A DNA stretch of 64,000 bases, from assembly GCA_965202585.1 (NCBI GenBank), contig OZ241826.1, positions 82,274,001 to 82,338,000 on the forward strand, in the 5' to 3' direction. A program made the position numbers and the translations under genes. Source of the DNA: Thalia democratica. Taxonomy: Eukaryota. Shown in pieces: positions 1 to 64,000 of the stretch (the stretch's first letter is position 1; the number at the start of each line of letters is the position of its first letter). Below the pieces are notes generated by a model, which made no database searches, was not told the origin of the DNA, and saw only the letters and a program-made list of their open reading frames with translations.

Positions 1-793
1 ACTTTTAAACCGTAAATTAGAAATTACTTTTAGTAGTAAGTTGTTAAAGTTTTTGTCAAGCAGGTTAATACAACACTATCGCGACACAAGTATTTTTTTT
101 AGGTTTTAATGCTTTATGAAAATAAAATTATCCTTTATTGACAAAATTGTTTATATATAGTAAAATAAAATTCTAGTTACTTAGTTGTTTTTGTATAACA
201 AGTTTATAATATATATACAATTTTTCACATCTTAAAAAAAAAAATCTTTAACTAGTAGCTACACAATTTCGTAATTTAGGGCATACTTTTTTTTTTTGCA
301 TATTAGTTTGCACCTACTGTAAGGAATTTTAGACGATTTTTTCTCAAAGTGTACTTAGAGTTTTATTATGTGGTTTACATTATATTAGCAAAAAACTACT
401 GTTTACATAAAACTCTGCAAAATCTTAAGACCAATTTTGATAAAACAAGGTGGACCCCTTAAGCCCTCAATATTTAATAAAAAGGTGTTTACTTTAATTC
501 AATAAAACTTTAAGATATGGTTGGGCTCGGTTGACTTTCTTCAATATATTCAATTCTTAAAGTTAAATTAAAGATATTTTGTTACGCTTTTCACTTCTAA
601 TACTGTGAAAACTTAATATTCAAAGCTCTGTATTTTTATTACTAGTTTAGATTTAATTCAAAAACATTTTTTAATTTAAACTAGTTCTGTGAATTAAAAA
701 AAAATGTTATGTGAATGTATAATTAAATATTATTTCAAAGACTGAAAATATAAGTAAAATTATTATTTTATTTCAAAACCTATTTTTTTCTAG

Positions 794-859
794 AGTTCAA
801 AGATGTTTGCAAAGATCACATCACAAAGAAAAATGAAAAAATACTTGAAGCCAGTAGAG
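794..859 (+). CDS. Exon, (E)FKDVCKDHITKKNEKILEASR, phase 1-1
   Basis: ttttttctag acceptor, G|gtaaaa donor, open frame; phase fits exon 1141-1310. Confidence 0.6.
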
Positions 860-1140
860 GTAAAAAGAACAAAAAAAATGCAAACAAAAATATTAAGGTT
901 GTTGAAATAGCGTTTGTGTTTAATTGTGCGAACTAAAATTAAAAAAAGATGTTAATGACAGGTTGTGTTTTATAACTTCCTTCTTATTTGCCTCTTATTA
1001 CATTATTAATAGGTTTCCTTTGATATGAAGTTTAAATTTTTTCTATAGTTTTATCACCAAACCCATTCTTAAAGATAAAATTAGCTGGTACGAAATAAAG
1101 TCTAGCATCTGATACGAATCAATTAGTATTTTTTCCTCAG

Positions 1141-1310
1141 TATAACTTCGAAAATTTCATCCGAAAGATAAGGCTGATATGCATGAAGAGCTAACATTTA
1201 TAAAAACGTCTTTACACATAATCAAATTTTTTACTCATGTTGGAACATATCAATGTCCTGACTTTAAGCATACTTTAAACTATAGATTTAGTTTTAATAA
1301 GGGGCTACGC
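1141..1310 (+). pseudogene. Exon with one nonsense codon, V*LRKFHPKDKADMHEELTFIKTSLHIIKFFTHVGTYQCPDFKHTLNYRFSFNKGLR
   Basis: tattttttcctcag acceptor; phase 1 to 0 bridges 794-859 and 3288-3683; 55 open codons after TAA at 1143-1145. Confidence 0.6.
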
Positions 1311-2299
1311 GTATAAACTTTTGAGAGCTACATAAACCGAATTTTATATAGATATATGGTTATTCTTAAGCGTTTATTACAAATGCTTGTAAAAACTAAA
1401 AAAACTATTGCTCGTTATTATATTTAACAAATTCTAATAAAAAAAGTTTCACCCAGTTAGGATCTTCACTTAATTTTTAATGAAAATCAAAAGTTTAATT
1501 GTTCAATATAGAAGTAAAAGTATTATACACATCAAATTTCCTTATATTGTATTTTAAATACAAAAGTACTTGAGGTATTTAATGTTGTTCTGCTCCCATT
1601 TTAGCGTCATCACCCTTGATTTTTGTAAAGTATTTGGTTAGTTTTCAACAAATTTGAAATACCTTAACAACTAATAAAGTTTTTACATATTTTCAGTTAA
1701 GTATACATCTTTTTTAGTTAACTTGCCTTACTGAAGCTAGTACTAAAATTACTTTTTTTTTCTTACATTTTAACAGAAAATATTTGTTTAGTTTCTGTGT
1801 ACATATACTTATACATTTTTTGCTGTTTTAAACTTATGTTGTATTTTTACTTTTGTAGTATTTTTTTGTTTTTACATATATTTCTATTTTTTTTGCGCCT
1901 TTTTATTATGCATTATAATAACTAAAAATAAATTGTTTAATATAAAGTAGTTCAACAGTTATAATATTTGAGATTCTCAAATCGTCCTGGTATGTCAACT
2001 GTTCTTTGTGATTTTATTAATCTTTATCATCTTGCTGACAAAGTTTTATAAGTACGTCAAGCAATAATAATAAGTTTAAAATGAAAGCTTTGTTGACTTT
2101 TTTGAAGTTAGTTCTTTATTCTATTGACTCATTCACAAAATTTCCTATCATATTATATAAATTCGTTTAAAGCAAATGTTTATTCAAAAAAAATCTTTGG
2201 AAGCGATTAAGTTTTATAACTTTTATTTTAAACAATCAAGTTAAAAGTTCACTATTTTTTGTCATATGTTAATAATTTTCTTTCATTCATTTTGTTGAA

Positions 2300-2930
2300 G
2301 AACGAATTGAGTTTATTTCCTGACTCTGCTCTGCTACTGGCCTAGTCACTGCTAATGTTAATTGATGGCAAAACCAGATTCTTAACAACTTATTCTTTTG
2401 TCTAAATATCTGATTGTCCTAATTTTTGATATGTGTTAATTATTGGAACATGTATTAAAAAATTTTTTTTTTTATAATAAGATATATAAAGAAAAACTCC
2501 TTGTGTTTATTTTTGTTATTAATTTTGTTTTTAAGCATCAACCCACGCAAACCTGCTTGAGAGGTTCCGCTGGGTGTGGAAAATATTTCTGGCCAACAAG
2601 TACTAGAAAATTGTTTCCTGAAAACTTGAAAATTTTGTAAATAACTTTTTGCAAGGAATTGTCGGAGAATTAGATACCTCCTGTGGTAACGATGCTTATA
2701 CAGAAAAAATCGGCTTCAGTTTTGAAACTTTAGCTTATGATTTGATATATTCTGTAATACCAGGCCAAAAGACAATCTTTTGGGCACAATTATGCATTGA
2801 TGTCACTCTTTGGTGTGCTGAAAGTAACTAATTGGGGACATAAGATCATAAACTTAAGGCACCACTACTCTGACCTTGTAAAGTACAACTCTACCACTTA
2901 AGTACATTGCACTATCGTCTGTAAAATACG
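2300..2930 (-). mobile_element. Decayed Ty3/Gypsy LTR-retrotransposon pol (integrase) remnant
   Basis: Minus-strand translation with stops/frameshifts gives GRVVLYKVRVVVP, SAHQRVTSM..AQKIVFWPGI (integrase zinc-binding HxxHQGxxxM..FWPG pattern), FKFSGNNFLVLVG (ADFF..YLVxVD-like) and SSRAESG (NGRAE-like). Confidence 0.75.
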
Positions 2931-3287
2931 CTTAAAAAGGTTTATCGTTTTTAAAATCTACCATCTTCATTCCACCTGAAAATTCTTGAAAGTACTTTGT
3001 CATTTAATGTTTCTTCCAAGAGTTAGGCTCTTTATTACAACCATTCTCAGTTTTAAGTTTTTAGATGAAGAAAAATTCCTGTGTTTAAATAATTCATTTA
3101 CAATAAAAGTCTGAAACGATAATAAGTATAGATATAAACACACATATCTAATATAAACATTGATAAATTGTATAATAAGCTACAGTTCAATTAATCTTCA
3201 ATGTACGTATATCTTGATTCTAATATAGATTTACATATAGTACAATTTTTATACTTTTTAAAATTTTACCTTTTTATAATTTTTTAG

Positions 3288-3683
3288 ATTAAAAACAACA
3301 AAACTGGCAACCAACCAACCTATGATAAAAAGAAGAATAGAAAAAATGTACAAAGCAACATTGAAACGATCAGTTCAAACAATCAAGATATACAATCTAT
3401 GCCAAAAGAAATTGAAAAAGATGTCAATTTTTCAAATTTATCTTATATAGGAAAAGTAGAACTTAAAAAAGCTTTTTTTGATGACATAGAAAACAATCTA
3501 ATGGAATTTCACGGATATAGATCCCGTCAAGACATTATGAAGAAAATGCTTATGATGAAAATTTTTGATGTCGGTTATGAACTTTCTAAAAGCGATTTTT
3601 ATGACCCCACAGGCAAGGAAGTCTATCATCGGCAAATGAAGACATTTGTAACTTATGAGGAGAGCATAGAACTTTGCTACATT
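3288..3683 (+). CDS. Exon, 132 codons, phase 0-0 (IKNNKTGNQPTY...TYEESIELCYI)
   Basis: aattttttag acceptor, ATT|gttagt donor, fully open; contains ORF 3399-3698. Confidence 0.8.
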
Positions 3684-3750
3684 GTTAGTTGTCCATAAAC
3701 TTACTAAATATACATAATCATCTAAAATTTTTAGGTGTACGACTAATTAA

Positions 3751-4393
3751 GTGTATAGGGGTGTCCAACATTTTTTTACAAAAATTAACATTAACACTTA
3801 ATTTAAAGCTTAGAGTATATACTACAACATATTTTTATAGAATATAAAAAAAAGTAATTAAATTTCAGCTATAAAAAGTTTTGTAAAAAATTCTGGTACA
3901 ACTGTACGGAGTCAAACATTTTAAAGCCGGTTTTCTTGAAATTTTAAAAATTCACTAAAATATCATCTCTTCCTTCATTTTTAAATGATTCAGGTTTTCA
4001 GGGAAGTGTAGTTTTCAATAGTGCAATTAACTTTTAAGAAGCTGATTTTTGAAAAAAAGTCATAAATTAAATTATGACAAAAATTAAAAAAAAAAATTGT
4101 TTATTTTATTTGAATGATTTTTAATGAATTTAAAAAATCTGTTTTCTACAAATTGTTGAAAGTTTGTTAAAAATTACTTTGAAAGTTTTAAAACAATTGC
4201 TTAAAAACTGAGGGAGGAGATATATTTTTAGTGAAATGGTCTATCTTTGGCCTATTAGTTTGGCTCTAATTGTGATCGCTTATATCTTAAAAGTTACTTT
4301 TAATTTTAACAAGCAGTAAAAAAAAAACAAGTAGTAATTATGTAAAAAATATATCTAAGTTTGAAAAAATAAACTGTATTACACCTTATGCCC
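3751..4393. mobile_element. Kolobok-type MITE (purine-start TIRs, TTAA TSD)
   Basis: ttaa|gtgtataggggtg ... caccttatgccc|ttaa; internal similarity to 16120, 19460 and 21723 elements. Confidence 0.65.
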
Positions 4394-4543
4394 TTAAGTT
4401 CTGATAATTTAAATTCAATTAACTTATTTCCAATAATTCTTATTTGATGTAAATTATCTTTTTTTACAAACCTTTTAAACTATTTAGATCATTAAAAATA
4501 TATCTTCATAATTTTTTTATTCAAGTTTAAAGTTTTTTTTTAG

Positions 4544-5061
4544 CTGGGTTCCACAAAGTCAGGAAAAATCAGGAAAAAACTTGGGTTTTTGAAAAAATGT
4601 CAGGAAAAGCCAGGAAATTGGATATAATTTGCTCATATTAAGAAAGGTTATCATCACTATAAATTGAATTTTGCTAATGCTATTTAAAAAAAAAAAATTG
4701 TAGTTTTTTTAAGGTCTTATTGAATTTTAGAATAAACTTTAATCTTTTTTGATCTTATGTGTGTATTTACTATGTGGTAGAGATACAAGTACTTTGCTTA
4801 TATAGCTGTTATTTGCATAGACATCGACCATACACAGATGGTTCAAATGGTGCAATAGATGTTATACGATTGAATCCAGCAAAAGAACCGTTGTTTTATA
4901 CTGTATAAAATTAAGATTCGAACTTTACTTATTTTCAAATCTTTGTTATGTATTTTTGAATACGTTTTAATTAAGAATTTGACCAAAAAGTAAGGAAAGT
5001 TCACTAAGTAAAGTCAGGAAAAATCATGAATTTTTTTTCGGTTCTATCTGTGGCAACCCTA
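4544..5061. mobile_element. CAGGGTTGCCA-family MITE
   Basis: ctgggttccaca ... tgtggcaacccta termini with repeated gtcaggaaaaatc subterminal motifs. Confidence 0.6.
4783..4902 (+). CDS. Possible exon IQVLCLYSCYLHRHRPYTDGSNGAIDVIRLNPAKEPLFYT
   Basis: 40 open codons, locally GC-richer; phase 0 would fit the upstream exon; splice sites weak. Confidence 0.4.
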
Positions 5062-5641
5062 TTTTAGGTATGGCTAAAATAAGTTTTAAAAACTTACTAC
5101 AATATATAAGTTTTAAGTAAGTATAAATTTTTCTAATTTTTAATCTGTCTTAATATTTTTTTTTCTTTACTATCACATTTTATTAAGTAAACTTACCAAA
5201 TAATTTTTAATTTTTTTAAGAGTTTGTAATTTGAGTTTTCAAAGTTTCAATTGTCATGTAACTATAACTTTTAAAGTAATGAGCAAGTAATATTTAAAAA
5301 AAAATGGTCTTGTACAAGGGTAGTATAAAAAAGCTGAGTGTGTAAACTATATTATACTTAAAATGTAGACGATGCAAGAAAAAAAAAATACAGTAAACAA
5401 TTTAGTTAAATTTAAGATAAGCTTTTTTAAAGTTTAAAATACAATTAAAATCCACTAACATTTCTAGTGGTTATTTTGTACCGAAAAGTTCGAACTAAAA
5501 TAAATATTGCTTTTAAAGTTTGTTAAGTTGTGTGTTGTTCCACCAATAAAAAGATAAATAGTTATCTTACTTTAGGCCAAATTAAAGTCAACAACATAAC
5601 AATTTTTTGTTCATAGAAACAAAAATTATATTAGTTTAGAA

Positions 5642-5956
5642 CAGGGGTCGGCAGCCTTTTAAGTCTTTTGTATAATTTTTTCAGAAAAATTGCTTGTGGG
5701 CAGCACTATATAACAAACAGTTTTTGCGGGCCACAATTTTTATAAAGCATGTTTAAGAATTCTATTTTAAACCAAAAATGTAATAGAATAAGCAACAAAA
5801 GCTTAATAGTTAATGTTACAAAATTAATAGCTTAATTCTAAGTTTTTGCATTAAAAGCTTTTGTTTTAATTGTTTAAAAAAAAGTACGTTGTTACCTAAA
5901 AATTACCTCATGCATTGCAGATTTTTGCTTTGAGAGCCAAAGTTTGTCAACTCCTG
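5642..5956. mobile_element. hAT (Charlie-like) MITE remnant
   Basis: caggggtcggca ... tgtcaactcctg imperfect TIRs with internal gcgggccac motif; TSD not preserved. Confidence 0.55.
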
Positions 5957-6239
5957 CTTTGATAAAGAACTTTTATTTTTACTCAATAGACTTTTTGAGC
6001 ATAAATTAGAGTTGCCATAAAGCCATTTAAACCTAGAATTTAACAATTTAGGCAAAAATAAACCAGAAAGTTAAAAAATTAAAAGTAAATCTTGGAAATA
6101 CATGAAATTAAAAAAAAATTTAATATATGTAAAACAATAAGGTTTAGATTCAATACAAAAACTATATAGTATAGTATACTTTTTTTTTGTGTTATTTAAA
6201 GCTTTATTTAATATAAAAATGATTCAAAATAGTATAACG

Positions 6240-6621
6240 CAAGGCTTCCAAAAAACCTGGAAACCTGAAAAACCTGGAATTTAAAATTTAGGTAAAAAAA
6301 AGCTTAAGTCCAGAATTGGATAAATTGAAAAAAAAAAACTGGAAAAACCTATAATTTTAAACATTTTTTGTGTATAAGATGAAATTTTGACTAGGTACAA
6401 AAAATGTGTCTTAAAAATAATTTTCTTTTGTATAATATTTTTTATTTAATACACTTTTAAAGTAGCTAGGCAATGTCTTTTCAATTTTTTTATACTATTT
6501 AAGACAACTTTTACCTTAAGTAAAATAATAAAATAGTTATAATAAAAATAAACCAAAAAACTTGTTCTTTAAAACCTGGAATAAATTCAGAAAATTTTGA
6601 ATAATTTTTGTGGCAACCGTG
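6240..6621. mobile_element. CAGGGTTGCCA-family MITE
   Basis: caaggcttcca ... tggcaaccgtg termini; aaaacctgga subrepeats. Confidence 0.6.
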
Positions 6622-6972
6622 ATAAAATGTAGAGTAAGAACAAAGTAGCTTTCAAGTTATTTGTAAACAAAGTTTCTGGTTAAAAAATACTGCTTTTTTT
6701 GACTGACATAACTTTTTATATCAAAACTTAAAATCCAATTGAAAATTATACATATGTATAGTTCTAACCAAATATATGCATACTGTACAGGAGAAGATCA
6801 TTTTGGTTTAAATCTTTTTAAATTCCTAGTAAAGCTAAAAGTTCAACTTTGTAAAACTTTAGAAATGATTAAGCACAAATAACTTTTTTTATAGATAGTT
6901 ATTTTTCTATATCATATTATTTTTTTAAGAACAGTAATATCATAGTAAACAACTGAAATAAAATAAAATTAG

Positions 6973-7250
6973 ATTTCAATCCAAAATATTATAAACAGTA
7001 TTTGTACAATGTTTTTGCTGTTTTGAGTAAATATCACAATCAATTTTTTAAGGTCAACCAAGTTTATGAGTATATAAAACTGAGTGTGCGTAAGATACTT
7101 TTATCAGAGGAAAAACTCGGAAAAAGTCGTTCCATTTCAGTTTTAAACAGGGCTATAAAAGAAAGTCTTCAGTGGTGGCAATGGAAATCGCTAGTAGAGT
7201 TTCATCTGCTCAAAGCCGGCGAAGAAAACTGGCCATCTATTCCCGAAGAT
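6973..7250 (+). CDS. Exon, phase 1-0 ((D)FNPKYYKQYLYNVF...NWPSIPED)
   Basis: aaattag acceptor, GAT|gtaagt donor, 92 open codons. Confidence 0.85.
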
Positions 7251-9375
7251 GTAAGTTGTTTCCTTAGATAATTAACAAAGTTTGCTCTTGTTAAATAATT
7301 TTTGAAAGATTTCTTAATAATGCACCATAGTATTGAAAAATATTTTAAAATTTTAAGCAATTTTTTATAATCTCCGCATGTAAAGCCTAGAAAAAATGTG
7401 ATTTTGAAATTGCTCGCTAAAATTTTATTGATTGACAAAATAGTTTTTACATTTATTGCCAATTCTTTTAAACATTTAGTTTTAAAGTTATCCATTTTTT
7501 AACTTTGACAAGTATCATATAATAAATATGTTGAATATTTTTTAAAAAACACACGTACTGAATTTTTGAAATTTTAATTTAAATTTTGTAAAACAATGGT
7601 TAAAATATTTACTTGAAACCTTAATTTTTTGTATAAAGTTGTTTTTTATTATTGTTTTTTGGTACAAGACTTATGAGTTTTATTTACAGCTGATGATCTT
7701 CTTTTTGTGTTGTTCTAATTAGTTTTGTACTAAAAAATAGCTCTATATCTTTTTAAATCTTTTTCATGTATTTTATTACAAATAGAACCTTAGGTATTTT
7801 CGATTAAACAATTTTTTTTATTCGTCTAAAATTTATATACCAATGAGGTCATAAGAGAAATCCTACACTTTTTACCAACAAAAAGACATTGACTAAGAAA
7901 TTTTTTAGCATAAACCAAAAGCCACTTCATTTTTGAGACACAATCAATTCTGTAAAGAGTTTTTGATACAAACGTCTAGCTAGAGCGTAATATTTTTTAT
8001 TGTTAATACTTTCTAAAGCTTCAAACTAACTAAAGTATATCTACAATTTTGTTTTTATACTTTAGATAGAGGTTTCAGGTAACATTTCTTAATTAGTTGA
8101 AAAAAAAGAAAATTTGAAGTTTTTCAGACTTGAAAAATAAAAGTTTTACTTAAAAAAAAAGATAATTATAAAAAAGTTATTTTTTTAAGTTAAAAATTTC
8201 CTGAATATGAACTATTACTAAACGATTAGCTGTAAAACAATTAAAACTATTTAAAAAGTGACGAAAAATATATAGGTTTTTATAAAAATAGTCTTTTTTT
8301 TTCTTTTCTATTTGCGCTTTTCATAAAAACCTATTTTACTTTTTGTGTTTTTCTAATTAGTTTTGTATTAAAAATAACTCTATATCTATTTAAATGTTTT
8401 CCATTTATCCAACATTTATCCCTTATATCTCTAAAGTTATTTTAACTTTGATTAGCTGTAAAAAGTTTTTATTAACTAAGATAAAACTCCTCAAAATAAG
8501 ATCAACTGTAAAAACAAGGTGTATACCTATATAGCCTTAAAAATTTTAAAAACATAAATTTTAATTTACTATGTCTTAAAATTGTACAACTATTTATTTT
8601 CATTAAATTACCTTACAAATTTTGAGTATAATATCAAATGTCAATAAACATGCTCTGCAGCGGGATAATTTTTTTTTTACAAAAACTAGTATTGGGTATA
8701 CATACCTATACAAAACCTTATAGTGTAAATTAAAAATCAGCTTTTGAAAAAAACAAAGTTTGTAATTGATTTTTACACAAAAATTTTTATAGAAAGCATA
8801 TGGTACAAACGTATCAACTACTTAATTTTGTCATCGTTTTTCTCAAAAATTTTGAAATTTCTTAAAAGTATATATTTTTTTTTAGTTAGAGACTTCAGTT
8901 TTCAGAAAACATTCCATAGTTAGTTAAAATAATTTTTAGTGTTAGATCTCAAAAATATAAAACAATGAAAATTAAAGATAAATATAATGAATATGTTGAA
9001 AGGTATATCTTTTTAGAACTAAAAGTTTCCTACATTTAAATTATTTAAATGTTTCCTACATTTAGTTACGGGTTTACTGTTCAAATCTAAAGAAAATTGG
9101 CTCAACAATAAAACAGAAGGAACATTTTTTTTGTTAGTCTTTGTCTTTTTACCTTATTTTAGTTTGCGCCTTCCTTAAGAAACCTGTTGAACTCTCCCAA
9201 TTATACCTCTTATATATTACCAGATACTTTGTGAAAAAAACTTTGCACTTATGAATGTTTGTAAGCTGTGTCTGGCTTTCGACAGTATATTGTTTATAAT
9301 ACAATCGAGTTCAAAATAGTTGTGTACGCTTATAATATTGTAGATAGTCTAAACTATTTGATACTTTATATACAG

Positions 9376-9600
9376 CTAAAATCTGAAGCTTTGAAAAGTA
9401 ACTTACAAAAAATTTTGGAAGAATTGATGTCAGACTTCTATGATTTAGAAAGCGTAGAAAATGAAAGTAAAAAAATTGAACTAGTAGATAAATGCAGAAG
9501 ATTCAGGGTATTAGTTGCTCTTAAACTGAGTAAACCAGATCTAAAAAATGAAGAACTAGAAGAATTAAGAACACACATCAAAAGATTAAAAATGAGTAAG
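9376..9600 (+). CDS. Exon, 75 codons, phase 0-0 (LKSEALKSNLQK...KRLKMSK)
   Basis: tttatatacag acceptor, AAG|gtaaat donor. Confidence 0.8.
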
Positions 9601-9871
9601 GTAAATTCCGTTTTTTATTATAAGTTAATAGCTGAAGGTATTCAAAATCTATTATATTAAAAAACATGTAATATTTAGTTTTTATAGTTTGTACAATTCC
9701 TACCAATAAATATGATAACTCTTGTCAATCGTTAGCATATTTAACGATAAATCAATTAATAACATTAGTTTGCATTAAATGAATATTTTTCAAAATAACA
9801 CCATTAACAATTTTTAATGCAGGTTTATTTTAACAACTATATTTTCAAAATAAGTAATAGAAATAAAACAG

Positions 9872-10024
9872 TTTGAACGGAATCTTGAAAAAGAATTGAA
9901 GATACAACTTGAAATTTACTATAAATCTAAAATCAAAAAGAGCGTGATTAGTGAGGACAGGTTTGTACAAATCGGTATGATAGAACTCGACAAGCAAAGA
10001 AAGTTTCCTAAACATTCTAACCAG
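9872..10024 (+). CDS. Exon, 51 codons, phase 0-0 (FERNLEKELKIQ...FPKHSNQ)
   Basis: aaaacag acceptor, CAG|gttcgt donor, open frame. Confidence 0.75.
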
Positions 10025-10093
10025 GTTCGTTGCATTTAAGTATTCTTTTTACCGTAATTTAAGACTACTATACTTGAATAAAAGTTACACAGA

Positions 10094-10872
10094 CAGGGTT
10101 GCCAAAAAACCTGAAATTTGGCAGTTTAGATGCAAAAAAGAAGAGGTATTTTAAGCTTTTTACGTGTAATGTAACAAAATTTCGATTAGATACGAAAAAA
10201 TTTATCATAAACATAAACATTTTTTTTATATCACAATCTTTTTCATTTCATAAAAGTACATTTAAAGAAGCTTTACATTATTTTTTTCAATGTTGTTATT
10301 TTATTTGAGAATTTTTTTTACTTTAAGTTTAATTTCATACTAAATATAAACAGGGTTGCCACTATACCTGGAAACCTGAAAAAACCTTGAAAAACCTGGA
10401 ATTCGACAATTTAGGCAAAAATAACCTGGAAAAACCTGGAATTTGAGAAATTTGAAAAAACATGGAAAGACCTGGAAATTTGATCATAAAACCTGGAAAA
10501 ACCTGAAATTTTTAATAATTTTAACATTATCATTAGTAAATTTCGATTTGACACAAAAAATTTATCATATAATTAAGATTTTTTTGTCGTCATAATTTTT
10601 TTTTTATTAATAAACACAATTAAAGTAACTTCACAGTATTTTTTCAATGTTTTTATACTACTTAATGCAGTTTCTTATATAGAAATTAACCTAAAACTAA
10701 AAATAAATCCAAAAATGTGTACTTTTAAAAACCTGGAAGAAATTTGGAAAACCTGGAAAAAAAATTGAAAAAACGAGTGGCAACCCTGTAAAAACCATAA
10801 ATTGGTTTTTTATAAACTTGAAAATATTCAGAAAACCTTAAAAAAATTTACATAAAACCTTTGGCAACCCTG
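10094..10872. mobile_element. CAGGGTTGCCA-family MITE with a same-family copy nested at 10351-10788
   Basis: Two left TIRs (10094, 10351) followed by two right TIRs TGGCAACCCTG (ending 10788, 10872). Confidence 0.75.
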
Positions 10873-11216
10873 TTTAGAAAGTTTAGGATTTAAAGCACAG
10901 TAAAGCTTCTGGAAGCTTTAAATATAATTTTAAAATAAAAGTTTCAGTTATAATCGTATACTGTTTTAAAAGAATATAAATTAATAATACCTTTTATAAC
11001 CTTTTTACCTTTTAAAATGTGCGATAAAATTCGAAATTGTATATTTATTTTTTAACTTAAAAAATTTCTACTTGACTAAGTCCTTCTGCAGATGATGAAA
11101 AAAAAATATGCAAGCGAATGGTATTAGTATATAGCTCAATGCTAAAAAAAGTTTGATAAGTTGTTTATGAGCTGGTTTCATCATATAAACAAAATGGGTA
11201 TCTGTCAAATTTGCAA

Positions 11217-11809
11217 GAGCGTACAAAATTGCACGAGGGGACAAAATTGCACGAAGGCACAACATTGCACAAATATACTTTTGCACGAAGACACTTTTTC
11301 ACGAATTATTTTTCTATTAATATTTTTATTTTTTGTTTTTTTTTAATTTTTACTATCACTGTTACCCCTAACCCTTACCCTCAGTCGGCAACTTATATAT
11401 TTTAATTTATTTTTTATTTTTTAATTATTTTTGTTATTATTTTTTTTACTATCACTGTTACCCCTAATCCTTACCCTCGGTTGGTAGCTTTTTTCTTTTT
11501 AATTAATTATTATTATTATTACTATTTTTTATAATAATTTTTATTAGTTATTATTTACTTTTACTACCACTGTTACTCCTAGCCCTCACCATTGGTCACT
11601 AACCTATTTTTTCTTTTTGTTTTTTAATAGTTTATCTTTTAGTTTTTTATTTGTTTTTTTATATATTCTTGGTTTTTTTACTATCGTTCAAAATTGTAAC
11701 TCGTGCAAAATTGACGCTTGGTGCAAGTTTGTCTTCGTGCAATTTTATCCCCTCGTGTAATTTAGTAACCTCGTGCAATTTTGTCTTCGTGCAATTTTGT
11801 CCCGTGCCC
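11217..11809. mobile_element. Foldback/MULE-like non-autonomous element with 18-bp subterminal arrays and a CCCTAACCC-type core
   Basis: (GACAAAATTGCACGAGGG)-like tandem units at left, inverted units at right ending cccgtgccc; three internal actgttacccctaacccttaccc-like copies. Confidence 0.7.
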
Positions 11810-12017
11810 AAACAAAACAACTCACAGCAATTTTTACTGTATATTTTTCTCACTATATGTAACATAACAACCGGTGTATAAAAATCAAGCACATTTAAAA
11901 TTACATTCTAAAGTCGTTTAAAGGTATACGGACTACACCTTTTCATTCGAGTGTTTCTAATACTTTTGTATAGTTTTTTTTTTTTTTTTTCCGAAACTTA
12001 AAACTAGTTTTAAGTAG

Positions 12018-12448
12018 GTTTTTGACTGAAAAATAACAAAAATTGCTTGCATTTAAACATGCACAACGCATGAATCAAAAAGAAACAAAACCAGTTTTGA
12101 AAAATGAGTGTCATTTATACACAACTGCATTCAAAGGTTTGATTCTCTTAAAAACACCAACAGGTCTATTTGTTCTTGACTTCCCACCGTAAAAAGTTTT
12201 TTTTTCAGGACGACTTGGAACCAAATGAATTTAAGACGTGCTTGTTAGCAGGCGTTGTTTCCTACATTTTTTTACACCATGAAAGCTTTAAACTGAGTAC
12301 ACATCTTCACTTATGCAGTCAACATGCCGCACTTAAACGCTTTTGGAAGTTTAAGTTGATTTTTGGTGATAACTTAATTCCCGACGAATTGTTTTTTGAT
12401 TATGAATTCTCCGATACCCAATCCATTAATCTTCGAGCTAAGAAAGCG
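12018..12448 (+). pseudogene. Disrupted exon; the 3' part 12209-12448 (80 codons, DDLEPNEF...LRAKKA) is open and has its own acceptor
   Basis: QKLLAFKHAQ...VLDFPP frame joins KKFFFQDDLEP if T12190 is removed; TAA at 12034; GCG|gttagc donor. Confidence 0.7.
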
Positions 12449-13331
12449 GTTAGCTTTATTTATTTGTATGATTAGAAAACTGCTCATTTGTCAATACTAC
12501 AAACTTTCTTAATCTGGTTTCTGCAAAAAATTTGTATTTTTATCGCAGAGTGGCCAAACACTTCAAAAATGTTGAATGTGAAATTTTAAGATAAACAATG
12601 ATAATTTTTGTATAAAATTATAATTTTTCTATTAAAATCCTTGAATGTTTGAACTTATCTATCAATAGGAGTTTAATTATAACTGTAATCTACAAATTAA
12701 ATAAACTAAAGAAAAAAAATCACCTACCTGTAAATAGAATCAAAAACTTTTCTACTTAAATGTTTCTAAAGTTTACTAGATACTTAACTTTTTTTATTCG
12801 ACATTTCTATTTAAGTTAAGTATAAAATTATTAAATTTGATAAAGCAATGAACGTATATAAATCGTAGTAAAGAAAGTTATACATGATAAATATCTTAAA
12901 AGCGTTTTCTAACTTTTTTTTGAAAACACAGTTAAACTAAAGTCGTAGATTAGTTTACTAATAAGTAGCAACCTTTATTTAAAATATTAGTATGTAGTAA
13001 CATTAAACGTTTATAATTTTTATTAGTAATCAAAAACTAGTTTCATGTCAAACTCAATACTTTTCCTGATTTTAAGTTTTAGCTAGCTTAGTATATAAGT
13101 TTTATTTGTTGAGGTATTACAACTAAAACATTCTTTGAATTATTTTTGTAAAAACTATCTACGGAGTTTATACTAGTTAAAATAAAAAGAAACTCGTTGT
13201 ATTCAAGAAACTAATGGCCACCCTGTGATAGAAATATCCGAAATAATCTCACTATATTGTTATTTTAGTTAGCTACAATAACTAAGAAATAATATGTTAA
13301 ATAATTATTAATTTACTTGTTTATATTTTAG

Positions 13332-13421
13332 ATTAATTTTTTGTACGATGAAAAAGTCTCATATACAAGTGATTTTAAAGAAATGATGAATAAAAATCCA
13401 CTAAATTCAGACGCTATACAG
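13332..13421 (+). CDS. Exon, 30 codons, phase 0-0 (INFLYDEKVSYTSDFKEMMNKNPLNSDAIQ)
   Basis: tatattttag acceptor, CAG|gtgtgt donor. Confidence 0.75.
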
Positions 13422-14406
13422 GTGTGTTTGAATTTAGATACGTAATTAATAATAATAAAGACTTGAAAAGCATTTTTCCCCTTTTTTATAGCGTCCGAAA
13501 CACCACAATAAATTTTTTGTTTTCTTTTTCTTCTTTTTTGTAATAATCGTATAATATTTTTAACATCTTTTTGTTTATGATCAATAAAACTCTAATTTTG
13601 TTTTACATTTAAACTTGACAAAGATACTTCTATAAAATAAGAGTTTAATTTTTACAAACAAATAAATTGTGAAAGTGTCAGAAATAAACGGCTTATTTCA
13701 TAGACATAATGTTATGGTTGTTGCTAAAGTCAAAGTTGGCCCATATTGTTTTTAACAAGATGATCTTGTTTTCTATGAATTTATCGGAGCTAAATAATAC
13801 TTTGTTATACTTAACAAAATTAGTGTTGTGTTTGAGATGCAAAGGACCAGATTTAATCAGTTTAAAATGTAAACTTAAACCTTTTATAGCGTTTGTGCCT
13901 TTAACATTTTTTTTAAGTAGAAGTAAGCTCAAAAAATTAAAGTCAACCCGTTTATTTAATAAGTCATGTAATTATTTGATTTGAAGTAAAACTTTTTAAA
14001 GTATAAATTTACTAACAGTATATTGAATTAAATTCATTTCATTTTAAGATACTTTTAGTAATTAATGATATAAGTTTTAAGAATTAACTTAGTTAGTGAA
14101 ATTAAATACTTAGTTAGTGAAATTAAATAAGTTTGCCTATTCAGAATAATTTAATGCTTGACTTTTAAGTCAATTATGGTTAAATAAATTCATTATGTAT
14201 AAAATTTATGGATGTGTACATATATGTAAATACTTATATTACAAAATAATAAATTTATGGATACTAAGAAATTTTAAGTTTAAGTTTTAAGTTAAACTAA
14301 GTAATAAAGTTTAAACCTCTAAACTTTTCTAAGAAACCCGATTATTGGATTTGTTTAAACTTAAAAGGTTTAAAACCTGATTTTTAGAAATGTTAAAACA
14401 AAACAG

Positions 14407-14652
14407 GCTATCAAATTCATCCCAGAGAAAAAGAAAATAGTACAAAAGTTTTTCAATGACAGAATTTTTAAGTTTACGGGCAAGCTAGAAGACTTGTCTA
14501 AATCTATAAACGATAACGTTTTTAACAAATTGAAAAAGAAGGGAAAAGATGTTTTTGGATTTCATAAGTTTAATGAAAATGAAGTCAATATTGTTTCTAA
14601 AGATTTAGAAAAACTCTTTGCAAAATTTACAGTTAGAACCAGCCGAGAAGGA
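14407..14652 (+). CDS. Exon, 82 codons, phase 0-0 (AIKFIPEKKK...VRTSREG)
   Basis: aaaacag acceptor, GGA|gttagt donor, open. Confidence 0.8.
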
Positions 14653-15521
14653 GTTAGTATGTTTTATGTTGTGCAATGAGTTAAATCATACATTTTTGTT
14701 AAGAAAAACTAGTTGAAACTTTTTATTTGCTGATGTATTGAGTCTATTTTAATAGTTTTCAGTAAAATTGTTGAAGATTTTACATAATTTAAACAGACAG
14801 TTGTATAGAATTTGATTAAATTGATACTAATTCAACGTTTTTATACATCTAACTTTTACATACGAAAGTACTGTATCTGAATTTCTGATGGATTTTGTTT
14901 GTCTTCATCCTAAGGTTTCAATATTTTTTTTCGTTTAAATTAATTCGTTTTGATAGAGCAAATGTGTAGCACCTTTTAAAATATACGTTTCAAATGCTTT
15001 AGATACTTTCTTCAAAGATTACATTGTAAAATAATTTTATAAGCTTATTAACTATGTTTCTTTCAGCTATGTGAGCCAGTGCATGGCTCCCATAAAACCT
15101 GTTGTTTTAAAATTTCGTCAAAAAAAAATCGAGAATTCTAAAAAAAAATTAAAAAAAAAAACAACCAGGAATTAATTTGAAACAATTTTTTCATGTTAAA
15201 TGATGAAATTTTGAATAGACTCAAAATCATATAATTTTTTTAAGGATCATTTGAATTTTATTATATAATACGCATTTAAAGTAGCATAACAGTATCTTTT
15301 CGATACTCTAAAAGAGTTTTTTACCTCAAATTTAATTTTATAATCAAACTAAACAAAAGAAATTTGTATTTTCGAAAACCTGGAAGAAATTAAAAAAACC
15401 TGGAAAAAAATCATAAAACTTATGGCAACCCTAGCCAGAAGTGTTACTAAAATTTTTTGTTGTTCCTTTTTTAAAATCTAAAATCTCTTTCTGAAACTAT
15501 ATCTCAACATAAATCGAACAG

Positions 15522-15785
15522 ATTTTTGAAGAAAACGAATTCGTCTACATTTACAAGTCTTGGTTTTATTTTTTTGCTGCATGCCAGAAGTACTTCGATA
15601 ATCCAAACGACAAAAATTTCTTTTCTCTCTCCAAAAGAGCTTATAGAATAGCAACAATGTACAACATTTTAAGAATAATGTTTGAAGGTTGCCGTTCAAT
15701 CGACTCGCGGGATGTTGTGGCAAAACTTGAATCAATTTTTCAAATAAAACCTGAAACAGAATTCACCAGAAAACTTCGTACAATA
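15522..15785 (+). CDS. Exon, 88 codons, phase 0-0 ([25 protein letters not shown]...FTRKLRTI); missed by the ORF track
   Basis: Open in both duplicates; AAG/AAA, CAG/CAA and ATA/ATT differences are synonymous in this frame; ATA|gtttgt donor. Confidence 0.8.
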
Positions 15786-16119
15786 GTTTGTTTCATTCAA
15801 CACGTTTAATATTGGCTACTATTAGCTTATTTTGCTTCGTATAACAATAATATTGTGATTACTGACTAATGTCACACAGACTTTTACTGTTTGGTTAGTA
15901 TTTACAATCATTTTAAAATAAAGTGAACTTTGTGAAGTTTTTCTGTACTTAACAATTAAAACCCATAAATATTAATTTATTTTTAGACTTTAAATTTTTT
16001 TTAGATATCTTAACAGCTAAGCAGTATAGCTAAAGCAGTTTAAGATTTTTCTTGTTTAGAGTTCATCAGCTCAATTCTAGAACCCATAGAAAATGTGCGA
16101 CACTGTGTTTTGTTTTTAA

Positions 16120-16627
16120 GGGCATAGGAGGGGTAAACACTTTTTTGAAAATTTGATCTCATTTTATATAGTTTTTAATAAGCTACAAGATGCTTTTTAC
16201 AGATTTAAAAAAATAATCCCTAAAACTAGTAAAGCCTAAAAATATATCTTCTCCTGCGTTTTTTGAGATAACTGTCTCAAATTTTTAAAAAATTTTTTGT
16301 TTATTTTTTATAAAATATTTTATTTCTAATTTTATTTAAATTTTGTTCCTATATAATTTTCTAAATACATCACTTCCTGAACACTTCCTGAAATTTTGAG
16401 GTAATTATCTCAAAAAACGTAGGAGAAGAAAGTTTTTACTGATTTATAGTTATTCGCCGTTATAGTTTGCTCCTCCCATAAGGAACCTATTGTTGCCTCC
16501 GACTTTGACCAGCTATATCTCAAAAGTTATTTTGAATTTTAAAAGCTGTAAAAACCATCTACTTTCTTAGTAAAAGCTAAATAAAATAAGATTAAATTGT
16601 GAAAGAAGTGTTTACTCCCCTATGCGC
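16120..16627. mobile_element. Kolobok-type MITE (duplicate at 57301-57917)
   Basis: ttaa|gggcataggaggggtaaacac ... gtgtttactcccctatgcgc|ttaa. Confidence 0.8.
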
Positions 16628-16838
16628 TTAATAAACTTTATGTTCTTTGGATTTTGGTTATTTTTGTTTTTTTTTTCAGTTTTGGTGAATAATTAGTATA
16701 TTGTTGTTTTTTCAAAAAATATTTTGTTTTAAGAAAATGTAGCTTCGCTGAGTATCTATTACTTTTGTCAAACACTTTAAAATAAAAAAGTCTGAATTTG
16801 ATCTTTAATTGAAAATTTGAATTTGTTCAATATTTAAG

Positions 16839-17024
16839 GAACATGGTAATGTCTTTTTCACTTGCCTCCTGTTTTGGAAAGGGATGAAAAAGGGATATAT
16901 TAACTGCATGTTTACATTGTATCACCAAAACGTGAAGTATACTCAAAATGAGCTTTTAAATAACGCCATGTTCAGATATGGGGAACTCAGTGAGAAAGCG
17001 CTGAACACCATTGCTCAGATAAGA
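16839..17024 (+). CDS. Exon, 62 codons, phase 0-0 (EHGNVFFTCLLFWKG...NTIAQIR)
   Basis: atttaag acceptor, AGA|gtaagt donor; open in copy 58128-58313. Confidence 0.8.
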
Positions 17025-17495
17025 GTAAGTTTATCTTAGTTTTATGGTTATCTCGCATTTTTTAATCAAAGTTATGAATTTTAATTACTAGTATTTTGTA
17101 TATTAAAAGTTACTATCTATTTTTTTATTGATTGAATTCAACAAAAGTTTGTATAAGTATAAATCGAAACGTTTAAATTTGTATTTGAGAGTAAGTTACA
17201 TAAAACTACTAAATTTCAGAACTAGTGGTACAGCTACTAATATTACTTTAAAGTCTTTTATAGTGCAGATTTTTTTTAAATTTTGGAGGTAGAGACTCAA
17301 TTTAAGATAAAGTTTATAATCTTAGTGAAATAAAATAGTTATCTGTAACTTCCTTGTTTACAAATCATTTGTCTTTCATTTTCAGTAAAATGACTACATT
17401 ATTTTAATATACTCAATACATTTAACTTGCCGCTTTTTATAGTGCTAATTCAAACATAGTTATAGTACATATTTGTCAACTAATTAATTATTTAG

Positions 17496-17702
17496 GCCAA
17501 AATGATCTGTAATTATGAACCAGTGGTTAGCAATTTGCGAGATTTCCACAAAAATACTTTCCCCTTTAAAGAGCTATTAAAAGACCCTGAAAAATTTGCT
17601 GACAATTGGTATAAAAACTTTATGGAGAGCAAGAAACTACCGCGAATTGAAGATATAAAGGAAAAAGCTCCTAATGACCGGTGTTTGTTGGAAAAGATGA
17701 CG
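17496..17702 (+). CDS. Exon, 69 codons, phase 0-0 (AKMICNYEPVV...LLEKMT)
   Basis: tatttag acceptor, ACG|gttagt donor. Confidence 0.8.
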
Positions 17703-18137
17703 GTTAGTATTTAACTTTGACATTAAATAATTTTTAAGATGAACGTTTAAACTAAAATCATAATGCTTAAAAAGCTTAAAACAAGTCTTTTAATTGTTTG
17801 TAACTAATTAACAGTTTAAGTTTTATTAGCTATTTATATACAGAGTTATCTTTAGAACAAATGCAACATTGTAACTTCCACTAAAATTCTAAACAACTGT
17901 CTAAACTAGACAAAACCAAAGTTATTGATTACAGAATGTGAAAAAAAACTAATTGTTTAATACCCATAGGGGAAAGTGGGTCAAGCCATTTTTATACATA
18001 TAAAGTTACTAAATAATTTGGAATTCTTAAATTCCCTGATTTTTGAACATAAATCACTACAAGTCCTAGAATTTTAACAATTTTTACGTGTTAAGTACTA
18101 AAGTTTCAATTGGACACAAAAAAACTATCCTATTGAT

Positions 18138-18556
18138 CAGGATTTCCAAAACTTTTTTCAAATGGCCCCCTTTAAAGATATTAAAAAAGCTATGGCCTCC
18201 TACAACAAATTTACTCAAAAACTACCCTTAAAAACACCGAAGACCTTTTTTCTTTGCCTTTCATTTAAAATTATAGAATATCTAGTGTTAGTTTCAAAAC
18301 TACCCTTAAAAACACTTTAGGCCTTATTTTTTTGCTCTTCATCAGCAACTCCAGAATATCTAGTGTAAGTTTTAAAACTACCATTAAAATACCTGAGACC
18401 TTTTTTTTTGCTCTTCATCTGCAACTAAATAATATATAGTGTAAGTTTCAAATTATTACCCAACTGTGGCTCCTTTACTGCTCATGGCCCCCCTTCTTCC
18501 CCTTTGCTGCTCGCGGCTCCTTGAGTATCAGTCATGGCCTATTTTGGGAAACCCTG
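18138..18556. mobile_element. hAT-type MITE (duplicate at 59420-59839)
   Basis: caggatttccaaa ... tttgggaaaccctg TIRs; same family as 23683 and 34033 elements. Confidence 0.7.
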
Positions 18557-19155
18557 GTGTAGACGCTCTCGGCCTCTAGCCTTACAAAGTTAGTTTTAAG
18601 CACGCTAAGCGTGCCCAACCGTCCGAGAAGACGTCAGGTACTAGTAGGCATACTCGCATAAGTCATCCCGAGCTTGAGTAACCAACACAATGTGTTATCA
18701 GACAATACTGTGAGAGCAGAGGATGATATAACATAAAAAAATGTAAACGCACGTTTCTAATATAAACACTGATATTTAGTAAAATGAGCTACAGTTCAAT
18801 TATCCACAAATGCTAGAAACTGAGGTCTGTTGCTCACGACACAAAATTAGTCTTTTAAAAGGTCTTTTATATTGAAACTACGGCCAAAATACCACATGTG
18901 ATGAAACTGTGGCCTAAACTTGACGAGGTTTCATAAAAAACCTCAATTGTGAACAAATGCATTTTTGCTTCACATGACGCATCACAAACGCCGTCTTGAA
19001 CATAAATAAACCCAAACAAATGTCAATACTAAGGTTAAGTTTTGCTTATTAAAAGCCAACAAAGCTTACCATTACAAGCAAAAACGATCGATAGTTAAGC
19101 ATTCTAATAAATGTTTGCTTTAAAAATTAAGAAAAAAAAAAGTAAATCTACACAG

Positions 19156-19407
19156 GGTAAGGGCAGTTACGATGAGCGGGAGTCAGATTTTCTCAACAAG
19201 CTCGCAGAAGACAGAATCCAGCGTCTTGACCAAAACACAAAAGGTCCATTAAAATTTGAAACAATTGAAAAGGCTCTTGAAAAGCACAATTACATAGCTG
19301 ATGATGATGTTGATCCCCTCAACAATTTGTACAAACGACAAAAAATTGTTGAATTTTAACGACAGATTCATAATGGGATTGAATCACCAATCTGGCCTGC
19401 AATCAAT
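19156..19407 (+). pseudogene. Exon, 84 codons, phase 0-0, with in-frame TAA at 19357 (CAA in copy 60439-60690)
   Basis: tacacag acceptor, AAT|gtgagt donor; GKGSYDERESDF...SPIWPAIN. Confidence 0.8.
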
Positions 19408-19459
19408 GTGAGTGTTGTTACATATTAATATTTTTATTTACTTAGCTTACTAGAATTAC

Positions 19460-20124
19460 GACAATAGGTTTAAAACACTTTTTTTTACAAAAAATATCTT
19501 CGGCTTTTATATGAAAGCTTCAAGTACAAACTACAAGCCAGTTTTTACAGAATTCAAATATATCATTTAACTTTTGAGATTTTTTGTTTTTTTGTAAAAA
19601 GTTTCTGATACAAACGTATGGACTGCAAATTTTTCGGGGTCAATTTTCTCGAAAACTTAAAAAATCACTAAAAATCTATCTCCTCCTACATTTTTCAAGC
19701 AATCTTCTTCAAATTTTCAGGAAATGATCCTTATATTAAGGAAAAAAACGTAATAAAAATAAATTTAAATAGTTAAAAAAAATAAAAATTTTATCACAAA
19801 AAAAAATCTATAAAAAAAAAAGTTTTAACATAAAATTATTTAAAGTCCAAAGTAACGTTTTTTTGTTATTGTATAAAAATTAGACTGTGAAAGTTTGAAT
19901 GAGATTGCTTAAAATGTAGGAAGAGATAGATTTTAAATTAAATAGTCTGTATTTGCTGTTTTAGTTTTCCCATCCCATAGGGAACCTATTATGCGGCCCA
20001 ACTTTGACTGGTCATATCTCAAAAATAATTTGAAATTTTAAACGATAAAAAGCATCTTGAAGCTTATAAAAAACTCTATAAAATAAGATCAACTTGTAAA
20101 AAACATAGCTCTCACCATATGGCC
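19460..20124. mobile_element. Kolobok-type MITE (duplicate at 60743-61395)
   Basis: ttac|gac(c)atagg ... ccatatggcc|ttaa; shared internal family sequence. Confidence 0.65.
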
Positions 20125-20571
20125 TTAACTAACTTTTATTTTTAATGATTTTTTTATACTAAATAGCTAATTGTTTTTTAAATAAGTTTAGGATTCGTAT
20201 AAAAAACCTTAATACTGTTTTAAACTTGATAAAAACAAACTTTAATGCCGAATTTTAGAAAATAAGGAAACAAATTGTGACTCTTAAGATCACGGTTTTT
20301 CAGACTTTTTCTTAACCGCCCACTTGACATAAAATTACAAAATAATAGCATGCCTTTAATATCTATCGCCTTTTACTAGCTGATTACCCATTTATCTTTT
20401 TCCCGCATTACTAGTTTTTCCCCCTTATAGCCAAAATCACCCCAAAGTTTTAGAACCCGTTTTCGCCCACTTTAAGAAACCCTACTTAAAAAGATAGGAT
20501 ACGCTCAGTTTCAACCCGCGCAGATAATTAGAAGGAAAATATATAAACAAATAAGAATAATTAGAAGAGGA

Positions 20572-20708
20572 AAAAATACCAACTAAGGGTAAGGGTTAGG
20601 GATAACAGTAATAGTAAAAAAAAAATTAAAAAAAAGTTTCAAATGGGATTTGATAGGGTTCGAATTGATTCGGGTGGGAAATAATTCGGGTGGGAATTGT
20701 GAGTATAC
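20572..20708 (-). mobile_element. End of a foldback-like element with a TTAGGG-like core (duplicate at about 61843-61978)
   Basis: aagggtaagggttagggataacagtaatagtaaaaa core plus tandem aattcgggtggga subterminal units ending gagtatacc. Confidence 0.5.
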
Positions 20709-21722
20709 CTAAAAAGATATAACATTTGAAATCATATTATTATGATATAAATTTACAATAAATATCATAGTTTAATATCTTTCTTTAATTTTTGTTTTAT
20801 AAAGCTTAATATCTTTTAAAGCTTGTAGCCTAATTTTTGTTAATTTATGATAATAGTTACAACAATCCGTTTTGTCTGATTATATTTAAAGTTATATAAG
20901 CTAGTATTTTTCTTACGCTTATAATTTTTTGCTAAAATTGACTAAATTTTTAAAAACAAATATAATAGTAAAAATAACTTACAGTTCAAAGATAAAACTA
21001 CTTAGATATCTGTATCTACTCCCTAGAATTCATCATAAAAAACAAAACATTTTCTAAACAATTATATTTAACTTAAATTATAACTAAAATTAAAAATCTC
21101 AATAACTAGTTTTAAGTTAAAATCAAAATAGTTATCATAAATACAAAACTAATGATTATTTACTACTTCTTTTTTCACTAAAAGCTTCGCATAAGGTGGC
21201 CAGACCAGCTTGTCTGAAACTCTTTAAAACCATGGAATTAAAAGTTTAGGTTAAAAATGTAAAAAAAAACCTGAAATATGTTATTTTTTAATCCTAGGAA
21301 ATTCTGTAATGTTAAAGTTTAAAAAAAACTTTTTGAAATTATTGCATGGCTCGTATGAGAACTTCACAATCGAAAGATTTAACAATAAACCTAGCATTTA
21401 ATGATTTAAAGTTATAATAAAAACTAAAAATCAGCTTTATAATTTACATATAAAAATCCCAAAAGACATCTAAAAAAATTTATTTACTAACTTAATCTAT
21501 AATAAATATTTTCTTCTAACAAAAGTAGTAGAATAATAATGTTAAAATTATAAGAAATCTTGGATTTTTTTACTTTTTTTGTAAGTTTAACAATGTAAAA
21601 TAGTTGTAAATGTAAAGTTAAATATTTCTAAAACCTAAAGAATGACCTCTTTGTAAACAAACATTTATTAATAAAAAACAAAAATGTTATAATTTTTCAA
21701 AATTTATCGCTTTTTAGTTTAA

Positions 21723-22378
21723 GGGCATAGGGTGGTCCACCTTGATTTTTACAAGTTAATCTTATTATATAGAATTTATCTGAGCTATCAGACATTTTTA
21801 ATCGCTTGAAAAAATTCAAAGTAATTTTTGAGATATAAGTGATCAAAGTCGGTGACCTTAATAGGTTCTTAATGGAAGGCGCAAACTAAAACGCGAAAAA
21901 AGACTATTTCAATAAAAATCTATTTCCTCCTTCATTTTTTAAGCAATCTTCTTCGAATTTTTGAAAAGATTGAATGCAGGAATTTTTTTTTGAAAAATAC
22001 AATTTTTATTGAAAAAAACCACCTATTTTTTTCTTTTTTTTGATCTAAAAGTTTAATTTTTAAATATTTTAAAATTCCAACACTTAACGTCTTTTAAACT
22101 TTAAAAGGAACGTTTCCTGAAAGTTTGAGGTCTCTAGCTCAAAAAATGAAGGAGAAAATAGATTTTTAGTGATTCTTTAAATTTCCGGAAAAATTGACTC
22201 CAAAAAATTTGCAGTCCATATGTTTATATAAGAAACTTTTTATACAAATAATAATATCTCAAAAGTTAGATAAGATTTTTTAATTCTACAAAAACTGGCT
22301 TGTAGTTTGTACTTGAACCTTTAATATAAGGTCCAATGTTATTTTTAGTACAAAAAAATGTCGGATCCCCATATGCCC
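21723..22378. mobile_element. Kolobok-type MITE (duplicate at 62993-63651)
   Basis: ttaa|gggcataggg ... cccatatgccc|ttaa, perfect TTAA TSD. Confidence 0.85.
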
Positions 22379-22398
22379 TTAAACTTAATATTTTACAG

Positions 22399-22471
22399 AA
22401 GCTATATTAAAAGCTATTTAACCTGGTATTGCTGTGAACCTATGTGCAGTAAGGGATTTAAAAAAATCTTA
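22399..22471 (+). CDS. Exon, phase 2-0 ((R)SYIKSYLTWYCCEPMCSKGFKKIL); duplicate at 63672-63744
   Basis: attttacag acceptor, TTA|gtaaga donor; phase matches broken exon 21185-21249 and terminal exon 24080. Confidence 0.7.
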
Positions 22472-23682
22472 GTAAGAGTAAATCTTCTTTTTTAAATTTA
22501 TTTTTTCAAGCCCTAATACTTTTTTTCTTGTTTTATGAGTTTATATTTGTCTTTATTTTTTTTTTTGTAATTTTTTATTATAATTTATTACAATTAACTT
22601 AAAAAGTGATCATCAAAAATTTTGTAGAGTATTTATCTAATAAAATTATATGTTAAATTCAAACAAAAATTTAAACATTACTACACTGTGTGTAATATGA
22701 ATAAATTTAAATACTTCTTGTGTTATATCAGTCATACGGCTGTAATAACATATTATAACAAGGATTGAAAAAACTTATACAGTGCAATGGAGTAGTTCAC
22801 ATTTAAAACTTTATTTTAGTTTGTTTTAGTAGTTTTAGACTATTAAAAACACTTTTTTTTATCATAAGTTTATTTAATACTAAAAACAAACAGAAAATAT
22901 TATACTTCTTAAAAGCTGAAACAAAATTCAGAAACCTTAAATTATTTTCCAATAATAGTTAGAGAAGCTATCAGGTTTGCCAAAAAAAATGGAATCCTTC
23001 AAAACCTTGAACTTACAATTTAGATTTAAAAAAATTAGAAAAACCTTAAATTTCGAACTAAAATCACAAAAAAAAACCTTGGAAACCCTGAGCTATGCAA
23101 GAAGTTGCTAAAAATAGGCCAATTCAAAAAGAAAAATAAGTCTGACTTTAAAAAATACTTAAAATTAACATTAAACTGTAAGTATGTATCAAGGCAATTT
23201 ATGTTTTATTAGTTCTATTTCTAAAAGCAGACTTATGGCAAGGACTTTGATTAACTTAGTTCAAAAAGTAAATACATACTGCAATAGAATAATACGCATA
23301 TAAAAAGTAATACAGTATTTTTCGGTAATCCTAATCTAAAAAACACCTTTAGTCTTTTTTTATTAAAAAGATATTGGGAAATTTGTACATTGAAAAAGTC
23401 GGAACAAAATATGAAAATCGCAAAAAAAATCCAAAATAAGGTTGGCTACCCCGTTAACCAAGAAAATAAATTAATTTTGAATGTTGCTAAGTGTTTTTCT
23501 CCTAGCAAAGATAATGCTACGAATATTAATACTTATAAAAACTTTTTTTTTCATAGAACAAAAGAGAATTTTCTTATCTATAATTTTATGAGAGAAGTTA
23601 GTTATAATAACAAATATGCATTTTTTAGATATCAAAAAACCAAAATGATTCCTGAAACAGCCTGTACCATATTCTTCTAGAT

Positions 23683-23854
23683 CAGGATTTCCCAAACTTT
23701 TCTCAAATGGTCCCTTTAAATAAATTTGGAAAGCTATGTCCCCTTCAACAAGATTACTCAAAAAACTACCATTGAATAACCTAAGGGCTAACACCTTTTT
23801 TTGTATTTTTAAAACTGCTGTTCTAGATAAAAGTATTTTTTATGCTAAGCCCTG
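23683..23854. mobile_element. Short hAT MITE with perfect 8-bp TSD TTCTAGAT
   Basis: ttctagat|caggatttcccaaac ... taagccctg|ttctagat. Confidence 0.75.
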
Positions 23855-24079
23855 TTCTAGATAAAAGTATTTTTAATGATATATATATTATATATAATTT
23901 TTTGTCTTTAATTGTGTTACAACAGAATTGTTTTAGATTTTTCACATTAAAATAATTTAAGAAAAATTAAAAACATTCTAAAAACTATTGTTGTCTTTGG
24001 TTTGTTGTAGTGAATATTTTAAATTTATTTTTTTAATAATAGTGTACTGAAATCACTAGTTAAAAACCAATTTTTACAG

Positions 24080-25354
24080 ATAAAGTCTAGCAATGACTCT
24101 CTAATATACCTGAAGCTTATTGAACATCTGGACATTTTCACTACTCCGACTGAAGCGGCTGAAAACCCGGATAAATCAATCAAATCAATACTCTCACTTG
24201 GAGAAAACAGCTCGAGCATTGAGAAATTTAAAGGCTCGTTCGTTAAAGAACACCAAGTTTCGGCAGATGGATTAATTGAACCAGGTGTGCTTCATACATT
24301 TCACAAACAGGCGCTCGTAAAGTTGTGTAAGACAGCTTCCGATGTTAGTAGAAAAGCTGTCAATTTGTTTAATACGTTGGTGCAACCTAACTTTGATCGG
24401 AACAAACTGGAGCAATACTTCAACTCTCTTCAAAAGTTCATCACAAAGAAGATAAGTCCGACAGGTTTGGTTGATAAAAAGATGCGACAATTAAACTTTG
24501 AACAGTACTTGAAAGAAAAGGATGAATCTAAAAAGAACAATTATTTGCAAAAAAGTAACGTAGCTCCTGGCAAAGCAAAAAGTAATGAAGTTAAAGATGT
24601 TAACAACGCAACTGATAAGGAAAGTAAACCAGTCCAAAAGGCTTCTGACTCAACCAAAAACGTAAGTAACCGATCAAGTGATAGAAACTCCACAAAAAGA
24701 AAAAGTAACACAGATGACAATGAACCTGAGAAAAAAGTTAAAAAAGAAAAACCTATGAGTAGCCAGCCTGATAAGAAATCTGAAAAAGTCTCCAATACGA
24801 TCAATAAGTCAGAGGAAGAAAAAAATGAAGCGATGGATGTTGCAGAAAAAAATAAAGTTGAAGAAAATGACAGAATGTTGAACGAACAAACTGATACATT
24901 TTTGAGAGACGAGTTAAAACATTGCTTAGGCGGTAAAGCAGATGGTTCTAATAAAAATGGTGATCAACTCAATAAAAAGTATGAAGAAGAGTTTAATAAA
25001 AGGTTTACTGATGGAAGTAATGCAGAAATCGGGAAAAGAATTGAGAAAATCAACAACAGAATGGAGCAGGCAGCAAAGGATTGGAAAAATGAAATGGTAA
25101 AACTGGAGCCGAAATTGAAAGAAATAGAAGATTTCAAAAACAAAATTTCCACGCAAAAGTCAAATCTTCAAATAAAACTGTTCAACAAAATTATGAAGGA
25201 GCTTTGCAGAATTTATTGGAATGATCTTAGAAACAATGTAACAGCCGGTACAAAACTTGAATACAAGTTTACGACTTTGTCTGAAAATCTGAGTAACATT
25301 TTGGACGATTTTGTTTGTAAGCCTACACCCTTTATGCAAGATGTTAAAAAGTAA
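24080..25354 (+). CDS. Long probable terminal exon, 424 codons: globular start, K/E/N/S-rich disordered middle, coiled-coil-like end
   Basis: tttttacag acceptor, phase 0, in frame with ORF 24287-25354; fully open over 1275 nt. Confidence 0.88.
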   Translation: MKSSNDSLIYLKLIEHLDIFTTPTEAAENPDKSIKSILSLGENSSSIEKFKGSFVKEHQVSADGLIEPGVLHTFHKQALVKLCKTASDVSRKAVNLFNTLVQPNFDRNKLEQYFNSLQKFITKKISPTGLVDKKMRQLNFEQYLKEKDESKKNNYLQKSNVAPGKAKSNEVKDVNNATDKESKPVQKASDSTKNVSNRSSDRNSTKRKSNTDDNEPEKKVKKEKPMSSQPDKKSEKVSNTINKSEEEKNEAMDVAEKNKVEENDRMLNEQTDTFLRDELKHCLGGKADGSNKNGDQLNKKYEEEFNKRFTDGSNAEIGKRIEKINNRMEQAAKDWKNEMVKLEPKLKEIEDFKNKISTQKSNLQIKLFNKIMKELCRIYWNDLRNNVTAGTKLEYKFTTLSENLSNILDDFVCKPTPFMQDVKK

Positions 25355-25816
25355 AGTATTGTTGAAAAAAATCGTAGTATTAGTTTTAACTATCTTACTT
25401 TTTTTTGAGAAGAATAAGTCGCGTTTTGTCTAACAATTTACTTTAAAGTTTGAAATAACCTATTCGTTTTAGCTAATTTATTTTTTTAAAGAGTATTAGT
25501 TCTTACAAACAGCTAGTATATAGTTCTGTTTTGAATTTTTTATCACAAAATTAATGCTTAGGTAACTTTTTTTTTTAAATAACTGTTATCCTGCCAAAAT
25601 GATGTCAATTTTTAATAGTCAGTTTTTATTTTCTAAAGTTTATGTTTAAAAGTTAAAAGCTACCAAAAATTGTTTACTCGTTTGTTCAAAAGTTTTCAAC
25701 TGTTTATTCTAAAAGTGATATGATTATAAGCTTTCTGTTTTGTATGAATTAGTTATTTGTAAAATTTGTTTTCTTCATTTTCAAAAGCTTTGCACAACCA
25801 AATTTACCTATTAGTT

Positions 25817-25835
25817 AATAAATAAATAAATAAAT
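25817..25835 (+). promoter_or_regulatory. Overlapping AATAAA cluster, candidate polyadenylation signal
   Basis: (AATA)n about 460 nt after the stop; common by chance in AT-rich DNA. Confidence 0.35.
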
Positions 25836-27975
25836 GGAAATTTAGCTTTTACCAAGAGTCGTTTTTAATTAATAAAAACTAGTTTATAATATTAAATAAA
25901 TAATAAAATATTGAATTAGTTTTTGGATAAATTAAAAATCAGGTTGTCTTTTAGAAAAATATTTATGGTTACTTTTTTTATTCACTTGCTGGTTAGTGGT
26001 TTAGAAACTTTGCTCAGTTTTATTTAAATTTAAAAAGCTAATAAAGAAAAAGCAGATTTAAGTTTGTTAAAACTCTATTTTCAGCGGGCTAGTGCAGCCT
26101 GTTTCAATCAAACTAACCCTTGTGATATTTGATTGAATAAAACAGAATTAGCTTTTTGTGTCTTCAATCTCAAATTAAATTTGAAAATTTTAATTGGTGT
26201 AAAATATTTTTAACATCTCAAGCTAGTTTTGGTTTTATTAACTCAAGCTAGATTCATATTTTTTTTTTAGATAAAATTGAGGCTTATTTCTGTTTGTATA
26301 TATTTTAATCAACTTTTTACTAAGCATTTATTACGTCAATTTTATCAATTAATTCGAGTCTGACCATTTAGGTTTTGTATTTTTATAATTATTTAAGCTA
26401 CGTCTTTTTAGTTATGGGTAAATTAGTTATGTTAAACTTTTTTCTTTATAAGCTCAAGTTGGTAAGGTGTTAATCATTGAATTTAGATTAATTTAATTAG
26501 TTAGTTTTCCATATAAAAAAAAATATTGTTAAATGTATTTGGGTGTAGGTCTAAGAAATTTATTACTATTGCATCATGGTAACTTATATTGGTTAGTGAT
26601 GTTATAGTGCTTGAATAAAGACAATTTTTAAAAATTTCATTTAAAACGACTTGATCTGCGTGCTCACTTGACACTGCGTGATCCCATTGGTGATTTTTGA
26701 GAAAGAGTTAAACTTTTAAGTTCAAGGAAGAGACCTTAATAATAAAGGAGTGGTTCAAATTTATTCTTAGTTTGTTTTATAATTTGCAACTATGTTTAAT
26801 AGTAAACAGCAGTTTAAACGGGTTATAACAAATAGACACTATAAAAACAAAATTTGAAAAACGTTTTATAAAATGAAAAATCATTGCGTTCAATCTTTAA
26901 TTCTCTGTTTATGAGCAATGTTAGTTCTGGCTTGTTGTTCTGGGGAAAAATGTATAAGTGATATCAACAATTTCATAAAGAGAACAAATAGGTGCATACG
27001 TTATAAGAAACATAATGAAAGTGTAAGTAGCTTAAAATTTGAAAAAAAAGTATGTATCTATACTAGTTGAGTTTTTTTAGTTATAAATTAACAGTTAGTT
27101 TGTTACTAGCTTACTTAAATGATTATTTTACAAGTAAAAAATGTCATAACGAAATAAAACTTTTTACTACCTAGATTTTATAACAAGAGTAGTCATAAAT
27201 CGCAATTCAACCAAGTGAATTAAGGACTGAGCTACTATTATGTTATGAAAGCTAAGTCGTTTTGGAAAGTTCCAACATGAATTTAAAAATAATTTACTAA
27301 ATAATAATTAACAAGGTCATAAGTGATCACTACTACTACATATCTACTTTCGTTAAAGGAGAATACCAATACTTTTATTTACATAAGTTGAATTTTTAGG
27401 TTTCAATAGCAAAGCTTAAGCTTAAATTGCAACACTTTTATATGACAAACCTATGGGTTATTTTTTAAGACATCTTATTTGAACTAACTCAGAACGTTTA
27501 CAAACTTGGTTCTTATTTTTAGCTTGCCCATATTAAAGTTAAGTTTAGATTCATTTATTTTTAAAAATATAAATGATAGGCGGAGGTACAAAGTTGTTAC
27601 ACTCACACTGTTTAGCATACATGACTGCTACAATTGGATTATATTTTCGAGCGATAATTTTGTGTTTCTTTTAAATCCTTAACTTGGTTTGTTTATAAAA
27701 CAAAAGTTTAATTAAATGCGGTAAGACAAACAAATAAAAAATATCTGTAATGTATATTTTACAAACTCTGCATAAGTGTTTATTAACATAACATTTGATC
27801 ATGATGTGAGATCATGAAGACTATAATCTCACAATAAGCTGACAATGTCTGAGACGTTGGGCTGTGAATGATTTAGCTGTGTCAATTTTTTTTAACTTTA
27901 CCCAAAAGCGATCGCTGCAGTACTTCGTACTTTAGCCCGCCTGGTTAGATCTCAACAGCGGTTTCACGCGACTAT

Positions 27976-28018
27976 GCCTGCCAGATGAGTCCTAATCAGG
28001 ACGAAATTGGTCGCAGGT
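27976..28018 (+). ncRNA. Minimal type I hammerhead ribozyme (Penelope/retrozyme type), U4-to-A variant
   Basis: Stem I GCCTGC/GCAGGT; core CAGATGA; stem II GTCCT-AATC-AGGAC; GAAA; minimal stem III TTGG; GTC cleavage triplet ending at 28012. Confidence 0.75.
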
Positions 28019-29769
28019 TGTCTCGGATGCTGTTGTTGTTGATCTAAAGGTAACGTTCATTAATTAACATCTAGATATGTAACAAATTAAATTATCTTAT
28101 ATTCCAGTTGATTTGTTTAACTAAATTGTAAAACTTAAAATGTCACTTTTAAATAAATTAATCATGTAAACCCTAATAGTATTAAATTTACTCAACGAAT
28201 TAACATTGGTTTTTAGTTGGGTGGAAAGCCATGAAAAATTAAATTGTCAGCTTAAATGAGCTATAAAAATAAATCTTGAAAAATTAAAAAAACAAGTTAA
28301 ACTCTCACGCTACAACGGTATGTGAAAATAATATTTTTTAATGAACTAAATATCTTAAATTAATCAAGTTTTACCTTTCGATTTTTCTATCTACTTCATT
28401 TAAACAAGTGTAATTTAACATTTTTAAGTATCGTTTAATTTATTGAAAAAAATAACATTCTAAAGATCAAAAAATGCTTCTTTTTTATTTAAATAAACTA
28501 AAAATTTCAATTTATAATTTTTAGAGTCTAATTAAGGAAAGATTTTCTAGAACAGAACCTTATTAATTTAAAAATAAATGACTTTTTTTTTTTTGAAGCT
28601 AATTACAGCTGCTTAAAGAGTGTTTATTTTTATCTGATGTTAACATTCTCAAAACCGGTTTATAAGTTTAAGGTTCAACATGTTAAAAATATTTAAGAAA
28701 AAAGAAGCAAAATATGTTTTTTATAACCAAAAACGTTTCTACTCAAAAATAGTCTAGATCCTTCCTTTGTATAAATGCAGCGTTTTTTGATGTTGGTGTT
28801 TATTATTAATACTTAGTTGTCAAAATTAAATTAGTTTTATTAAACACAATTATTTATTTTTTAGTTATACAACGACTTACGAAACTTTTAATTTTATTTA
28901 GTAAACTACAACGTAGCTAGACTATACAAAAAAACATTACTACATATTTTAAAACAGATTAAAAATTGAGCTTTTTTGATTATAATACAAAGTAAAAACA
29001 GTTATAAATTTTCAAAAGTACTTAACAATTTGAGCTAATTTGATTCTTTAGTTTGAATATCTTATATATTATGTAAAACAATAATAGACAAAATATCGAA
29101 AAGAGATAGAACAAAAAAAAAATAAGCAAACTAATTAAAATGAAAAACTACTCAAAATTAGTTGGTCATTATCAACTTTATAAATCAAATACCGTAACTG
29201 ATTAATAATATAAAACTTACTTAAATTACTGAAACTACACTACAAGTATATACAGATTGATTTCGTATATGTTTAATAACAGCAAATGAAGAATGTTTAA
29301 TAGGTTTGAGGACCATAAAAAGAGTAATTAAGGTAAATAAAATTTATTTATATTCTTAAAAGTATACATCAAAATGCTATTCAAACCGAAAATAATATGT
29401 TTTTAAAGGTCAAAAATAAATAAAATAACTTTTATAAGTGTTATATTACTTTTTTTTATATCTTAAGTTTGGATTTTTACCTTAAAGGTTTAAAAGAGAT
29501 CGAAATCAAAATCGTTCAAGTTTACCTTTTAAGACCTTTGATTTATATTATAGTCATAAGTTTATAATATGGAAGTACACCTTAAAAAAATTCCAACTAA
29601 CTAATTTACAACTTGTAGTTGCGGATGACGCATAAAAAAAACTTGCTTTAAAATATTTTTAGTAAGACATAAAACAACTTCTGTAAATTTTTTTTTGTTT
29701 TACAAATTAGTAAAACGTTTAAATCATTTAAATTTGTTACATATTTATGATCTAGTTAGAACTCGATTA

Positions 29770-29990
29770 TGCACAAAAGGACTTTTTTGCACGAATGGTC
29801 ACATCTGCATGAAGACGCTTTTGCAAGAAGGGACAATTTTGAACGAAGACACTTTTGCATAGGGTTGAATATTTATTTAAAGTTATTTTAATTTTAAATT
29901 AATTTCAATTCTTTATTTATATTTTTCTATAAATTTTATTTTAGTTTATTTCTAACAATTATTTTTATTACCACTGTTACCCCTAAGATT
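29770..29990 (+). mobile_element. Partial copy of the 18-bp-array foldback family (left arm and core)
   Basis: Degenerate ttttgcacgaag units and ttaccactgttaccccta core, as at 11217-11809. Confidence 0.55.
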
Positions 29991-31674
29991 AACTACATGA
30001 AATAGGTTTTGCTAGCATTTGCAAGTTTAAACTTGTATTTTGGGGTTTCGGCTTGAATTGCCTTCGTTGTCTGAGAGATTTATGCGGGATTCAGGCCAAT
30101 ATAAGTTTGTTTAAAACAGTTGTTCTTTTTAGTTATTTTTCAATTATAGTAAGTAGTAGTAAATAGGATTTATAAAGTAAATAAGCTCAGAAACATTGGA
30201 CAAAGCCATTTTGAATAAAATCATATTTTGCGTATCAATAATAAAACTGGAAATGATTTTGTCAGTTTAACTAGCATAGAATGCAAGATATATTCTGTTG
30301 CTATTTATATTTATTTTTATTAATGTATATACATTTTTCAACTTAATTTTGAGCAACATTTAATTTAAATCTTTAAATAGAAATCAAAAAGTTAAGTTTT
30401 AGTAAATTGTTAAGTAATTTTTTTAATGATAAATTAACTATGAAGCGTTCATAAGTACTTTCCTATAATGACTTTGGAAACCGGTTTAAACAACCTGTCA
30501 ATGAAAAATTCTATTTTTTTAACATACAATTAATTAGTTTTTTATACGAAACAGCAAAACATATTATACTTTATCGAACGACAATAAAAGAAGCTAAATT
30601 TATTTGGTCCTAGGATCTGGTGAACGAAAAAACTTTTCGGTTATCAAGTTGCACACCATGGATAACTTTAAAGGTATTTTATAGAAACACTGCTTGGTTA
30701 AACTTTAGGAAAAAGACTAAACTAATTAATTAACTATATCAAAAAATTATTTGTTTTGTTCGCATAAATAACTTTTTTACGAAGAGTATTAAACAACAAA
30801 ACCTTCATCTACAAATTCTTTTTGTTCATATTTAACAAAACAACAAGTAGACACCAAGGAGAAAACACAATTGGTGCGACCCAGTACTTTTTTATATCTG
30901 AGCTAAATATTATTGTATTTAGTCTCAAAAACAAAGATTTTTAGTTTTTTTTAAATAACCCTTACGCTAACAAGCGGTCGTGTCCCTAGCATAAAGCTTA
31001 TCTGTAAATGGTCTGCAGTCTTTTATCATTACGCGCTATATCTACTAAAAAATGTTTAATTTTGCTTCTACTCTAGCTTAATTTTGGAAATCTAAAAACT
31101 TTCGCTTGACAGCTTTCACTTTTAGCAAGCGAGTTAAAATTTGACGACCCTTGAGTAACAACATTTAGCTGATCTTGTTAAATTGTCTTAGGGCCACTTG
31201 TAATGCAAAAAAAAGTATAAAACTAACAATAAGGTCGTTTACAGTATCAAAATTGTATTATTTTAAGATTACTTTTTTTTTCTCAAATTAATTTCAAATT
31301 GTTTGAGTAGTAAATTATAATACCAATCTTAGTTTAAAAAGTCTAAACAATTAAAGGATGGACATTAATTTTTGTTTTGTTTTAAGTTTACTAGCATATA
31401 TTTTTCAATTTCTTAAAAAGTACGAACAAACAAATAATGTGATATATTAATAAACTTTATTTTTATACTTTAAAACACGCTTTGTTTGAAATGACGTTTT
31501 GAAAATTTTACTTACAATACTATCTTATTTTACTCAGAGCAACTTTAAACTTATCAGAATAACTTTACTTTCAGTTTTTTTTAAATGCTATTTTTAATAG
31601 CATTTTAAGATAAAGTAATAAAAACAGAAAGTTAAAGCTTGTGAAAAGATTCAAGGATTTTTGAATTCAGTTAC

Positions 31675-32007
31675 TTTCTGTTCGGCCTCGAACTTGAGAA
31701 TACAACTTTTCGTTTACTACTGTGATTTTGTGAGCTACCATGTCTACCGTTTTTCAATCTATCATTTCTTATTTCAACTTTTAGTGAAGCCCTACGACTT
31801 AAAACTTCAACTTTGCGTCTACTGATATGGTTTTGTATCTTTAAACTTCTGTGTCTATCGCTTATCCTTCTATCATCTGATTTATGGTGTACTTTGTAAT
31901 CTTTTACGTTATTTGATGAAAGTCTGCGCTCCTTTTTATACTTTGAGCAACGCGTATCCTTACAACTGTCTTTTAGCTCGCTTGTTGAACGTTTTCTTTT
32001 CACAGAT
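31675..32007 (-). CDS. Exon, 333 nt, phase 2-2, R/S/K-rich low-complexity peptide of an unidentified minus-strand gene
   Basis: tattggtag acceptor, AA|gtaact donor; open (within ORF 31671-32081). Confidence 0.6.
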
Positions 32008-32210
32008 CTACCAATATGTACAATAATGGAATTTAATTTATTAAATGATGAGTTTAATTTATGTTTCAATGTAACCTCCAATGTTTAAAATAATTAGGCT
32101 TTATTTAATAAATAAAAAACTTAAACACTATTACAACATAATCCTTTTAACCAGTAGAACAATTGTTTTTTTAATTAGATAATAATTTAATTTCAATATA
32201 ATCTACAAAC

Positions 32211-32284
32211 TTGTACAATGAAACTTGATCGTCTGGCTGATATGGAGACAACCTGTCCAATCTAGTTCTGTTGGTGAATATCAT
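32211..32284 (-). CDS. Upstream exon segment MIFTNRTRLDRLSPYQPDDQVSLY(K)
   Basis: AA|gtttgt phase-2 donor fits exon 32007-31675. Confidence 0.45.
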
Positions 32285-32711
32285 ACTTGTAAATTCTTAT
32301 TTTTATTTTCTCTAATTCTTTAATCTTGCTTTTTCAAACTAAAAAGTTGTTAAAAATGGGTGCATTTCACGTAAAAGTGTTATTATAATTCAGGGGCGTA
32401 TGTTTTATACTTTATCTTTTTTAAGCTAAGAAAGTTTTCAGGTTAAAAACAATCAAGACAATCATTTTTTTGGTTAGGTAAATAAATTGCGTATTTAAAA
32501 TTATTGTGTTTCAAAAATTACACCCTTGAAAATAGCATCATTACACTCATACTATTAATATATTCTACTAGATAACTAAAGCGTTAAGTTTATTAATCAT
32601 TTGTTCCATAAATAAAATTACTAAGAGATACGAAAAGTTAACTACTAACACTACATACATTTTTTATTTATTTATTTTTACATTTAATTACTAAATACTT
32701 AAATTATGCAG

Positions 32712-32780
32712 CAAACTTCCTAGCTATAGGGTTACGAAACGTTTTGGAAGATTTTCTCCAAGATTCAAAATTTCCTCCAA
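32712..32780 (+). CDS. Possible exon NFLAIGLRNVLEDFLQDSKFPP
   Basis: ttatgcag acceptor, protein-like frame, weak donor. Confidence 0.35.
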
Positions 32781-33341
32781 GTTTTTAAAAGTAATTATTT
32801 TTGGGTATATTATTTAGCTTAAAAAACAAAAGTATTAGCTTCTAGACAAACAATTCTATATATAAGATATATTGTTTTCAATACAAATCAGCCCCTAAAC
32901 AAAAGTTATACGTGTTACTTTTTTCCGTTTTAATATTTCGTATTTCGCTTTTAACATTACAAATATTTAACGTATTTGCGCTCATTTTAATCAATTTCTG
33001 TTGTATTATAGTTTAAAACTAATTCAACTAGATCCTAAAATATATCAAATGGTCGTTACGTATGCAAAATATAACAGCTAAATTTAAGTATACATCCTTT
33101 CGAACTTTTTGTTCGCAATATTTAGTTTCTAGTATAAGATTATTTTTCTTAGTTGCTTAATATATTATGCAGTTTGTTAGTTTTTTCAACTTATTTTAGA
33201 CTATTAGTTTTTTAAATGTACAGAATTAAAATTGTATGTTTAAAAATTAAAAAGATTTAAATTATTTACGAAAACACTTTTGCTTACTTAATTTCATTGG
33301 CTCTTGTTCTGTTTTTGCCGCCAGAACTATATACTTTTCAG

Positions 33342-33413
33342 ATAGAATTATATTCTCAAACACAACTGTTGACAAAATGCAATGAAAATAATGAAAATCT
33401 ACATGAACAAAAG
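33342..33413 (+). CDS. Probable exon IELYSQTQLLTKCNENNENLHEQK, phase 0-0
   Basis: tacttttcag acceptor, AAG|gtattt donor. Confidence 0.5.
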
Positions 33414-34032
33414 GTATTTTAAATTTTTATATATTTCAATTGTCAAGTTCATTAGATATGACTTTGTTAAAATTATTATATGTTTGCCACACCCTCAGAC
33501 TAATTAAAAGTTTAAGAAACACACAGGTTTGATTTAAGAAATTTCTTCTTTTTCCAATTTTGATTTTTTTGTAAACTTGAGACAGATTTTTTTTTAAAAC
33601 AATCTTTTAACAAAAAATCTTTTTTTTTGTAATTTTAAGTTCTATTGCCATAAATATTTAATGTATTATAGCTTGGTAAACAGTTTTCATGTATTTCTAA
33701 AAGATAAATTTTTAGCCTAAAATTATAATAAAAAAAGACAACAATTGTATTATAATTTCAGCTTGATATTGGTGCTCACCTAAAGTTAACCATATCCACA
33801 GTTTTTTTTTCAGATTTGACCCCTTACTACATCATTTTTCTACTTTATCATAACCTTAGTCTTAATTAATTTTAAATAGAAATCCAAGCTTAAAGTTTTA
33901 TTTTAGATACTCTATAGGTTTTGATCATATTTTATTTAAAAATACTTAACCTAATTAGTTTACCACTTACTATAGACAGGGTTGCCATATAACCTTGAAT
34001 TCTAGAAAAACCTGGAATTTGACAGTTTAGGG

Positions 34033-34303
34033 CAGGGCTTCCAAACTTTTTTTCAAATGGCCCACTTTAAAAAAATTAAAAAACTATGGCCCCCTTGTTA
34101 CACGTTTTACTCAAAAACTACTGTTAAAACCACCTAAGACTTTTTTTGCTGTTCATCAACTCAAGAGTAGCTAGAATAAGTTTCAAATGTTGACCTTATG
34201 AACCTCTATGACTCCTTTACTGCTCAGCCCCCCCTCTTTGGCCCAGTTGCTCATGGCCCCCCTTAGACCCCTTGTCTTGATTTGGCCTCCTTTAGGAACC
34301 CTG
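34033..34303. mobile_element. hAT MITE nested in a CAGGGTTGCCA element that begins at 33977
   Basis: gtttaggg|cagggcttccaaac ... taggaaccctg|gtttaggc (7/8 TSD). Confidence 0.8.
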
Positions 34304-35269
34304 GTTTAGGCTAAAAATATCTTCAAAAACTATAAAAACTGATTAAAGAATTTTTGAACAATAGGTACCCAAAAATTTAGCATTTTAAACATTTTTTTAT
34401 GTGTAGTGATTAAATTTTGAAATGAAAAAAAAAATCAAATAGATACTTTTTTGTTCTTATTTTAAAACATATCAATAGTAGGTTTACAGGGCTAATATCT
34501 TTTCAACACTTTTTTACTGTTTAAGGCAGATTTTTACCTCCAACTTAATTTTTTAATCAAGTTGGATGCAAAATACTGTACTTTAATCCCTGAAAGAACT
34601 TTCTCAAAAAAATTGGCAATTCTATATAATGTAAAAGCTTAACATTGAATGAAAAATTTATCTGGAAACTTGTTAAATCTTTGGTATCATATATTATGGA
34701 CAAATCATAATATACTATGACCATTTTTTATATATAAAATATAATTTCAAATTGGGAAATAGATTTTTACATACAATAAAAAATACCTACTACTTGTCAA
34801 ATTTTAAATTTTTATAAAGCATATTTTTGTAGCACAACAGTATCTTTAACAATAGTATTGAATACATGTGTATTATCTCAAAAAGTAGTGAAAAAGTTTT
34901 CTAAAATAAGATAAAAAAATTGATGTCAGCATTGATATTTATGAAGCTATACAAATAAGTATTATATAAGTTTTTAAGTTTACTTATTATTTAAAGTGAT
35001 AGTGTTCTTATTTATCAAATAAGAATAAAAGGGAGTAATTGAAAATGCTTTTTCATAGAATTGTGCTGTTTATTTTTATATGTTGCTTACTAGTTACTAC
35101 CAATTTTTAAAGTTTTAAAATCAAATTTAAGATATAACAAAAATAAATTATAATATTTAAGTAGTTGCTTATTGAAGGTGCAAAGTAAGACAAATAATAA
35201 TCAAATGTAATGAAAAAAAAATTACACTATAGTTACTAATAATTCATGGTGCATATTTTTAACAACTAA

Positions 35270-35850
35270 TGCCATAGGGGGGGGGGGTAAGCCATGATTT
35301 TTACAAGTTGATCTCATTTTATTAAGTTTTTTCTAAGCTTCAAGATTTTTTTATCGTTTTAAAAAATTCAAAATATTTTTTGAGATATGAGCAGTCAAAG
35401 TTGGGCCGCATAATAGGTTCCCTATGGGAAGGGAATACTAAAACAGCGAAAAAAGACTATTTTAATTAAAATCTAAATTCTCCTACGTTTTTCAACCAAT
35501 CTTCTTCAAACTTACATAGTCTGATCTTTATACAATAAGAAAAAAATATTACTTTGGACTTTAAGATTTCTTATGTTAAAATAATCTCCTTTTACTTTTC
35601 AGGAAATTTTCATTATATTAAATGACAAAAACGTTACTGAAAATTCATAAGTATTGTTTTTTTCTTTTAATATAAGGAACATTTCCTGAAAATTTGAAGA
35701 AAATTGCTTGAAAGATGAAGAAGGAGATAGATTTTTAGTGAAATTTAAAATTTCCGAGAAAATTAACCCGAAAAATTTGGGGTCCATACGTTTGAATAGA
35801 AAACTTTAGAAAAAAATAAAATATCTCAAAAGTTATTTTGAATTATATAG
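35270..35850. mobile_element. Kolobok-type MITE, right end truncated
   Basis: gccatagggggg left end plus family internal motifs (gttgggccgcataataggttccctatggga, ggtccatacgtttg). Confidence 0.55.
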
Positions 35851-35880
35851 AATAGATTTTGAATAAGATTTATTTAAGCA

Positions 35881-35923
35881 CTGACGAGGTCTCTGACCGA
35901 AACTTATTTTGTAAAATAAAGTC
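35881..35923 (+). ncRNA. Hammerhead ribozyme core, probable Penelope pLTR remnant
   Basis: CTGACGA-GGTC tct GACC-GAAAC-TTATTTT gt AAAATAAAG-TC; proximal stem I not paired, distal ATTTATT/AATAAAT pairing present. Confidence 0.6.
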
Positions 35924-36113
35924 ACAAAAGAATAAATTCATTATTTCTCTTCTAATAGTTGAGATCTCTTTATTTATTTTCTTAAAATCAAAACATATAC
36001 TATTATATGTTAATATCAAACAAAAGTTTATACAGACAACAATAGAAAGCTACTTATGTTTTATACTTAACAAGTTTTGAAAATTATATTAACAGAATAT
36101 TGTAATATTTTAG

Positions 36114-36213
36114 CTCATTCTCCCAACTGTCTACAAATAGGTCGGATCAAAATCATGAAAGCAAAACGTCAACTCTGTCAATTCAAAAAGAAAAGCAACA
36201 CCTTCAATTAAAG
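36114..36213 (+). CDS. Repeated exon S (SFSQLSTNRSDQNHESKTSTLSIQKEKQHLQPK-like); copies at 37792-37891, 39894-39993, 46106-46205
   Basis: aatattttag acceptor, AAG|gt donor; open in all four copies in this frame, while the alternative frame has TAA in two copies. Confidence 0.6.
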
Positions 36214-38618
36214 GTTATTATTTATTTTTATTTTCAGTTAAAAATTGTCTGTTTAAAACTCATACATTTAGAAGTATCAATCTTTTATGCCATCTTTGTT
36301 ATGATTCTGACAAAAAATACGGTCTCTTAATTAAAAAAGTTAATAATATTAATAAATAAAATAGTTAAATGCTTTTAGATTTTCTTCCATTTAATTACTT
36401 TACAATACCGCATAAATTTTATTTTTGTAGATCTTTGCATTTTATCAAAAGTATAAGTTTCAAATTTTGTTTTAAAATTTGAGTTTCTTTGTTAAGTAGT
36501 TTTTATATTGATTCACACTAACAATAAATTACTTTCCTTAGATCATAAAAACTTATAAATATTTTGCTCGTTAAATTGTAAATTTATTTTAATTTATCTG
36601 ACACAACTGATTATAAACTGTAAATAATTACCTAATATATTTAATTTAATGCTTGCAACATAACATATTTAAATATACTGAAATCACAAACTCAAAAATA
36701 AGTTTTGAATACGTTTAGTGAACAGATAAAAATGATACTTTTCTAACTTAGTATCTGACACAGTATGTTTGTTTCTTATAATCATTAGCTGGATTATTTT
36801 TAGGCAATGTACGGTTTGTGACCATTAGATAGAAGAAAGTTATGTGTATAACATTTATCCAAGTTAAACTTTTATTTGTTACCGTTTATGTTGATAGGTG
36901 TAAAAGAACTAAACTTATTGAACTTCTTTGACCTATTTATTATTAATAAACAGTGCTTACTTAATGTATCCTGTACTTAATGTAGTAAGTGAGAAGAATT
37001 GATAGCCTTTCTTTAAAATTGGCTAGATTTACTGGAAAAAAAAGTTGCTTGCATACCACTTTTGTATGTATATTATGGGAATTTTAAAATAAATACGGTT
37101 TTCTAATGTTGGCGAAGTGGTGTCTTTTTTGGCAATAACTAATAAGTGAGCGAAAAAGTAAGTGGGTAAAATAATACTATTTAATAGAATAACTACTATT
37201 TCTTCGTTAACCGGGCTGATTATAAAAATGAGTTTAAGAAAGATTTGTGTAAGTGCAATATTCAAACAGGTTTGAATTAAGCTTTTACTTTTTGTTTATA
37301 GCAAATTTGATTTAAAGTAAAATAACAAAAATTTATCTGCTGTTTTAATATTTTCAACAAATATATATGTTTTCAGAGTAAATACCTATGTTAATGATAT
37401 TGAACGAGCTTATTAACTACTGTGGAGTCGTAAACTAAATATTTTAATAAACTACGAAAAAATAAATTAAAAGTTTTTAAACAAAAATCTTGTAACGTAT
37501 AAGGGTATTGTTTTTTTTTAACTTTAAGTTTTTACCAAAGTTAAATAAACTTCAGATGTTTAGTTTTTTATTGTTATACAATGAACCAATACAACTTGTA
37601 AATAAGTTTGAGTAAAATTGATATACATAAAAATACTGTACATTAAAAATGCTATGAGTACATAAAAATGTTTGTAAAGCCAATTTTTATATTATATGGT
37701 AATATCAAAAAAAGTTAATGTTGCCAACAAGAAATGTTGTATACTTAACAAGTTTTGAAAATTATCTTAACAGAATATTATAATATTTAAGTTCATTCTC
37801 CCAACTGTCTACAAATAGGTCGGATCAAAATCATGAAAGCAAAACGTCAACTCTGTCAATTCAAAAAGAAAAGCAACACCTTCAACCAAAGGTTTATTAT
37901 TCATTTTTATTTCCAGTTTAAAATTGTTAATCTTTATGCCACCTTCATTATGATTCTAACAAAATTACGGTTTCTCAATAAAAAAGTAAATATTTTATTA
38001 AGATTTTTTTCTAGTTAATAACTTTACAATACAGTGACCTTCCGCATGACTTTTATTTTTGTGAATCTTCGCATTTTATCAAAAGTATTTGGTTAAAATT
38101 TGTTTTAAAAGTCGAGTTTCTTTGTTAAATAGTTTTTATAACTATTCATACTAACAAAAAATACTTTCCTTAAACCATAAAAACTTATAAATATTTTGCT
38201 CGTTTAAATTGTAAATTTATTTAAATTTATCTGACACAACTGATTATAAACTGAAAATAATTACATCATATATTTGATTTAATGCTTAACAAAACGGTAC
38301 TATTTAGTAGAATAAATATTATTTGTTTGTTAGCTGCCTAGGGCTGATTATAAAAATTATTTGAGAAAGATTGGTGTTAGTTCATTATTTAAAGTTATAA
38401 CGAATTTTTACCTCTTTTTTTATAATAAACTTTAATTTAAAGTAGGATAAAATCAGTTGATTTATTTAAACAATTATGGAAAAATTAATAAAATTACAAT
38501 CGCTTTCTTTAATAACAAAAATACCTAATAAACATTTTATTTGTAAGAATAGCAACATTTAATTTAAAAAAAATCTGTTACAAAGATACAGAAAGACTTA
38601 CGTTTAGAAACAATTTAG

Positions 38619-38705
38619 AACTCGAAAGCGGGGAAAAGTCTTCTACCGTTGCTATGAACAACCAGATGAACACGTTTGCGTCAAATGCCAACAAAGGATA
38701 TGATG
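38619..38705 (+). CDS. Repeated exon L (LESGEKSSTVAMNNQMNTFASNANKGYD), phase 1-1; copies at 41756-41842, 48154-48240
   Basis: aatttag acceptor, G|gtcagt donor; identical in three copies. Confidence 0.65.
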
Positions 38706-39089
38706 GTCAGTTTTGCTATTAGTTTTATTGTTTTTTATAAACAATCATTATGATTAATTGACTTAGAATTTATAGATAAATAATTAATTGTACTGTCATT
38801 TTAGCTTTTTGCAGTATAACGCGATGTTAGTAACTCACTCTCGTATTAGAACAATATATAATATAATAAATAAGATGTTTTTCTTCCAAAATACCATATT
38901 ATTTTAAAGTATTGTACGAAGTAGTTGGTAAAGTTAGTAAATTATATCTTTCAAAGCTTGAACACCTGCACCAAATTTTTTATTGTTTTCAGTATTTTGT
39001 TACATAAAGTATAATGTTTATCATTGTTTGATTTTGAAACTTTGGTATAAAAATTATTTTCCTTTTGAAACATTTTACTTTCACTTCAG

Positions 39090-39146
39090 TGTCGCGCAGT
39101 TTGTTGCAATTTCAATTAAAGTTCTGCTATTCGTTTAATCATGCAT
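39090..39146 (+). CDS. Possible repeated exon (V)SRSLLQF(Q/P)LKFCYSFNHA, phase 1-1; copies at 42219-42275, 48625-48681 (GC donor)
   Basis: cacttcag acceptor, T|gtgagt donor; CCA/CCG difference is synonymous. Confidence 0.4.
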
Positions 39147-42100
39147 GTGAGTTCTTCTTGTACTATTGGTAGCTTATACAAATCTTCCTTTAATTAAATA
39201 ATTATGTTCGATTCTGCAAACTGTATTCAGATAAGTAGGCTAATCAAAATAACATTAATCAAAGTGTTTGTATCTAAAATCAGCTGTTTAAGAAGAAAAG
39301 TCAATTGTTTCTTATTTATTAGTTGTATTCACAAGTTAACGTTATCAACTACAAATATCTTATACGCTTACATTGTATGTGTTGTCTACAGTTTAATTAT
39401 AATTAAATTACTACTAACATGTTTGATAGGAGAGTCAGTTTTGTGTTAGTGCATCGGTAAAATGTTTCTCTGTTTCTTTTTTAATAACTCTGAATTGTAA
39501 AAGATACTTTTGTGAGTTTGTTTTGTTTAGTTGGAATAAATTTTATGTTTTGTTATACTAAAAGTATTTATTTTAATTGATTAATAATTGTAATGGATAA
39601 ACTTATTATTTTTTTAACTTTAAGTTTTTACCAAAGTTAAATAAACTTGAGATGTTTAATTTTACATTGTTATACAACAAACCAATATATTTTGTAAAAA
39701 AGCTTGAGTGAAATTGATTACATAAAAATACTGTACATAAAAATGCTATGAGTACATAAAAGTGTTTGGAAAGCCAGTTTTTATATCAAATGGTAATATC
39801 AAAAAAAATTAGTGTTGCCAACAAGAAAGCTACTTATGTTGTATACTTCACAAGTTTTGAAAATTATCTTAACAGAATATTGTAATATTTTAGCTCATTC
39901 TCCCAACTGTCTACAAAAGGGTCGGATCAAAATCATGAAAGTAAAACGTCAACTCTGTCAATTCTAAAAGGAAAGGAACACCTTCAACCAAAGGTTTATT
40001 ATTCAATTTTTGTTTCCAATTAAAAATTGTCAATCTTTATGCCATCTTCATTGTTGTTCTGACAAAATAGCGGTTTCTCAATAAAAAAGTAAATATTTCT
40101 TTTAGATTTTTTCTAGTTAATAACTTTACAATACAGTGACCTTCCGCATGGCTTTTATTTTTGTAAATCTTCGAATTTTATCAAAAGTATTTGGTTTAAA
40201 TTTGTTTTAAAATTCGAGTTTCTTTGTTAAATAGTTTATTTAACTATTCATACTAACAATAAATTACTATCCTTAAACCATAATTACTGATTATAAAATA
40301 CTTCATATATTTAATTTAATGCTTGCAACATAACATATTTTAATATACTGAAGTCACAAACTCAAAAATAAGTTTTGAACACTTCTATTAAAAATCAAAC
40401 ATCTTATAGTTGCATCTTTTATGAAACCAAACTTCGGCATTTATATACCCTAAAGAGACATTTAAATTTCATTGGTGAAAAGATAAAAATGATACTTTTT
40501 TAACTTAGTATCTGATACAGTATGATTGTTTATTATAATTATTAGCTATATTATTTAAGGTAAAGAACGGTTGTAGACTATTAGATTGAAAAAGAATGTG
40601 TGTAAAATTTATGAAAAACAAACTTTTATTTATAACTGTTTATGTTGATAAATGTAAAAGAACTAAACTTATTAAATTTTTTTGACGTATTTATTATTAA
40701 TAAACAGTGCTTACTTAATGTATGACATACTTTACATAGTAAGTAAGAAGAATTGATAGCCTTTCTTGAAAATTGGCTATATTTACTTAAAAAATGTTGC
40801 TTGCATACCACTTTTGTATGTATATTATGGGAATTTTTCAATAAATACGGTTTTCTAATGTTGGCGAAGTGGTGTCTTTTTTGGCAATAACTAATAAGTG
40901 AGCGAAAAAGTAAGTGAGTAATTAGCCAGCAAAATAGTACTATGTAATAGAATAGCTACTATTTCTTCGTTAACCGGGCTGATTATAAAAATGAGTTTGA
41001 GAGAGATTGGTGTAAGTGAAATATTCAAACCTTTTTGTAATAATCTTTCACTTTTTTGTTTATAGTAATATTGATGTAAAATAGGATAACAAAAATTTAT
41101 CTGCTGTTTTAATATTTTTTAAACAAATATAAATGTTTTTAGTAAATACCTATGGTAATGGTATTGTACGAGCTTATTAAATACTGTGGAGTCGTAAACT
41201 AAATATTTTAATAAACTACGAAACATAAATTTAAAGTTTTTAAACAAAAATGTTGTAAAGTATAAATTATTTCTTTTTAAACTTTAGTTTTTACCAAAGT
41301 TAAATAAACTTCAGATGTTTAATTTTATATTGTTATACAATAAACCAATATATCTCGTAAATAAGCTTGGGTGAAATTGATATACATAAAATTAGTTTTT
41401 TGGCAATAACTAGTAAGTGAGTTATAACTAGTAAAATGGTACTATTTAATAGTATAATTACTATTTCTTTATTAACCAGGCTGATTATAAAAATGAGTTT
41501 GAGAGAGATTGGTGTAAGTTCATTATTTAAAGTTATAATGAAATTTTACTTCTTTGTTAAAAGTAAACTTAATGTAAAGTAGTATAAATCAGTTGACTTA
41601 TTTAAACAATTATGGAAAAATTAATAAAATTACAATCGCTTTCTTTAATAACAAAAAATACCTAATAAACATTTTATTTGTAAGAATAGCAACATTTAAT
41701 TAAAATAAAATCTGTTACAAAGATACACAAAGACTTACGTTTAGAAACAATTTAGAACTCGAAAGCGGGGAAAAGTCTTCTACCGTTGCTATGAACAACC
41801 AGATGAACACGTTTGCGTCAAATGCCAACAAAGGATATGATGGTCAGTTTTGCTTTTTATTGTTTTTTATAAACAATCATTATGGTTAATAACTTAGAAT
41901 TTATAGATAAATAATTAATTGTACTGTCATTTTAGCTATTTGCAGTAAAACGCGATCTTAGTAACTCACTCTCGTATTAGAACAATATATTATATAATAA
42001 ATGAGACGTTTTTCTTCAAAATACCATATTATTTTAAAGTATTGTACGAAGTAGTTGGTAAAGTTAGTAAATTATATCTTTCAAAACTTGAACACCTGCA

Positions 42101-43472
42101 CCTAATTTTTTATTGTTTTCAGTATTTTGTTACATAAAATATAATGTTTATCATTGTTTGATTTTGAAACTTTGGTATAAAAATTATTTTCTTTCTAAAA
42201 CATTTCACTTTACTTCAGTGTCGCGCAGTTTGTTGCAATTTCCATTAAAGTTCTGCTATTCGTTTAATCATGCATGTGAGTTCTTAGTTATTTTACTTAG
42301 GTACTTTTGAGAGTACTTTTGGTAGCTTATAGAAATCTTCCTTTAATTAAATAATTGTTTTCGATTCTGCAAACTGTATTCAGATAAGTAGGCTAATCAA
42401 AATAACATTAATCAAAGTGTTTGTATCTAAAATCAGCTGTTTAAGAAGAAAAGTCAATTGTTTCTTATTTATTAGTTGTATTCACAAGTTAACGTTATCA
42501 ACTACAAATATCTTATACGCTTATATTGTATGTGTTGTCTACAGTTTAATTATAATTAAATTACTAACATGTTTGATAGGAGAGTCAGTTTTGTGTCAGT
42601 GCATCGGTAAAATATTTCTCTGTTTCTTTTTTAATAACTCTGAATTTTAAAAAATACTTTTGTGCGTTTGTTTTGTTTAGTTGGAATAAATTTTTTGATT
42701 TGTTATACTAAAAGTATTTATTTTAATTTATCGTATTTTAACTTTTCAAGTTTCAATTAAAACATATTTAACTGTTAAACCAATTGACAATTTTTCACCT
42801 ATAAATCAGCTTATATGTTTAGTAGTAAACTTTGTGTTTGCATCACAAGCTTGTACTAAAAAGTATCAATTATGTTTTATTCATCATATTTTAGAAAATA
42901 CTCAATTTAAGTTTGTGTTGTGTTTTTATATTTAGTAGTTTTTGAACAAAGTTTTGACACATATTTGACTATTTTTTTTGAGGACCAAACTTGTACTAAT
43001 AACGGGTAGTAGTATAATTTAAAAGTACTCATTTATACCATAAGTTTGATTAATTCAAAGCAAGGTTTCCAAAACTCCATTCATAATCACGACCTTGGCA
43101 GGTATTTGAAAATAATCGGCTACCAATTTAAAATATCACCAATTCACTAAATAATTATTCTTTTAATTTTTCCGCCTTGCTATTATTGCCCAAAAAGGGC
43201 TTTACCATTCACTTTGGAAAAATGTGATTTAAAGTAATCTGTATTTGTAGTTTCTACTTAATATTATACATAAAACGTATTGTTTTTGAAAATTATTTGA
43301 AACAAAGATTTAAACAAATAGACACACATTTATACTGGTTTTCAAAAAAAAATATTTAACAGCTTTTTTTAGTACTTCTTAGTTTCTTTGTTTAAGTTCA
43401 AATTTAGTTTTCTCTTATCCTTAAGTATATGAAAATGATATAAATAGCTCAAGTATTTTAGCCTGTTGATTA

Positions 43473-43506
<34 letters not shown>

Positions 43507-43589
43507 GGATAACATTTGTAATGTTTTTTATTAATATTATCTTAGAATTTAAATATTAAATATGTGGTACAAATAAATTTGTTTCAGAA

Positions 43590-44320
43590 ATGGACGAAGA
43601 GTCACTTTTGCACAAATTGACATTTTTAATCGAAAATTTCAAATGTTATAATGAGTTAGCAAACTGTTTGTTTTATAGAAAACAACGAGTTAAAGATAAA
43701 GTTTTAAATTGTAAAAGCTCTTAGTTAAACCAGTTAAAGTAGGTGCAAAAGAGAAGCTTTGCGCATTTGTGAGACGTTTCGAGTATAAATGGGTAGGTGT
43801 AAGAAAAGCACAGCCTTACTTTAGCACATAGTGAAACCTAGTATAGAGTAATATTTTAGCACGGTGTCTATATTGCAGAAAGTGGCACTAAAACACGGAG
43901 TGTAACCTTGCATGTATCTTCATTTAGTATGATCAATAAATTTAAATTAAAAGTTAAACAATAATTAGTATTATACAGAACAAGATGTTAAAATTGACCT
44001 TAATAAGTTCAGCATCTTGTTGATGACGCACTTTAAGCGTTTTAAACAGTGAGTTAGTGGGAAGAATACTCATCGAAGTTTTTTGATTTAAAATTATCAT
44101 CATATAAAAAGTAATTCGGAGAAGCTTATACAAGTTAATTACCGTATATACTTAGAGAAATCACTTGCAGGTAGCGATAAGTTACAAAAAGTACTTTGTA
44201 GGCTCTAATTTTAAAGAAAAACTATACTTAATGATAAAAATAAGTAATAAAAAGCAAGAAGTTAGTAAATTAAACGAAAATTGAACTATGAAATACTTAT
44301 TTTGTGTTCTTAAATTTTAT
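43590..44320 (+). mobile_element. Degenerate coding remnant, possibly the N-terminus of a Transib-like transposase (duplicate at 49959-50690)
   Basis: MDEESLLHKLTFLIENF..., GAKEKLCAFVRRFEYKWVGVRK, SNSEKLIQVNYRIYLEKS across shifts; family assignment is from recalled resemblance only. Confidence 0.3.
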
Positions 44321-44769
44321 ATTTTCTTAAATCATTGAAAAAAGCACTTACAACTTATTTACAAATTTAGCTAGGCTGAAAAGGTTAGAATTAATATTTT
44401 GTTTATGTAAAACACTAATGCATACTTTTTTGAAAAACAAACATAAACAAAGCTGCAATTGATCTATACTAGAGCTGTATGAAAATCCGCTCAATGTGCT
44501 AAAGTGTCACTTTGTGCTGAAGTGACGCCTTGTTCTTAATAAAAAACTTGAATATATTTCACTTATAAAAGTTAGTTTGAATGCTATAGTACTTAAAGTA
44601 AATAATACACACAAAACCTTGTAAACAGGAATTGTTGTTATGTTAACAAGCATTTTAAGCTATTTTGTTTCATTTGAATTGTTGCCTTCAGAACCTTATA
44701 AATTTTATTGATACAATATAAGTAAAAAAAAATATCTTAGTGCTATTTTTTGATACTAACGGCAACAAA

Positions 44770-44882
44770 TAGGTGGTGAAGAAATTCAAGCTGTAACTTA
44801 CAATTGGTTTTTGGAATCATCGGTTGAGCGAATTCAGTGGTGGACGAATTCAGAGTGGCACCCTAGTTTCGGAGACAGACCT
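44770..44882. mobile_element. TIR-like end with tandem GGTGGACGAATTCA-type subrepeats (duplicate at about 51140-51252)
   Basis: ggtggtgaagaaattca ... ggttgagcgaattcagtggtggacgaattcagagtggcaccctagtttcggagacagacc. Confidence 0.45.
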
Positions 44883-45323
44883 ATATGTAACAATACTGTT
44901 GATATGGATCAAACGCATTGTTCTGACCAATCTTTTTAACAACTGTAAGTTGACGATTTTTTCGTACTAGTAAAGTTGTTGAGCTAAGTTTAAATAAACT
45001 TAGCATGTAAATAAAGAAAGAAAAAATAAACAATTATTGTTTAGTAATTTAGTACATGCAAACACTAACAAAACGACTTTTTTGTTATTCTTTTAACTAT
45101 GGTCATTGGCGGCAGAGAGTTTTTTGTTTTACATTTGAGAATTTATTATCATAGAAAAATTGATAGATTAATATTTGAGAATTCATTTTTAGCATTATTT
45201 TGAAGCGTTTGCAATATTTACTATTGCAATTTTTAGCTGTGCTATGTTAGTTATTGTGTAATTTTTCTCTTGTAAATAATTTAAGTTTTTAATAAGAATT
45301 TTTTTTTGTTTCAAACTAAGACG

Positions 45324-45381
45324 TTAACTGAACTATCGACTGAACTGTTAACCGAACTATTAACTGAACTATAAATAGAAA
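45324..45381 (+). repeat. Minisatellite of about 12-13-bp aactgaactatt units, 4 copies (also about 51695-51745)
   Basis: gttaactgaactatcgactgaactgttaaccgaactattaactgaactata. Confidence 0.6.
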
Positions 45382-46531
45382 AATTTAATTGAAAACGTTA
45401 TTTATACAAATTCGCGGCAATGAATAGTAGTTATGGATTCGATTTCTCTTTTATGTGTTTAGTAAGAAAAAACGAGAGCTAAAGGTATAAGCTAACGAGA
45501 GCTAACGGTTTTTGACCATTAGATTGAAGAAAATTATGTGTATAACATTTATCCAAGTTGAACTTTTATTTGTTACCGTTTATGTTGATAGGTGTAAAAG
45601 AACTAAACTTATTGAACTTCTTTGACCTATTTATTATTAATAAACAGTGCTTACTTAATGTTTCCCGTACTTAATGATGTAAGTAAGAAGAATTGATAGC
45701 CTTTCTTTAAAATTGGCTAGATTTACTGGAAAAAAAGTTGCTTGCATACCACTTTTGTATGTATATTATGGGAATTTTTAATAAATACAGTTTCCTAATA
45801 TTGGCGAAATAGTGTCATTTTTGGCAATAACTAATAAGTGAGCGAAAAAGTAAGTGGGTAAAATGATACTATTTAATAGAATAACTAGTATTTCTTTGTT
45901 AACCGGGCTGATTATAAAAATGATATGAGTACATAAAAATACTGTACATAAAAATGATATGAGTACATAAATATGCTTGTAAAGCCAGTTTTGATACTAT
46001 ATTTTAGTATCAAAAAAAAGTTTATGTTGCATACAAGAAAGCTACTTATATTGTATATTTAACAAGTTTTGAAAATTATCTAAACAGAATATTGTAATAT
46101 TTTAGCTCATTCTCCCAACTGTCTACAAAAGGGTCGGATCAAAATCATGAAAGCAAAACGTCAACTGTGTCAATTCTAAAAGAAAAGCAACACATTCAAC
46201 CAAAGGTTTATTTTTTATTTTTGTTTCCATTTAAAAATTGTCAATCTTTATGCCATCTTCATTGTGGTTCTGACAAAATAGCGGTTTCTCAATAAAAAAG
46301 TAAATATTTCTTTTAGATTTTTTTCTAGTTAATAACTTTACAATACAGTGACCTTCCGCATGACTTTTATTTTTGTAAATCTTCGAAATTTATCAAAAGT
46401 ATTTGGTTAAAATTTGTTTTAAAATTCGAGTTTCTTTGTTAAATAGTTTTTATAACTCTTTATACTTACAATTAATTACTATCCTTAAACCATAATTAAT
46501 GATTATAAACTGTAAATAATTACTTCATATA

Positions 46532-47298
46532 CAGTATACTATCGCTTAAGTACGCACTTTTTTTGGTACACACCTCGCCTTAAGTACGCACTTACCTAGA
46601 AAGACAAAAAAATCTAAATTTTCCTAAACTTAGAATTTTTCTAAAGACTTGTTCTATAGAGTCATTTTCTGACGCTTTCCATCCATTTTTCTAAACTTTT
46701 ATAAAATTTCTAAATTGTTTGTATTCAAATACTTTCAGAACACCTGCAAAAGAAAGGCTAATTTCAATGTGACATAATACAAAACTACTTAACCCCAAAA
46801 ACTTGTTACGATTTTTATAAAGTCAAAATAAACATTTAAAAAGAAGCAACAACAAAAAAAACTAAAGTTTGAAAAAAATTAATGAGCATCTTATCATTGT
46901 GCACTTATACTATAAATGTTTCTACTGATATAAACTTTCATATAAAAACAGTCGTGAAACGTTTTTCTTTCAAATAAAAAAATCGACCACTTTTTAGCTA
47001 ATGGAAAATTATAATATATGTATTAACTAAACTAAACTTAGCTTGACTAGCATTATGTAGAAACTTTTTATAGAATAAATAAATATTTTACATTTTGCAG
47101 ATTAGAATTATGTATCTAATGTTATTTAAAATAAAAAGACTTGTTTATTTGGCTTAATTATTTGGTGGCTAGTCGTAAGAAAGAAAACAAACAACTAAGT
47201 TTCATATTAAACTATGTCGTCAAAAAGTACGCACTACCCGTGCTAAGTACGCACTTTTTGGTCGGGTTCAATTTGCGTACTTAAGCGGTAGTCTACTG
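46532..47298. mobile_element. Tc1/mariner (pogo-like) MITE with TA TSD
   Basis: TA|CAGTATACTATCGCTTAAGTACGCA ... TGCGTACTTAAGCGGTAGTCTACTG|TA; empty single-TA site in the paralogous block near 40307. Confidence 0.9.
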
Positions 47299-50200
47299 TA
47301 TTTAATTTAATGCTTGCAACATAACATATTTTAATATACGGAAGTCACAAACTCAAAAATAAGTTTTGAATATTCTATTAAAAATCAAACATCTTATAGT
47401 TGCATCTTTCATGAAACCAAACTTCGGTATTTATATATCCTAAAGAGACATTTAGATTTCATTGGTGAAAAGATAAAAATGATACTTTTTAAAATTTCTA
47501 ATACAGTATGTTTGTTTATTATAATTATTAGCTATATTATTTAGAGGTAAAGAACGGTTGTAGACTATTAGATTGAAAAAGAATGTGTATTAAATTTATG
47601 AAAAATAAACTTTATTTCTAACTGTTTATGTTGATAAATGTAAAAGAACTAAACTTATTGAACTTTTTTGACGTATTTATTATTAATAAACAGTGCTTAC
47701 TTAATGTATCACATACTTTATATAGTAAGTAAGAAGAATTGATAGCCTTTCTTGAAAATGGGCTAGATTTACTGAAAAAAAAATTGTTTGCATACCACTT
47801 TTGTATGTATATTATGGGAATTTTTCAAATAATACGGTTTTCTAATGTTGGCGGAGTGGTGTCTTTTTTGGCAATAACTAATAAGTGAACGAAAAAATAA
47901 ATGGGTAACCAGCAAAAAGGTACTATTTAATAAAATAATTACTATTTCTTCGTTATCCAGGCTGATTATAAAAATGAGTTTGAGAAAGATTGGTGTAAGT
48001 TCATTATTTAAAGTTAAAATTTATTTTTACCTCTTTTTTTATAGTAAACTTTAATTTAAAGTAGGATGAAATCAGTTGACTTATTTAAACAATTATGGAA
48101 AAATTAAAAAGATTACAATCGCTTTCTTTAATAACAAAAAATACCTAATTTAGAACTCGAAAGCGGGGAAAAGTCTTCTACCGTTGCTATGAACAACCAG
48201 ATGAACACGTTTGCGTCAAATGCCAACAAAGGATATGATGGTCAGTTTTGCTATTAGTTTCATTGTTTTTTATAAACAATTATTATGATTAATTGACTTA
48301 GAATTTATAAATAAATAATTAGTTGTACTGTCATTTTAGCTATTTGCAGTATAACGCAATGTTAGTAACTCACTCTCGTATTAGAACAATATTGTATATA
48401 ATAAATGAGACGTTTTTCTTCCAAAACACCATATTATTTTAAAGTATTGTACGAAGTAGTTGGTAAAGTTAGTAAATTATATCTTTCAAAGCTTGAACAC
48501 CTGCACCAATTTTTTTATTGTTTTTAGTATTTTGTTACACAAAATATAATGTTTATCATTGTTTGATTTTGAAACTTTGGTATAAAAATTATTTTCTTTA
48601 TAAAACATTTCACTTTCACTTTAGTGTCGCGCAGTTTGTTGCAATTTCCGTTAAAGTTCTGCTATTCGTTTAATCATGCATGCGAGTTCTTCTTGTACTT
48701 TTGGTAGCTTATAGAAATCTTCCTTTAATTAAATAATTATGTTCGATTCTGCAAACTGTATTCAGATAAGTAGGCTAATCAAAATAACATTAATCAAAGT
48801 ATTTGTATCTAAAATCAGCTGTTTAAGAAGAAAAGTCAATTGTTTCTTATTTATTAGTTGTATTCACAAGTTAACGTTATCAACTACAAATATCTTATAC
48901 GCTTATATTGTATGTGTTGTCTACAGTTTAATTATAATTAAATTACTACTAACATGTTTGATAGGAGAGTCAGTTTTGTGTCAGTGCATCGGTAAAATAT
49001 TTCTCTGTTTCTTTTTTAATAACTCTGAATTGTAAAAAATACTTTTGTGCGTTTGTTTTGTTTAGTTGGAATAAATGTTTTGTTTTGTTATACTAAAAGT
49101 ATTTATTTTAATTTATCGTATTTTAACTTTTTAAGTGTCAATTAAAACATATTTAACTGTTAAACCAATTGACAATTTTTCACCTATAAGTCAGCTTATA
49201 TGTTTAGTAGTAAACTTCGTGTTTGCATCAAAAGCTTGTACTAAAAAGTATCAATTAAGTTTTATTCATCATATTTTAGAAAATGCTCAATTTAAGTTTG
49301 TGTTGTGTTTTTATATTTAGTAGTTTTTGAACAAAGTTTTGACACATATTTGACTATTTTTTTTGAGGACCAAACTTGTACTAATAACGGGTAGTAGTAT
49401 AATTTAAAAGTACTCATTTATACCATAAGTTTGATTAATTCAAAGCAGGGTTTCTAAAACTCCATTCATAATCACGACCTTGGCAGGTATTTGAAAATAA
49501 TCGGCTACCAATTTAAAATATCACCAATTCACTAAATAATTATTCTTTTAATTTTTTCGCCTTGCTATTATTGCCCAAAAAGGGCTTTACCATTCACTTT
49601 GGAAAAATGTGATTTAAAGTAATCTGTATTTGTAGTTTCTACTTAATATTATACATAAAACGTATTGTTTTTGAAAATTATTTGAAACAAAGATTTAAAC
49701 AAATAGATACACATTTATACTGGTTTTCAAAAAAATATATATAACAGCTTTTTTTAGTACTTCTTAGTTTCTTTGTTTAAATTTAGATTTAGTTTTCTCT
49801 AGTTTATCCTTAAGTATATAAAAATGATATATAATGTATATAAATAGCTCAAGTATTTTAGCTTGTGGATTAATTTATATATATATATATTTCGATAAAA
49901 TTTGTAATGTTTTTTATTAATAATATCTTAGAATTTAAATATTAAATATGTGTCAGAAATGGACGAAGAGTCACTTTTGCACAATTGACCATTTTTAATC
50001 GAAAATTTCAAATGTTATAATGAGTTAGCAAACTGTTTGTTTTATGGAAAACAACGAGTTAAAGATAAAGTTTTAAATTGTAAAAGCTCTTAGTTAAACC
50101 AGTTAAAGTAGGTGCAAAAGAGATGCTTTGCGCATTTGTGAGACGTTTCGAGTATAAATGGGTAGGTGTAAGAAAAGCACAGCCTTACTTTAGCACATAG

Positions 50201-53200
50201 TGACACTTTAGTATAGAGTAATATTTTAGCACGGTGTCTATATTGCAGAAAGTGGCACTAAAACACGGAGTGTAACCTTGCATGCATCTTCATTTAGTAT
50301 GATCAATAAATTTAAATTAAAAGTTAAACAATAATTATTATTATACAGAACAAGATGTTTAAAATTGACCTTAATAAGTTCAGCACCTTGTTGATAACGC
50401 ACTTTAAGCATTTTAACAGTGAGTTAGTGGGAAGAATACTCATCGAAGTTATTTTGATTTAAAATTATCATCATATAAAAAGTAATTCGGAGAAGCTTTT
50501 ACAAGTTAATTACCGTTTATACTTAGAGAAATCACTTGCAGGTAGCGATAAGTTAGAAAAAGTACTTTGTAGGCTCTAATTTTAAAGAAAAACTATACTT
50601 AATGATAAAAATAAGTAATAAAAAGCAAGAAGTTAGTAAATTAAACGAAAATTGAACTATGAAATACTTATTTTGTGTTCTTAAATTTTATATTTTCTTA
50701 AATCATTGAAAAAATTACTTACAACTTATTTACAAATTTAGCTAGGCTGAAAAGGTTAGTTTTAATATTTTGTTTATGTAAAACACTAATGCATACTTTT
50801 TTGAAAAACAAACATAAACAAAGCTGCAATTGATCTATACTAGAGCTGTTTGAAAATCCGCTCAATGTGCTAAAGTCTCGCTTTGTGCTGAAGTGATGCC
50901 TTGTTCTTAATAAAAAACTTGAATATATTTCACTTATAAAAGTTAGTTTGAATGCTATAGTACTTAAAGTAAATAATACACACAAAACCTTGTAAACAGG
51001 AATTGTTGTTATGTTAAAAAACATTTCAAGCTATTTTGTTTCATTTGAATTGTTGCCTTCAGAACCTTATAAATTTTATTGATTCAATTTAAGTAAAAAA
51101 AAATATCTTAGTGCCATTTTTTGATACTAACGGTAACAAATAGGTGGTGAAGAAATTCAAGCTGTAACTTACAATTGGTTTTTGGAATCATCGGTTGAGC
51201 GAATTCAGTGGTGGACGAATTCAGAGTGGCACCCTAGTTTCGGAGACAGACCTATATGTAACAATACTGTTGATATGGATCAAACGCATTGTTCTGACCA
51301 ATCTTTTTAACAACTGTAAGTTGACGATTTTTTCGTACTAGTAAAGTTGTTAAGCTAAGTTTAAATAAACTTAGCATGTAAATAAAGAAAGAAACAATAA
51401 ACAATTATTTTTTAGTAATTTAGTACATGCAAACACTAACAAAACGACTTTTTTGTTATTCTTTTAACTATGGTTATTGGCGGCAGAGAGTTTATTGTTT
51501 TACATTTGGGAATTTATTATCATAGAAAAATTGATAGATTAATACTTGAGAATTTATTTTTAGCATTATTTTCAAGCGTTGTTATATGTACTATTGCAAT
51601 TTTTAGCTGTGCTATGTCAGTTATTGTGTAATTTTGCTCTTGTAGTTAATTTAAGTTTTTAATAAGTATTTTTTTTTGTTTCAAACCAAGTACGTTAACT
51701 GAACTATTGACTGAACTGTTAACAGAACTATTAACTGAACTATAAATAGAAAAATTTAATTGAAAACGTTATTTATAAAAATTCGCGGCAATGAATAATA
51801 ATTATGGATTCGATTTCTCTTTTATGCGTTTAGTAAAAAAAAAACGAGAGCTAAAAGTATACGTTTTTAAAAAGCTAAGATCGTTTAATATTATTTTTAT
51901 TATGTTTTCATTCCTTTCAAAGTTGTAAAAAAACCAAGAATCGTGAAAAAACCTGGAGTTTGACAATTAAGTTAAAATAACCTTGAGTTGAGAAGTTTTG
52001 AAAAAAAATACTCAAAAGTAGCTGGAGCTTTTAACTATTTTTAGAAATAAAGTTATGAAATTTTAACTAGATACTAGAAATATATCATAAAGATAAAGCG
52101 TTTTTTGTTACAACCAACTATAATATTTAAAATAGATTTACAGTATTTATTTAACGTTTTTATAGTATTAAATACAGTTTTTTAACTTAAGTTAAATTTA
52201 TACTAAATATGGGTGAAAAACTTAATTTTGTTTTTAAATCTATGACAACTCTCTTAGTTAAATAAGACTTATTAAAACTTGTTTAGTATTCATCACACGG
52301 TTAAAACTGTTTTAACATTTATTTATTGTATCTACACTTAGTGTAGTTAATAGAAGTAGTAAAGTGTGTTTTATTGATAGTGTTAAAACTGTATAAAAAG
52401 GAGCTTCGACTTCATTTTTTCAACAACTGCTGTTCGTTTACATATACGTTCTGTTTCTATTAATTAAAATGAAAATTTCTTATTTAAAATGTTAACTTTA
52501 AAAACGAAAACATTTAACTTAGCAAAAAAAAAAAGGCAACAAAATATCTATCCAACGATCTGTTCATTTGTGTCCCTGAAAAGTAAAAATTGATTTGCTG
52601 TTAATAAACCTATTTAAATGTACTGTTAGATAACTTTTAAACTCGCATTTGTACTAATTAAATTAGATTTTTTTTTATATACAAATAACTGTTACAAGAT
52701 TTTTCTTAAGAACTTGTTCTGCAATTTTTGCAACTTTTGTTTGGCCCGCGAAGACGTTTTTTATTAAGTCCGGCCCGCGAACGAATTTTTATCACAATCC
52801 AGGTCTGCAAGCCTTATAAGGTGTGTGTTTAAAAAAAAGTATTTAAGGTTTCATTAAATAATTAATTTGTCAAGTAGATGCACCGTTATGAGTTGAACAT
52901 TCTACTATAGTTAAAACAACAATGCATGCGGTTGAAAAATAGTTTTACCGTTAGTATAAGCATGAATGTAGGCTGATTTTATAAATTTTACAGTATCATA
53001 GTCATAAAAACCTATTTTCATTGAAATGCTGTCAAATTTTGCAAACTGGTTTTAAATAAATATTTATTTTGAAGTTATAACCTACTTTAATGAGAAAAAT
53101 TAACTCATTAATTGCAGTAGAGTTTAAAATTATTAACTTTACTTTTTCTTATTTTTACTGATTGTGTTATCTACTAATTATACAAACAGAGTTGAACTAT

Positions 53201-55220
53201 TTTATTGCTCAAAAACATTATTTAATAATAACTTTGTCAATGAGAAAATTACATCTGTTTCGCTAATTTTAATTTGTAAATAATTACGTATCTGCCTAGA
53301 GTTAACATAATTATAAAATCTTTTATATTTAAAAACACTAAAAGTATTTACTTTTATTGATCAAAACCTTTGGGAGTGCAAAATTAGTTATAAACCCAAC
53401 TGAGAGTCTTGTACTTAGCTGAAACGTTAGTTAATAAAATTTATGGTTACATATAAAACTTTTATCACGTGTTCGTTTGCACTTTTCTTTGATATTTAAC
53501 ACTATTCACTTGTGCTCCATCGTTAGTTGTTTCTTAAGAAATAAGATATACTTACTATGTACGGTTTATGTTTGTTTTTTATTCACAATTTTATGGAGTA
53601 TTTACCAACTTTCCTTGCTAAAATTTTGCAGAGTATAAACTATAAATGTATTGGTTTTCGTTTTTTTTTCTAAAGACTACCTTGTGATCGTGTTATTCTT
53701 AGTAAGACATAAAGTAAAAATAAAATGATTTTAAAAGACCTGAGATGAAAAAAGAAGTATGTTGCATATGCTGAACATAAAGTTCGGTTTTTAATTACTT
53801 TTAAGAAACAAGTTCAATACTTGAAGTATTTTCATTTTCTTTGCTTCAACCTTAACAAGTTATTACTTTTGTCTGAACTTGCTATGCAGCTTACGAATAA
53901 AAGTTTTTTTTATAGGTACAATGTTACACAGAAAATATAAAAATATTTTTATGTTACTTAAAAACTTTACTGTGTTGTACAACTGCTTTCGCATTTATTA
54001 GTTTTAACTCTGATGTAGTATAAATAGTTACAAATTAAACAGAATTACTTTTTTTTTAAAGTAAAGAAAATTTTTCAACTAATCTGAATCATATTAGAAT
54101 CTGCCGACCCTTAGTATAAACGTTAGTTAGTATAAAAAGTAAGATTAATTTTGAGATATTTACAAATTATATATAATATTATAGAACTGTTTAAACTCTG
54201 TTTTCAGACAGAATCTATGTAAATAGTTATGTATAATTAAAATAAGTTAAAAATGACTGAATCCCTACATAGTATTGAATGTTGAGAAGTAGTTGAACAA
54301 AGGTAAACATTTTTTTAGCATTCTTAAATTATTTTAAATGAACAATCATAAAAGTTTATCATACATTGTATTTTGTATTTTACCAAAAAGATCCAAATCG
54401 AATTTAAATGAAGTTTTTTATTAATAACTTATTTATCTTCTTTTTTTAATGTTTAAAATTTAGTATTAAGTCATATTATGTATTTAAAACGCTTATTTTA
54501 AAATGACCATTTTAAAATAAACATATGTAAATGAAAAGACAAAAGTCTGCTACTAAATTGTTGATCTTCTTTAAACATGATACGCAATTAAAATATTTCA
54601 ATATTTAAAAAAAAAATTACGTTAAGTATTGTCAGTTAAAAAAAAATTAAACTAATTTATCAACTAAAACATATATGATAAGAACAAGTGTTGAATTTTG
54701 TTAAACTTTTTTAACAACTTTCGATTTATTTCCCTTGTCAAAAATATCATCGTTTTAGTTTTAACTGTATCTTATACGATTAAAAACTATTATAATTACA
54801 ACAATTATCAATTAGATAAATTATTTATAAAATTAAAAACTAAATAAACGATTATGTTTTTTTAAAACCCCAGATAACCTTAATAAAAGTTTTTTTTGAG
54901 CATTAATAAATCAAGGTAATTCTATACTTAGAAAAAAAGCTTTGAATTCTCAAACTTATCACTTTAAAATATAAAAGTATAATACTTGGTGAATTGAAAG
55001 CGACTATTAACCAGTTTTTGGTTAGGGGATTTTTTATTGGTTTAGTAGAAAAAAACTGGTAACAAAAAAGGTACTCAAATAGTAAGTGGAATAAAAGAAA
55101 TACAACCGAAAACATTAACTTGGCTACCTCAAGAGAGTTACGAAGTATTCGACAAGGGTCAAAATAAATTTTTGGGAAAAAATAGACCCTTGTCGAACTA
55201 TTCGACAAGGGTCAAAAAAA

Positions 55221-55334
55221 AATAATGAAAAAAAAAATTGGAAAAAAAAAGGGCCGAAAGGACGAAAAATTGCGCCGCGGCGCAATTTTTCGTCCTTTCG
55301 GCCCTTTTTTTTTCCAATTTTTTTTTTCATTATT
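55221..55334. repeat. Perfect 114-bp palindrome (57-bp arms, no spacer)
   Basis: Base-by-base complementarity about the centre 55277/55278 (TTGCGCCG|CGGCGCAA), including matched homopolymer lengths. Confidence 0.95.
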
Positions 55335-55633
55335 CTCCAATTCTCAATCTCTTTCCCCAATTTTTTTTTCAATCAATTTCTTTTTTTTTTTTCAAAAAAA
55401 TCTTCCCCCGCTTTTTCGCAACTTTTTTTTTGAAGCTTCTACTCCCCTCACAAACGCCTTTAAATGACTCCAACTCTGACCTTCAAAGCGGTTTGCAACA
55501 TGCACCCGCTTCTTCACCTGCTTATACGAGTGCTTCACCTCCCGACCGCGCACATTCTAGAGTCGCCCCGTTTTTTTTCTTCACCTCTAAAATCGCACGT
55601 TAGTTCATGTTTGCACCGTTCGCAGCTTTTCAT

Positions 55634-55924
55634 GTCAGAGCTTTTACCTTGCCAAGTGCAGCTGTTTCTATTCACCTACTACGGCCGTCTTTACCTTCTG
55701 CACTTGCCACTTGACCTGCTAAGGTCTCTTGTTCGTTCTAGACTGCCTGCTTCAGCCTCTTACCCGTACACTGCTTTTCAAGTCAGAGCTTTTACCTTGC
55801 CAAGTGCAGTTGTTTCTATCAACCTACTACGGCCGTCTTTACCTTCTGCACTTGCCACTTGACCTGCTAAGGTCTCTTGTTCTTTCTAGACTGCCTGCTT
55901 CAGTCTCTTACCCGTTCACTGCTT
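55634..55924 (+). repeat. 148-bp tandem duplication, about 2 copies
   Basis: gtcagagcttttaccttgcc at 55634 and 55782. Confidence 0.9.
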
Positions 55925-56468
55925 ACCGCTGTCTCAAGAGTACTTAAATTGCCAGTTCTGCTTTCACGCGTTATGTTTTCCCTGCAACAGCCACTCTCGT
56001 CAGCTGCTGCAGCCTTTTGCTATCATATACTCGTCGCGACGACTTCACAAACTTCAAGCATAAAAGCCTATACACTTTATAACAGTAGCCTTTCAACCCG
56101 CCTTAGCCTCAACACGATACAACGTCCTTTCTAATAATGTAAAGTAAAGCATACGCGTATGATGCTAAGCTGCAGTTGTTCAACTGGCTACCTCAAGAGA
56201 GTCAGTTGAACTGGCTACCTCAAGAGAGTCAATTTTTTTTCAAAACGTTACAGAAATAGCCTATCTACTATAGCAATTGAATTGTACTGTGAAATGTTAA
56301 TACTATTTTCTAGCCTATGAATGACTGATGTGTATCACTTAACAAATATTTATTTTTATTATGTTAAAGTTTGTTTCTACACATTTTATTAACAATCATC
56401 ACTGTTTGTTTTAAATCCTGTTGTAAAAGTTGAAGTTGTAAATTTTCAACAGACACATTAACAATCAC

Positions 56469-56607
56469 TACGAGATCAACTTTATGGAGGAGCTTACTTT
56501 GAAGGGAGTCAGCCATTTCTACGCTTACGTTGAGGAGAAAATGAAAGTGCATTGCCTCAACACACTGTTTGCTAAATTGCAGATCAACCAAGCCATCATC
56601 TTCTGTA
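56469..56607 (+). pseudogene. DDX6: Isolated 46-codon fragment of DEAD-box helicase DDX6/Me31B/Dhh1
   Basis: [46 protein letters not shown] matches the DDX6 inter-domain signature [42 protein letters not shown]; homology stops on both sides. Confidence 0.92.
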
Positions 56608-56608
56608 T

Positions 56609-59600
56609 CCTAGCCAGTAGTGTTGTTAAAATTTTTTGTTGTTCCTTTTTTAAAACTCTAAAATCCCTTTATGAAACTATATATCAACATAAATCGAACA
56701 GATTTTTGAAGAAAACGAATTCGTCTACATTTACAAATCTTGGTTTAATTTTTTTGCTGCATGCCAAAAGTACTTCGATAATCCAAACACAGAAAATTTC
56801 TCTTCTCTCTCCAAAAGAGCTTATAGAATTGCAACAATGTACAACATTTTAAGAATAATGTTTGAAGGTTGCCGTTCAATCGACTCGCGGGGTGTTGTGG
56901 CAAAACTTGAATCAATTTTTCAAATAAAACTTGAAACAGATTTCACCAGAAAACTTCGTAAAATAGTTTGTTTCATTCAACACGTTTAATATTGGCTACT
57001 ATTAGCTTATTTTGCTTCGTATAACAATAATATTGTGATTACTAACTAATGTCACACAGACTTTTACTGTTTGGTTAGTATTTACAATCATTTTAAAATA
57101 AAGTGAACTTTGTGAAGTTTTTCTGTACTTAACAATTAAAACCCATAAATATTAATTTATTTTTAGACTTTAAAAATATTTTTTAGATAACTTTACAACT
57201 AAGCAGTATAGCAAAATTAGTTTAAGATTTTTTTGTTTAGAGTTCATCAGTTCGTTTCTAGAACCCATAGAAAATGTGCGATACTATGTTTTGTTTTTAA
57301 GTGCATAGGAGAGGTAAACACTTTTTTGAAAATTTGATCTTATTTTATATAGTTTTTAATTACAGATTTAAAAAATTCAAAGTATTTTTGAGATATAGCC
57401 AGTCAAAGTTGAGGCAACAATAGATTTCTATGGGAGGCGCAAACTAAAACGGTAAATAACTAGAAATCACTAAAAATATATCTTCTCCTACGTTTTTTGA
57501 ATTAACTATCTCAAATTTTTAATTCTAAAATTTTGTCGGAAATAAAAAGATTAAAAATTTATAACAAAAAAACATGAAATTTTGTTTTGTTTATTTTTTA
57601 TAAAATAATTTATTTTTTAATTTATTTAAATTTTGTTCCTATATAATTTTCTAAATACATCAAGGAACACTTCCTGAAGTTTTGAGGTAGTTATCTCAAA
57701 AAACGTAGGAGAAGAAAGTTTTTACTGATTTTTAGTTATTTGCCGTTATAGTTTGCTCCTCCCATAAGAAACCTGTTGTTGCCTCCGACTTTGACCAGCT
57801 ATATCTCAAATATATAATATTTTGAATTTTTAAAGCTGTAAAAACCATCTACTATCTTAGTAGTAACTAAATAAAATAAGATCAAATTGTGAAAAAAGTG
57901 TTTACTCCCCTATGCGCTAAATAAACTTTATGTTCTTTGGATTTTGGTTATTTTTGTTTCTTTTTCAGTTTTGGTGAATAATTAGTATATTGTTGTTTTT
58001 TCAAAAAATATTTTGTTTTAAGAAAATGTAGCTTCGCTGAGTATCTATAACTTTTGTCAAACACTTTAAAATAAAAAGATCTGAATTTTGTCTTTAATTG
58101 AAAATTTGAATTTGTTCAATATTTTAGAAACATGGTAATGTCTTTTTCAATTGCCTCCTGTTTTGGAAAGGGATGAAAAAGGGATATATTAACTGCATGT
58201 TTACATTGTATCACCAAAACGTGAAATATACTCAAAATGAGCTTTTAAATATCGCCATGTTCAGATATGGGGAACTCAGTGAGAAAGCGCTGAACACCAT
58301 TGCTCAGATAAGAGTAAGTTTATCTTAGTTTTATGGTTATCTCGCATTTTTTAATCAAAGTTATAAATTTTAATTACTAGTATTTTGTATAATAAAAGTT
58401 ACTATCTATTTTTTTATTGATTGAATTCAACAAAAGTTTGTATAAGTATAAATCGAAACGTTTAAATTTGTATTTGAGAGTAAGTTACATAAAACTACTA
58501 AATTTCAGAACTAGTGGTACTGCTACTAATATTACTTTTAAGTCTTTTATAGTGCAGATTTTTTTTAAATTTTGGAGGTAGAGACTCAATTTAAGATAAA
58601 GTTTATAATCTTAGTGAAATAAAATAGTTATCTATAACTTCCTTGTTTACAAATCATTGGTCTTTCATTTTCAGTAAAATGACTACATTATTTTAATATA
58701 CTCAATACATTTAACTTGCCGCTTTTTATAGTGCTAATTCAAACATAGTTATAGTACATATTTGTCAACTAATTAATTATTTAGGCCAAAATGATCTGTA
58801 ATTATGAACCAGTGGTTAGCAATTTGCGAGATTTCCACAAAAATACTTTCCCCTTTAAAGAGCTATTAAAAGATCCTGAAAAATTTGCTGACAATTGGTA
58901 TAAAAACTTTATGGAGAGCAAGAAACTACCGCGAATTGAAGATATAAAGGAAAAAGCTCCTAATGACCGGTGTTTGTTGGAAAAGATGACGGTAGTATTT
59001 AACTTTGACATTAAATAATTTTTAAGATGAACGTTTAAACTAAAATCATAATGCTTAAAAAGCTTAAAACAAGTCTTTTAATTGTTTGTAACTAATTAAC
59101 AGTTTTATTAGCTATTTATATACAGAGTTATCTTTAGAACAAATGCAACATTGTAACTTCCACTAAAATTCTAAACAACTGTCTAAACTAGACAAAACCA
59201 AAGTTATTGATTACAGAATGTGAAAAAAAACTAATTGTTTAATACCCATAGGGGAAAGTGGGTCAAGCCATTTTTATACATATAAAGTTACTAAATAATT
59301 TGGAATTCTTAAATTCCCTGATTTTTGAACATAAATCACTACAAGTCCTAGAATTTTAACAATTTTTACGTGTTAAGTACTAAAGTTTCAATTGGACACA
59401 AAAAAACTATCCTGTTGATCAGGATTTCCAAAACTTTTTTCAAATGGCCCCCTTTAAAGATATTAAAAAAGCTATGGCCTCCTACAACAAATTTACTCAA
59501 AAACTACCCTTAAAAACACCGAAGACCTTTTTTCTTTGCCTTTCATTTAAAATTATAGAATATCTAGTGTTAGTTTCAAAACTACCCTTAAAAACACTTT

Positions 59601-62600
59601 AGGCCTTATTTTTTTGCTCTTCATCAGCAACTCCAGAATATCTAGTGTAAGTTTTAAAACTACCATTAAAATACCTGAGACCTTTTTTTTTTGCTCTTCA
59701 TCTGCAACTAAATAATATATAGTGTAAGTTTCAAATTATTACCCAACTGTGGCTCCTTTACTGCTCATGGCCCCCCTTCTTCCCCTTTGCTGCTCGCGGC
59801 TCCTTGAGTATCAGTCATGGCCTATTTTGGGAAACCCTGGTGTAGACGCTCTCGGCCTCTAGCCTTACAAAGTTAGTTTTAAGCACGCTAAGCGTGCCCA
59901 ACCGTCCGAGAAGACGTCAGGTACTAGTAGGCATACTCGCATAAGTCATCCTGAGCTTGAGTAACCAACACAATGTGTTATCAGACAATACTGTGAGAGC
60001 AGAGGATGATATAACATAAAAAAATGTAAACGCACGTTTCTAATATAAACACTGATATTTAGTAAAATGAGCTACAGTTCAATTATCCACAAATGCTAGA
60101 AACTGATTTCTGTTGCTCACGACACAGAATTAGTCTTTTAAAAGGTCTTTTATATTGAAACTACGGCCAAAATACCACATGTGATGAAACTGTGGCCTAA
60201 ACTTGACGAGGTTTCATAAAAAACCTCAATTGTGAACAAATGCATTTTTGCTTCACATGACGCATCACAAACGCCGTCTTGAACATAAATAAACCCAAAC
60301 AAATGTCAATACTAAGGTTAAGTTTTGCTTATTAAAAGCCAACAAAGCTTACCATTACAAGCAAAAACGATCGATAGTTAAGCATTCTAATAAATGTTTG
60401 CTTTAAAAATTAAGAAAAAAAAAAGTAAATCTACACAGGGTAAGGGCAGTTACGATGAGCGGGAGTCAGATTTTCTCAACAAGCTCGCAGAAGACAGAAT
60501 CCAGCGTCTTGACCAAAACACAAAAGGTCCATTAAAATTTGAAACAATTGAAAAGGCTCTTGAAAAGCACAATTACATAGCTGATGATGATGTTGATCCC
60601 CTCAACAATTTGTACAAACGACAAAAAATTGTTGAATTTCAACGACAGATTCATAATGGGATTGAATCACCAATCTGGCCTGCAATCAATGTGAGTGTTG
60701 TTACATATTAATATTTTTATTTACTTAGCTTACTAGAATTACGACCATAGGGGGTTAAAACACTTTTTTTTACAAAAAATATCTTCGGCTTTTATATGAA
60801 AGCTTCAAGTACAAACTACAAGCCAGTTTTTACAGAATTCAAATATATCATTTAACTTTTGAGATTTTTTGTTTTTTTGTAAAAAGTTTCTGATACAAAC
60901 GTATGGACCGCAAATTTTTCGGGGTCAATTTTCTTGAAAACTTAAAAAATCACTAAAAATCTATCTCCTACATTTTTCAAGCAATCTTCTTCAAATTTTC
61001 AGGAAATGATCCTTATATTAAGGAAAAAATCGTAATAAAAATAAATTTAAATAGTTAAAAAAAATAAAAATTTTATCACAAAAAAAAAAAAAGTTTTAAC
61101 ATAAAATTATTTAAAGTCCAAAGTAACGTTTTTTTGTTATTGTATAAAAATTAGACTGTGAAAGTTTGAATGAGATTGCTTAAAATGTAGGAAGAGATAG
61201 ATTTTAAATTAAATAGTCTGTATTTGCTGTTTTAGTTTTCCCATCCCATAGGGAACCTATTATGCGGCCCAACTTTGACTGGTCATATCTCAAAAATAAT
61301 TTGAAATTTTAAACGATAAAAAGCATCTTGAAGCTTATAAAAAACTCTATAAAATAAGATCAACTTGTAAAAAACATAGCTCTCACCATATGGCCTTAAC
61401 TAACTTTTATTTTTAATGATTTTTTTATACTAAATAGCTAATTGTTTTTTAAATAAGTTTAGGATTCGTATAAAAAACCTTAATACTGTTTTAAACTTGA
61501 TAAAAACAAACTTTAATGCCGAATTTTAGAAAATAAGGAAACAAATTGTGACTCTTAAGATCACGGTTTTTCAGACTTTTTCTTAACCGCCCACTTGACA
61601 TAAAATTACAAAATAATAGCATGCCTTTAATATCTATCGCCTTTTACTAGCTGATTACCCATTTATCTTTTTCCCGCATTACTAGTTTTTCCCCCTTATA
61701 GCCAAAATCACCCCAAAGTTTTAGAACCCGTTTTCGCCCACTTTAAGAAACCCTACTTAAAAAGATAGGATACGCTCAGTTTCAACCCGCGCAGATAATT
61801 AGAAGGAAAATAATTAAACAAATAAGAATAATTAGAACGAAAAAATACCAACTAAGGGTAAGGGTTAGGGTTAACAGTAATAGTAAAAAAAAAATTAAAA
61901 AAAAGTTTCAAATGGGATTTGATAGGGTTCGAATTGATTCGGGTGGGAAATAATTCGGGTGGGAATTGTGAGTATACCTAAAAAGATATAACATTTGAAA
62001 TCATATTATTATGATATAAATTTACAATAAATATCATAGTTTAATATCTTTCTTTAATTTTTGTTTTATAAAGCTTAATATCTTTTTAAGCTTGTAGCCT
62101 AATTTTTGTTAATTTATGATAATAGTTACAACAATCCGTTTTGTCTGATTATATTTAAAGTTATATAAGCTAGTATTTTTCTTACGCTTATAATTTTTTG
62201 CTAAAATTGACTAAATTTTTAAAAACAAATATAATAGTAAAAATAACTTACAGTTCAAAGATAAAACTACTTAGATATCTGTATCTACTCCCTAGAATTC
62301 ATCATAAAAAACAAAACATTTTCTAAACAATTATATTTAACTTAAATTATAACTAAGATTAAAAATCTCAATAACTAGTTTTAAGTTAAAATCAAAATAG
62401 TTATCATAAATACAAAACTAATGATTATTTACTACTTCTTTTTTCACTAAAAGCTTCGCATAAGGTGGCCAGACCAGCTTGTCTGAAACTCTTTAAAACC
62501 ATGGAATTAAAAGTTTAGGTTAAAAATGTAAAAAAAAACCTGAAATATGTTATTTTTTAATCCTAGGAAATTCTGTAATGTTAAAGTTTAAAAAAAAACT

Positions 62601-64000
62601 TTTTGAAATTATTGCATGGCTCGTATAAGAACTTCACAATCGAAAGATTTAACAATAAACCTAGCATTTAATGATTTAAAGTTATAATAAAAACTAAAAA
62701 TCAGCTTTATAATTTACATATAAAAATCCCAAAAGACATCTAAAAAAATTTATTTACTAACTTAATCTATAATAAATATTTTCTTCTAACAAAAGTAGTA
62801 GAATAATAATGTTAAAATTATAAGAAATCTTGGATTTTTTTACTTTTTTTGTAAGTTTAACAATGTAAAATAGTTGTAAATGTAAAGTTAAATATTTCCA
62901 AAACCTAAAGAATGACCTCTTTGTAAACAAACATTTATTAATAAAAAACAAAAATGTTATAATTTTTCAAAATTTATCGCTTTTTTGTTTAAGGGCATAG
63001 GGTGGTCCACCTTGATTTTTACAAGTTGATCTTATTATATAGAATTTTATCTGAGCTATCAGACATTTTTAATCGCTTGAAAAAATTCAAAGTAATTTTT
63101 GAGATATGAGTGATCAAAGTCGGTGACCTTAATAGGTTCTTAATGGAAGGCGCAAACTAAAAACGCGAAAAAAGACCATTTCAATAAAAATCTATTTCCT
63201 CCTTCATTTTTTAAGCAATCTTCTTCGAATTTTTGAAAAGATTAAATGCAGGAATTTCTTTTTGAAAAATACAATTTTTATTGAAAAAAACCACCTATTT
63301 TTTTCTTTTTTTTGATCTAAAAGTTTAATTTTTAAATATTTTTAAATTCCAACACTTAACGTCTTTTAAACTTTAAAAGGAACGTTTCCTGAAAGTTTGA
63401 GGTCTCTAGCTCAAAAAATGAAGGAGAAAATAGATTTTTAGTGATTCTTTAAATTTCCGGAAAAATTGACTCCAAAAAATTTGCAGTCCATATGTTTATA
63501 TAAGAAAATTTTTATACAAATAATAATATCTCAAAAGTTAGATAAGATTTTTTAATTCTACAAAAACTGGCTTGTAGTTTGTACTTGAACCTTTAATATA
63601 AGGTCCAATGTTATTTTTAGTACAAAAAAAATGTCGGATCCCCATATACCCTTAAACTTAATATTTTACAGAAGCTATATTAAAAACTATTTAACCTGGT
63701 ATTGCTGTGAACCTATGTGCAGTAAGGGATTTAAAAAAATCTTAGTAAGAGTAAATCTTCTTTTTTAAATTTATTTTTTCAAGCCCTTATACTTTTTTTC
63801 TTGTTTTATGAGTTTATATTTGTCTTTATTTTTTTTTGTAATTTTTTATTATAATTTATTACAATTAACTTAAAAAGTGATCATCAAAAATTTTGTAGAG
63901 TATTTATCTAATAAAATTATATGTTAAATTCAAACAAAAATTTAAACATTACTACACTGTGTGTAATATGAATAAATTTAAATACTTCTTGTGTTATATC
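56609..64000 (+). pseudogene. 5'-truncated segmental duplicate of 15430-22729 with exon copies at 58128-58313, 58785-58991, 60439-60690, 62454-62518, 63672-63744
   Basis: Collinear near-identity to copy 1; runs off the window end. Confidence 0.95.

Follow-up and report, generated by a model that had tools for sequence, protein, structure and literature searches.

The window analysed here, a 64-kb stretch of the chromosome-scale contig C1 of Thalia democratica, raises the question of why short copies of the 28S rRNA site targeted by R2, Pokey and I-PpoI should occur at the borders of a non-coding element located outside the rDNA. A previous inspection of the window (the sequence-only reading) had described three copies of a 20-mer from this site, and had interpreted the element as carrying cleavage-resistant mimics of the rDNA target, mobilised by R2-class machinery or acting as a decoy for it, or alternatively as bounded by a long target-site duplication. 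Taken as a whole, this interpretation was partly supported by the analysis.

The three copies of the 20-mer are real, but only two of them are exact. On the minus strand of the 64-kb window, exact matches were identified at 56212-56231 and 56185-56204, and a match with one mismatch at 55121-55140; no further instance with up to three mismatches was present in the window, and 100 shuffles returned none. The exact copies are arranged in tandem with the 27-bp period originally described (Table 1). The linkers of these units read GTTCAAC and GTTGAAC, and paralogues of the element contain either one or two units. The third copy is absent in the C5 and C7 paralogues, and together with the adjoining repeat module X it was found attached to another family member at locus L024 and as a 97-bp fragment in L071. 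Independent paralogues end at 55141 without a third copy, which travels with module X, and its interpretation as a long target-site duplication was discarded.

Table 1. Organisation of the element and adjoining sequence (positions refer to the 64-kb window).
Feature	Positions	Strand	Remarks
Two tandem 27-bp units	56178-56231 (56178-56204 / 56205-56231)	-	Each comprises an exact 20-nt 28S patch and a 7-nt linker
Copy of the putative rDNA promoter / transcription-start block	56113-56177	-	Core holds the CATACGCGTATG palindrome
GC-rich non-coding body	55441-56112	-	47.6% GC vs 23-28% in flanks; 3' half homologous to other family members
Weak 5'ETS-like block in body	56028-56051		24 nt, E=0.004 (blastn)
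Tandem duplication in body, 148 bp	55616-55911 (55616-55763 / 55764-55911)		Halves 94% identical
A/T-rich tract	55341-55440	-	Contains the family-conserved GAAGCTTC ... GCGGGGGAAG block
Perfect palindrome, 114 bp, spacer-less	55221-55334	.	A-run and T-run on its flanks
53-bp hairpin-plus-T-run modules, terminator-like	55141-55220	-	55141 is the 3' boundary common to independent paralogues
Third 28S patch, variant TAAC...GCCAA	55120-55140	-	Part of adjoining repeat module X, outside the element
Repeat module X	about 54500-55119		
DDX6-like exon	56454-56607	+	Co-duplicated with the element

The assignment of the 20-mer to the R2/Pokey/I-PpoI site of 28S was borne out, and the patches are intact sites rather than split halves of the target, as had been noted. 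The reported 19/20 match, with a G that disrupts TTAA at the cleavage point, holds against the textbook 28S only; against the 28S of this genome the match is 20/20. TTAAGG is a universally conserved 28S position, and the approximately 252 intact 28S genes detected genome-wide all read TTGAGG, with no TTAAGG copy of the 28S site anywhere in the genome. TTGAGG being native to all 28S genes, with a genuine R2 insertion at this same position, the motif constitutes an exact copy of the species' own 28S and not a cleavage-resistant mimic. The replacement of TTAAGG by TTGAGG in the whole rDNA array removes both the TTAA used by piggyBac/Pokey elements and the I-PpoI site, and R2 inserts nonetheless. 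A literature search on the TTGAGG variant returned nothing relevant.

In the family to which the element belongs, the patches are 20-28 nt long and reproduce the native 28S sequence around the R2 insertion site, the 20-mer spanning about -14 to +6 relative to that site. The match to 28S reaches 22-23 nt in L003, L017 and L025, and 28/28 in L008. Searches across the genome identified 786 matches to the 20-mer, about 255 of them in 28S, whereas two neighbouring 28S 20-mers used as controls had one exact match each on a chromosome-scale contig, and yielded 268 and 332 matches in total, the extra ones being mismatched. The genome-wide search hence revealed a specific over-representation of this motif outside the rDNA. 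A scan of many gigabases should occasionally turn up a 19/20 match to any one 20-mer, but a coincidental similarity between a repeat terminus and the 28S site is rendered vanishingly improbable by the perfect agreement with the species' own 28S, by the longer matches at the aforementioned loci and in the Transib-type family described below, and by the location of the patch beside other rDNA-derived sequence.

The 28S site is a live R2 target in this genome. The rDNA contains a full R2 of about 4.2 kb, inserted at the 28S site, with a single 990-aa ORF encompassing a reverse transcriptase (RVT_1, E=1e-32) and a C-terminal endonuclease region, and matching the R2Bm structure 8gh6 over residues 188-969 (E=2e-90). 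Its junctions in the rDNA read CTCTTGA on the upstream side and CAAATGCC on the downstream side. A deletion derivative of 1.48 kb occupies the same 28S site in the rDNA, and Rfam detected no ribozyme in the rDNA insertion. The window element presented no similarity to the full R2 or to the 1.48-kb derivative in blastn and nhmmer searches. With no split target and with spread by segmental duplication, the proposal that it is mobilised by R2 was not sustained. Furthermore, junctions of upstream 28S with the motif (255) and of the motif with downstream 28S (252) are almost equal in number, indicating that no such element sits in the rDNA. An R2-dependent non-autonomous element (SIDE), which would occupy the 28S site with a split target, was likewise rejected, the element being on C1 and its patches intact.

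In agreement with the initial description, the element body is GC-richer than its flanks (Table 1) and non-coding, with no ORF longer than 132 aa in the element and none conserved among family members. The 148-bp duplication was also confirmed. The A-rich tract exists, but it is internal and does not represent a poly(A) tail, and the CATACGCGTATG palindrome, previously designated a terminal hairpin, is instead the core of a promoter block. Rfam searches of positions 50000-62000 detected no rRNA and returned only spurious miRNA and snoRNA matches on the palindrome.

The statement that no other rDNA is present did not hold. In its 5' part, the element reproduces the rDNA promoter and the beginning of the 5'ETS, and the terminal hairpin of the family matches the rDNA terminator. 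The rDNA promoter is itself putative, assigned by position alone; in rDNA the block precedes 18S by about 490-510 nt, at the point of change from AT-rich to GC-rich spacer. The window's promoter block is 85% identical to positions 6280-6324 of rDNA unit L070 (blastn), and blastn matches between the family and the rDNA immediately preceding the 5'ETS span up to 89 nt at 89% identity (E=1e-24). The block could be aligned across rDNA and six family members. A family profile matched the rDNA promoter (E=1.6e-16) and the first rDNA 3'ETS hairpin and T-run (E=1.4e-5), which presents the same hairpin/T-run architecture. The profile also matched the window element at 56240-56113 (E=3e-16) and 55663-55089 (E=2e-42), the terminator homology of the window copy being drawn via the family alignment only. 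Beyond the short patch, no 18S, 5.8S or 28S coding sequence was detected: the profile matches promoter, terminator and patch only, and 18S, 28S, ITS and R2 were rejected as sources of the body. The combined homology to the promoter and 5'ETS start and to the terminator region identifies the element as an rDNA-derived unit.

The promoter core returned 471 matches, against about 268 rDNA units, which leaves about 200 ectopic copies, with arrays on contigs C2, C5, C6 and C7. An exact patch is found 10-40 nt upstream of the promoter in 44 of these copies; within the largest arrays, the majority of copies have no exact patch in that range. Sequence was read for about 12 loci out of roughly 200. Family members carry a patch immediately ahead of the promoter, and most have another directly past the terminator hairpin; this second patch is degenerate or missing in L022, L025 and the C5 and C7 paralogues. 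The patches differ in orientation and number, sometimes forming palindromic pairs, and several members have a forward patch at the 5' end and its reverse complement at the 3' end. The family has spread by segmental and tandem duplication, and all the family loci seen are locally amplified. Large tandem arrays are nevertheless common in this genome, and this array context may therefore mean nothing.

These data point to a non-coding mini-unit derived from rDNA, probably of Pol I type, with 28S patches at its borders as the most plausible description of the element, and we consider it the probable one. The element reads on the minus strand, its core running from 56231 to 55141. The unit consists of a copy of the putative rDNA promoter and 5'ETS start, followed by about 0.75 kb of GC-rich leader-like sequence and by an rDNA-type terminator region made up of the palindrome, GNRA hairpins and T-runs, with the rRNA gene missing between promoter and terminator. 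Such units would most likely serve as templates for RNA polymerase I, giving rise to a structured non-coding RNA that ends in the hairpin/T-run region. Conserved helices were identified, with a few compensatory changes among eight related sequences, the structure deriving from the same alignment.

The main competitor of the mini-unit is a neutral relic, that is, a decaying rDNA-spacer fragment (orphon or pseudo-NOR debris) without function, carried along by segmental duplication, in which the patches are rearrangement scars. Its spread by segmental or tandem duplication only, in a genome full of tandem arrays, and the many array copies without an exact patch are in line with this explanation. 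Conservation at five old loci is not: identity amounts to 96% for the patch and 93% for the promoter, vs 70% for the body, 55% for the spacer and 48% for upstream sequence. Conservation of promoter block and patch far above that of the body suggests that the units are probably still in use. In addition, the family promoters have in common derived changes relative to the rDNA promoter, a pattern that favours constraint over conversion from rDNA. Every family member retains its own perfect palindrome with 52-58-bp arms, although the palindrome sequences differ by about 20% from member to member, body blocks are conserved even between the most divergent subfamilies, and no 18S or 28S remnants occur nearby. 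A neutral relic is thus regarded as unlikely, and the patches as probable cis elements, serving as a protein-binding or recombination site, rather than as debris.

A corrected form of the initial proposal would have the exact R2-target patches bound or nicked by R2 protein; they might then divert it as a decoy, offer a landing pad or trigger recombination, the last driving local tandem amplification in the manner of the Pol I-dependent yeast HOT1 at a new locus. The patch is centred on the insertion site of this genome's R2, its over-representation outside the rDNA is specific and its conservation strong, and the variable orientation and number of patches, palindromic pairs included, are expected of a breakage-prone site. 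Local amplification was observed at every family locus seen. Against this, R2-family sequence is restricted to rDNA contigs, bar one 170-nt match at 79%, and the 20-mer does not include the -37 to -15 region footprinted by the R2 N-terminal domains (PMC11204384). These two observations make a decoy, in particular, unlikely. No similarity to R2 RNA ends was found, and the amplification may be the genomic background already mentioned. Overall, a role of the patches as R2 protein targets is judged unlikely.

The arrangement of the patches also resembles the ends of a transposable element, with the 28S motif either forming inverted repeats at the termini or representing a long target-site duplication generated by insertion into a 28S-like site. 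Several members present the forward 5' patch and reverse-complemented 3' patch as 20-bp inverted termini, and the window copy has direct patch copies at both ends. However, sequence beyond the patches is homologous from locus to locus, which places the patches within a larger shared segment, and no target-site duplications were seen at the family loci. The loss or degeneration of the 3' patch at the loci listed above and the balanced junction counts in rDNA are further evidence against a transposable element, which we regard as very unlikely. The homologous flanks and lack of target duplications also led us to reject LTR, PBS, Helitron and TIR-transposon readings of the ends. A Pokey-like piggyBac element or MITE was rejected because there is no TTAA at the ends and the species' 28S site reads TTGA, and a snoRNA-guide or small-RNA-target role of the 20-mer because no supporting boxes were found. 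The motif does have another carrier, a non-autonomous Transib-type transposon of 2.36 kb with CACAGTGGGCTG at both ends, CACAGTG termini as inverted repeats and 5-bp target duplications in three of three copies (one imperfect). About 404 copies contain the 28S-like 31-mer of this family, in which the match to 28S extends to about 29/32, and the window element is not a member of it.

A wider version of the mini-unit reading was also considered, in which the units constitute a working, undescribed class of Pol I-driven non-coding genes. The patches would here be functional, for example nicked or bound by R2 machinery or by a nucleolar factor, and the promoter/terminator module would stimulate recombination in the surrounding 20-45-kb segments and their local tandem amplification, making the units a natural counterpart of yeast HOT1, with palindromes regenerated by hairpin-templated repair. 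In its entirety, this scenario is rather improbable.

Several known systems share features with the putative mini-units. Pokey and mPok of Daphnia are piggyBac transposons found at the TTAA of the same 28S site, with rDNA spacer-derived repeats (PMC3849761, PMC10946416). Like Pokey, the window element is a dispersed repeat tied to this site and carrying rDNA spacer pieces, but it lacks a transposase, a TTAA duplication and defined transposon ends; its spacer-derived parts are a gene promoter and a terminator, and the 28S site lies inside the unit instead of being the insertion target. R2 and its internally deleted, non-autonomous derivatives (SIDEs) involve the same 28S site, and this genome has both a full R2 and its derivative of about 1.5 kb, yet the element contains no R2 sequence, lies outside the rDNA and is flanked by intact sites. 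Dispersed rDNA fragments are known as rDNA orphons and spacer-derived satellites, and spacer promoter duplications occur in the IGS of Xenopus, Drosophila and mouse. The family resembles these in having locally amplified rDNA promoter and terminator sequences away from rRNA genes, and differs in forming a discrete promoter-leader-terminator unit with conserved ends and 28S patches, present in about 200 copies on several chromosomes. Yeast HOT1, composed of the Pol I enhancer and promoter, is an ectopic recombination hotspot. In both cases, a Pol I promoter (putative in the units) and terminator/enhancer-region DNA lie outside the rDNA, here always within locally amplified segments, although HOT1 is an experimental construct.

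Finally, 5S-promoter SINEs and Cassandra TRIMs are mobile elements with a captured rRNA gene promoter (PMC10946416), and thus also exemplify its reuse by a dispersed repeat family; theirs is an internal Pol III promoter spread by retrotransposition, whereas here the promoter is upstream and of the 45S type, with no evident mobility mechanism. Outside the rDNA, reuse of rRNA promoters is already known for 5S (Pol III) in SINEs and Cassandra, as are spacer pieces inside Pokey. A literature search did not find a description of a family of about 200 copies with large-rDNA promoter, leader and terminator and conserved R2-target copies. If transcribed, these units would be rare animal Pol I genes other than those for rRNA, and would offer a natural system in which to study the effects of Pol I promoter/terminator modules on the surrounding chromosome.

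Marine metatranscriptome data contained two small, low-depth contigs, one on the body and another on the promoter/patch region, which could derive from DNA; the contig over the presumed promoter and patch is not predicted by a start site downstream of the promoter. The left junction of the element (54747-55206) is bridged by contigs from independent runs. On the opposite side, homology with paralogues stops at 56607/56608, which is also where a 41-kb tandem duplication has its junction, and loose contig ends were observed at 56607 and 56609.

The motif search recovered the three minus-strand copies of the 28S target sequence described in the sequence-only reading (see table); no other match with up to 3 mismatches was found in the 64-kb window, and 100 shuffles of the window returned 0 matches. 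As had also been noticed, the two 5' copies form a tandem repeat with a 27-bp period, the 148-bp duplication is real, and the body is non-coding and GC-richer, with no ORF longer than 132 aa in the element stretch and a GC content of 47.6% in its body versus 23-28% in the neighbourhood. The element stretch is covered by contigs from three other runs, and one contig from another run bridges its left junction.

Features of the window and of the comparison stretches (L-numbers) from the same genome
Feature	Position	Strand	Remarks
20-mer TGACTCTCTTGAGGTAGCCA, exact	56185-56204 and 56212-56231	minus	motif search of window
20-mer TGACTCTCTTGAGGTAGCCA, third copy	55121-55140	minus	one mismatch; motif search of window
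148-bp duplication	55616-55911		confirmed
114-bp perfect palindrome	55221-55334		spacer-less; confirmed
Family profile match	55663-55089	minus	E=2e-42
Family profile match	56240-56113	minus	E=3e-16
Left junction of element	54747-55206		bridged by one contig
Module shared by paralogues	56607 to 55141
DDX6-like exon	56454-56607	plus	inside shared module
Tandem duplication	15430-22729, repeated at 56609-64000		period ~41 kb
Complex local tandem repeat	36000-52000		~6-kb units, 85-96% identity; inside the 41-kb duplicated unit
Longest window ORF	24287-25354	plus	355 aa, GTG start, local GC 34%; no Pfam match
C4 fragment, 97 bp	L071 (G000:C4:46562200-46564300) 1026-1122		98% identical to window 55071-55167
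R2 derivative, 1.48 kb	L067 3189-4669
Full-length R2, ~4.2 kb	L075 (G000:C79:93000-98600), about 641-4888
Transib-type transposon, 2.36 kb	L072, about 7480-9841	reverse complement	also seen in L073 and L074
5S rRNA gene	L070 9197-9315	minus

The near-universal eukaryotic 28S sequence at the R2 site is CTCTTAAGGTAGC, and the sequence-only reading had regarded the G of TTGAGG as an A-to-G change carried by all three copies. In the 801-Mb genome, a 25-mer encompassing the R2 site and downstream 28S returned 252 matches, on small contigs at a spacing of about 15.1-15.8 kb, within sequence identified as the 28S gene (Rfam LSU, 5.8S and SSU matches). All 252 read TTGAGG, and the genome has neither a TTAAGG version of the 25-mer site nor a canonical CTCTTAAGGTAGC copy at the 28S site. 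The R2 site is interrupted in about 16/268 rDNA units (about 6%; 252 intact versus 268 matches to a control 20-mer). One interruption is a non-coding, internally deleted R2 derivative with five tandem ~42-nt repeats, whose relatives, including copies of about 4.2 kb, lie on rDNA contigs only, except for one 170-nt match at 79%. The full-length R2 presents a single 990-aa ORF with a reverse-transcriptase domain, matching the solved Bombyx R2 protein over the RT and C-terminal regions (E=2e-90). The 28S sequence reads ...CTCTTGA before R2 and CAAATGCC... after it, with a 6-bp target deletion for both the full-length element and its derivative. Since the 28S natively reads TTGAGG and the resident R2 inserts there, the window motif reproduces 20/20 positions of the species' own 28S, at the site used by its own R2. 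The change thus does not set the element apart; the identity of the 20-mer stands and the notion of an altered target falls. In the TTGAGG state the Pokey/piggyBac TTAA is lost and the I-PpoI site is altered, yet R2 insertion there persists. Counted genome-wide, ~252 intact 28S genes carry CTCTTGAGGTAGC, as seen in L063 and L070 (G000:C26). The rDNA intergenic spacer also contains a 5S rRNA gene, on the 18S-28S strand ~3.4 kb upstream of 18S.

The claim that no other rDNA is present did not hold. Roughly 90 nt following the 5' patches are common to a wider family of dispersed mini-units and match a part of the rDNA unit lying some 490-510 nt upstream of 18S, precisely where AT-rich spacer gives way to GC-rich sequence (best pair: 89 nt, 89%, E=1e-24); by its position, this block is a putative rDNA gene promoter. 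A profile built from five family members at five loci and searched against the rDNA unit matched the promoter/start block (E=1.6e-16), the first hairpin with its T-run downstream of the 28S 3' end (E=1.4e-5) and the 28S patch (E=1e-4). The rDNA 3'ETS comprises GNRA-loop hairpins and then T-runs, an architecture shared by the family's 3' part. These promoter-block and terminator matches, with no rRNA genes detected in the element by Rfam, indicate that the element is probably an rDNA-type promoter-leader-terminator unit devoid of rRNA genes.

The genome-wide search confirmed that the body occurs elsewhere, with about a dozen near-full copies on C1, C5, C7 and small contigs, spaced 30-45 kb or more. 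Independent paralogues (91-93% identity) share exactly the module that ends just inside this third copy, and contigs of other runs have loose ends at 55141 and 56607/56609. Copies of the body are few and arose by segmental duplication. The three motif copies had alternatively been explained as a long target-site duplication. The third copy (variant TAAC...GCCAA) is, however, part of the adjoining repeat X; X and this patch are joined to another family member in L024, and the C4 fragment, which contains the element end, the third patch and the start of X, is isolated in unrelated AT-rich DNA and looks like a templated patch insertion. Because the third copy travels with X in both instances, the target-site duplication was rejected. 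The borders of the DDX6-like exon (56454-56608) are intact and splice-site-like; no more than 2 bp separate its 3' end from the limits of the paralogue homology and of the 41-kb duplication, and beyond it the paralogues present different intron-like sequence.

The 28S patch spans 20 nt in the window, 22-23 nt in L003, L017 and L025, and 28/28 nt in L008, where it is inverted and located past the terminator hairpin; palindromic pairs of patches are also present. The 786 genome-wide 20-mer matches with up to 2 mismatches comprise ~255 in 28S, ~130 in the mini-unit family and ~400 in an unrelated carrier, a Transib-type non-autonomous transposon (about 404 copies) with CACAGTG termini (CACAGTGGGCTG) and a 5-bp target duplication. 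This transposon harbours, 190 bp from one end, a 32-nt 28S-like stretch corresponding to helix 69 plus the R2 site, and its copies decay like neutral ones. Two neighbouring 28S control 20-mers gave 268 and 332 genome matches, each with a sole exact match on a chromosome-scale contig, at C6:29.46 Mb. With so few exact matches of its neighbours there, the R2-site stretch is specifically dispersed, and it was acquired independently at least two or three times. The two C6 matches (G000:C6:29458679 and 29463905) are 5.2 kb apart versus about 70 nt expected; C6 may thus carry a 28S copy whose R2 site is occupied by a long insertion, possibly the edge of the rDNA array. Since the patch covers sequence on either side of the R2 cut, its source is an uncut gene or rRNA; spanning about -14 to +6, it lacks the -37 to -15 region footprinted by the R2 N-terminal domains (PMC11204384).

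The promoter core pattern returned 471 genome matches versus about 268 rDNA units, implying ~200 ectopic copies; most of these lie 20-60 kb apart in arrays of megabase scale on C2, C5, C6 and C7, and in 44 copies an exact patch lies 10-40 nt upstream of the core. Mean pairwise identity among five loci was highest for the 28S patch (96%) and promoter block (93%), followed by the terminator hairpin (83%), palindrome (80%), body (70%), spacer (55%) and upstream flank (48%). Family promoters share differences from the rDNA promoter, so their conservation does not derive from copying of rDNA. Every family member has its own perfect spacer-less palindrome (arms of 52-58 bp, 104-116 bp in total; examined in the window, L003, L018, L022, L024 and L025). 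As the palindromes remain perfect despite ~20% sequence difference between loci, the two arms co-evolve through some DNA-level process, which could be hairpin-templated repair or conversion. Blocks of the body are kept between the most distant subfamilies, three helices show a few compensatory changes that are suggestive only, and no ORF is conserved among family members. Two small contigs from a 2019 marine metatranscriptome run map to the body (55910-56042, 98%) and the promoter/patch region (56078-56223, 91%); they could represent RNA of this species or a relative, or DNA carry-over.

The descriptive part of this account is well supported; we infer that the units may be transcribed by Pol I and that the 28S patches may have a role. 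Parallels are offered by Pokey, which has the same 28S target and contains spacer repeats (PMC3849761), by R2 deletion derivatives, by yeast HOT1, by rDNA orphons together with spacer-derived repeats, and by Cassandra and 5S-promoter SINEs (PMC10946416). In none of them does a 45S-type promoter occur together with a leader, a terminator of rDNA type and conserved R2-site copies. The family is filed as rDNA-derived dispersed sequence, in a combination absent from these known parallels.
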